Source of the DNA: Nemertoderma westbladi
Lineage: Eukaryota > Animalia > Xenacoelomorpha
Reading direction: 5' to 3'
Assembly (NCBI GenBank): GCA_032718475.1
Contig: JAUCBJ010000179.1
Coordinates: forward strand, 14,625-78,624
Length of the DNA: 64,000 nucleotides
Positions 1 to 64,000 of this stretch are shown here, in pieces. Below the pieces are notes generated by a model that worked only from the letters and a program-made list of their open reading frames with translations, made no database searches and was not told the DNA's origin. The stretch's first letter is position 1. Each line of letters begins with the position of its first letter. Both the position numbers and the translations under genes were made by a program.

Positions 1-1129
1 AAGTATCACATGATTCCATATACATGCAAAGTTTACTGAAAAGTAGTCGTAGTCGTAGCTTCTGGAAGGAATATATTTCCCAAAATTGTGAAAAAATAGA
101 TAATTAAAAAATGTAAATTATACAGTAGTTATAGTTCAACTAAATTCTGATTAATGCTGATTGTATTGAGATGGCAGCTGAAGATATTTTTACTACGTCA
201 TCCATTACAGCTACATGGACTAACTATCAACTATCAATTGGAATTCAATAATTTAACTTGTATAAAAATAATTACAATCGAAAAAGTGCGAATCCACAAT
301 CTAATCCAAAGTAATCTAAGTTTTGAAGCTGAATAAAACATCAATAAGCTACTGGATTTCTATCACCTGGCAGTTTTAGCTACAAATATATTTTATTTGT
401 ATAGCTAACAACTGTATAGTTTGGGAAAAATAATTATTATTCTGGAATAATTAACTTGTCATGAATCAATTTCCACATTAAGATATCAAATAATGTATTC
501 TTAACACAACACAAAAACACACTAAATAAATATTAGCTACACAATTTATTTTAGTTACTAAGAGATTTATATTGTATAGTAACCAATGAACATTTACTGC
601 TGCACTAGTGACGTCACTAGTGCAGTTTTCTGAAACGGCCTGATTTTTCGATGTTGCTAATTTTGCGTTTTAAAATCGCTATAACTCGGCCAATATTATT
701 TTTTTTAAGTAAAATTGCTCTCTGGGGTTTTTCACATGCTCTTTCACATGAAACCAACGAAAACTCGAAAAAAATTTTCCGAGTCGTCTACCCCATTGCC
801 GATGGGCTTGATCTCTCAAACCAAAACTTCCTCTGCGGGGTTTGCGCGGCAGTAAAGATTGAAAGTCTGGAAGCTGGCATCCCTAGGTATTATTATTATA
901 AAGAGCGTCAGCCTGCGTTTAATAAATATATTTTAATACAAAACAGGTCGAACGCAAAGAGGCTTATAATGAAGACGAGTACTGCATTGATTATATTCCT
1001 ATAAACCACCTGGCTTTGCATATTGAACGTGCGTTTGGAAATAAGTTCGTGCTACCCTTCCGTGGGTGGTAGATGTCGCGGTTATGTATTGGTGGGAGGG
1101 GGGGGGGTGCAGATTAAAAGGGGTGAACA

Positions 1130-1265
1130 CGTACTGTCCCCCTTTCTTTGATTAATTGGTGGTGTGGGTTAATCTCTCATAACCTGATTTTGTGATACAG
1201 TCGCACAATTTTATTTTGTATCTCATAACTGGGCCTCGTGCTGCGGGAAGGCCCCACGAACGTGT
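1130..1265 (+). mobile_element. 3' end fragment of a Helentron-like non-autonomous element (HINE/DINE-1-like)
   Basis: Ends CGTGCTGCGGGAAGGCCCCACGAACGTGT, like the 3' terminus of the 16165-17437 element; about 130 bp homologous to 30850-31008. Confidence 0.55.
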
Positions 1266-1274
1266 TCCCTTCTG

Positions 1275-1795
1275 CTTACCTCAATAATCAAGAAAGTCAG
1301 GGGAATTATCGATTATTCATAATTATTCTCCAAATATAAGCATCAATTAAATAGGTTACAAACCATAGTAATGAATAACAGTGTATAAAACATTATAAGG
1401 TATGCGTTGCCGGCAGTGTCAGCAGTAAGTTTGATATCCAGAGTGAGTTTTAAGAGAGTAGAGTTAATTGATTTGCGTTCTGTGATTCTCTCTGGCCGCT
1501 GATGGTTCTGGGCAGAAATCAGAATCTCAGGAATGAAGGATTTGTCGCACTGCGACATTTACATATATAAACAAAGGCCGGTAAACTGAAAATCGCGCTG
1601 ATTGAACGAAAAATAATATAGAACATACGGGACAAAGAAACAGCTGGCTGATTTCGTCATTATAGCTCTGTACCAAAACAGATGCTAGAGGGCATAAGTC
1701 TATACATTCTCCAATCCCTTTAAATAATGCTGGCCGTTTAGAGTAGTTTGCGAATTGCACAAAAACGACACATTTTTGCCACAAGAGCTTTAACA
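1275..1795 (-). mobile_element. Partial LTR relic (BEL/Pao-related)
   Basis: Colinear with 2806-2881 plus 3738-4209; ends GCTTTAACA, like the GCTTTTACA end of the 1286-bp LTRs. Confidence 0.5.
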
Positions 1796-2049
1796 TCCAA
1801 CAATCTCGTAGGGTGTCCTTACAACGTACCTGTAGCCGACAGTGGAGTGGTTAGAGCATTTTTTATGTATTATTTAATTATATATTTATTGTAATTTAAT
1901 ATCTACATATCCCTATAGTTGTTAAAGACCATTTCTAATACTTATTGTTCCAGTATGTAAAATTTCAAACGTCAATAAGATTTTAAATTCAATCTTATAT
2001 ACCAATTCAATTGAATATAAACCAATTCAAAATAATATATCTTTTATAT

Positions 2050-2332
2050 GTCCTGTTCATGTCCTGGCATTGGATTATTATATTGTGACACATAAGCTCA
2101 GGTACTCTCACTAAATGGTGAAACTGAGTTTTTCTCAATCCTGGCTGGCGTACTGCAAGGTGACACATTAGCACCATTACTATTTGTAATCGTGCTGGAT
2201 TACGCAATAAGGACAGCCACAAAGGGTGAAAATCTGGGATTCACACTTCAAGAACGCAGAAGTAGTAGATATCCGGCAACTACAGTCACAGACACCGACT
2301 TTGCGGATGACATCGCCCTGCTCTCTAATACG
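2050..2332 (+). pseudogene. RTE-clade LINE reverse transcriptase core fragment
   Basis: Translates GETEFFSILAGVLQGDTLAPLLFVIVLDYAIR...DTDFADDIALLSNT (QG and FADD RT motifs). Confidence 0.85.
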
Positions 2333-2349
2333 CCGATATAACCGATATG

Positions 2350-4209
2350 ACCACAGCCGAAGCCAGTCTAGCGCGGTGTATGACCCACCGTGTGTGGGAG
2401 ACTGAATTCTATGGCAGAGAGAGGGGTAGGCTACTTTGTATTATTCGATTGATCTCTACTATATAATCTCCAAAAACTATGTTTATTTTCAGGGAAATAC
2501 CAGCAGTTTCTTTCAGGTGCTGCGCTTTAAATACCACGCAGAGTTACGACTTATACTAATTACAACGGGTGGATATGAGACTGCACAATGTTTAATTATA
2601 ATTAATTAATTAATTATAATGTATAATTATAATAATTCGCTCGCATTCACACAACTGGCAATAGTACTGAAACACGCTAATTTGCCGACTGTCACCAATT
2701 TTACTCGCATATAAGGAGAAATTTAGCTTACGTACGTTGGGGGCTATGAAACAGCATGAACTCATGCAAACCACTCTAGGCTATTGTGACTAGTATTCCC
2801 CTCCGCTTACCTCAATAAAACAAGAAAGTCAAGAGAGATACCGGTTATTCGTAAGTATTCTCCAAATATTAGCCGTAATCACAGTCGAGGAAATCCTGCC
2901 AAGTACCTAACTGATCTAGACTTTGCTGATGACTTAGGAGTACTCTCAGAATCACTAGAGGGAGCGCAACGGCTCCTCAGCTCATTAGAACATGCTGCTT
3001 CTAGTGTTGGTCTTTTTATTAACTCCAGAAAGACCAAAATTTTGACAGTTAACTTTGAAAGTCCTCAGCAAGTCTCTGATCGGATGAGCATAAGCTCAAA
3101 GGATGGTATGCTTGAGCATGTGGACGACTTCTGTTACCTGGGATCATGGATCCGGAAGTCAGGTGAGAACCTTCGAATGCATAAGGGAAAGGCATGGGCA
3201 GCCTTGAATAGGCTTTCCAGGATTTGGAAGTCACCGAAAATTAATCGGAAACTTAAGGTCCGATTATTTAGAGCAACAGTAGTTCCAGTACTCCTCTATG
3301 GGAGTCCATGCTGGGCTCTAACTGCTGAGGACACCAAATCTCTGGATAGCACATTCACAAGAATGCTACGCCGGGTTCATTGTGTCAAGTATAATGCACA
3401 CATCTCCAACCAGACACTATATAACATTGGAGGTGTCTCATTGGTTCCCCCAAGCTTGTCACTAGAACAAAATCGCCTCCGCTTTGCAGGACATTGCTTT
3501 CGCCGAGAGGACCAACCAGTGCATAATCTTGTACTTTGGCAGCCTCATGGAATGAATAAGCATGGTGGACAGCCCATGACTTTCTTGAGACGCATCTTAA
3601 AGGACACTGGCCTTGAAGATGCGGATGATCTAGCAAATGTCATGGGTGATAGGGAGTTGTGGCGGTGCAATTTTTTCGATAAGCCGGCACAGCATTCTTA
3701 AAAATGCAGCTGCAATGCAGCATGCCGATTCTAGTAGTAGCCGTAATCAAATAGGTTACAAACACAGTATTATAACAATAATAAACAATATAAGTTACGC
3801 GGTGTGTGGCATTTAATCATCTGTCAGAATTTTAGTGAGGTATACGGTATGAGAGTACGAGAGAGATAATTTATTGTGTTTTATAATTCTCTGGCACTCT
3901 AGCCACGGATGGATGGTCTTTGGGCAAAGTCAGAAATGTCAGAATGAATGATTTCGTCACATTACGGTATACATATGTAAACAAAGAATTCGCAAAGTGA
4001 AAATCGCGATGATTGAACGAAATATAACAAAATATAACACAGTCTCTACGCATAATGAAACAGCTGGAAAATTTCGTCATGTTAGTTCTGGATTAAGACA
4101 GACGCGTAGTTGCATAAGTTGATACTTCCTCCAACACCTTAGTTGGCCTTTTTAGAGTAGTTCGCGAATTGCACAAAAACGCCACATTTTTGCCGCAAAT
4201 GCTTTAACA
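2350..4209 (-). mobile_element. Diverged solo-LTR relic related to the 17738-19023 LTR, interrupted by an RTE insertion
   Basis: 2350-2580 aligns by eye to LTR 17850-18085 (AGCCGAAGCCAGTC...TGTATTATTCGATTGAT...GGGAAATA.AGCAGTT); ends GCTTTAACA. Confidence 0.6.
2882..3737 (+). mobile_element. 5'-truncated RTE-clade non-LTR retrotransposon (RT C-terminal half, ORF to 3701)
   Basis: DLDFADD, DDFCYLGS, KVRLFRATVVPVLLYGS and RLRFAGHCFR motifs; (TAG)n tail; 12-bp TSD TAGCCGTAATCA at 2870-2881 and 3738-3749. Confidence 0.9.
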
Positions 4210-4536
4210 GGACAAGGTCTGTTTACACAGGTTACTCACCGAGCAACCCACCCAAGCTGTAGTATAGGTAAGTGTTAGAAGAAAGGTGATTGGTCACAAG
4301 CAATATCAATTCAGTTACTTGGTGGGTAATATACTGTAAGGAGAGATATTGTATATTGAATATTATAGTATTAAAATATTAAATTTAATTTCATATTATT
4401 TTATATTCTATTATAATTCAATTATGTTCTCGGTTTACTATTCCAATTAAATTTGTTAGCCCCCCCCCCCCCCCCCCCCTGGCCGTTATACTCGTCCAAA
4501 GTTATTCTTAGCTGAATGTGTTAATTGATCCTTTAA

Positions 4537-5266
4537 GGGGGGGGGGGGGGGGGGGTAGCACCTCAAAATTGAACCTCACATTTTTGTGTCTCTGGACCAT
4601 AAAATTTGGTGACAATTATTTTTTGTGCTACTAAACATCGTCTGGAATGTGTGAGAATAATCAAACCAAATATTTTTAAAATTGGCCCCAAAATGGCTCA
4701 GTAATGGCCAAAAGTGCCTTTTTGCGCCAAGGGCTATTTCTCCACCAATATTTGTTGAAATTTTGAATATAGTTTCAGAAGAACTTTGCATCCAATTCTT
4801 CTGAACAAATTTTTGCCTCAAATGCTCTGGTGCCTTTTTTAAACAAAAAGGCCCCAAAAAGGTTTTTTTGGGCCTTTTTGATATAAACAGGCTCCAGGGA
4901 ATTTCCATCCAAATTTGTTCAGAAGTATGGAGAAGGGTAATCGTAACAAGTGTACCAAATTTCAACTCATTTCAGTTAAAATTGGCGGAGAAATTGCTTT
5001 TTTCATGAAAAAACGTCATTCTGAGATATGGGTGTTTAAAGTTTAAGGAACAATTCAAACCTTCCCGCTATTTTTGAAATTCAACGATATTTTTCATGCT
5101 TGCTAAACAGATAATTAGTAAAACAACGTTTTAGCAATTTTATTCATATCTGTACCGTGAGAGCCTTTTCTATGAAAACGGCCCCGTACAATTGTAAAAT
5201 GTAGTGCTGCTCGAAGGCTTTTCAAAAATCAGACTATTTCCAAAATAGGTGGGTGCTACAACCCCC
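4537..5266. mobile_element. Non-autonomous DNA transposon, Kolobok-like
   Basis: Left end TTAA-G(n)TAGCACC, right end GGTGCTACAACCCCC (imperfect TIR); right TTAA not preserved. Confidence 0.4.
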
Positions 5267-6866
5267 GTACAATATATTGAACAGACGTTCACACCTCACA
5301 CCATTGATCATCACATAGTACGTAGGGTGAGTGAGGGAGACTTGACTTAGGGCACCCTCTCTAGCTTGACTAAACCAAACCCAGCCAAGCCAACCAACAA
5401 CTCTTCCTTCCCTCTTTGCAATGTGGTAGCCCGCCAACTTGGTGATTGACAACTTAAACAAGATGCCGCTACGTCAGAAAGCGGCACGCATCAATAGAAT
5501 TACAGGAAAACAATTAAAATGCTCCTGGATTGAAAATTATACAAGATGTTTATTATTAAAAAGTACCTTTCCGCGTTAAATTTTATTGCGGTTTTAATTA
5601 ACTATTATTTATTTATTTCTTGTTAGGAGAACCATGTGAATGACCAGCTAAATTTGTAGAAAATTTGGGATAATAATTTGATAAATTAATAATCGTATTT
5701 TTTGCATTTTTGCTGCTCTACTATAAAATAGACATGTTGAACATGTAATTATTACATTTCTTATGCATTTTTGAACAAATTTACAAGAATGTGAGGTGGG
5801 GTTCAAGTCTCCCTCACTCACCCTACACACCCATAACCTGTAACAATAACATAGTCATATAAAATGCATGCCAGACATGTTCCCAGCAAGTATTGGAGTC
5901 TGTTATACTTTAGGTGAACTATGTACTAACCAACCGACATATAGACACAGTAGGATGCAGTTGAAATATGTACAATAATTGATGATTTTCTGCCGATTAC
6001 CAATTGTTTTCAGTTGCCATGCAACAGAGACAGACCTACTTGGTCAGGACTAAATGGTCTGAACTTAGCAATCTTCGAGGTACTTGACCCCAAATGGATT
6101 TTATTTGACTTTCATGGTAACTGCATTTCACATGAAACATTTCAGAAGGTCATATCCCCCCAATCAAATTAAGCTTTTTCTATAAATCTTTATCATATTG
6201 ATTTAAATTTGTAACACAACTATTTCAAATCATCGTGGTTGTTACCATGAAGACGGAATTTTCAATTTTATAAGTGTTTTAAAAAAGGCTTTTGTAAAAT
6301 AGCACCCTCTGAATCGTGGTCATTCTTCATATTAGTCTTAATTCTTTTCACATGAATAGAAAGCTTGCGTTGCAAGGATTCCAAATATGTAACAATAACT
6401 GAATTTCGTTGAGAAACAACTGAGATATGTGTTCAAAGATTGCAAGGAGTATCGTTCGCTGTATATAGGCCATTTATTCTATTTAATAAAAACACAAAAT
6501 TCTAGCACGTTTTATTAATTTTATTTATTTGTATGGAATTAATTTCGCACAACAAAATCGCCAGGACGACATTAAACTTTTATTCAGTTGGGTACAGTTT
6601 AGAAAGCTCGGATTATTTAAATTCGTCCGTTTTTCCTATGTTTCGCATAGCGAACAATTGGTAAAACATATAAATAAAAGTATATATTATATTTCTAATT
6701 TATTTATGTTTTGAACATATGGAAATATAGGATAATTCACCATTTATAGACACAGAAAATAAATACTAGCAAAATTAATATGCCACCAACACAAACTTTG
6801 TGATTAACAATATAAGTTAGATCTAGAGTCTCGGCTACGGTTGATGTAATTCGTTGATCTTTGTCT

Positions 6867-7064
6867 CTATAAGGGAAAGACTTCGACTTCACAAAGCGTT
6901 AGATATTCGCTGATTCCGAGGAACACAACGACATAACGGCCAGTCTTCCCGGAGCAGGTGATGGTGTGGACGTCGCTGGCGCTGGTGATGGTACCGCAGA
7001 GGTTGACAGAGTTGCTAACCAGACTACGGAGGAACCCATCGTCTAGACTATCCACTATAAACAC
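6867..7064 (-). CDS. F-type lectin (fucolectin-like), exon 4 of 4
   Basis: AG acceptor at 7065-7066; VFIVDS...CGTITS...GRYVVV...YLTLCEVEVFPL*, the typical F-type lectin domain C-terminus. Confidence 0.9.
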   Translation of the reverse strand: MFIVDSLDDGFLRSLVSNSVNLCGTITSASDVHTITCSGKTGRYVVVFLGISEYLTLCEVEVFPL

Positions 7065-7258
7065 CTGTAAAACACATTTATTTTATCACAAAATTAGCGA
7101 TATGAATGGGTTAATCTTTTAGGCTCGTTTGGCCAAGGAAACCCCATCTAGGGATTGAACCAGGATGTCGCAGACCAAGCTGCTGCTGCCAGTGCGTGTA
7201 TCGTACAGTGGATATTTTATATTAATGGAACGTAAAATAATAAATGCCGTCTGCGTGA

Positions 7259-7575
7259 CCTACCTTAGCACCGATAATCCGACACGACAGCTGTCCGACC
7301 TACCTTAGCACCGATAATCCGACACGACAGCTGTCCGACCTACCTTAGCACCGATAATCAGACACGACAGCTGTCCGACCTACCTTAGCACCGATAATCC
7401 GACACGACAGCTGTCCGACCTACCTTAGCACCGATAATCCGACACGACAGCTGTCCGACCTACCTTAGCACCGATAATCCGACACGACAGCTGTCCGACC
7501 TACCTTAGCACCGATAATCCGACACGACAGCTGTCCGACCTACCTTAGCACCGATAATTCGACCCTCCGACCTAC
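7259..7575 (-). repeat. 40-bp intronic minisatellite containing copies of the exon-3 end and 5' splice site
   Basis: Unit TCGGACAGCTGTCGTGTCGGATTATCGGTGCTAAG|GTAGG, about 8 copies (the first is 32 bp). Confidence 0.95.
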
Positions 7576-7824
7576 CTTAGCTCCGATAATCCGACCCTGA
7601 CAGCAGTCCTGTCTGTTGTAGACCTTTACGTGGCTGATGGGAGTGATCTCCTGTAGATCCAGAGTCCACCACCCAGGGGCGATGTTATCCGTGTGGGTGC
7701 AGCTACCGTGGTTGTAATCCCCGTCGGTGTTTCCATCGTTACCGCGGCTAGCAACTCCGCCCCAACCGACCGAATCCATTCCGCTCGGGAGACCGATGGC
7801 GATGTTACCGGCCCCGACCTCAAC
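7576..7824 (-). CDS. F-type lectin, exon 3 (second lectin domain)
   Basis: VEVGAGNIAIG...NDGNTDG...SCTHT...WWTLDL...YNRQDCCQGR; AG/GT boundaries, phase 0. Confidence 0.92.
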
Positions 7825-7980
7825 CTAGTAATAACAATAATTAAATTCCTAGTTCCATAATCCTAATGGAAGAGTTACAAAGTAAATAAAGTAACATACA
7901 AAGACAAAGTTTGCTACTGTGTAGTATTTGCTGCACATAACATGGTATGCATGCCGCACTATTATAGCTGCAGTACTTAC

Positions 7981-8361
7981 CTCGCACAGAGTTAGGTAGT
8001 TACCGTTGAGCTGAAAGACGACAAGGTAACGTCCGTGATGGCTGTCGCAGTCTACATGACTGGTGTGTGAGGCGCTGGAGATGGTGCCACATAGATGGGC
8101 GGAACAGGTGTCTGTGTTCTGGAGTGTGTCCCAAGAGACATCGTCTGTGACGTAAACCTCGGCCCCAATGATACGATCAGCGCAACAATCAATGCGATTG
8201 TAAATAGTGACCATGCCAACAGAAGGTCTCTGATTTCCAAGGTCAACCCACCACCAATTGGGGGCCTGGTTGTCGGTATGGGTGCAGGAGTTACCGTTGT
8301 AGACACCATCTCGGTTGCCGTCAACGGCCCGACTAGATTGGCCATTATACGTGGTGGTATC
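7981..8361 (-). CDS. F-type lectin, exon 2 (first lectin domain)
   Basis: DTTTYNGQSSRAVDGNRDG...SCTHT...WWWVDLG...YNRIDCCADR...YLTLCE; fucose-binding H...RxDxxxxR motif; GTAAGT donor. Confidence 0.92.
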
Positions 8362-8835
8362 CTAGAAACACAATTGGCATAATCTAATGTTATGTTTCAA
8401 CATAAAGCACTACCACCCTACAACAATACAATTTCAATTTAATTTACCCTTTTAATAATATTAAATTGCACAATTAATAATATTAAATTGCACAATTAAT
8501 ATTATACAACAAATATAAATTTGTTACATATCCTCCGACAGGCAACTGTAGCGAGCACTAAACTACAAGCTACAGCACTAAACCACACAGGTTAATGGTG
8601 GTAATAACCATTTAACGGATTCTGTTATGCCTACTGGAATACTCTTTGTTGAATTGCAAATGATTTATATTTAACATATTAATGATATAATTTATGGCAT
8701 TAAGCAAAATACTGTTAAGAATAAACTACCTATATATCTACAGTTGACAATAAGTTCAGTTTCTCTAATAATAGCAATTTATGAATAAAATTAATTATTC
8801 AATTTGTTCAACTTGTTATCATTAATACAACTTAC

Positions 8836-8916
8836 CTGTCCCGTTGGCCGGTTAAGTGCGAGATTAAGTGCTGAAGTAGAAGCTATCAATAATAACACGA
8901 GCAGTAAACAGTGCAT
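8836..8916 (-). CDS. F-type lectin, exon 1 (signal peptide); the gene encodes about 302 aa with two tandem domains
   Basis: MHCLLLVLLLIASTSALNLALNRPTGQ|gtaagt; hydrophobic leader followed by the NLAL.RP domain start; joins exon 2 in frame. Confidence 0.85.
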
Positions 8917-10571
8917 GTTGGTTTAGTATTATTAGATGAAAGAATGTTACAAATAGAAAAAATTAAGAAATAACAAAAAAACTACCTACAAGCACAAGAT
9001 AGAAAAGATTCGCTAAATTCAGTTCAAAGAACTAACTGCAATAATTATAATTTATTTTATTTTTATACTTCAGTTTTCGAGTCCCCAATAATAGAGGTCA
9101 AAGGCCAAGCATTTCACATTGCACTGCTGTAAAGTGATTGGATTGTCAACTTCGAGGTAAGGTATACACTTGTACTTAGGCAACTGTACTCTATATAACA
9201 AGAGGTGCTAATTGCAATGAAGGCAATATTGGAGGTAAAGGATCGTGTGTGTGTAGCAAAAAGTAACCAATGGTGGCCCAGTGTGTGTTGATTTTCTATA
9301 CTAATTTATTAAACCCCCACACCCTTTTCCAATACTTTATGATAACAATACCTACAACTACCAAATAAACGGCCAGTTGTCGTTATTAAATTGGACCCAT
9401 GGGCTGGGAGGCAGCATAGGTAATACTGTAATTAATTACAGTTTATTGAACTATAATTATTGTCTGTTCGAGAATGGAATATACGGATAAAATTAATCCC
9501 TGAAGCAAATTAATCTGTATAACTGCTGCTGAGGCCAAAGCGAGAATTAATGATAAACTTGCTTAAAGGCATGGGGTTTTATTTCAATTTAGATTTACTA
9601 TTATTTATAACATGTAATTAAATACAATAACTATTATTTGTACGTTCTGTAAAATAGCACTTGATAGGAAACAAGTTTGAGTCGGTTTCCTCAATGCGAT
9701 GAAAAAAATAAATATGCAAAGATTTATTTATGGACGTAAATTTAGGGTTACAAGTTTTGTCAGCTTTTCTAAATAACAACCATATTACTCACCCTTCGCA
9801 AATCACGTAAATAAGTGAATTCATTATTCGTCGCCCATGTGAAGAATACCAGATTTTCACTTTTCCGTCGATATTTTAATGGAATTTTATGTGAAGAATT
9901 TTTATAAATTTATCTTAATTATATTAAATGTTTTATTGCGGGTTATTTCTATATATTATATAGATAAATATAGAATCAATATTAATTAAAAAACAAAATA
10001 TATCTGTCGGATATGAGAACCAGTTGTATGCAATAAAGAATAATTAATGGATTAAATAAAAATCGTTCAATCACTTAAAAAATGTCTTTATATAATATGA
10101 GTTTCGATAATCTTTTTCAAGCTCTATCGATTCGTTCTCTTAATCTCTTTATCTTTATAATTCTGTTGATCTTTTGCGAAGCCGAGACTTTCCTACTCCG
10201 AGGGTTAAAACAAACGGAAAAAACAACAAAACAACCAGATAAACAAACTTATGTTCTACTTTTAATTTAATATCGCCTATATTTGAAAAAGATAAAGAGA
10301 ATTATCGAAAGCTCATAAAATAAAAAAATTTTTAAGTTATTGAACGTCTCAACGTCAGTTGATTTTTATTGGATACTTTATTCTTTATAGATAGATACTA
10401 ATTGGTTTTATTGTTTCGGTTAGATTCAACCCTTCCTTAACATGGGTTTTTCATGAAAACCTCACATTCATCACATTCATGGGGGAAATTGCAAAGAGAA
10501 ATATAAGCAGAAAGTATGGTATACATTCAGATGCGCCATTCTCCAAGTTGTTGTAATATTGGCGGTGTCGT

Positions 10572-11900
10572 CGCGTTACGGCTAATATCGCGTTATGGCT
10601 AATTTTTTGAGAGATTAGCCGTACCGCGACTTTCAAAGTCGCGGTACGGCTAATCTATTGTCTTGGTTTTACATAGGGAATCATTATCAATATTATTCTA
10701 TGATGTTTACGTACAGATGAGGTCCGAAAAATGTAATGTAATAATGTTTTACAGCATGGGAGTCTCTGGAGGGGGTGGGGGGGGGGGGGGGGGGAATTTT
10801 ACCATCTTTCATACTGTATGTTCTTCGACAGCCTCACATTCAATATAAAATGGTATTCTATGGTATTCTTAGTCACAGCCTCAAGCACAGGTACCGATTA
10901 CAGCGGCCAATAATAGCAGCCGAAGAAGCAATGAGTGGTTTTGTTGAACATATTCCACTACTTCATATCGATGTTGTTAACCAACGCCGGGCTCGCTACC
11001 TAGACCATATGTGCGTTCTGTTTGGGGATTGACAAGCCGGCAATGGCCGTCCTTCCAGCCGCCGATCACCCAGTTGAAAGTCCAGCTGCATTGGGAGGGG
11101 GTGGTGATCCCGACTGGCATGTTGGTGTAGTGAACCACCCCTTGGCGGCCAAACCATTTCTTCCCAACCCACCCTCGAACCACCCCTTCGCGGCCGAACC
11201 ATTCCTTCCCAACCCACCCCCGAACCATCCCTTCGCGGCCGAACCATTTCTTCCCAACCCACCCTCGAACCACCCCTTCGCGGCCGAACCATTTCTTCCC
11301 AACCCACCCTCGAACCACCCCTTCGCGGCCGAACCATCCAACCCAACCCACCCCCGAACCATCCCTTCGCGGCCGAACCATTTCTTCCCAACCCACCCCC
11401 GCATCACCCCTTCGCGGCCGAACCATTCCAACCCACCCCACCACCGAACCATATGCCATACGTGGGCGATGACAGGCTAATTCAAGACATTTCTTAGTTC
11501 AGATCTTTAGTTTTAGATACTTTTTATTTGATTATTATAATGATAAATTCAAAGTGCAAATTTCGGCAAAATACTGATATACTTTCGACCAATATACCTA
11601 TGGTACTGTGTACTGTGGTACTCAATACAACAATAATAATACAATAATTAATAAATTAAGTTTTTTAGTTAAAATCCCCCCCTGGATACTCCCATGCTGT
11701 ATAACATTATTACATTAAATTTTACGAACCTTTCATCATCTGTACGTAAACACCATAGAATAATATTGATAATGATTCCCTATGTAAAACCAAGACAATA
11801 GATAAGCCGTAACGCGACTTTATAAGTAGCCGTAACGCGACTTTGAAAGTCGCGGTACGGCTACTCAAAAAGTCGCTTTACGGCTAATTGTCGCGTTACA
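10572..11900. mobile_element. Foldback/MITE-like element with about 220-bp inverted arms
   Basis: 10615-10790 is the reverse complement of 11675-11865; both arms contain the palindrome TAGCCGTA.CGCGACTTT.AAAGTCGCGGTACGGCTA. Confidence 0.7.
11130..11450. repeat. GC-rich 45-bp minisatellite
   Basis: Unit CACCCCTTCGCGGCCGAACCATTTCTTCCCAACCCACCCTCGAAC, about 7 copies. Confidence 0.9.
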
Positions 11901-12275
11901 GACAGGGGACTCTATACACAGACAGTACATACCGTCCGATAGTATTAATTTTAGATTTTTACATTTACTACATAATATTAGCTCCGGCATCCCATTCTAT
12001 AACAAAGTAAATATTTTTAGTTTTTTAGGAGATCTATACAGTAGCTTATAACCGCCTTTTATTATGTATTTTTTGGCGCCAACCTTATAAATTCAAACTT
12101 TGCAGTAATTAGGCAACATTTAAGCTAAAGTTTGTACATTATTTATGACTGATGATGATTTTGTGTAAAAATCGAAACGTTTAGAACTTATGCATATTAT
12201 TTCATTGTATTTACGTACTTTTAATATATATATATTATTATTAAACATTAAGGAATATCCAACTACGACGGAAAT

Positions 12276-12531
12276 CTACCGACTAAGTTCGGAAACCATT
12301 TGTTTCCGGTACAGTTTGTCTACAAAATCGCGAGTTTTATTGAGCGGGTTGGCTGCGTGTAGCGGTAGGGGGCGTCTGCTGGAGTCCAGTCCGTATAAAT
12401 TCCTCAAGGCCGTCAAGGTTGCTTCGGTTTCAGCCTCATCGACGCTGATTCCACAACCTTCACTGAGACACCGGGACCCGGAATAAATACCGACTACATA
12501 CGCCGGTATTATTGTGTTGCTTCCTGTACTT
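12276..12531 (-). CDS. MRPL44: 39S mitochondrial ribosomal protein L44, exon 2 (dsRBD-like C-terminus)
   Basis: STGSNTIIPAYVVGIYSGSRCLSEGCGISVDEAETEATLTALRNLYGLDSSRRPL...*; phase-2 join to exon 1. Confidence 0.9.
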
Positions 12532-13574
12532 CTGCAATAGGATGAACGGTGGATATTAGTAAATCATTATTTATTACAAGAAACTATTTATACCGAACCA
12601 GTGATGTATATGCGAGAGAGATAGATAAATATAACACATCAACAAAGGGTCAAAAGGGAAAAAATATATTTTTTTAATTTATATTTTAATTAAATATTAC
12701 AATTTTTCATAGGTGAAGTTTCAGGATTTAATATGATTTTAACTCAAGGGAGATAAAGAGGCATATAGAAAAAACATGTTATTGAATTCATTTCTAGGTA
12801 AATTACCGCGATATTATTAAATAAATAATTAGGTAACGAACAGTATTCCATGAACTATTAACTATTTTTCCATTAGGACCCCTTATAATTATTGACCTCC
12901 TCGTTGTCATTCGCCCAGATAATTATACATTACGGGGAGGAAATAAAGTGCACTTTGTTTCCCATTTTATCACAAATTATTACTGATAACATCATTATAT
13001 TTAGTCACTTACTCCAACTCAAGGCTAATCAGATCAAATTGTTATTTCCCGTCGCAGAATTTCTCGCGTAAAAAACATTTGATTAACTTCTCTCCGTAAT
13101 GTTAATGTTCACTACATTTAAATATTGTTTGTATCTTACCGCTAGAAGTAACATTTTGAATTAAATATTTGTACACTCGTAAATTTGAATGAATTAATTA
13201 TCATTGGATAATTACTATTATTATTGTTATTGCCGTGTTGTTGTTGTGCTGTAATATTTCGATCTTGTGGTTGGTTGTGCTGTGTTATTTACTTTGTTGT
13301 TATTTACGATGCGCTGTTAAATAATTGGTTTCAATAAAATTACTAAGTACTACTAGTGTAAACAATAAACATTTGCTTTGAAGTACCCTAAACTGGTACT
13401 TTTATACTTTATATACCATCTCGAAAAAATATGAAATAATATGAAAGGAATGGAAAATATCTCACCAAAACGCCATGCTAGAGCTAGATAAATCCTATTC
13501 CGAATCTAAAAGTAGTCCTGAGGTTACAGTAGGTACAGTGTACAGCGTACCAGTAACGGGTGTTTCAAACTCAC

Positions 13575-14509
13575 CTCAACATTCGGGATTCCAACGGAGC
13601 CATTCCCCTTTTACTGACCTCCCTCTCCAAGTAGGCAGTAGCGTCGGTCGGTTGCCAACGCAACATGGGATCGCGTCCTATCAACTGCGTCACAATAAAA
13701 TCCTGAGTAAACAACCCAGCCCTGGACGCGCCGTTGTGTTTGAGAATGGCGCCGACGAGAGCCAAGAAAACGCGCCTGACGACGGACTGGGGAACCGGGT
13801 TGGAGGAACACAATACGAGATCCTTGAGACCGAGGTTCGAGGAAACATCATCGAGAACTTCGTCGGAAACTAACCAGTTCACGCAGGACTCCACCCCCGG
13901 TCGAGGCAAGTCCCTGTAAACCCGTCGGAGGTATTCCGTGCAGTAAAAAGTTACGAAATCTAAACCGACCGTAGATAGCTCGTTGTTCGATTTAACGGCG
14001 TCTGTTTGAGATTCGGTTGGCGTTTCTTTTGGAACATTGGCGTTCCCGGGGATGTGAGTTGTAGCCGAATCCTCTAAACTTCCCGGAGTTTCGCTCGTAA
14101 AACTCTCGTCAGTTATAACCTGGATGAATAATTCTTTAGGGATATCCTCCCCAATTCGTATTAAATATGAGTAAATTTCAGCATCTAAATTCCAGTTTGT
14201 TTCGGAATTTCTTCGGGGAATTACAGGTTCTTTCAACGAAAACACAAGATCTTTCCGTTTCTTAGATTCTATTTCCTTTATAACCGCGCTGGTCCATCTC
14301 CCTACACATCGCTTAGGTAAATAATTGAACTCGTTGGCATATCGACTGATACTGGTACGTCCATCAAGTGAATTCCTAAAGTTCCGCCAGTTAAAAGCAA
14401 ACGATTTCGTAGATAATCGAGTGACAGTGCGACGACAATGCAACGATAATTTAACAGGGTTAATTCGTAAAAAAAAGCAAGTTGATGAAAACAACATTCC
14501 AGACGTCAT
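13575..14509 (-). CDS. MRPL44: 39S mitochondrial ribosomal protein L44, exon 1 (RNase III-like domain)
   Basis: RRNSETNWNLDAEIYSYLIRIGE, NNELSTVG, LGLKDLVLC, FLALVGAI, FTQDFIVTQLIGRD, PLESRMLR|gtgagt; basic N-terminal targeting-like leader; about 396 aa in total. Confidence 0.9.
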
Positions 14510-16164
14510 TATCTGAGTAGGCCTATTAGCCTAGTGCCTAGGCGCTAGGCCTACTTTACTTCGTACATTATGCTCTGCACTGCAGCGCAGCTGCCTAACT
14601 GTAGGATCAATAACTGATTAATATCCGTACTGCCGTACGAAAATGCATGGCTGTATGGATGGTGCCAACTGCAGAACTGCTAAAATGTCCTCGAACCCAG
14701 AACCTATCAAATCTGCAAATACTGTCAGACTGTAGGCCTAGGCCTACTGCAGTACTGTCTAACATTTACAACATTAATCTGTTAATTATATAGGAGGCCT
14801 AACATAATACAGTAATACTGTAGGGCCTAATGAATAGGCCTACCGGTGTTAGGGTTGGTTGACAATTTTACAGTTTTAGAGTGTTCGTTTCCCAATCAGG
14901 GTATTTTAACTCCACATAATAATTATCCGTATTGTCATGTCATCGTGTTTTTATATATTCATGAATTGGGTTACGCAGTTACTGTACATGAAATATTTAA
15001 GCTGTATGCCTACAGCTGTATAAGTAGGGTTAAGCTGTTAAGGCCTGACTAAAACTACTGAACTATAAACTAACCCTCATCAGAATAATAATACACATAT
15101 TAATGGCTGTCAAGGAATACAATCTGCAATCAGAGGTTATTCCTCGAAAGTGAAAGATAGTAAGAATTTACATAATGAGCTATGAAGTACCGGTATCAAA
15201 GTTCATATTATCCACCCTCGCCACACCATTAGGCTCCAATCTGACAACCTAACCAGACCTTGACTACTGCAGTACTGCTGTACTGAAAATAAATCTGCAG
15301 TAGTGCATAAAATATTTCAAATTTCCCACCATTTCTTGGCCTGCCAGATTTATTATTATTCTTAGTTGTTGATTGGAAGGCCATGCTGATTCTACTGATA
15401 TTGTTAGTTAGAGAGCTAACGAGATCGTACGGCATCGTTTATATTGAATGTGGACAATAATGTTTGTTTATGTGATGTGAATGTGGGTGAGCTACGAAAG
15501 TAAGCGAGCTTAGCATACATGTATCACTAACTCAATCGGTGTGTCTGTGGGACGAGCCACGAAGTAAGTGAGCCTTAGCGTAGTGGTACCATTAATTAAT
15601 CAACCTGTGGGGCGAGAAAATCCGCAATGAAATCATAAATAATAACATAATATTATTATTATTATTTATTGCCATACTTAAATACAATATTGTATATAAG
15701 GCAGTTTAGAGGCAAGCCTCTTTAACTGATAATAACTGACCTCTTAAGGAGGTCAGCTGGCACTCTATCCTAATAAGTAAGTACTAAATATAAATATAAA
15801 ATGCATGCAGTAAATAATAAACCTATGAACGAAATGGTTACACAATATTTCCATGCAGAAGAGCAATATATTTATCTAGTTAATTAATTGTACGGTACTG
15901 TACTTATATTACAGGAAACTATTACATAATACATACAAAAAAAATATACACATGATTAATAATAAATATAATTAAGTAATTAATTGCCAGACATTATTTA
16001 TTATTAAAAAATTTATTAAATTACAAAAATTCGTTTCACCGTAAATAATGTGCTCAAGCACCCAGCATTGATAGAACCCGCGTCAATTTTATTTATCCCG
16101 TTCAAATCCTGAGAGGAAATGCTTTTTTAGAGAGCCTTTAAAAGTGGAATAGTTCGTTACTAGT

Positions 16165-16270
16165 TGTGGGGCGAGCCACGAAGTTGGCGGAGCCTTAGCG
16201 AATTGACACTGTTAGGGGGTGGGTCAATTTATGCAAATAGTTGTCGTCGTCGTCGTCGTCGTCGTTGTCG

Positions 16271-16302
<32 letters not shown>

Positions 16303-17437
16303 GTCGTTACGATTTTGACATGCTAATAACTTTGTCGGATTTAAAGCTGCCAAGTTGAAAATTTGTAGGTATCAATATGAGCAAAAGGTGAGATTTTTGA
16401 GAGACTTTCAGACACCATCAGTGCAATGGTCTCCCGCTAGAGGGCCACATGTCTAAACATTAAATGGCCACCCATTTCTTTGCTTTTAATCCGTTTAAGC
16501 TGAAACTTGGGAAGTATGTACTAGACCATTAGCTGTAAATTTCAAAAGAGGCTAATCTGTCTGCAGTTCTCCAGTCTGCCGCTAGAGGGCGAAATGTCCC
16601 GAATGTGAAATTATTCTTCCATTTAGTTGTTTATGATCTGATTACGCTGAAACTTGTCATATATGTACTAGATGACATCCTGAGTCTTTGTGTGGATTGT
16701 AATCGGTCCGAAGTTTTCCAGTCTGCCGGTAGAGGGCCACATGTCTAAACATTAAATGGCCACCCATTTCTTTGCTTTTAATCCGCTTAAGCTGAAACTT
16801 GGGAAGTATGTACTAGACCATTAGCTGTAAATTTCAAAGGAGGCTAATCTGTCTGCAGTTCTCCAGTCTGCCGCTAGAGGGCGAAATGTCCCGAATGTGA
16901 AATTATTCTTCCATTTAGTTGTTTATGATCTGATTACGCTGAAACTTGTCATATATGTACTAGAAGACATCCTAAGTCTTTGTGTGGACAGTAATCGGTC
17001 CGGAGTTTTCGAGTCTGCCGCTAGAGGGCGAAATGTAGGAAAGTGATAACCTTCGCGAATTCCTTGATCTTAATCTATTTAAGCTGAATTTTGGAATATA
17101 CAGTACCGGTATGTACTAGACCACATGCCTCGTCTTTGTGAGGAAGGTGATCGATCCGCAGTTCTTTAATATGCCGCTAGAGGGCTAAATGTATGAAAGT
17201 GAAAACCTTCCAACATTTCGTTATTTATGATCCGTCAATCGGAAACTTGGTAGATATGTAATAGACCATAGGCTGTGGCTTTGTAGGGAAACTAATCCTT
17301 CCTTCTTCAGTTACCCAGTCTCCCGCTAGAGGGTTAACGTTTTCCGGGAAAATCTTCTCCTATGTTTTTATAATCCTTTCGAGTTGATACTTAGCATTAA
17401 CTCATTTCACGTGCTGCGCGAAGGCCCCACTTCGTGT
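16165..17437 (+). mobile_element. Helentron-like non-autonomous element (HINE/DINE-1-like), copy 1
   Basis: 5' TGTGGGGCGAGCCACGAAGT and 3' GCCCCACTTCGTGT subterminal inverted repeats; (GTC)n microsatellite; about 146-bp internal tandem repeats; inserted in a T run with no TSD. Confidence 0.75.
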
Positions 17438-17737
17438 TTTATTGTGTGCGGTAAGTCATTCCATAATTTTATGAGTTGGGTAGTTAAGCTGTAGTGCCCA
17501 AACCGGTTGTTAGTCCTTGGTAGTTTAATATTAAGGGTGCGTCTGTTAAGTAAGTCATCCGTGGTTGTATCTGGTAGGTAAGGAAGATTTAGATGTTGGA
17601 ATGGGATGGATATGTGGGGCGAGCCACGAAGTTGGCGGAGCCTTAGCGAATTGACACTGTTAGGGGGTGGGTCAATTTATGCAAATAGTTGTCGTCGTCG
17701 TCGCGAGCCACGAAGTTGGCGGAGCCTTAGCGAATTG

Positions 17738-19023
17738 TGTACGCGCTTTTATAGACCTTCAGCAGTTTAACCTGCCGAAATTTATATGTCTTTATTGATA
17801 AACTGCCTTTTATAAGATGACAAGATTTAATACAAAAACAAACCAAAAACATTAGCCGAAGCCAGTCCATGCGCGTCCAAATGACCCGTTTATAACACCG
17901 GGAGACTGGATTCGTGGGCTTAAATTTATTTGCGGTCAAGCCTACTGTATTATTCGATTGATTACTAATATATAATCTCTGACAAATATTATTCACTTTC
18001 GGGAAATATTAGCAGTTCCTTTTAGGACGTGGCGCTCTACCTATGTAAACAGAGTTATGACTGATACTACACACAACGATATGGCTTAAATTTCAAGCAT
18101 AGGGCGCATTCTTTAGGAATGCTTTATTATCAGATCCAATCACTTTACAATCACGCACGCTACCGGTAACGCACAACACTGCTCACTGATATGCCGACAG
18201 TTACTGACTTTGATCAGGTATAAAGAGATATGCACTGGACTCAGGTAGTGTCTGTCAAACAACATTAGATTCACTACAAACACAATAATAAAGTCGCAAT
18301 TGTTGTACATAACCTTTCTCTCTAACCTGTAGTGTATCAAAGATATTGGGAAAATGTGGGTTGATTATTGATATTCTTCAACTAATAACATCCAATTATA
18401 CTGATACAAAATTACAAACAGTAAAAGCAGTATGACGGTAGGTTAAGATACAATTAGATTGCAAGTGCAAATGAGTCGAATTGAATTGAATTGAGTCGGA
18501 TCAAATTGGATCAAATGGAATTGATAATAGCTATGCTTTCTATAATTTAGCCTACTAATGTTCTTATAAAAAGGCAGAAACATTGCGTCATTCCAGCCGA
18601 TCTTCAGGCAGTATGGAACGACATAAACACTGAGTTTGGGAGCTGCTGTAGGTATCTCTTCAAGGAAAACGCAAATCACCCTGATTGGTTGTTAGACCAA
18701 AAACAAAGGAACCAGGAGTCCAATGAGAGCTCCCTCCACGTCATCATCCAGCTGGGAGATGTCGTAATCAGAATCCTTCCCTTGACATAGTGACAATGAA
18801 ATGCCGCATTGCGGGTTGTGTACCCTGCTACGTCCGCATAAAGCACACATTCAGAAGAATCTATTTTATGTCCGTTAAAAACACTTATACAGCACCCCGA
18901 GGGCTAGGGGATCCAATTATATCTGTAAACGCTTTTACAGCAGGTTTCAGAGTATTTCAGCGTATGGGGGAAAAACTGGATCGCGGGGCGAAGGACCAGT
19001 TGCATCCCACAGAAGCTTTTACA
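17738..19023 (-). repeat. 3' LTR
   Basis: Direct repeat of 27538-28823 (offset 9800); identical by eye and by shared small ORFs. Confidence 0.95.
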
Positions 19024-19977
19024 CCGCTCCCAGAAAATGGGATTGAAGTCTATAAAATATACGAGATCACAGTTTCTAATATACATAAATACTCTAAACC
19101 GTTAGTCTTTCTTGCGCGGACGGCGTTTACGCAGTTTTTTAAAGCTGGCCAGAGTCCTTTTCTCTTTGGGGCGAACCACTTTACAAGGAGGGCTATAACT
19201 CCTGGGTGAAAGGTGCAATATAATTGCATCAGAGGGTGCAGGCTTATAGTCGGGGTATCCGCCGTTTCGATATGCTTCTCCTCGAGCTGATTTTCCTCTG
19301 CTCGTCGGTGGATACATTCGTCCAAAAAATCTCGCGGAGAATAGAGTCGTCCAAGTTCGATATCTTCTTAGAGATTAGTTTAAGTTATCTGAACAAACGC
19401 AGGTTTCTTTCCTGATCTTTGTGGAATAGCGTCTAACTCGTTTCGGACAACGCTCTCCTCTACCTTGATGACGGGTGGTAGCGGGTTAAACGGGAACGAT
19501 CCCGATTACACGGTTGAATGGCAACAACGGGTGTCCGTGCCTCAATCCGGCCAGGTAAGATAGGCGGATATTTAGGGAGCCATTAACCTGAGTGCCACCA
19601 ACCAACGGCTCGGGCAACACTGGATCTCGGAACGGTAAGCACAGTTCATGAGGATCCGCGATACTATTAGGATCAAGAGTCCGAGGTCTAACTAAGGAAG
19701 GAGGAGGTCTGACCGAGCATTCAGGAACTCAGATCATAGGTCTACTCAAGGATCGCCCGAGCCGAGAAAGCGTGGGTGACACATCGAACAAGTTTCTCTC
19801 GAAACTCCCGCAAACACAGCGAGCAAACCGTGTTTAAAGCTTCGTCTCCGTTGACGTTTATGTCTTTCCGTTTGTTGGTTGGTCTTAGGCATTCATCGTA
19901 ATAATACCAAGACACACGTCTTGTAGGGGAAACGCGAGTGATATTTATTTGGTGTTACAATGCTTCTCTCAAGAATT

Positions 19978-20400
19978 CTAAATATACGTTGGAGTTACCG
20001 CGTTTATCCGCTTCTTGAACGTCTTTTCTTTCGCGTAGACTTCGCATAGAATTTTCGCATTCGAATTTAAGTTCATTGTTACGACTCCGCTGGGTAGGAT
20101 ATTTAAATAATACCATTTCCCTTTTGTGTTGACATAGTCCGTATCGTGTAAGTCGATATAATAGCAGGTAGTTAAGAAGTCCATATATATACCATTAATA
20201 TGCGTATAGCGAGCGGTGAACTTGCTACAGTCCAACCCACGCGCAAGTTGCTCCTGGGACATAGGTGGTTCGATATAACTACCATCGTCCTCGGTAGTAG
20301 TTGGATCAGCTTCACCGCGTATCAAGCTATCCACAAACGCTTGTAAAGGTAGAGTATATCCCTCTCTAATACCAAGATCATCTTCTATCAACTCCGTCAT
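19978..20400 (-). CDS. Hypothetical 140-aa accessory ORF inside the LTR element
   Basis: ATG-initiated, same strand as gag, non-repetitive globular-like composition; no family recognised. Confidence 0.4.
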   Translation of the reverse strand: MTELIEDDLGIREGYTLPLQAFVDSLIRGEADPTTTEDDGSYIEPPMSQEQLARGLDCSKFTARYTHINGIYMDFLTTCYYIDLHDTDYVNTKGKWYYLNILPSGVVTMNLNSNAKILCEVYAKEKTFKKRINAVTPTYI

Positions 20401-22034
20401 ATCTGTTATATGAGTTTACCAATATTAGAAGGAGTTTGGCTTTAGGCGAGCAGGCGTCGCTGCCTACCCCTCTCTGCCCCCGGACAGTGGGATCCTCAGC
20501 GCCGATGCACCGTTGTCGCGTGTTTACGCCAACGTTGTGGCAACAGCACGACAACGATAACCGGCACAAGTCACTCCACTGTCCGTCCCAAAGTCTTGAA
20601 ATCACTTGAGGTTCTTGCTATGGGAGAGTTGGGCTACTTTACAATTGCGACTAGCTACGGTAAACACACTTTAGCAGTAACATTCACCTACAAACGCACA
20701 AATTCCACACAACAGCTACCAACTACAATCATACCGGCCACTTGTCCGTTAGTCAGTGCTTTCCAAAATGTCACGTTATTATTGTGTATCCTTGGATACC
20801 AACAGTGTGCTATGTAATCACTATGCTAGGCAATGGGCAAGCTTTCTATTGTTCTGTTAACTCGTTTCTAATTCTGTTAACTCGTTTCTAATTCTAGCGT
20901 GGGTGTTGCTATGGTGACATTATGTAAAGCTAGCGGTAGAATTAGGGTAATTCTCATGCATACAGATCTGGGATGCTGTTTGATAGTAAGTCTTTAATTG
21001 TCAAGATCCTCTTTATACATGATTTTATGAATTTTGTCGGCCATTGACTATATGTTGGAGATTCTTGCACTCTAATACACTCAATAGGATTAATCTCCGC
21101 TCCCGTGATCTATTAATTAGTGGAATTTTGGGAATATTAGAAATTGTGCAAAATGACAATTTATTAAATTCATAAAATATGAATTTTAAATTTATTCCCG
21201 TGAATTTTATTATTTGATGGTAAGATTGACATAATTTTGATTCCAGAACATATCTGGGGACATAAGATCCTTAATTCTATAAAATGGTCTTTTAAGAATA
21301 CCGGTAAGTGCTACGATATCTTAATTAACTAGAAATTTTAAAGGATCTGAATTTGACAGATTTTAATAAATATTAAATTAATATTTAAGATGGGCACCGA
21401 TTTATTCCAGAACTTGTCTGGGGACGTTAACCACTGATTCTAGAATTTGTCTTTCAAGTATATCGGTGGGTGCCACGATATCTTAATCGACTAGAATTAC
21501 AGATGGTCAAAAGTTTAACAGATTTATTTGCGTTTTACGCTACTGTTAAAGGGACATCACGCTACTATATGTATTATTTAATATAGGTAGAAGAGCAATA
21601 TCGCACAAGGCAATGTCAGTGTGAAGAGGCAAGTCGTTTCCAAGGTCTACCCAGAGCTTGGTTTAGCCGAGACACGAGGATCTGAACTTTGCATTCCTAA
21701 TACTCTGCCTACCAATAATACTGAAAATATAGTAGTGGCTTTATTGTACTTTAATAAGTACGGACATTTCATCTTACTGTAGTCTCGCATTTATAATATA
21801 ATACGGACAGTAAGGAAAGAGAAAATAATTATTTCTCGCCGTCGCACTAAGTATATTATGTAATTACGTAATAAACACTAATATATTGCACTAATCTACT
21901 AAATAATCTAAAATAACACTCTACTAAATAAAATTAAATAAAACGATTATAATAAAATACATAGTAATACATACATAAATATAAAATAAAAACAAATATA
22001 AAATAATATAGTCACACACCCACTCCATATATTA

Positions 22035-25000
22035 TTACGTGATGGAGTCCCTAGATATTTGTCGAATTAGGGAAGTGGTCGTAGGAAGAGTATCTTGCCT
22101 TCCATGGTTTCCGGACAGTTTTCGGTCTCTTCCCGGTAAACCTAAACGACCAGCTGGGCGATTAGGCCGTCGTGATATTTCCTCCGCTCCCTTGGCCTGT
22201 CTAATCTCCGCCGCGGCAAGACGAGGAGGCCATTCTTCTTCTTCTTTACTTAGGGAGTCGGGTCCACCCAACCAGCCGGGAGTATCTATCCGTTCTTGAG
22301 GAGTTACTCCTCTGGAAGCGATGTCGGCTAGATTAATCGTCTCGGGTCGATGTCTCCATTGATCTACATTGGAGTTGATATCGTCGCTATCTGAGGAGTA
22401 TGTTGTTCCCTCAGTGGCTTCGTCCACCTCACTGCTCTCCTCTTCCCAAGCTTTTACTTGAAGTATCCGGTCTTGTGGCAGTCTTTCTTCAAGGGTTCTG
22501 CGGGAAGGGCCAGTGAAGTACCAACCTACTCGAGTTCTTACCGCATAAGGTTGTAATGGCTGCGGTTGAGCAGGCCGTTTCTCTAACGTCTCGAGCGCCT
22601 CATGCGCGTTTTGGCCGATAAGGATTTGTACTCCAGGATAATCAGTTTGGAATCGAGGTATTCCCAAATGTTGGATGTTCTCGTCCTCGTCCCAGTCATA
22701 AGGTTCTACTTGAGTAGTAGCGAAGTTCTTTATTGCCACCATTTTTACTGACTCTATACTTTGTTCCCCTAATTTATCCTGTGGAGTGGACAATGCGCCG
22801 ATATAATAATCTGCCATTAAGGTAGATTTCCAAACCTGCATAATTCCGGACATATTTAACTTAGTTCGGAATTTGGGTTGTCCAGCAAAAATATCCTCGG
22901 CTAACTCCTTGTCGATGAATGTTCCGGTGCTACCTGAGTCAAGGAGGGCGTTCACTATGTAACTTTTGTTGGGACCGTGAACTCTTACCTGGACTACCGG
23001 AAATTCTCGTATTCCTATGTTGGATGTTGGAGTTTTCCGAGATGGTTGCTTGTCCAAGGAGGTTGATGGAAACTCCGTGTCGTTATCCTTTTCGTACGTA
23101 AGTGCTCGATACACTGCGGTGTTTATTAGATAACAGGATTCGTTGGCATCAGAGAATTCGTCAGTATAGAATCCTTCCCACTCAGAACTTTGGTCAGTGT
23201 CGTTCACATCACTGAATTGGACATGTGATTTGGGCTCACTTACCTGACTCGGGTGGTTTCGTTCGAATTCTGTGTGCAATAAGCTATGATGTTTCGCGCC
23301 GCACTTAGCACACCTTGCGTTATAGTAACAGGTTCGCTGCTGGTGTCCGCGTCTGAGACAGTTAGAACACAACCGCTTATCCCACAGGACTCCACGTCTA
23401 CCTGCCAGGGATTTCTTTAGGAATTCTGCACACACCCTCAAACGGTGGGGCCCGTCGCACAGCGCACATTTTGGTTTGATGTTACTCACTTTAACTTGGG
23501 CAATGTTATGCACTTTGGTTCTTTCTTCGGGCTTTCTTACCTGAATTCTTTTGGGAGACTGAGGAGGGGTCTTAGTGAGCTTGTCTCTCCTATCATTGGT
23601 TCGAGGCCGGTATTTACTTACGTCTCTCAGGGTTTTGTGGTCATCGTAAGATCTTGCTGTGTCTTTCCCGCTGTCCTCTTCATGGGAGGTCTGGCTTTCG
23701 CCGTCGTCAGTATAACATACGGGTATTATTCTTTTCCTAGAAACGGGTTTTTCACTTACCTGATTTTCCGATGTTTTTTCCCTGGATTGCTTTATTAGTT
23801 GTAGTTTGACCTCACGGTCTAGGAATGACATGAGATCCGCCATGGTGGGGCTCCGTCGTTGTTGCTCCATCATATACAACACTTTCTTGTCCCAACGTGT
23901 ACATACTCCCCCCTTTGGCAAAGTAGAGACAATGGCTCCGATAACCATGGAACTCTGATATTCATGGGACTTACCTAACCAATCCAATTGCCTACAGATT
24001 TCTTGAATCTCATCGGAAAACTCTATAATCTCGTTACTAAAGAACTTTCGGGGAGCTACCAGTTTTGCATACAAATACTTAGCGATGTTATCCTTATTAC
24101 CATACCTGATGTTTAGGGTATCCCAAACTTGTCTTAATCCATCTGGATGTCCAATAAACTTTAACGCCATTAACTTGGGAGATCCTTCCAAACACTCGAT
24201 GAGGTATCTAAGTTTCTCTCCGTTAGATAGCACAGAGTTCTGTATGTTATCTTTGTAATATTCATTAAAAGGTAACCATTTCATCTCATCTCCATTGAAT
24301 TTGACGATTTCTCCCTCTTTGACCGCTTGGCGGGCTTCTGTTCTAGCCATTTGACGCGTAAAGCTTTCTTGGGCCATCGTGTTATTAAATATCGAATTAT
24401 CGGTATATAAATTTCTCGAATTATTATCAGGTCTATAGGGAATATCATTACCAACAGGTTTATAATCTCCCTTAATAGGGTTTACTATAGGAGTTTCTAC
24501 TTCGCTAGCAGTATATACGCGTGTAGGCGACACACCTTGCGCATGATATACTTCAGACCTAACAGGTTGACACATGGTTACAGGGGGTGTTTCTACTTCG
24601 CTAGCAGTATATATGCGTGTAGGCGACACACCTTGCGCATGATATACTTCAGACCTAACAGGTTGACGCATGGTTACAGGGGGTGTTGGTATACCCCTTT
24701 GTAAATTTACTAACTTATCGCATTCTGACGCGATACTCTGTTGCACCTCTTGCAATGCTAACCTACTTTCCCTTACTGTGCCCTTGAACTGCTTAACAGT
24801 CTCTTCCAACTCCCGGACCTGCTGGGAGGAGCACAAACAGTGTTCCCTCAGCTGCTCGAGCAGGAGACCCATCTCCCGTCGCCCCTCAGCTACCCACTCG
24901 ACCGCCGAAGCGGGAGTCGCCAACGTAGTGGCGGGCGAGCGAGAGACGACGGGCGATAAATTCTTGATATCATCTCGCTCGGCGTCCAGGATGGGTTCAG

Positions 25001-25433
25001 ACTCGGGAACAGTCCTACTGGGCACAGGTATTTTAGTACTGTGCAAAGGGAATTTGGTAGTAGGTTTGGGAAGTACAGGTGTCTCTATCACCGAAGGGGT
25101 GTTTTCGAGAACAGGCCTAATTATTTCCGGTTCATCTACCATAGTAGGGAGTCTGCTTACGGTAACATTTCGGTCTGTGGGTTCTGTACTACCTACGGCT
25201 GTGCTAGCTAGTTGTCTTCCAACAGCTGGAGGCAAATCAGGCAACTTCCGACGGGGAGACGTTCTGTTACGCCTACTGAGACGAGATCTATTTCCTCCAC
25301 CTTCGGGATCTTTTATATCACCTTCATCGGAGGAGGCAAATCCCTGTCTTCTGATTTGTCTCCTCAAGTCTGCTTCTGCCACTGCCTCTGCCGCTTTTCT
25401 TTCCGCTTCTGCTGTTGCCATTGCCTCTGCCAC
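22035..25433 (-). CDS. BEL/Pao Gag-protease polyprotein (DUF1759-like capsid, Zn knuckles, aspartic protease, RNase H tail remnant), 1132 aa
   Basis: KFNGDEMKWLPF...EKLRYLIECLEG, CALCDGPH..C, CSNCLRRGH..C, CAKCGAKHHSLLH, ALLDSGS, AVRTRVGWYFTGP, QWRH...NLADIASRG...WLGGP...EEEWP. Confidence 0.9.
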   Translation of the reverse strand: MAEAMATAEAERKAAEAVAEADLRRQIRRQGFASSDEGDIKDPEGGGNRSRLSRRNRTSPRRKLPDLPPAVGRQLASTAVGSTEPTDRNVTVSRLPTMVDEPEIIRPVLENTPSVIETPVLPKPTTKFPLHSTKIPVPSRTVPESEPILDAERDDIKNLSPVVSRSPATTLATPASAVEWVAEGRREMGLLLEQLREHCLCSSQQVRELEETVKQFKGTVRESRLALQEVQQSIASECDKLVNLQRGIPTPPVTMRQPVRSEVYHAQGVSPTRIYTASEVETPPVTMCQPVRSEVYHAQGVSPTRVYTASEVETPIVNPIKGDYKPVGNDIPYRPDNNSRNLYTDNSIFNNTMAQESFTRQMARTEARQAVKEGEIVKFNGDEMKWLPFNEYYKDNIQNSVLSNGEKLRYLIECLEGSPKLMALKFIGHPDGLRQVWDTLNIRYGNKDNIAKYLYAKLVAPRKFFSNEIIEFSDEIQEICRQLDWLGKSHEYQSSMVIGAIVSTLPKGGVCTRWDKKVLYMMEQQRRSPTMADLMSFLDREVKLQLIKQSREKTSENQVSEKPVSRKRIIPVCYTDDGESQTSHEEDSGKDTARSYDDHKTLRDVSKYRPRTNDRRDKLTKTPPQSPKRIQVRKPEERTKVHNIAQVKVSNIKPKCALCDGPHRLRVCAEFLKKSLAGRRGVLWDKRLCSNCLRRGHQQRTCYYNARCAKCGAKHHSLLHTEFERNHPSQVSEPKSHVQFSDVNDTDQSSEWEGFYTDEFSDANESCYLINTAVYRALTYEKDNDTEFPSTSLDKQPSRKTPTSNIGIREFPVVQVRVHGPNKSYIVNALLDSGSTGTFIDKELAEDIFAGQPKFRTKLNMSGIMQVWKSTLMADYYIGALSTPQDKLGEQSIESVKMVAIKNFATTQVEPYDWDEDENIQHLGIPRFQTDYPGVQILIGQNAHEALETLEKRPAQPQPLQPYAVRTRVGWYFTGPSRRTLEERLPQDRILQVKAWEEESSEVDEATEGTTYSSDSDDINSNVDQWRHRPETINLADIASRGVTPQERIDTPGWLGGPDSLSKEEEEWPPRLAAAEIRQAKGAEEISRRPNRPAGRLGLPGRDRKLSGNHGRQDTLPTTTSLIRQISRDSIT

Positions 25434-26693
25434 CTTCCTTTCAAGACACTGTCCAAGTCTAATTTTGTTTGTACAGTTGAATGCCTACTGCTATATTACA
25501 GCTAAAGCAAGTCTAGTAATTCAGTAAGACTGTTGGCCTAGTACCGGCAATTAACTACAATATATTAGGATACCGGTATACACTTATAGTATATATAAGT
25601 ATTGCGGGCTAGGTTTGTTACAGAGTACCGGTATATAATTTCAGTACAAATATATACAAATATATATTAAGCCTATTATAGATACCGGTATATCAATTAT
25701 TTAGGATAGTTGAATTTCTGAAATTATAAGGTTACTTAGTTACTTGAGTTTACTCTATTACCGTTATTCAAGCAGTAGTCCAACTGATATTGAGACCTAA
25801 TTGTTGTATGATAGGCCTACTGGTTTATAAATCTTTTGAGTTGATTTATAATATATATATACCCTGATAAGGGGTTTGTTACAAGATTGAAATAGGTGTT
25901 ACTATTTCTGGGAAATATCACTACACAGAAGCTGTGCGCTTTCAGTGAAGTGCTACTTAGTGGACACTAAAACGAATAATTCTACTGGCCTAAGTTACTT
26001 ATCTACTAATTACGTAATATATGGTTGAGATTACAATCTCTAATAAACACACAAAACGGTACGTACAGATTTTTAGGGCAATTTTACAGGGAAACTACTA
26101 ACCAGTCTAACAAAGGGTTAGAACTTCTGGCTATTACAACGAACAGGATACTACGGTATTTGAAAATAATAAGTAGAAGTAAATACTGCGTTGTCTAGAT
26201 AGGAAAGTACCACCGCCTGACGACCTACAGCCGTATCGCTATAGGTACAACGTTATGTATCTACGGAGTGTTCCTACCTAGAAGTTAATTACCGCCGTCT
26301 ACCAGAACGAGCGTGCCTATTAACCACTTTACAACACAATAATGCCTACACTAATTACTTTCGGAAAGCACTGTACACTAAACCCTAAATTAGGTACAGG
26401 TACTTGTAAAAACAGATAACCAGTAGTTAAATATACTTGAACAGTTAAAAGAACCACAGCATCTGCTGGAGTGACCGGGGCACTGAGTCACCAGTCTTTA
26501 CCTACGCCAAGCAGCCCGTGTAGTACTGGGGTTAATTTAACTATAACGGTATGTATAACAAACACAATTACTGTAGGAATAAACTTGGGGACATGAATGT
26601 TGCGAGTAATCGCATAAACTCTGAATAATAAATATTACGCTACCCGTACAGAATACTCAAATAAAATACAAACCGGATGCTGACCAACTACCA

Positions 26694-27180
26694 TTAAGCC
26701 TAAATAAACCATAGGATGTGCAGATTCCGAAACTTGTTAGTGAGTATGCGTGCTAATAAGGTAGCGCGACTTATTCTTTATGGGGGTTGACCTTACAACT
26801 TACGAGTTGCCCCAACTTACTAACTGGCACCTATCAGACTCTCTACACACGCGGCAATCTCTTCAGACCCAACAACAGCTAGGCAACAATCCAGCCTACA
26901 AAATATCTAAATAATACTATTACGGTATCTGAACGGACTATACAGACAGTACAGTATAAACGCTGACGGACTACTATCAAGCCTAAATAACCACAGTATA
27001 TGCAGATTCCGAAACTTGTTAGTGAGTATGCGTGCTAATAAGGTAGCGCGGCTTATTCTTTATAGGGGTTGACCTTACAACTTACGAGTTGCCCCAACTT
27101 ACTAACTGGCACCTATCAGACTCTCTACACACGCTGTAATCTTCAAGCCTAACAACAGTCAGACAACAGTCCAGCCTACA
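26694..27180. repeat. Tandem duplicated block of about 283 bp in the element's 5' leader
   Basis: GCAGATTCCGAAACTTGTTAGTGAG...CTCTCTACACACGC occurs at about 26719 and 27002. Confidence 0.85.
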
Positions 27181-27363
27181 ATGACCTGAACAGTCTGAGC
27201 AGACTTACACGTCTTCAGCTCAATATTAACTTACTAGGAAATAAAACTGACAGAAATAAACCTAAGTAAAATCCCAATAAAAACCAGGCGTCCCCGATTT
27301 AGTATCAAGACCTACCGGTATACAATAATCAAAATCGAATAATACTAATGTACTTGCACAGCA

Positions 27364-27485
27364 GTACCGGTTATGACAGTTGGGCCTACGGACCTACGGT
27401 AGTAGTACCGGTTATGACAGTTGGGCCTACTGACCTACGGTAGTAGTACCGGTTATGACAGTTGGGCCTACTGACCTACTGGAGT
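27364..27485. repeat. 41-bp tandem repeat x3 in the element's 5' leader
   Basis: Unit GTACCGGTTATGACAGTTGGGCCTAC.GACCTACGGTAGTA. Confidence 0.9.
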
Positions 27486-27537
27486 GCCGGTATTTTCAAT
27501 CTTATTGCTTACCGCAAATAAGATCGATAGCTATTAT

Positions 27538-28823
27538 TGTACGCGCTTTTATAGACCTTCAGCAGTTTAACCTGCCGAAATTTATATGTCTTTATTGATA
27601 AACTGCCTTTTATAAGATGACAAGATTTAATACAAAAACAAACCAAAAACATTAGCCGAAGCCAGTCCATGCGCGTCCAAATGACCCGTTTATAACACCG
27701 GGAGACTGGATTCGTGGGCTTAAATTTATTTGCGGTCAAGCCTACTGTATTATTCGATTGATTACTAATATATAATCTCTGACAAATATTATTCACTTTC
27801 GGGAAATATTAGCAGTTCCTTTTAGGACGTGGCGCTCTACCTATGTAAACAGAGTTATGACTGATACTACACACAACGATATGGCTTAAATTTCAAGCAT
27901 AGGGCGCATTCTTTAGGAATGCTTTATTATCAGATCCAATCACTTTACAATCACGCACGCTACCGGTAACGCACAACACTGCTCACTGATATGCCGACAG
28001 TTACTGACTTTGATCAGGTATAAAGAGATATGCACTGGACTCAGGTAGTGTCTGTCAAACAACATTAGATTCACTACAAACACAATAATAAAGTCGCAAT
28101 TGTTGTACATAACCTTTCTCTCTAACCTGTAGTGTATCAAAGATATTGGGAAAATGTGGGTTGATTATTGATATTCTTCAACTAATAACATCCAATTATA
28201 CTGATACAAAATTACAAACAGTAAAAGCAGTATGACGGTAGGTTAAGATACAATTAGATTGCAAGTGCAAATGAGTCGAATTGAATTGAATTGAGTCGGA
28301 TCAAATTGGATCAAATGGAATTGATAATAGCTATGCTTTCTATAATTTAGCCTACTAATGTTCTTATAAAAAGGCAGAAACATTGCGTCATTCCAGCCGA
28401 TCTTCAGGCAGTATGGAACGACATAAACACTGAGTTTGGGAGCTGCTGTAGGTATCTCTTCAAGGAAAACGCAAATCACCCTGATTGGTTGTTAGACCAA
28501 AAACAAAGGAACCAGGAGTCCAATGAGAGCTCCCTCCACGTCATCATCCAGCTGGGAGATGTCGTAATCAGAATCCTTCCCTTGACATAGTGACAATGAA
28601 ATGCCGCATTGCGGGTTGTGTACCCTGCTACGTCCGCATAAAGCACACATTCAGAAGAATCTATTTTATGTCCGTTAAAAACACTTATACAGCACCCCGA
28701 GGGCTAGGGGATCCAATTATATCTGTAAACGCTTTTACAGCAGGTTTCAGAGTATTTCAGCGTATGGGGGAAAAACTGGATCGCGGGGCGAAGGACCAGT
28801 TGCATCCCACAGAAGCTTTTACA
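27538..28823 (-). repeat. 5' LTR
   Basis: Upstream of gag on the minus strand; TATA-like TATAAGAA at 28368-28361. Confidence 0.95.
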
Positions 28824-30849
28824 AATTGACACTGTTAGGGGGTGGGTCAATTTATGCAAATAGTTGTCGTCGTCGTCGTCGTCGTCGTTGTCGTCGTCGT
28901 CGTTGTCGTCGTTACGATTTTGACATGCTAATAACTTTGTCGGATTTAAAGCTGCCAAGTTGAAAATTTGTAGGTATCAATATGAGCAAAAGTTGAGATT
29001 TTTGAGAGACTTTCAGACACCATCAGTGCAATGGTCTCCCGCTAGAGGGCCACATGTCTAAACATTAAATGGCCACCCATTTCTTTGCTTTTAATCCGTT
29101 TAAGCTGAAACTTGGGAAGTATGTACTAGACCATTAGCTGTAAATTTCAAAGGAGGCTAATCTGTCTGCAGTTCTCCAGTCTGCCGCTAGAGGGCGAAAT
29201 GTCCCGAATGTGAAATTATTCTTCCATTTAGTTGTTTATGATCTGATTACGCTGAAACTTGTCATATATGTACTAGATGACATCCTGAGTCTTTGTGTGG
29301 ATTGTAATCGGTCCGAAGTTTTCCAGTCTCCCGCTAGAGGGCCACATGTCTAAACATTAAATGGCCACCCATTTCTTTGCTTTTAATCCGTTTAAGCTGA
29401 AACTTGGGAAGTATGTACTAGACCATTAGCTGTAAATTTCAAAGGAGGCTAATCTGTCTGCAGTTCTCCAGTCTGCCGCTAGAGGGCGAAATGTCCCGAA
29501 TGTGAAATTATTCTTCCATTTAGTTGTTTATGATCTGATTACGCTGAAACTTGTCATATATGTACTAGAAGACATCCTAAGTCTTTGTGTGGACAGTAAT
29601 CGGTCCGGAGTTTTCGAGTCTGCCGCTAGAGGGCGAAATGTAGGAAAGTGATAACCTTTGCGAATTCCTTGATCTTAATCTATTTAAGCTGAATTTTGGA
29701 ATATACAGTACCGGTATGTACTAGACCACATGCCTCGTCTTTGTGAGGAAGGTGATCGATCCGTAGTTCTTTAATATGCCGCTAGAGGGCTAAATGTATG
29801 AAAGTGAAAACCTTCCAACATTTCGTTATTTATGATCCGTCAATCGGAAACTTGGTAGATATGTAATAGACCATAGGATGTGGCTTTGTAGGGAAACTAA
29901 TCCTTCCTTCTTCAGTTACCCAGTCTCCCGCTAGAGGGTTAACGTTTTCCGGGAAAATCTTCTCCTATGTTTTTATAATCCTTTCGAGTTGATACTTAGC
30001 ATTAACTCATTTCACGTGCTGCGCGAAGGCCCCACTTCGTGTTTGTTATGTACTTGGCAAAGAATAGTAACCCGAAATACTCCCGGTATGCAGAGAGTAT
30101 TGGTATTCTTGCTCTTGTTCGTAATTCAGTTCCAGTGTAGTCCTTGATTCTTGCATTGTACACGGATCGTAAGCCGTAATTTTGTATTTTTTCGAGTTTG
30201 TATAACATTTCTTTGTGGCCGTGGACGTTATGTAAGGATAGCATAAGATAGCAACAATACTGATGATACGGCAGTACAAGTGATTTATAGAGATTTTGTT
30301 TCGTTTTTAGAGGTAGTTGACCCTTAATTTTCCTAAGGCATGATATTCCGAGAGACATTTTTTGGATGATGCGATTAATATGAGGTTTCCATTCGAGCTT
30401 GTTATCGAATTAATAGCAGTTAATTAGTTAAATTAAAATGAATTAAGTTGGTTAGGGTAAAAACAGCATTTTCAACATGGCTTAATGGAAATTAATTATT
30501 TGATAGTAGGATATAAATAATTATACTTAAAAATTATACAGCTGTAATCCCCATACTCCATTCCATTATAGTATTAATTAGTTCAAGTGATTTGCTTTAA
30601 GAAATGTGTATTTAATGGATCTAAACGTAAGTTATCAAAATGCATCTCGTCACTCTATACATCCAAGCATACTTGCTATTGCCTATTACTGTAGTTGGAA
30701 ACCAGTCCAATCATCTCGCCACTACTTGGCAACGGGTAATTACATCTATAGGGCCGAGGCAGGCGCTACAAGTGTACTTTCATTAATCCTCTGTGGTCCT
30801 TTGGGTTGGGGTGGTGTAGATTGAGAGGGCGGTTGAAGCAAGGGGGGAA

Positions 30850-31008
30850 CTTTCCTCTCTTCTTTGATTTATTCTTATCGGCGGTTTGGTTAAACTTCTT
30901 AATCATTTATTTAAATTTATTAAATACCGATTTTGGGATAGAATTGCTCAATTTTAATCTGTACCTGATAACTGAGCCTCGTGCTACGCGAAGGCCCCAC
31001 GAACGTGT
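30850..31008 (+). mobile_element. 3' end fragment of a Helentron-like element
   Basis: Ends CGTGCTACGCGAAGGCCCCACGAACGTGT; homologous to 1130-1265. Confidence 0.55.
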
Positions 31009-31633
31009 CCTTGAGTGTGTATTGTGTATAAATTATAGCCTTATAATGATGAATTACCAATTGAGCTTTCTGGCTATTACAGAACAAGAACTTTAGACTT
31101 TAATTTTTAATTTATGAAAATTTAATGTCTAACATCTTAGGGGCCCAAGTCATCCCCAGCGCGGTTAGTCCAAATGTCAAGACGCTACACATATCAAAGG
31201 CGTCCGGAGCCATCTACGTTTTTTTTGGAGGGGGTGGGAGCGAACACCTAAGCAACAAAAGAACACATGTACTACATAAGGTGCCCCCCCCCCCCCCCCC
31301 ACCCCTTGGGAGTCTCCTCCAATATGGATTAAAATGGTTTTGTTAGTATACTGTATGCATTGAAATTATACATTTATTAATATGAATGGGAGAATCTTTT
31401 AGGCTCGTTAAGCCAAGGAATGCCTGTTCACCACCATGGGTGATCTTCCACAGTAAACCCTTCCACTCTGTTTCCCAAGTTGCCTTGGTTCCCATTTATC
31501 AATATATATATTTAGTTAGTTCTAATGTTGTTTTTCATGGACAAATTTAAATTTCCCCCAATTTTTCAAATTTTTTTCTCAATAAAGACGTAGCATCTTT
31601 ATAAATTCTACTCCTGCGTCATTTTTAAATAAA

Positions 31634-34600
31634 TTCGACTGGTGTTGACCTTTCGTTAAACTACAGTAAAAAAGGTTTATCCGCCATATTTTTACGGACG
31701 TTTATTTCCATTTACGTGGGTCAGTCAAGCTCGATAAAATTAAATGGCGCTTCTTCTTGAGTATTTTAGAATTACTAACGGAGTCAAGGATCGGTGGCTT
31801 TACCTTCGCTGTCCTGTGTTATTTTTAACAAATTTAACGAAATTGATAATTTAGTTGCATCAATCTGGTATTGGCTGTCACATTGGTTCAAGTAACTTTG
31901 GGATTGTTATCTACGCAGGCAACATTGTCCTTCTTTGTCCCTCCATCTCGGGTCTTCATTATGGTTAATATGTTTTGATTTTGCCAGAAATAACAGAATA
32001 TAATTCAGCACCAACGTTGATCTTACAATGAGCAAAACAACTTGAGTTCCATTTGGTGCTAGATGGTTCCTTCCGAATTACCAGATCGTGCTCAATAATT
32101 GTGACAAACTTGCACGGGTAAAGGAAATGAAACAACTTGAGTTCCAATTGCTGCTAAATGGTTCCCTCCGAGTTACCAGATCGTGCTAAATAATGGTGAC
32201 AAACTTACACGGGTAAAGGAAATGAAACAACTTGAGTTCCAATTGCTGCTAAATGGTCACCTCCGAGTTACCAGAACGTGCTCAATAATGGTGACTAACT
32301 TACACGGGTAAAGGAAATGAAACAACTTGAATTCCAATTGCTGCTAAATGGTCACCTCCGAGTTACCAGAACATGCTCAAAAATAGAGACAAACTTACAC
32401 GGGTAAAGGAAATGAAACAACTTGAGTTCCAATTGCTGCTAAATGGTCACCTCCGAGTTACCAGATCGTGCTCAATAATGGAGACAAAATTACACGGGTA
32501 AAGGAAATGAAACAACTTGATTTCCAATTGCTACTAAATGGTCACCTCCGAGTTACCAGATCGTGCTCAATAATGGTGACAAACTTACACGGGTAAAGGA
32601 AATGAAACAACTTGAGTTCCAATTGCTGCTAAATGGTCACCTCCGAGATACCAGATCGTGCTCAATAATGGTGATAAACTTACACGGGTAAATGAAATGA
32701 AACAACTTGAGTTCCAATTGCTGCTAAATGGTCACCTCCGAGTTACCAGAACGTGCTCAAAAATAGAGACAAACTTACACGGGTAAAGGAAATGAAACAA
32801 CTTGAGTTCCAATTGCTGCTAAATGCTTCCCTCCGTGTTACCAGATCGTGCTCAATAATGGTGACAAACTTACACGGGTAAAGGAAATGAAACAACTTGT
32901 GTTCCAATTACTGCTAAATGGTCCCCTTCGAGTTACCAGATCGTATAATGGTGACAAACTTACACGGGTGAAGGAAATGAAACAACTTGTGTTCCAATTA
33001 CTGCTAAATGGTTCCCTCCGAGTTACCAGATCGTGCTCAATAATGATGACAAACTTACACGGGTAAAGGAAATGAAACAACTTGAGTTCCAATTGCTGCT
33101 AAATGGTCACCTCCGAGTTACCAGATCGTGCTCAATAATGGTGACAAACTTACACGGGTAAAGGAAATGAAACAACTTGAGTTCCAATTGCTGCTAAATG
33201 GTTCCCTCCGAGTTACCAGATCCTGCTCAATAATGGTAACAAACTTACACGGGTAAAGGAAATGAAACAACTTGAGTTACAATTGCTGCTAAATGGACAC
33301 CTCCGAGTTACCAGAACGTGCTCAATAATGGTTACAAACTTACACGGGTAAAGGAAATGAAACAACTTGAGTTACAATTGCTGCTAAATGGTCACCTCCG
33401 AGTTACCAGAACGTGCTCAATAATGGTGACAAAATTACACGGGTAAAGGAAATGAAACAACTTGAGTTCCAATTGCTGCTAAATGGTCACCTCCGAGTTA
33501 ACAGATCGTGCTCAATAATGGTGACAAACTTACACGGGTAAAGGAAATGAAACAACTTGAGTTCCAATTGCTGCTAAATGGTCACCTCCGAGTTACCAGA
33601 TCGTGCTCAATAATGGTGACAAACGTACACGGGTAAAGGAAATGAAACAACTTGAGTTCCAATTGCTGCTAAATGGTTCCCTCCGAGTTACCAGATCGTG
33701 CTCAATAATGGTGACAAACTTACACGGGTAAAGGAAATTAAACAACTTGAGTTCCAATTGCTGCTAAATTGTCACCTCCGAGTTACCAGATCGTGCTCAA
33801 CAATGGTGACAAACTTACACGGGTAAAGGAAATGAAACAACTTGAGTTCCAATTGCTGCTAAATGGTCACCTCCGAGTTACCAGATCGTGCTCAATAATG
33901 GTGACAAACTTACACGGGTAAAGGAAATGAAACAACTTGAGTTCCAATTGCTGATAAATGGTTCCCTCCGAGTTACCAGATCGTGCTCAATAATGGTGAC
34001 AAACTTACACGGGTAAAGGAAATGAAACAACTTGAGTTCCAATTGCTGCTAAATGGTTCCCTCCGAGTTACCAGATCGTGCTCAATAATGGTGATAAACT
34101 TACACGGGTAAAGGAAATGAAACAACTTGAGTTCCAATTGCTGCTAAATGGTCACCTCCGAGTTACCAGATCGTGCTCAATAATGATGACAAACGTACAC
34201 GGGTAAAGGAAATGAAACAACTTGAGTTCCAATGGCTGCTAAATGGTTCCCTCCGAGTTGCCAGATCGTGCTAAATAATGGTGACAAACTTACACGGGAA
34301 AAGGAAATTAAACAACTTGAGTTCCAATTGCTGCTAAATTGTCACCTCCGAGTTACCAGATCGTGCTCAATAATGGTGACAAATTTACACGGGTAAAGGA
34401 AATGAAACAACTTGATTTCCAATTGCTGCTAAATGGTTCGTTCCGAGTTACCAGAACGTGCCCAAAAATAGAGACAAACTTACACGGGTAAAGGAAATGA
34501 AACAACTTGAGTTCCAGTTGCTGCTAAATGGTTCCCTCCAAGTTACCAGATCGTGCTCAATAATGGTGACAAACTTACACGGGTAAAGGAAATGAAACAA

Positions 34601-37600
34601 GTTGAGTTCCAATTGCTGCTAAATGGTTCCCTCCGAGTTACCAGATCGTGCTCAATAATGGTGACAAACTTACACGGGTAAAGGAAATGAAACAACTTAA
34701 GTTACAATTGCTGCTAAATGGTCACCTCCGAGTTACCAGAACGTGCTCAATAATGGTGACTAACTTACACGGGTAAAGGAAATGAAACAACTTGAATTCC
34801 AATTGCTGCTAAATGGTCACCTCCGAGTTACCAGAACATGCTCAAAAATAGAGACAAACTTACACGGGTAAAGGAAATGAAACAACTTGAGTTCCAATTG
34901 CTGCTAAATGGTCACCTCCGAGTTACCAGATCGTGCTCAATAATGGAGACAAAATTACACGGGTAAAGGAAATGAAACAACTTGATTTCCAATTGCTGCT
35001 AAATGGTCACCTCCGAGTTACCAGATCCTGCTCAATAATGGTAACAAACTTACACGGGTAAAGGAAATGAAACAACTTGAGTTCCAATTGCTGCTAAATG
35101 GTCACCTCCGAGTTACCAGATCGTGCTCAATAATGGTGACAAACGTACACGGGTAAAGGAAATGAAACAACTTGAGTTCCAATGGCTGCTAAATGGTTCC
35201 CTCCGAGTTGCCAGATCGTGCTCAATAATGGTGACAAACTTACACGGGAAAAGGAAATAAACAACTTGAGTTCCAATTGCTGCTAAATTGTCACCTCCGA
35301 GTTACCAGATCGTGCTCAATAATGGTGACAAATTTACACGGGTAAAGGAAATGAAACAACTTGATTTCCAATTGCTGCTAAATGGTTCGTTCCGAGTTAC
35401 CAGAACGTGCCCAAAAATAGAGACAAACTTACACGGGTAAAGGAAATGAAACAACTTGAGTTCCAGTTGCTGCTAAATGGTTCCCTACAAGTTACCAGAT
35501 CGTGCTCAATAATGGTGACAAACTTACACGGGTAAAGGAAATGAAACAAGTTGAGTTCCAATTGCTGCTAAATGGTTCCCTCCGAGTTACCAGATCGTGC
35601 TCAATAATGGTGACAAACTTACACGGGTAAATGAAATGAAACAACTTGAGTTACAATTGCTGCTAAATGGTCACCTCCGAGTTACCAGAACGTGCTCAAT
35701 AATGGTGACTAACTTACACGGGTAAAGGAAATGAAACAACTTGAATTCCAATTGCTGCTAAATGGTCACCTCCGAGTTACCAGAACATGCTCAAAAATAG
35801 AGACAAACTTACACGGGTAAAGGAAATGAAACAACTTGAGTTCCAATTGCTGCTAAATGGTCACCTCCGAGTTACCAGATCGTGCTCAATAATGGAGACA
35901 AAATTACACGGGTAAAGGAAATGAAACAACTTGATTTCCAATTGCTGCTAAATGGTCACCTCCGAGTTACCAGATCGTGCTCAATAATGGTGACAAACTT
36001 ACACGGGTAAAGGAAATGAAACAACTTGAGTTCCAATTGCTGCTAAATGGTCACCTCCGAGATACCAGATCGTGCTCAATAATGGTGATAAACTTACACG
36101 GGTAAATGAAATGAAACAACTTGAGTTCCAATTGCTGCTAAATGGTCACCTCCGAGTTACCAGAACGTGCTCAAAAATAGAGACAAACTTACACGGGTAA
36201 AGGAAATGAAACAACTTGAGTTCCAATTGCTGCTAAATGCTTCCCTCCGAGTTACCAGATCGTGCTCAATAATGGTGACAAACTTACACGGGTAAAGGAA
36301 ATGAAACAACTTGTGTTCCAATTACTGCTAAATGGTCCCCTTCGAGTTACCAGATCGTATAATGGTGACAAACTTACACGGGTGAAGGAAATGAAACAAC
36401 TTGTGTTCCAATTACTGCTAAATGGTTCCCTCCGAGTTACCAGATCGTGCTCAATAATGATGACAAACTTACACGGGTAAAGGAAATGAAACAACTTGTG
36501 TTCCAATTACTGCTAAATGGTCCCCTTCGAGTTACCAGATCGTATAATGGTGACAAACTTACACGGGTGAAGGAAATGAATCAACTTGTGTTCCAATTAC
36601 TGCTAAATGGTTCCCTCCGAGTTACCAGATCGTGCTCAATAATGATGACAAACTTACACGGGTAAAGGAAATGAAACAACTTGAGTTCCAATTGCTGCTA
36701 AATGGTCACCTCCGAGTTACCAGATCGTGCTCAATAATGGTGACAAACTTACACGGGTAAAGGAAATGAAACAACTTGAGTTCCAATTGCTGCTAAATGG
36801 TTCCCTCCGAGTTACCAGATCCTGCTCAATAATGGTAACAAACTTACACGGGTAAAGGAAATGAAACAACTTGAGTTACAATTGCTGCTAAATGGACACC
36901 TCCGAGTTACCAGAACGTGCTCAATAATGGTTACAAACTTACACGGGTAAAGGAAATGAAACAACTTGAGTTACAATTGCTGCTAAATGGTCACCTCCGA
37001 GTTACCAGAACGTGCTCAATAATGGTGACAAAATTACACGGGTAAAGGAAATGAAACAACTTGAGTTCCAATTGCTGCTAAATGGTCACCTCCGAGTTAC
37101 CAGATCGTGCTCAATAATGGTGACAAACTTACACGGGTAAAGGAAATGAAACAACTTGAGTTCCAATTGCTGCTAAATGGTCACCTCCGAGTTACCAGAT
37201 CGTGCTCAATAATGGTGACAAACGTACACGGGTAAAGGAAATGAAACAACTTGAGTTCCAATTGCTGCTAAATGGTTCCCTCCGAGTTACCAGATCGTGC
37301 TCAATAATGGTGACAAACTTACACGGGTAAAGGAAATTAAACAACTTGAGTTCCAATTGCTGCTAAATTGTCACCTCCGAGTTACCAGATCGTGCTCAAC
37401 AATGGTGACAAACTTACACGGGTAAAGGAAATGAAACAACTTGAGTTCCAATTGCTGCTAAATGGTCACCTCCGAGTTACCAGATCGTGCTCAATAATGG
37501 TGACAAACTTACACGGGTAAAGGAAATGAAACAACTTGAGTTCCAATTGCTGATAAATGGTTCCCTCCGAGTTACCAGATCGTGCTCAATAATGGTGACA

Positions 37601-40600
37601 AACTTACACGGGTAAAGGAAATGAAACAACTTGAGTTCCAATTGCTGCTAAATGGTTCCCTCCGAGTTACCAGATCGTGCTCAATAATGGTGATAAACTT
37701 ACACGGGTAAAGGAAATGAAACAACTTGAGTTCCAATTGCTGCTAAATGGTCACCTCCGAGTTACCAGATCGTGCTCAATAATGGTGACAAACGTACACG
37801 GGTAAAGGAAATGAAACAACTTGAGTTCCAATGGCTGCTAAATGGTTCCCTCCGAGTTGCCAGATCGTGCTCAATAATGGTGACAAACTTACACGGGAAA
37901 AGGAAATTAAACAACTTGAGTTCCAATTACTGCTAAATTGTCACCTCCGAGTTACCAGATCGTGCTCAATAATGGTGACAAATTTACACGGGTAAAGGAA
38001 ATGAAACAACTTGATTTCCAATTGCTGCTAAATGGTTCGTTCCGAGTTACCAGAACGTGCCCAAAAATAGAGACAAACTTACACGGGTAAAGGAAATGAA
38101 ACAACTTGAGTTCCAGTTGCTGCTAAATGGTTCCCTCCAAGTTACCAGATCGTGCTCAATAATGGTGACAAACTTACACGGGTAAAGGAAATGAAACAAG
38201 TTGAGTTCCAATTGCTGCTAAATGGTTCCCTCCGAGTTACCAGATCGTGCTCAATAATGGTGACAAACTTACACGGGTAAAGGAAATGAAACAACTTGAG
38301 TTACAATTGCTGCTAAATGGTCACCTCCGAGTTACCAGAACGTGCTCAATAATGGTGACTAACTTACACGGGTAAAGGAAATGAAACAACTTGAATTCCA
38401 ATTGCTGCTAAATGGTCACCTCCGAGTTACCAGAACATGCTCAAAAATAGAGACAAACTTACACGGGTAAAGGAAATGAAACAACTTGTGTTCCAATTAC
38501 TGCTAAATGGTCCCCTTCGAGTTACCAGATCGTATAATGGTGACAAACTTACACGGGTGAAGGAAATGAAACAACTTGTGTTCCAATTACTGCTAAATGG
38601 TTCCCTCCGAGTTACCAGATCGTGCTCAATAATGATGACAAACTTACACGGGTAAAGGAAATGAAACAACTTGAGTTCCAATTGCTGCTAAATGGTCACC
38701 TCCGAGTTACCAGATCGTGCTCAATAATGGTGACAAACTTACACGGGTAAAGGAAATGAAACAACTTGAGTTCCAATTGCTGCTAAATGGTTCCCTCCGA
38801 GTTGCCAGATCCTGCTCAATAATGGTAACAAACTTACACGGGTAAAGGAAATGAAACAACTTGAGTTCCAATTGCTGCTAAATGGTCACCTCCGAGTTAC
38901 CAGATCGTGCTCAATAATGGTGACAAACGTACACGGGTAAAGGAAATGAAACAACTTGAGTTCCAATGGCTGCTAAATGGTTCCCTCCGAGTTGCCAGAT
39001 CGTGCTCAATAATGGTGACAAACTTACACGGGAAAAGGAAATTAAACAACTTGAGTTCCAATTGCTGCTAAATTGTCACCTCCGAGTTACCAGATCGTGC
39101 TCAATAATGGTGACAAATTTACACGGGTAAAGGAAATGAAACAACTTGATTTCCAATTGCTGCTAAATGGTTCGTTCCGAGTTACCAGAACGTGCCCAAA
39201 AATAGAGACAAACTTACACGGGTAAAGGAAATGAAACAACTTGAGTTCCAGTTGCTGCTAAATGGTTCCCTCCAAGTTACCAGATCGTGCTCAATAATGG
39301 TGACAAACTTACACGGGTAAAGGAAATGAAACAAGTTGAGTTCCAATTGCTGCTAAATGGTTCCCTCCGAGTTACCAGATCGTGCTCAATAATGGTGACA
39401 AACTTACACGGGTAAAGGAAATGAAACAACTTGAGTTACAATTGCTGCTAAATGGTCACCTCCGAGTTACCAGAACGTGCTCAATAATGGTGACTAACTT
39501 ACACGGGTAAAGGAAATGAAACAACTTGAATTCCAATTGCTGCTAAATGGTCACCTCCGAGTTACCAGAACATGCTCAAAAATAGAGACAAACTTACACG
39601 GGTAAAGGAAATGAAACAACTTGAGTTCCAATTGCTGCTAAATGGTCACCTCCGAGTTACCAGATCGTGCTCAATAATGGAGACAAAATTACACGGGTAA
39701 AGGAAATGAAACAACTTGATTTCCAATTGCTGCTAAATGGTCACCTCCGAGTTACCAGATCGTGCTCAATAATGGTGACAAACTTACACGGGTAAAGGAA
39801 ATGAAACAACTTGAGTTCCAATTGCTGCTAAATGGTCACCTCCGAGATACCAGATCGTGCTCAATAATGGTGATAAACTTACACGGGTAAATGAAATGAA
39901 ACAACTTGAGTTCCAATTGCTGCTAAATGGTCACCTCCGAGTTACCAGAACGTGCTCAAAAATAGAGACAAACTTACACGGGTAAAGGAAATGAAACAAC
40001 TTGAGTTCCAATTGCTGCTAAATGCTTCCCTCCGAGTTACCAGATCGTGCTCAATAATGGTGACAAACTTACACGGGTAAAGGAAATGAAACAACTTGTG
40101 TTCCAATTACTGCTAAATGGTCCCCTTCGAGTTACCAGATCGTATAATGGTGACAAACTTACACGGGTGAAGGAAATGAAACAACTTGTGTTCCAATTAC
40201 TGCTAAATGGTTCCCTCCGAGTTACCAGATCGTGCTCAATAATGATGACAAACTTACACGGGTAAAGGAAATGAAACAACTTGAGTTCCAATTGCTGCTA
40301 AATGGTCACCTCCGAGTTACCAGATCGTGCTCAATAATGGTGACAAACTTACACGGGTAAAGGAAATGAAACAACTTGAGTTCCAATTGCTGCTAAATGG
40401 TTCCCTCCGAGTTACCAGATCCTGCTCAATAATGGTAACAAACTTACACGGGTAAAGGAAGTGAAACAACTTGAGTTACAATTGCTGCTAAATGGACACC
40501 TCCGAGTTACCAGAACGTGCTCAATAATGGTTACAAACTTACACGGGTAAAGGAAATGAAACAACTTGAGTTACAATTGCTGCTAAATGGTCACCTCCGA

Positions 40601-43600
40601 GTTACCAGAACGTGCTCAATAATGGTGACAAAATTACACGGGTAAAGGAAATGAAACAACTTGAGTTCCAATTGCTGCTAAATGGTCACCTCCGAGTTAC
40701 CAGATCGTGCTCAATAATGGTGACAAACTTACACGGGTAAAGGAAATGAAACAACTTGAGTTCCAATTGCTGATAAATGGTTCCCTCCGAGTTACCAGAT
40801 CGTGCTCAATAATGGTGACAAACTTACACGGGTAAAGGAAATGAAACAACTTGAGTTCCAATTGCTGCTAAATGGTTCCCTCCGAGTTACCAGATCGTGC
40901 TCAATAATGGTGATAAACTTACACGGGTAAAGGAAATGAAACAACTTGAGTTCCAATTGCTGCTAAATGGTCACCTCCGAGTTACCAGATCGTGCTCAAT
41001 AATGGTGACAAACGTACACGGGTAAAGGAAATGAAACAACTTGAGTTCCAATGGCTGCTAAATGGTTCCCTCCGAGTTGCCAGATCGTGCTCAATAATGG
41101 TGACAAACTTACACGGGAAAAGGAAATTAAACAACTTGAGTTCCAATTGCTGCTAAATTGTCACCTCCGAGTTACCAGATCGTGCTCAATAATGGTGACA
41201 AATTTACACGGGTAAAGGAAATGAAACAACTTGATTTCCAATTGCTGCTAAATGGTTCGTTCCGAGTTACCAGAACGTGCCCAAAAATAGAGACAAACTT
41301 ACACGGGTAAAGGAAATGAAACAACTTGAGTTCCAGTTGCTGCTAAATGGTTCCCTCCAAGTTACCAGATCGTGCTCAATAATGGTGACAAACTTACACG
41401 GGTAAAGGAAATGAAACAAGTTGAGTTCCAATTGCTGCTAAATGGTTCCCTCCGAGTTACCAGATCGTGCTCAATAATGGTGACAAACTTACACGGGTAA
41501 AGGAAATGAAACAACTTGAGTTCCAATTGCTGCTAAATGGTTCCCTCCGAGTTACCAGATCGTGCTCAATAATGGTGACAAACTTACACGGGTAAAGGAA
41601 ATGAAACAACTTGAGTTCCAATTGCTGATAAATGGTTCCCTCCGAGTTACCAGATCGTGCTCAATAATGGTGACAAACTTACACGGGTAAAGGAAATGAA
41701 ACAACTTGAGTTCCAATTGCTGCTAAATGGTTCCCTCCGAGTTACCATATCGTGCTCAATAATGGTGATAAACTTACACGGGTAAAGGAAATGAAACAAC
41801 TTGAGTTCCAATTGCTGCTAAATGGTCACCTCCGAGTTACCAGATCGTGCTCAATAATGGTGACAAACGTACACGGGTAAAGGAAATGAAACAACTTGAG
41901 TTCCAATGGCTGCTAAATGGTTCCCTCCGAGTTGCCAGATCGTGCTCAATAATGGTGACAAACTTACACGGGAAAAGGAAATTAAACAACTTGAGTTCCA
42001 ATTGCTGCTAAATTGTCACCTCCGAGTTACCAGATCGTGCTCAATAATGGTGACAAATTTACACGGGTAAAGGAAATGAAACAACTTGATTTCCAATTGC
42101 TGCTAAATGGTTCGTTCCGAGTTACCAGAACGTGCCCAAAAATAGAGACAAACTTACACGGGTAAAGGAAATGAAACAACTTGAGTTCCAGTTGCTGCTA
42201 AATGGTTCCCTCCAAGTTACCAGATCGTGCTCAATAATGGTGACAAACTTACACGGGTAAAGGAAATGAAACAAGTTGAGTTCCAATTGCTGCTAAATGG
42301 TTCCCTCCGAGTTACCAGATCGTGCTCAATAATGGTGACAAACTTACACGGGAAAAGGAAATTAAACAACTTGAGTTCCAATTGCTGCTAAATTGTCACC
42401 TCCGAGTTACCAGATCGTGGTCAATAATGGTGACAAATTTACACGGGTAAAGGAAATGAAACAACTTGAGTTCCAATTGCTGCTAAATGGTCACCTCCGA
42501 GTTACCAGAACGTGCTCAATAATGGTGACAAATTTACACGGGTAAAGGAAATAAAACAATTTGAGTTCCAGTTGCTGCTAAATGGTTCCCTCCAAGTTAC
42601 CAGATCGTGCTCAATAATGGTGACAAACTTACACGGGTAAAGGAAATGAAACAACTTGAGTTCCAATTGCTGCTAAGTGGTCACCTCCGAGTTACCAGAT
42701 CGTGCTCAATAATGGTGATAAACTTACACGGGTAAAGGAAATGAAACAACTTGAGTTCCAATCGCTGCTAAATGGTCACCTCCGAGTTACCAGATCGTGC
42801 TCAATAATTGTGACAAACTTACACGGGTAAAGGAAATAAAACAACTTGAGTTCCAGTTGCTGCTAAATGGTTCCCTCCAAGTTACCAGATCGTGCTCAAT
42901 AATGGTGACAAACTTACACGGGTAAAGGAAATGAAACAACTTGAGTTCCAATTGCTGCTAAGTGGTCACCTCCGAGTTACCAGATCGTGCTCAATAATGG
43001 TGATAAACTTACACGGGTAAAGGAAATGAAACAACTTGAGTTCCAATCGCTGCTAAATGGTCACCTCCGAGTTACCAGATCGTGCTCAATAATTGTGACA
43101 AACTTACACGGGAAAAGGAAATGAAACAACTTGAGTTCCAATTGCTGCTAAATGGTCACCTCCGAGTTAGCAGATCGTGCTCAATAATGGTAATAAACTT
43201 ACACGGGTAAAGGAAATGAAACAACTTGAGTTCCAATTGCTGCTAAATGGTCACCTCCGAGTTACCAGAACGTGCTCAATAATGGTGACAAACTTACACG
43301 GGTAAAGGAAATGAAACATCTTGGTAATGTGTTTCACTACTAGAATAAGTTTGATTGAGATCTCTGTCTTAAACGGGTAAGTTTTATCGGGAATATGAAT
43401 TGTCTCCGCCAGGAATTCTCTTTTGCATACTCACTCAGTCAGAGTTGCATTGAGTTTATACAACAAGTTTATATGGAAACGGATTATGAAACATCTGGTC
43501 GGATGCTTTGCTGCACCTCGTAACTGCGTGGAACAAAATTTTCGAACTACCTGGCATCTCTTACATAATTAATACCCACAGGTACATCGTTGAATATCTA
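31634..43600 (+). pseudogene. Degenerate non-LTR reverse transcriptase (RTEX-like) split by a satellite array
   Basis: Left flank KKGLSAIFLR..YVGQ, FRITNGVK, LSPVLF, SGIGCHIG, YAGN (decayed YADD, 31912), LLCPSISGL, FSTNVDLTMSKT; right flank MKHLGNV, KRVSFIGNMNCLRQEFSFA, LYGNGL, TAWNK, NTHRYIVE. Confidence 0.75.
32035..43313. repeat. 95-bp satellite array, about 119 monomers
   Basis: Monomer AAACAACTTGAGTTCCAATTGCTGCTAAATGGTCACCTCCGAGTTACCAGATCGTGCTCAATAATGGTGACAAACTTACACGGGTAAAGGAAATG. Confidence 0.98.
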
Positions 43601-43857
43601 AACACCTTCCAGCATATCCCTTTGTGATTCTGTGTTGGATATTCGCGACTATGAAAAATAGTAATAATAATAATAATACTTACGATGGACTAATTTTTGG
43701 ACATACATTTCTAATAATTATAGTTTTAGGACTAAAAACTAACTAATTAGCTTACAGTACATACTCAGCACAACCTTTTACATTACAAATATATATTTTA
43801 AAAAAATCCTGACGATGTAAAGTTATTATAAAGTAACAGTTTCAACTACGTGAATCC

Positions 43858-43974
43858 CTAAAGTCTTGTGAAGCTCTCAGCAATTTCAGTAACTACGAGT
43901 GAAGATGGAGTGGATTGTGTCCTAGTGATTCCAAGGCCTTCATTTCCTTCGTCTTCAAAAAACATTGGATTTTC
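43858..43974 (-). CDS. SLC5 symporter, terminal coding exon
   Basis: tttcag|ENPMFFEDEG...ESFTRL*; phase 0; ends in TRL, a PDZ-binding-like terminus. Confidence 0.7.
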   Translation of the reverse strand, partial: ENPMFFEDEGNEGLGITRTQSTPSSLVVTEIAESFTRL

Positions 43975-44263
43975 CTGAAAGCAAAAGAGGAAATAATAGC
44001 TGAATATGTGCTCTAAAACCTAAACTTTCCTATAAATTTTTCAATACAAAGTACCCCCCCCCCCCCCCCCCCCTCCCTTTCAAACAATGTATTATAATTA
44101 TTTTAAATGAGCTTTAATGAAAGTGGTTTTTAACTACAAAAACTACAACACCAAAAATTAAATCTCATTAAAATTTAATAAAGTGGAAAGAAACTTATCC
44201 GAAAGTAAGAAGGATTTTTTTAAAGAAATACAAAAAGATAAAATTATGAAAATGTAAACTTAC

Positions 44264-44433
44264 TAAATAAAAAGAATTGTTTTGGGAAATATCACCAGAT
44301 ATGGTATGTATAGGGTTGGTATCATCATCTGGTTTACAATAAGTCGAACATTTACCACACCAAGGAGGCAATTTGTCAACCAGTCGTAGTATTAGAGGAA
44401 ATATCAATTTTGAGTTTGTGTCTGTAGAAAAGC
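44264..44433 (-). CDS. SLC5 symporter, penultimate exon
   Basis: ccag|GFSTDTNSKLIFPLILRLVDKLPPWC...SFYL|gtaagt; phases fit the neighbouring exons. Confidence 0.7.
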
Positions 44434-44574
44434 CTGGAATTACAAACATTAATTAATAAAGCAATTATATCCCAATTATCCAAATTAATTGATACAGGAA
44501 GCTACTCAGGAAGCATGATAATTGAAATTCTAAATTCTAATGATAATATGAAGTCGTATCAATAAGTCAACAGT

Positions 44575-44862
44575 ACCACGTTCGTGGGGCGTCGCGCAGC
44601 ACGCGAACTTGAATAAGTTCGAAACAAGTTCGATTTGATCTGGAGTCAAAAGTTCGAGAGGTATTTGCCCGTAACTTTCAAAAATATTGGAAATTTTTCT
44701 CTAGTATGTCTATACAAAATTTGGTTATTAAAAACTTTAAAAGTTATTTATTTACGCATGAATTTTTCATTAAAAGACAGACAGACGGACATGAAATTTT
44801 GCCCCATTTACTAATTATAATTGTGCGCTAAGGCTCGCCTTTACTGCGTGGCTCGCCCCACA
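44575..44862 (-). mobile_element. Short Helentron-like (DINE-1-like) element
   Basis: Minus strand begins TGTGGGGCGAGCCACGCAGT..GAGCCTTAGCG, has a (GTCY)n tract and ends CGTGCTGCGCGACGCCCCACGAACGTG. Confidence 0.7.
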
Positions 44863-45103
44863 TGACACTACAGTAAGTTGTTCTATCTGGCTCGGCAATT
44901 ACAGTAGTAGGCCTAAATAATAATCTCAAAATAAACTTATATTCCAGTAACATAAAGCACCATAGCAATATTTATTTCATTGCTATTTGCAGTTATTAAA
45001 TGTATACCAGTAGACCTAGTCTCTTTCATTACCTAATGAATGATGTTAATGTGCTATAGGATGATGGGAAACCCAAATTAAAATAGACTATTTTTATGGT
45101 CAC

Positions 45104-45368
45104 CTGTGATGGCACTAGCTATAATCCCAAAAATTATCGCGGCAAAGAACCCAATCATGGAATACCATATGTACGATACTGAATACAGTGTTTGAGCGAT
45201 CCAAGGTATATACCGAGTAGGGGGAGGTGTCGGCAATGTGAGGTTGACTTCTAGACACCCATCCACAGATAGAGGTGGCGTAAAGACCACGTTCGGTTTG
45301 TAAATTTGTTGCCCAATCGCCATCCAGAAGCATAGAATTATTGATAAACTGTAACCCAAGAATGCTCC
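45104..45368 (-). CDS. SLC5 sodium:solute symporter (SLC5A8/A12/A6-like) exon
   Basis: GAFLGYSLSIILCFWMAIGQQIY...LYSVSYIWYSMIGFF...IASAITG; AG/GT boundaries. Confidence 0.88.
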
Positions 45369-45600
45369 CTGAAAATATATTTCAAAATTGTTTACAGTTG
45401 GCCATGTCATTGTGTAATATTAAACACCACTTTTAATATAAAATAGTTATTGTTGTTGCCGACCGTGGTTTCACACTCTCATGCTTTTCCTCATGACATT
45501 AATTTAATATTAAATACGATTTAAGATTAGCATTTACGCAAGAATCTGAAACTCAAAGCAGCCCACCGAAAACATATTAGGCTGGGCCACAGCGAAACTG

Positions 45601-48600
45601 CAGAGGCATAGCGACGGGGGGAAGGGGGGGGGACGTTCCCCCGGGCGCACTCGCCAGGGACGCTGAAATGTCAGGAAAAATGTGGAAATTATTGTAAAAA
45701 TAGAACAAATCAGTGAAAATTCAGGGATTGTGATACAGTATTTACAGGACATGTGTTATAAGCGAAAATGTGGAAATTGTTGTAAAAATAAAACAAATCA
45801 GTGAAAATTCAGGGATTGTGATACAGTATTTACAGGACATGTGTTATAAGCGAAAATGTGGAAATTATTGTAAAAATAGAACAAATCAGTAAAAATTCAG
45901 GGATTGTGATACAGTATTTACAGGACATGTGTTATAAGCGAAAATGTGGAAATTATTGTAAAAATAGAACAAATCAGTAAAAATTCAGGGATTGTGATAC
46001 AGTATTTACAGGACATGTGTTATAAGCGAAAATGTGGAAATTATTGTAAAAATAGAACAAATCAGTGAAAATTCAGGGATTGTGATACAGTATTTACAGG
46101 ACATGTGTTATAAGCGAAAATGTGGAAATTATTGTAAAAATAGAACAAATCAGTAAAAATTCAGGGATTGTGATACAGTATTTACAGGACATGTGTTATA
46201 AGCGAAAATGTGGAAATTATTGTAAAAATAGAACAAATCAGTAAAAATTCAGGGATTGTGATACAGTATTTACAGGACATGTGTTATAAGGGAAAATGTG
46301 GAAATTATTGTAAAAATAGAACAAATCAGTAAAAATTCAGGGATTGTGATACAGTATTTACAGGACATGTGTTATAAGCGAAAATGTGGAAATTATTGTA
46401 AAAATAGAACAAATCAGTAAAAATTCAGGGATTGTGATACAGTATTTACAGGACATGTGTTATAAGCGAAAATGTGGAAATTATTGTAAAAATAGAACAA
46501 ATCAGTAAAAATTCAGGGATTGTGATACAGTATTTACAGGACATGTGTTATAAGGGAAAATGTGGAAATTATTGTAAAAATAGAACAAATCAGTGAAAAT
46601 TCAGGGATTGTGATACAGTATTTACAGGACATGTGTTATAAGGGAAAATGTGGAAATTATTGTAAAAATAGAACAAATCAGTAAAAATTCAGGGATTGTG
46701 ATACAGTATTTACAGGACATGTGTTATAAGGGAAAATGTGGAAATTATTGTAAAAATAGAACAAATCAGTGAAAATTCAGGGATTGTGATACAGTATTTA
46801 CAGGACATGTGTTATAAGCGAAAATGTGGAAATTATTGTAAAAATAGAACAAATCAGTAAAAATTCAGGGATTGTGATACAGTATTTACAGGACATGTGT
46901 TATAAGGGAAAATGTGGAAATTGTTGTAAAAATAGAACAAATCAGTGAAAATTCAGGGATTGTGATACAGTATTTACAGGACATGTGTTATAAGGGAAAA
47001 TGTGGAAATTATTGTAAAAATAGAACAAATCAGTAAAAATTCAGGCATTGTGATACAGTATTTACAGGACATGTGTTATAAGGGAACATGTGGAAATTAT
47101 TGTAAAAATAGAACAAATCAGTGAAAATTCAGGGATTGTGATACAGTATTTACAGGACATGTGTTATAAGGGAAAATGTGGAAATTATTGTAAAAATAGA
47201 ACAAATCAGTGAAAATTCAGTGATTGTGATACAGTATTTACAGGACATGTGTTATAAGCGAAAATGTGGAAATTATTGTAAAAATAGAACAAATCAGTGA
47301 AAATTCAGGGATTGTGATGCAGTATTTACAGGACATGTGTTATAAGCGAAAATGTGGAAATTATTGTAAAAATAGAACAAATCAGTGAAAATTCAGTGAT
47401 TGTGATACAGTATTTACAGGACATGTGTTATAAGCGAAAATGTGGAAATTATTGTAAAAATAGAACAAATCAGTAAAAATTCAGGGATTGTGATACACAG
47501 TACAGGACATGTGTTATAAGCGAAAATGTGGAAATTATTGTAAAAATAGAACAAATCAGTGAAAATTCAGGGATTGTGATACAGTATTTACAGGACATGT
47601 GTTATAAGCGAAAATGTGGAAATTATTGTAAAAATAGAACAAATCAGTGAAAATTCAGGGATTGTGATACAGTATTTACAGGACATGTGTTATAAGCGAA
47701 AATGTGGAAATTATTGTAAAAATAGAACAAATCAGTAAAAATTCAGGGATTGTGATACAGTACAGGACATGTGTTATAAGCGAAAATGTGGAAATTATTG
47801 TAAAAATAGAACAAATCAGTGAAAATTCAGGGATTGTGATACAGTATTTACAGGACATGTGTTATAAGCGAAAATGTGGAAATTATTGTAAAAATAGAAC
47901 AAATCAGTAAAAATTCAGGGATTGTGATACAGTACAGGACATGTGTTATAAGCGAAAATGTGGAAATTATTGTAAAAATAGAACAAATCAGTGAAAATTC
48001 AGTGATTGTGATACAGTATTTACAGGACATGTGTTATAAGGGAAAATGTGGAAATTGTTGTAAAAATAGAACAAATCAGTGAAAATTCAGGGATTGTGAT
48101 ACAGTATTTACAGGACATGTGTTATAAGGGAAAATGTGGAAATTATTGTAAAAATAGAACAAATCAGTAAAAATTCAGGGATTGTGATACAGTATTTACA
48201 GGACATGTGTTATAAGGGAAAATGTGGAAATTATTGTAAAAATAGAACAAATCAGTGAAAATTCAGGGATTGTGATACAGTATTTACAGGACATGTGTTA
48301 TAAGCGAAAATGTGGAAATTATTGTAAAAATAGAACAAATCAGTGAAAATTCAGGGATTGTGATACAGTATTTACAGGACATGTGTTATAAGGGAAAATG
48401 TGGAAATTGTTGTAAAAATAGAACAAATCAGTAAAAATTCAGGGATTGTGATACAGTATTTACAGGACATGTGTTATAAGCGAAAATGTGGAAATTATTG
48501 TAAAAATAGAACAAATCAGTGAAAATTCAGTGATTGTGATACAGTATTTACAGGACATGTGTTATAAGGGAAAATGTGGAAATTATTGTAAAAATAGAAC

Positions 48601-51600
48601 AAATCAGTGAAAATTCAGGGATTGTGATACAGTATTTACAGGACATGTGTTATAAGGGAAAATGTGGAAATTGTTGTAAAAATAGAACAAATCAGTAAAA
48701 ATTCAGGGATTGTGATACAGTATTTACAGGACATGTGTTATAAGCGAAAATGTGGAAATTATTGTAAAAATAGAACAAATCAGTGAAAATTCAGGGATTG
48801 TGATACAGTATTTACAGGACATGTGTTATAAGGGAAAATGTGGAAATTATTGTAAAAATAGAACAAATCAGTGAAAATTCAGGGATTGTGATACAGTATT
48901 TACAGGACATGTGTTATAAGCGAAAATGTGGAAATTATTGTAAAAATAGAACAAATCAGTGAAAATTCAGTGATTGTGATACAGTATTTACAGGACATGT
49001 GTTATAAGGGAAAATGTGGAAATTATTGTAAAAATAGAACAAATCAGTAAAAATTCAGGGATTGTGATACAGTATTTACAGGACATGTGTTATAAGGGAA
49101 AATGTGGAAATTGTTGTAAAAATAGAACAAATCAGTGAAAATTCAGGGATTGTGATACAGTATTTACAGGACATGTGTTATAAGGGAAAATGTGGAAATT
49201 GTTGTAAAAATAGAACAAATCAGTGAAAATTCAGGGATTGTGATACAGTATTTACAGGACATGTGTTATAAGGGAAAATGTGGAAATTATTGTAAAAATA
49301 GAACAAATCAGTAAAAATTCAGGGATTGTGATACAGTATTTACAGGACATGTGTTATAAGGGAAAATGTGGAAATTGTTGTAAAAATAGAACAAATCAGT
49401 GAAAATTCAGGGATTGTGATACAGTATTTACAGGACATGTGTTATAAGGGAAAATGTGGAAATTATTGTAAAAATAGAACAAATCAGTAAAAATTCAGGG
49501 ATTGTGATACAGTATTTACAGGACATGTGTTATAAGGGAAAATGTGGAAATTATTGTAAAAATAGAACAAATCAGTGAAAATTCAGGGATTGTGATACAG
49601 TATTTACAGGACATGTGTTATAAGGGAAAATGTGGAAATTATTGTAAAAATAGAACAAATCAGTGAAAATTCAGGGATTGTGATACAGTATTTACAGGAC
49701 ATGTGTTATAAGGGAAAATGTGGAAATTATTGTAAAAATAGAACAAATCAGTGAAAATTCAGGGATTGTGATACAGTATTTACAGGACATGTGTTATAAG
49801 GGAAAATGTGGAAATTATTGTAAAAATAGAACAAATCAGTGAAAATTCAGGGATTGTGATACAGTATTTACAGGACATGTGTTATAAGGGAAAATGTGGA
49901 AATTATTGTAAAAATAGAACAAATCAGTAAAAATTCAGGGATTGTGATACAGTATTTACAGGACATGTGTTATAAGCGAAAATGTGGAAATTATTGTAAA
50001 AATAGAACAAATCAGTAAAAATTCAGGGATTGTGATACAGTATTTACAGGACATGTGTTATAAGCGAAAATGTGGAAATTATTGTAAAAATAGAACAAAT
50101 CAGTGAAAATTCAGGGATTGTGATACAGTATTTACAGGACATGTGTTATAAGCGAAAATGTGGAAATTATTGTAAAAATAGAACAAATCAGTAAAAATTC
50201 AGGGATTGTGATACAGTATTTACAGGACATGTGTTATAAGGGAAAATGTGGAAATTATTGTAAAAATAGAACAAATCAGTGAAAATTCAGGGATTGTGAT
50301 ACAGTATTTACAGGACATGTGTTATAAGGGAAAATGTGGAAATTATTGTAAAAATAGAACAAATCAGTGAAAATTCAGGGATTGTGATACAGTATTTACA
50401 GGACATGTGTTATAAGGGAAAATGTGGAAATTATTGTAAAAATAGAACAAATCAGTAAAAATTCAGGGATTGTGATACAGTATTTACAGGACATGTGTTA
50501 TAAGGGAAAATGTGGAAATTGTTGTAAAAATAGAACAAATCAGTGAAAATTCAGGGATTGTGATACAGTATTTACAGGACATGTGTTATAAGGGAAAATG
50601 TGGAAATTATTGTAAAAATAGAACAAATCAGTAAAAATTCAGGGATTGTGATACAGTATTTACAGGACATGTGTTATAAGGGAAAATGTGGAAATTATTG
50701 TAAAAATAGAACAAATCAGTGAAAATTCAGGGATTGTGATACAGTATTTACAGGACATGTGTTATAAGCGAAAATGTGGAAATTATTGTAAAAATAGAAC
50801 AAATCAGTGAAAATTCAGGGATTGTGATACAGTATTTACAGGACATGTGTTATAAGGGAAAATGTGGAAATTATTGTAAAAATAGAACAAATCAGTGAAA
50901 ATTCAGGGATTGTGATACAGTATTTACAGGACATGTGTTATAAGGGAAAATGTGGAAATTATTGTAAAAATAGAACAAATCAGTGAAAATTCAGGGATTG
51001 TGATACAGTATTTACAGGACATGTGTTATAAGGGAAAATGTGGAAATTATTGTAAAAATAGAACAAATCAGTAAAAATTCAGGGATTGTGATACAGTATT
51101 TACAGGACATGTGTTATAAGGGAAAATGTGGAAATTATTGTAAAAATAGAACAAATCAGTGAAAATTCAGGGATTGTGATACAGTATTTACAGGACATGT
51201 GTTATAAGCGAAAATGTGGAAATTATTGTAAAAATAGAACAAATCAGTAAAAATTCAGGGATTGTGATACAGTATTTACAGGACATGTGTTATAAGGGAA
51301 AATGTGGAAATTGTTGTAAAAATAGAACAAATCAGTGAAAATTCAGGGATTGTGATACAGTATTTACAGGACATGTGTTATAAGGGAAAATGTGGAAATT
51401 ATTGTAAAAATAGAACAAATCAGTAAAAATTCAGGCATTGTGATACAGTATTTACAGGACATGTGTTATAAGGGAACATGTGGAAATTATTGTAAAAATA
51501 GAACAAATCAGTGAAAATTCAGGGATTGTGATACAGTATTTACAGGACATGTGTTATAAGGGAAAATGTGGAAATTATTGTAAAAATAGAACAAATCAGT

Positions 51601-54600
51601 GAAAATTCAGTGATTGTGATACAGTATTTACAGGACATGTGTTATAAGCGAAAATGTGGAAATTATTGTAAAAATAGAACAAATCAGTGAAAATTCAGGG
51701 ATTGTGATGCAGTATTTACAGGACATGTGTTATAAGCGAAAATGTGGAAATTATTGTAAAAATAGAACAAATCAGTGAAAATTCAGTGATTGTGATACAG
51801 TATTTACAGGACATGTGTTATAAGCGAAAATGTGGAAATTATTGTAAAAATAGAACAAATCAGTAAAAATTCAGGGATTGTGATACACAGTACAGGACAT
51901 GTGTTATAAGCGAAAATGTGGAAATTATTGTAAAAATAGAACAAATCAGTGAAAATTCAGGGATTGTGATACAGTATTTACAGGACATGTGTTATAAGCG
52001 AAAATGTGGAAATTATTGTAAAAATAGAACAAATCAGTGAAAATTCAGGGATTGTGATACAGTATTTACAGGACATGTGTTATAAGCGAAAATGTGGAAA
52101 TTATTGTAAAAATAGAACAAATCAGTAAAAATTCAGGGATTGTGATACAGTACAGGACATGTGTTATAAGCGAAAATGTGGAAATTATTGTAAAAATAGA
52201 ACAAATCAGTGAAAATTCAGGGATTGTGATACAGTATTTACAGGACATGTGTTATAAGCGAAAATGTGGAAATTATTGTAAAAATAGAACAAATCAGTAA
52301 AAATTCAGGGATTGTGATACAGTACAGGACATGTGTTATAAGCGAAAATGTGGAAATTATTGTAAAAATAGAACAAATCAGTGAAAATTCAGTGATTGTG
52401 ATACAGTATTTACAGGACATGTGTTATAAGGGAAAATGTGGAAATTGTTGTAAAAATAGAACAAATCAGTGAAAATTCAGGGATTGTGATACAGTATTTA
52501 CAGGACATGTGTTATAAGGGAAAATGTGGAAATTATTGTAAAAATAGAACAAATCAGTAAAAATTCAGGGATTGTGATACAGTATTTACAGGACATGTGT
52601 TATAAGGGAAAATGTGGAAATTATTGTAAAAATAGAACAAATCAGTGAAAATTCAGGGATTGTGATACAGTATTTACAGGACATGTGTTATAAGCGAAAA
52701 TGTGGAAATTATTGTAAAAATAGAACAAATCAGTGAAAATTCAGGGATTGTGATACAGTATTTACAGGACATGTGTTATAAGGGAAAATGTGGAAATTGT
52801 TGTAAAAATAGAACAAATCAGTAAAAATTCAGGGATTGTGATACAGTATTTACAGGACATGTGTTATAAGCGAAAATGTGGAAATTATTGTAAAAATAGA
52901 ACAAATCAGTGAAAATTCAGTGATTGTGATACAGTATTTACAGGACATGTGTTATAAGGGAAAATGTGGAAATTATTGTAAAAATAGAACAAATCAGTGA
53001 AAATTCAGGGATTGTGATACAGTATTTACAGGACATGTGTTATAAGGGAAAATGTGGAAATTGTTGTAAAAATAGAACAAATCAGTAAAAATTCAGGGAT
53101 TGTGATACAGTATTTACAGGACATGTGTTATAAGCGAAAATGTGGAAATTATTGTAAAAATAGAACAAATCAGTGAAAATTCAGTGATTGTGATACAGTA
53201 TTTACAGGACATGTGTTATAAGGGAAAATGTGGAAATTATTGTAAAAATAGAACAAATCAGTGAAAATTCAGGGATTGTGATACAGTATTTACAGGACAT
53301 GTGTTATAAGCGAAAATGTGGAAATTATTGTAAAAATAGAACAAATCAGTGAAAATTCAGTGATTGTGATACAGTATTTACAGGACATGTGTTATAAGGG
53401 AAAATGTGGAAATTATTGTAAAAATAGAACAAATCAGTAAAAATTCAGGGATTGTGATACAGTATTTACAGGACATGTGTTATAAGGGAAAATGTGGAAA
53501 TTGTTGTAAAAATAGAACAAATCAGTGAAAATTCAGGGATTGTGATACAGTATTTACAGGACATGTGTTATAAGGGAAAATGTGGAAATTGTTGTAAAAA
53601 TAGAACAAATCAGTGAAAATTCAGGGATTGTGATACAGTATTTACAGGACATGTGTTATAAGGGAAAATGTGGAAATTATTGTAAAAATAGAACAAATCA
53701 GTAAAAATTCAGGGATTGTGATACAGTATTTACAGGACATGTGTTATAAGGGAAAATGTGGAAATTGTTGTAAAAATAGAACAAATCAGTGAAAATTCAG
53801 GGATTGTGATACAGTATTTACAGGACATGTGTTATAAGGGAAAATGTGGAAATTATTGTAAAAATAGAACAAATCAGTAAAAATTCAGGGATTGTGATAC
53901 AGTATTTACAGGACATGTGTTATAAGGGAAAATGTGGAAATTATTGTAAAAATAGAACAAATCAGTGAAAATTCAGGGATTGTGATACAGTATTTACAGG
54001 ACATGTGTTATAAGGGAAAATGTGGAAATTATTGTAAAAATAGAACAAATCAGTGAACATTCAGGGATTGTGATACAGTATTTACAGGACATGTGTTATA
54101 AGGGAAAATGTGGAAATTATTGTAAAAATAGAACAAATCAGTGAAAATTCAGGGATTGTGATACAGTATTTACAGGACATGTGTTATAAGGGAAAATGTG
54201 GAAATTATTGTAAAAATAGAACAAATCAGTGAAAATTCAGGGATTGTGATACAGTATTTACAGGACATGTGTTATAAGGGAAAATGTGGAAATTATTGTA
54301 AAAATAGAACAAATCAGTAAAAATTCAGGGATTGTGATACAGTATTTACAGGAGATGTGTTATAAGGGAAAATGTGGAAATTATTGTAAAAATAGAACAA
54401 ATCAGTGAAAATTCAGGGATTGTGATACAGTATTTACAGGACATGTGTTATAAGCGAAAATGTGGAAATTATTGTAAAAATAGAACAAATCAGTAAAAAT
54501 TCAGGGATTGTGATACAGTATTTACAGGACATGTGTTATAAGCGAAAATGTGGAAATTATTGTAAAAATAGAACAAATCAGTGAAAATTCAGGGATTGTG

Positions 54601-54994
54601 ATACAGTATTTACAGGACATGTGTTATAAGCGAAAATGTGGAAATTATTGTAAAAATAGAACAAATCAGTGAAAATTCAGGGATTGTGATACAGTATTTA
54701 CAGGACATGTGTTATAAGCGAAAAATGTGGAAATATTTTCTCTGCTCGCTTCCCTCGCCATTCTATATATTATAAGTGCACTAGGGATGCACACTGCACA
54801 GAGCTCCGTATTATAACTTCACTATATCAAACTTATGTAAAATCGATTTGATATAGTTATACAGTATACTGTTAGATATATAATAATTAAGAAAACAACG
54901 TCATAAAAGAAAAGTTAAAATTATTGAAGGTGGGTGGGGGGGGGGCATCTCAGCTTCATTCCCCTGGGCGCCAGAAGGGCTCGCTACGCCTCTG
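45601..54994. mobile_element. Non-autonomous hAT-type element filled by a satellite
   Basis: TIRs CAGAGGCATAGCGA / TCGCTACGCCTCTG (1 mismatch); 8-bp TSD CGAAACTG at 45593-45600 and 54995-55002. Confidence 0.88.
45675..54733. repeat. 88-bp satellite array, about 103 monomers
   Basis: Monomer GAAAATGTGGAAATTATTGTAAAAATAGAACAAATCAGTGAAAATTCAGGGATTGTGATACAGTATTTACAGGACATGTGTTATAAGC. Confidence 0.98.
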
Positions 54995-55868
54995 CGAAAC
55001 TGATATACTGTACCTGCGAACCAATCTACAGTTTAGGACACCTACTACAGATCTAGGCCTTATCATTAGATGAAGATTGATTATTAGAGATGATTATTAG
55101 ATGATTATTAGAAGATTATTAGATAAGAAGAATGACAAAGTAGGCCTACGCTTTCCAAAAATGTTTACCTGCAAGCTGCAAATACCTTTCTTCATTATAG
55201 GTAAGAAAGGGAGGGGAGACTTTGGATTTCCTCCAGTGTTTCGTGTTTCACGTACTGTGCACAGATCAATTTTCTTTGATTTTGCAAATTTTCCTTAGTA
55301 TTTTAATAATTAAACATGAAATAGCCCGGTAGGTTGATTACTATCCATCAATGTTAAATCACTTAAATGGAAGAATTCAATAATTCGGTGCAATAATTCT
55401 GTCAGCAGGCTGATTGGTTGTTCTGGATACTGAAAAATACATGTCTTTGAATTACAGTATGAAACTGCTGTAATACGCGCCAGAGTATGTCCCTAGCCAC
55501 CTGCTGTGCGCAGCAAACTTCACCCTCAAGAAAGCTTCGCCGGCGTCCAATATTCGCCACATTAATTAATACAATTGCCTACTACAGTAGCTACTAATTA
55601 TCTAGCTGATTATGAAACTGTAACCTGCTCTATGACTCCTGTTTATTGTTTTGGTTAGAATTACATGCCACTGCACCCTGCTCATATCCCATAATTGATA
55701 AATAACGTACGAAGATTGCACCCAACCATAAATCGGCTATATGCACCCCACATCCCGGCCCCGTCAAATACCACAGAGGATAGATTTCAATGCCAAAACA
55801 TGACAGAGAGGAAAGGCAGTAAATAATGGGTGACTACAAAACAAAGACCCAAGACCCAAATAATAAAG

Positions 55869-56178
55869 ACCTGCATAATATTGTAACATGTGTGAACTTT
55901 CGTTTATTGTTTTGGTTCCCCCATCACGCCTGTGTAAGCTGCTCCTTTACTTACCTGCTCCTTTAAATGGCAATGGCACCTAACGCTCTTTCGGACCTGT
56001 ACAAAACAAAGAGGTAAAGTCGCGTTACGTCCCAAAGGGCGTTAGATCCCATTCCCATAGAGCGTTAGGCCCCATTGCCTTTTACAGGAGCAGGTTAGTA
56101 AAGGAGCAGGTTACAGAGGCGTGTTGGGGAAACCAAAACAATAAACGAAAGTTAACACATGTTACAAGATTATGCAGG
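55869..56178. mobile_element. Palindromic MITE with about 120-bp inverted arms
   Basis: ACCTGCATAAT..TGTAACATGTGT.AACTTTCGTTTATTGTTTTGG is mirrored at 56058-56178. Confidence 0.75.
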
Positions 56179-56256
56179 TTATTTAATTAGGTCTTTGGTA
56201 TTTGTTTTGTACTCACCCGTAAATAATAATAAATAGTAAATAAAGTTGTATCTTAC

Positions 56257-56411
56257 CTTTCGGTTTGCACCAGGGAATATCATCCCTAAGGTGAATACTC
56301 CCAGGGTTGGACCTCCAGTTATAGATAATAAAGCAATTGCAGTTTGTAAAACAGAACCGAGTAGATAAGCAATGGAAGCAACCCCGACAACTAACGCACC
56401 ATAAAACATAG
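56257..56411 (-). CDS. SLC5 symporter exon
   Basis: AMFYGALVVGVASIAYLLGSVLQTAIALLSITGGPTLGVFTLGMIFPGANRK|gtaaga. Confidence 0.92.
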
Positions 56412-56513
56412 CTACATTGAAAATTAAGGTTTTCGGTAATTATACCATATATTCAATTGATTAAATTCCGGGGTTTTCACTTGTATTAATTTAATTATAA
56501 AAATCGAACTCAC

Positions 56514-56623
56514 CTAACAATTTTGATATTATAGTAGCCATTCTTTCGTTCATTGTCTTGTATGGTTTGATTAAATCCTCCAGAGTAACCGCTGAGAGAG
56601 CGTTTAGTGCTGAACTAATGGAG
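56514..56623 (-). CDS. SLC5 symporter exon
   Basis: SISSALNALSAVTLEDLIKP...ISKLL|gtgagt; conserved sodium:solute symporter family motif. Confidence 0.92.
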
Positions 56624-56749
56624 CTGAAAGTGTAAAAGTCAACCAATAGATAAAACAATAATTATAATATTTAGAATTATATTTGATTTAAATGGTAGGT
56701 GCGATCAATAGGCCTATGTACACGAGTGGGGTCATCGTGCAGCAAAAGC

Positions 56750-56888
56750 TGCAAGCCATCTCAGCGAACAATTATAATTATACTATGGCTAGTTATATAT
56801 TGGCTTCCGATACACATACACACACCCCCACACCCCCTTTCAGAAAACGGCCATAGTATAATTATAAGAGTTCGCTGATGGCTCGCAG
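56750..56888. mobile_element. Small palindromic MITE-like element
   Basis: GCCATC.CAGCGAAC..TTATAATTATACTATGGC is mirrored by GCCATAGTATAATTATAA..GTTCGCTGATGGC. Confidence 0.6.
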
Positions 56889-57104
56889 TTTTGACTCGCC
56901 CCACAACAAGCTTTGTTATTGGTAAGTATGCATACCGAACTGTAATTTATTTACAGTTAGCTGTTAGCCACATGTCATTAAATGTGTTTTTTATCACAAT
57001 TATTATTATTAGAATAGGAGAAACATCCGACATTGACAATGTCTATGATTATTAATACCGGTATCTACCAATATGTTAGGCCTATTTCTCAACCCAAAAT
57101 TTAC

Positions 57105-57323
57105 CTTAGTGCACCACTGAAAATTGCTGCGACAAATAATCCTGGAACACCAGGGTAATCACCAAGTATTTCCATGACCATATAAGGCAATAGTTGATCT
57201 GATCGTTTTATATATCCTGCTGTTTTGGGGTCACAGTCATAGTACAAAGCATATGCTATCAAACCGCAAAATGAAACGGTGGCATAAACTAGGAATAGTC
57301 CTGGTATGTTAAGTAAAACTGAC
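57105..57323 (-). CDS. SLC5 symporter exon (upstream exons presumably beyond the window end)
   Basis: SVLLNIPG...CGLIAYALYYDCDPKTAGYIKRSDQLLPYMVMEILGDYPGVPGLFVAAIFSGAL, typical of the SLC5A5/6/8/12 group. Confidence 0.93.
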
Positions 57324-57491
57324 CTGCAAAAGATATAAAACCCTAAATATGGTTTATAAGGAAAAACCTATTGATTAATGAATTTAAACGCTCTTAATAA
57401 TTATTAAGAGCGATCTTAATAATTATTAAGAGCGATCTTAATAATTATTAAGAGCGATCTTAATAATTATGTATAGCGCTCTTTTAACTTA

Positions 57492-58219
57492 CTACTACTA
57501 CTAGGTCGAGCGAGCTCGGACAGTGGAAATGAGATCCTTCCAGGCTTCCCAATTCTCCATAGTTGTCGCAATTTCGTTTCTCCCAAGTTCAGTATCCCTT
57601 TCAAGTTGATCTATATATGTTATGGCAGGTCGTCCACGACTACGCTTTCCATGAGTTGGTTGCCAGAGAAGTAGATCTGGTATGACCTCGTCTTTACTTC
57701 GCCAGCAGTGCCCACTGAATCTTAATCTGCGTTCACGGAGGGTGGTTGATACAGGTGGTATTGTACCATAAAGCTCGGCGTTTGTCATGTGTTGTCTCCA
57801 GCTGATGTTTAGGGCTGCCCTTAGTAGTCTTGTGTAGCAACCATCAATTCGTTGTTCAAGTGATTTAGTCAGTGTCCAGGTCTCACCGCCGTATAAAAAT
57901 ACACTTTCCACTGTGGCTCGAAAGAACTTAGTCTTCAGGTGCCTGGAGAGATCTGATTTCCAGATGGTATCCATTTTTGATAGAGCTACCCAAGCCTTTG
58001 CTCTCCTAACTTCTATGTCCTTTTTGCTACTCTCTATCCATGATCCAAGGTACTGGAAGTCATCGACCTTCCTTAGTTGATTATTATCAATGGTTGTCAA
58101 GTTTCCATCAACATTAAAGGTCATGAATTCGGTCTTGGTAGCATTTATATGCAATCCAACCTCCTTAGCAGCCCTCTCCACTTTATTTAGTAGAAGCTGT
58201 GCATCTGCTAGCGTATTAG
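57492..58219 (-). mobile_element. 5'-truncated RTE-clade LINE
   Basis: GLHINATKTEFM, DDFQYLGS, FFRATVESVFLYGGETW, RRLRFSGHCWR; (TAG)n tail; 12-bp TSD TCTTTTAACTTA at 57480-57491 and 58220-58231. Confidence 0.92.
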
Positions 58220-58299
58220 TCTTTTAACTTAAAACGGGTTTAAGGATGAAAGAAATCAGTATCTAAATAGTGTGAATGTTTAAATGCACCAATAATAAT

Positions 58300-59920
58300 A
58301 TATATAGTTATAGTTATAGTTACTATATACATTATAACAATATATAGTTACTATATACATTATAACAATATATAGTTACTATATACATTATAACAATATA
58401 TAGTTACTATATACATTATAATAATATATACCGGTAGTTACTATTGTTACTATATACATTATAACAATATATAGTTACTATATACATTATAATAATATAT
58501 AGTTACTATATACATTATAATAATATATAGTTACTGTATACATTATAACAATACATAGTTACTATAAATATACATTATAATAATATATAGTTAATATATA
58601 CATTATAATAATATATACCGGTAGTTACTATAGTTACTATATACATTATAATAATATATAGTTACTATATACATTATAATAATATATAGTTAATATATAC
58701 ATTATAATAATATATAGTTACTATATACATTATAATAATATATAGTTAATATATGCATTATAATAATATATAGTTACTGTATACATTATAACAATACATA
58801 GTTACTATATACATTATAATAATATATAGTTAATATATACATTATAATAATATATACCGGTAGTTACTATAGTTACTATATACATTATAATAATATATAG
58901 TTACTATATACATTATAACAATATATAGTTAATATATGCATTATAATAATATATAGTTAATATATACATTATAACAATATATAGTTACTATATTTTTTTT
59001 TTTAACGGTTAAACTTAAATATATATTATGAATATCCATAGTAAATTTACATTGTAAACTGCACAAGTTGTTTATTAAATAGCCTAAATAATTAATCTAT
59101 ATTATTTAACCTATCTAAAGTCACAAACTAAGTGACTACGAGATCGGTTAATACCGATCGGGTAGATCGGAGCCCCGCAACCCCGCACCGTCCCCAAAGC
59201 CCAGTGCCCGCCATGGGCGCCGCCCACCACGCAGGCAGAGGGAGTTGGCAGAGGGAGTATAGTATAGTTACTATATACATTATAACAATATATAGTTAAT
59301 ATATACATTATAATAATATATACCGCGGTAGTTACTATTGTTACTATATACATTATAATAATATATAGATACTATATACATTATAATAATATATAGTTAC
59401 TATATACATTATTATAATATATAGTTAATATATACATTATAATAATATATACCGGTAGTTACTATAGTTACTATATACATTATAATAATATATAGTTACT
59501 ATATACATTATAATAATATATAGTTAATATATACATTATAATAATATATAGTTACTATATACATTATAATAATATATAGTTACTATATACATTATAACAA
59601 TATATAGTTAATATATGCATTATAATAATATATAGTTAATATATACATTATAACAATATATAGTTACTATATACATTATAACAATATATAGTTAATATAT
59701 GCATTATAATAATATATACCGCGGTAGTTACTATTGTTACTATATACATTATAATAATATATAGATACTATATACATTATAATAATATATAGTTACTATA
59801 TACATTATAACAATATATAGTTAATATAAGCATTATAATAATATATAGTTACTATATACATTATAATAATATATTGTTACTATATACATTATAATAATAT
59901 ATAGTTAATATATACATTAT
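58300..59920. repeat. AT-rich minisatellite, unit about 28 bp
   Basis: Unit TATATAGTTACTATATACATTATAATAA with variants. Confidence 0.95.
58993..59257 (-). mobile_element. Short poly(A)-tailed retroposed insertion in the minisatellite
   Basis: T tract at the left end, GC-rich 5' part, flanked on both sides by TATAGTTACTATA. Confidence 0.55.
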
Positions 59921-62900
59921 TGTGACGGGACTGGTGGAGTTGACAGTCTCAATCCCGACCGGTATAGGTTGTACGCGTCGCTCTGTCGCTGGGCTGCTGG
60001 GCTCGACTGGATAATAACTTTGGCCGAAAGCCGATGGAAAACAATATAGTTCGTTGTTTCTCAGTGTTAATAATCACAGTGATGATAGCACAGTCAGACT
60101 GGTAAATTACAAAGATATTATATGACAGTGTACTAAAGCGACAATATAAATCACGACGGTCTAAAACTACGCCAGTTCGCAACCGTGAGGAAATCAACTG
60201 ACCGGAAATCAGTAATTAGAATGATTATATAATTGACACATATTGGTTTCAGCCCTACGCTACTGTGTGGCCTCTGGTACCCAATGGATGCGTTATCCTA
60301 TCCTCCCAATCTACTTCCTTGCCAGCTATTGGCTTAACTATTAATTCTCGCCTCACCACTCCCTGTTGGTGTTACCCCTGCTGCTAGCCTCACTAGCTGG
60401 TTTGTCCCTCTGAGGTGGTTTAACCTCTCACCTCTCTCTGTGGCTTATGGCGTGTATCGCCCCCTCCCCCCCCCCCCCCCCCAGTTGGTTATGAGGCAAG
60501 ATGATTATTGGTAATCTCGCATCGCCAACTATATTGGTAAAATGCCACTGGTCCCATTTTGGGTGGGTAATGAAGGGAATTTAATCCGCTTAAACTCCCC
60601 CCCATGCTATCTTCCCGGTGAGAAGATAGCATCAACCTCAAGTGCGCTTCAATTCCGCTGGAATCCAATCTAATATTGGATGTGGGGTGGAGTTTTCTAT
60701 CTCTTCTCGGAGTCTTCTTTTTCCTCATACTCTCATTCTCAAACCCGTCCCTGCTGCCACTCTCCGCACTCTCATCGGGTCCCATGCATGTGTACATCAT
60801 GTCAGTGAGATCCGTCTAAAGTCTCGTCCTGCTGTTCTAGTCATTAGTCCCGTTGACTCAGCATATGTAAGTTACTGTACATTGGTACGTCGTTCCATAC
60901 GTTAGTATGTATGTATTGTACATTTTGTACCCATCAGACGTACGTAATTGGTTAGTGGGTATGTATGGTCCCATTGACCCGGCGTATGTAAATTACTGTA
61001 CGTTGGTACGTCATACCATACGTTAGTGCATATGTATTGTACATTTTGTACCCATCAGACGTACGTAATTGGTTAGTGCGTATGTATGGTCCCATTGACC
61101 CAGCGTATGTAAATTACTGTACGTTGGTACGTCGTACCATACGTTAGTATGTATGTATTGTACATTTTGTACCCATCAGACATACATAATTGGAAAGTGT
61201 GTATGTATGGTCCCATTGACCCGGCGTTAATAAATTACTGTACGTTGGTACGTCATACCATACGTTAGTGCGTATGTATTGTACATTTTTGTACCCATCA
61301 GATGTACGTAATTGTAACTAATCCTATTATTTCTTTATATATATTATTTTATTTTTATTTATTTTGTGGGAAGGGTGGCCCTCATTCCCACCCCCCTCAG
61401 TCCAACTTATTGGACGACTCAACATTCTAAGGGCGATTCTTGCAGCAGGCAACTCTCCCACTGCCCCCTGTAGGTCCTCTTACTCTTTGTCCCACTCTCC
61501 CTGTCAGTTCCAACTCTCTTGGATCTGACCTTCTTGTCAGTTCCAACTCTCTTGGATCTGACCTTCCTGTCAGTTCCAACTCTCTTGGATCTGACCTTCC
61601 CTTCTCCTCCACCCTAAAATCGTGTCTCTCCTCCGCCCCACAGAACTCCTCATTGTTGTCCCCTAGCGGCAAAATGCCACCCTTCATCTCATCATTACTT
61701 GGTGGTAGAATACTGCCCTTCATGTCATCCTCACTGGTATATGCCACCTCTGCTGGCCTCCCCCTCAATATGTGCTCTGGCGTTAAAGTCCTGATGACCC
61801 TCGGTCATCCTTCGGTACGCATAATGGCTTACCATTTAATGCCCCCTCGCACTTTGCCAGCTCAGTGTGCGTGTACAACACGTCTCCTCCAACTTTCCTG
61901 CCTCCTTTGTCACGCTTCATCATCGGCTTCTCCGCCATCGGTCTAATCCTCCCACATCCTCTCCCTTTCCACCTTGACTTCTTATTCAACCTCCTCCCCA
62001 TCGGTATGCTTCTCAACTGGAGCAGCGTCTGTTCTGGACATCTCTCCGGATATCTCGCTGTCCACTCTACTCCATCTTCATACCGATACTCGCCAGGAAC
62101 ATCTATGTTCCATCCCATTGTCTCTAGGTCCTCTGCGTCGAACCCATTCTCCTCCGCCCACTCTCTTGCTGTTGTTTCTCCTCCTGACTCATCTATCGGC
62201 GGTATTTCTCTGGACTTATCCTCCACCCTTTCATCACGCTCCACTATGCATGGTTCCAGATCCATACCCATCCCCGACTCCTGGTGTCCACCCTCGGGCC
62301 GCTTCCCATATGGGACCTCCCCATCGCCCGTCTTTGGTTTCTCCTCTGCTCCTTCGTCCTCCATTTCTCTCATTGTGCCCGCGAACATGCACCCTGAGGA
62401 TTCCGACACGCTAAACGGAATTCTAGTCTTGATTGGGCCGCTGAGTGTCCATCCAAATGGCGTGAGAATCGCCATCGGTTCTCGCTCCCTATCCTCTCCG
62501 ATAATGGTCCGTAGTCTCTCGTGGGCCATTGGGCAGTCCATGCCGACTATCAGAGATACTTTCGGGACGTCCAGTTCAGGCACGGAGAAATCGATATCAT
62601 CCAGGAACCGGTATTGCTCGACCTCGATCTTTGTGGGCCGCCTGGGGTTTATATTAATCGATTCTATTATGGTCGCCCCATAATCGCACCCTGGTGTTAT
62701 CACTGATATTTTGCAACGCCCCGTTCTCATCTTCAAGACCTTGTCTTTACTCGAGATAGAACCGACATCTTGCTTGGCCTCGTTCGTAGCCCTATCTTTT
62801 CGGCCACCCAACCCTCCATTAGGGTGAACACTGCTCCACTATCAACCAACATTAGTGTTGTGACCGATAGCCCGTCCTCTCGTATTATTCTCACTGGTAC

Positions 62901-64000
62901 TACCCCGAGTAGTACCGTCCTCTTCCTCTTTGCTCTCATGGTGCTCGTCGCCATGGTTTGGCCTTCAGTCTCATCAGTCTCAGTGTACTTTGGTGGATTC
63001 TCTCGACACCTATCCTTCTTATGTCCTCCCCTCACGCATCTATGGCATAACCCAAAATCTCTCTGTATAGTCTAATCGATCTTCTTTCAGCAGTGTCCGC
63101 CACTGGTCACAATCAATGGTCTTTTGCGTCGTATCCCACATATGCAAATGCTTTCTATGTATTTGACACCTATAGAATGGATTATAACGCTCTCTGTACA
63201 GCGTCTTGCATATTTCGTCCAGGTCCGAATCGGATTGTTTGTTGTTTTGGTTGTATATACTCGCATCAGGGGTATTGTTTCCTCCATATTCACCATGGCT
63301 GTTATGTGGACTAGAAGTCCCCGTTTCGTCCAGGTCCGGGTCGGATGGTTTATTGTTTGGTTGCACATACCCGTGTCAGGGGTGTTGTTTCCTCCATAGT
63401 CACCACGGCTGTTCTGTGGACTACAAGTCCCCTGGATGGTTGCGTATGGCAACGATTGCCTCACTCTCAGAAATGGGTCCGCTGGACTATGTTCGGGTTT
63501 AGGCCGGCTGCATTCCGCTTTCGGTACTTTACCGAGACTCTCCTCACTATAGAATGGGTCTGTAATCAATTCTGCTTCATAGTTAAGGAAGTTCGACATT
63601 TTCTCCATCCCTGGCTCCGCACCCTTTTTCTCTCGTGTTGAGAAAGCGACCTTTCTCCACTTGTTCCTCAGCCAGATCGGCAGTGCCTGCGCTATTGTAG
63701 TGATGTTGTTTGATGCATTGAGTTCGTAAGGTGCATCTAGGGTCTTTAATACAATTAGCGCCTTTTCTACCTTATTCCGAAGGTTTTAATGCTTACAGAG
63801 TTATCCTGAAGTCCGCCTGATGTTATTCCCCTTAAGGTTTGTCGGATAATCTTCGCAGGATGCCCGAATTACCTGTCCAGGGCTCGCCATGCAGTCATGA
63901 ATCCTCCTTCAATACCTTGGTATTGCCTCACGATGTCGTATGCTGGCCCCCTGTGTAGACTTGTAGATATTTAAGGCACTCCGCCTGCGTCAAGTTTTTC
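59921..64000 (-). mobile_element. Second BEL/Pao element, degenerate and RT-less, truncated by the window end; putative 3' LTR 59921-61384
   Basis: TG...CA LTR candidate preceded on the minus strand by the purine tract GAGGGGGGTGGGAA; frameshifted gag (FLNYEAELITDPFYS), protease (LVDSGA; AILTPFGWTLSGP) and integrase tail (EGALNGKPL...LTPEHILRGRP). Confidence 0.8.
60850..61315. repeat. 121-bp tandem repeat x4 inside the putative LTR
   Basis: Unit GTATGTAAATTACTGTACGTTGGTACGTC...CCCATTGACCC. Confidence 0.85.

Follow-up and report, generated by a model that had tools for sequence, protein, structure and literature searches.

A BEL/Pao retrotransposon in Nemertoderma westbladi carries no tRNA-type sequence at the position of its primer-binding site (PBS), and this raises the question of what primes its reverse transcription. 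The element occupies 11,086 nt of the minus strand (28823 to 17738) of the 64,000-nt stretch of DNA that we analysed, here called the window. Its long terminal repeats (LTRs) are bounded by TG..CA and accompanied by a target-site duplication (TSD) and a purine-rich tract (PPT) (Table 1). Because the two LTRs are identical, the insertion is probably recent, and the empty-site junction is present in some contigs as loose ends at 28824.

Table 1. Features of the element, in window coordinates
Feature	Position	Strand	Remarks
5' LTR	27538..28823	-	1,286 nt, TG..CA, 100% identical to 3' LTR
3' LTR	17738..19023	-	1,286 nt, TG..CA
Target-site duplication AATTG	28824..28828	+	5 nt; other copy 17733-17737
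Candidate PPT, purine-rich tract adjoining 3' LTR	19024..19031	-
1,149-codon frame	22035..25484	-	Gag, zinc knuckles, protease-like motif, post-RNase H remnant
11-nt ATAATAGCTAT at PBS position	27527..27537	-	offset 0 from LTR; directly after ACA, no TGG
Candidate self-primer, exact complement of PBS-position 11-mer	28324..28334	-	3' LTR copy 18524-18534
TATA-like TATAAGAA	28361..28368	-	after pyrimidine run; not kept in the most diverged subfamily contigs
Block common to diverged subfamily contigs	28321..28363	-	stops 1-3 nt past primer 3' end, just short of TATA
Hairpin just 3' of PBS position	27499..27524	-	predicted, p 0.86
25-bp R/U5-leader helix enclosing PBS, LTR strand	27747..27772	-	predicted, p 0.90, -22.9 kcal/mol
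25-bp R/U5-leader helix, leader strand	27319..27345	-	predicted
LTR segment over AATAAA (27730)	27726..27741	-	able to pair with leader 27521-27507; alternative to hairpin
AATAAA, candidate polyadenylation signal	27591..27596	-	59 nt from LTR end
41-nt tandem repeat in leader	27363..27479		2.9 copies

The long frame encodes a DUF1759 Gag (aa 396-524; PF03564, E 7.9e-13), zinc knuckles starting at aa 673 and a weakly matching protease-like motif (E 0.006), and it ends in a remnant of about 50 aa that resembles relatives just after RNase H. The closest proteins, the best of 9,638 library matches, are about 30% identical. The initial annotation had named a BEL/Pao element; this assignment is borne out by the DUF1759 Gag and by BEL/Pao Pfam domains (PF05380/PF03564/PF18701) in 16 of the 17 protein matches. 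Proteins of Ty3/gypsy chromoviruses are absent, Gag and protease being of BEL/Pao type. Neither a reverse transcriptase (RT), an RNase H core nor an integrase was found in the 1,149-codon frame, which departs in this from the PR-RT-RH-IN pol of BEL/Pao; in the light of the missing RT and integrase we regard the element as non-autonomous, and its sequence marks it as a deletion derivative of BEL/Pao. Frames in the 3' UTR gave no useful Pfam or Atlas match. Short sense frames do occur in the 3-kb 3' region (19981-20415, 19745-19954 and 19105-19374, minus strand), one of them ending in a very basic tail.

Several other features share the window. The element is flanked by repeat copies that are 98% identical to one another (16201-17439 and 28824-30044), built of 146/292-nt tandem units with a GTC microsatellite; we take this repeat to resemble Helitron-derived non-autonomous elements. 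At 17620-17737 lies a duplicate of a short segment surrounding the target site. Two long satellite arrays are present (95 nt x 119 at 32035-43323; 88 nt x 103 at 45673-54734), as are a single-frame mL44-like gene on the minus strand at 13571-14530 (PF22935, E 3e-27; no match at E 1e-20 in a word-based search) and, on the minus strand at 60000-64000, a second element whose Gag, zinc-knuckle and protease-like frames look BEL/Pao-like by eye, have no Pfam match and belong to an element with its 5' end beyond the window. At 2360-2800, a diverged LTR remnant of this element's family (75% over 134 nt) abuts an RT-bearing frame at 2790-3701; the remnant, near 2440, stops short of the 11-mer region.

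According to the initial annotation, the 5' LTR is followed immediately by ATAATAGCTAT (27537-27527) with no TGG, and the exact complement of this 11-mer lies within the LTR (28334-28324). Both observations and their coordinates were confirmed. Watson-Crick pairing extends on neither side of the 11 nt. An 18-nt PBS complementary to the 3' end of tRNA-Arg or tRNA-Gly is absent after the 5' LTR, the 64-kb window contains no tRNA genes, and Rfam gave no match anywhere over the element. The arrangement is that of Tf1-type elements, in which the PBS is complementary to the element's own LTR over about 11 nt. A primer created by splicing was rejected for this element: 0 GT/GC-AG junctions in the LTR give a complement of at least 10 nt, and a 7-nt match at 28404 would require a non-canonical intron.

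We compared this match with the level expected by chance. Dinucleotide shuffles of the LTR produced a complement of at least 11 nt in 18 of 20,000 cases at offset 0 and in 38 of 20,000 at offsets 0-4. Among real 11-mers, 12 of 8,504 internal ones had an LTR complement, as did 56 of 59,540 outside (tandem arrays excluded) and 18 of 7,231 that were GC-matched, giving an empirical background of 0.1-0.25%. Five of the 12 internal matches fall within 200 nt of the leader's start, where the local rate is nearer 2%. Because the leader holds other LTR complements, chance is likelier than the shuffles suggest. Further exact complements number two in the leader, a count reached in 38 of 5,000 shuffles, and two in the 3' UTR. 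The caveats attached to the original proposal, an AT-rich 11-mer and a long R-U5, also hold: the 11-mer has an 8-nt palindromic core and a duplex energy of -10.6 kcal/mol, and its complement lies 786 nt from the LTR end, compared with 44-216 nt in BEL/Pao relatives.

Tf1-type self-priming involves flanking RNA structure that resembles retroviral U5 stems. Folding predictions for the window element include a U5 hairpin and a 25-bp helix between R/U5 and the leader, whose LTR strand keeps its core in the 75%-identical remnant near 2440; the stem-loop that the initial annotation had drawn just after the PBS is also predicted (p 0.86). In RNA running from 28334 to 27350 or shorter, the 11-mer is predicted to pair with the PBS at a mean p of 0.89; extending the RNA through the leader to 27300 brings in the crossing 25-bp helix, which lowers the primer helix to p 0.00 under nested folding. 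In folds with the 25-bp helix, the PBS is surpassed in openness by only 40 of 1,025 RNA windows and the 11-mer by 15. Opening both would cost 2.4 kcal/mol, leaving a net of about -8 kcal/mol after duplex formation and before loop cost. As a general feature of relatives such a helix was ruled out, a comparable R/U5-leader complement being significant in just 2 of 14 elements, this one included.

Two other pairings emerged from the folding work. Leader 27521-27507 could pair with LTR 27741-27726 at -20 kcal/mol, an arrangement not populated in the folds, and the choice between it and the hairpin is a possible switch guarding against premature polyadenylation. Separately, the 12-nt 3' UTR segments 20787-20776 and 20652-20641 complement the adjacent LTR segments 28091-28080 and 28103-28092 in nested order, which suggests a long-range helix.

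The initial annotation read TATAAGAA, which begins at 28368 and 34 nt upstream of 28334, as the mark of a transcription start at 28334. Its position stands, but the proposed role is not supported: diverged contigs replace the TATA-like word, and of 19 relatives a single one has such a word 26-36 nt before its complement. For self-priming, transcription need only begin no further downstream than 28334; the 5' end may be longer, with the primer lying inside it.

Variation within the family was followed in assembled contigs. Six sequencing runs, none recorded as RNA, share about half or more of the window's words, and four of them were aligned in this form. One X4 contig spans 27444-27564 without differences, and no variant in the PBS or the 11-mer appears among the 40 of 111 difference rows listed. 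Between 28296 and 28410 no substitutions are listed, though the aligned contigs carry up to 6 differences at unlisted places. In three diverged X4 contigs the alignment is confined to the part between 28321-28323 and 28362-28363, with 3-6 differences at unlisted places; five loose-end rows in X1, X3 and X4 start at 28321-28323. Behind 28362, the TATA-like word is substituted in rows of X1, X4 and X5. A conserved block that ends just past the 11-mer and leaves the TATA-like word outside would agree with a primer role. This evidence is suggestive only, because a variable pentamer-repeat tract begins at the same edge as the block and the places of the contig differences are unlisted. A family-specific 30-nt pattern had 0 matches in metagenome_contigs.

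To place the signature in a wider context, we fetched relatives with an alignment of 20 full-length matches, obtaining 80 loci from animal-associated metagenomes, the top-ranking of 586 confirmed, and 16 genome-collection loci; viral_contigs searches gave 0, 1 and 0 loci. Most of the relative loci are probably animal host DNA inside microbial assemblies. Full BEL/Pao elements with LTRs also occur in bacterial genome records, namely MAGs and a Wolbachia chromosome (L082, L084, L086, L094, L097, L092), and these are probably host DNA contamination.

At 17 loci the repeat ended inside the contig. Ten of these were tested together with L079; L041, which has a TGG site, and L006, L050, L060, L062, L078 and L093, where the repeat end is unlike an LTR, were left out, and the LTR ends of L094 and L097 were placed manually, a few bases beyond where the alignment stops. 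A self-complementary PBS was present at 10 of the 11 loci, across a splice junction at nine and contiguous at one (L007), and the remaining locus has a tRNA-type site. The spliced loci combine a complement of 10-13 nt with a GT(A/G)AG donor and a pyrimidine-AG acceptor. Shuffles matched at rates of 0-1/200 for spliced loci other than L084, 10/200 for L084 and 9/1,000 for L007.

A blind scan over every ACA covered the 28 of 97 loci that were testable, 67 others having no Gag start, PPT or full LTR and L001 and L049 being excluded. It recovered a self-complementary PBS at 20 of the 28, of which 16 run across a splice junction and four are contiguous at LTR-like positions. The remainder comprises two contiguous matches far into the leader, which were not counted, and six loci with none, including L097, whose end is not ACA. 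With 40 shuffles per locus, spliced matches arose at 0-1/40. The loci include the near-duplicates L076/L077, L078/L079, L039/L042 and L023/L028. Throughout, relatives with the signature lack TGG, and their self-complement measures 10-13 nt and starts 0-4 nt after the LTR.

PBS sequences differ widely, yet a PBS rarely matches the LTR of another element. In a comparison of 15 elements, four of them picked as positives, the PBS matched its own LTR in 14 of 15 cases, against 7 matches in 210 cross pairs, six of these seven within the related trio L023/L034/L042; the window PBS itself also matched one unrelated LTR over 10 nt. Between the sister pair L082 and L084 three primer bases differ, and the PBS changes match them. 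Covariation between PBS and LTR, which the initial annotation had named as a check, is thus seen as a compensatory change in these relatives, and none was seen within the window element's own family. In L082:1001-1770 and L084:1001-1862 the spliced complement stops right before AATAAA, 44-48 nt from the LTR end. Since most testable relatives are self-complementary, a compensatory pair exists and PBSs rarely match the LTRs of other families, self-priming likely occurs in BEL/Pao.

In an RT-RNase H tree of 36 rows, the signature-bearing loci form one clade (98/96) that leaves out both TGG elements and six insect-labelled rows (four by source name, two by likeness), and contiguous forms appear in three places among spliced ones. 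Our guess is that this clade corresponds to Sinbad/Sparrow/Surcouf. A Gag-protease tree (33 rows, four omitted) places the window element outside the signature clade on a long branch, as does a FastTree of 143 rows. Topology tests rejected nesting it with its best matches (p-AU 0.0001) but did not reject a sister position (p-AU 0.26). Because the window element falls outside this clade, the evidence from relatives applies to it by analogy.

Taken together, these results favour, with a probability of about 0.63, a non-autonomous BEL/Pao element that has no tRNA-type primer site and uses a fragment of its own RNA as primer for reverse transcription. Transcription would start at or upstream of 28334, and the 11-mer would anneal to the PBS across the 25-bp R/U5-leader helix. 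RT/RNase H supplied by an autonomous partner would then cut 3' of 28324 and free a 3'-OH, the corresponding cut in Tf1 lying between bases 11 and 12. Minus-strand DNA would copy U5 and part of a long R; with polyadenylation governed by the AATAAA that lies 59 nt from the LTR end, R would measure about 750 nt. Further AATAAA motifs begin at 27928 and 27730. An early strand transfer is possible, which would spare the RT a continuous copy of all 786 nt to the LTR end, and plus-strand synthesis would be primed by the purine tract. In the spliced relatives cleavage would take place within exon 2, and the intron would thus have to be recopied from the unspliced 3' LTR. Of the original proposal, the missing tRNA-type PBS and probable self-priming stand, the signature recurring in relatives with a compensatory change, and the start marked by TATAAGAA is not supported.

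An unlikely alternative is that the 11-nt match reflects chance or a structural pairing, for packaging or polyadenylation control, and that priming occurs by other means. The five exact 11-13-nt LTR complements in or near the UTRs, three of them within 200 nt of the LTR, fit such an account, as do the low GC and palindromic core of the 11-mer, the position of the element outside the signature clade and the many LTR elements that a genome scan meets. Against it, the match starts with the very first base after the LTR and is as long as those of Tf1 and the relatives (10-13 nt), there is no TGG site to prime instead, and conservation in diverged contigs stops at the 11-mer.

We consider it quite improbable that a host RNA, either a tRNA half or a 5' fragment, is the primer and the LTR match incidental. 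The middle of the 11-mer resembles what we take to be conserved tRNA positions 8-12, which speaks for a host RNA, and the base that would occupy tRNA position 14 is presumably unlike the usual one, which speaks against it. The PBSs of relatives are moreover too variable to fit a conserved tRNA, and they follow the sequence of their own LTRs. Half-tRNA priming, as in copia, does exist in Ty1/copia lineages, but among plant elements the available parts of the source describe it in copia lineages only (PMC6317226). Least of all do we expect a primer of element RNA acting in trans, supplied by a second, co-packaged genome, by the 3' LTR copy or by a short transcript of the LTR, with no fold-back. 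Two observations would suit a trans primer, namely the stronger helix that the primer helix has to cross in cis and the second copy of the 11-mer in the 3' LTR; yet loops of several hundred nt leave space for crossing, the unspliced 3' LTR copy of spliced relatives lacks the junction, and the Tf1 precedent is described as intramolecular in the accessible text of PMC7175516.

Beyond this locus, and at somewhat less than even odds, tRNA-independent priming may be widespread in BEL/Pao and span at least two deep lineages: a spliced-primer clade with an LTR intron and at least three apparent intron losses, and the distant lineage of the window element, in which an R of about 750 nt would accompany an unspliced primer docked over a 25-bp LTR-leader helix. 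Self-priming would then be old or have arisen twice. Self-priming of the window element would in itself place the Tf1 mechanism in all three LTR retrotransposon superfamilies, imply that a BEL/Pao RNase H is capable of cleavage at an RNA-RNA duplex and, for the spliced relatives, link the onset of reverse transcription to host splicing. It would also account for BEL/Pao elements without a PBS in annotation pipelines and bear on the proposal, taken from the available text of PMC3601003, that tRNA priming was a late acquisition.

We found no report of BEL/Pao self-priming in the open literature, as distinct from subscription journals, Repbase, GyDB and supplements, including the accessible text of PMC6934838, PMC8220671, PMC5443660 and PMC6238403; a term look-up located no PBS discussion in the searchable parts of PMC3118150, PMC8556966, PMC554778 and PMC6238403. 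Published accounts of BEL/Pao replication call it poorly understood and name a tRNA as the primer, and the ICTV profile of Belpaoviridae lists an 18-nt tRNA-Arg/tRNA-Gly PBS as the sole priming and an LTR of 0.2-1.2 kb (PMC8742986). The window element shares with that family the DUF1759 Gag, zinc knuckles, protease, post-RNase H motif and LTR structure, and differs in having no tRNA PBS, an LTR slightly above 1.2 kb and no RT or integrase. Most self-complementary BEL/Pao relatives (loci L007-L097) need an LTR intron removed, whereas the window element is contiguous and not nested among them.

The closest functional parallels lie in other superfamilies. Tf1/Tf2 of Schizosaccharomyces pombe, Tj1 and the Tf1/sushi and Tcn1 groups of Ty3/gypsy are self-primed according to the accessible parts of PMC7175516, PMC4600332 and PMC5341516, and the Tf1 primer is released by RNase H within the same molecule (PMC7175516, accessible text). 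Like Tf1/Tf2 and Tj1 as described there, the window element has an 11-nt PBS that complements its own LTR RNA and no tRNA site; unlike those Ty3/gypsy systems, it is BEL/Pao by its proteins, lacks RT, has a predicted primer that is possibly internal and leaves 786 nt to the LTR end. In the TAR lineage of plant Ty1/copia (Houba, Osr-1), the available text of PMC6317226 predicts self-priming where a complement of 10 nt or more begins 0-5 nt beyond the LTR, a pattern that the window element also displays. TAR elements belong to copia and to plants, and self-priming there is, as here, a prediction.
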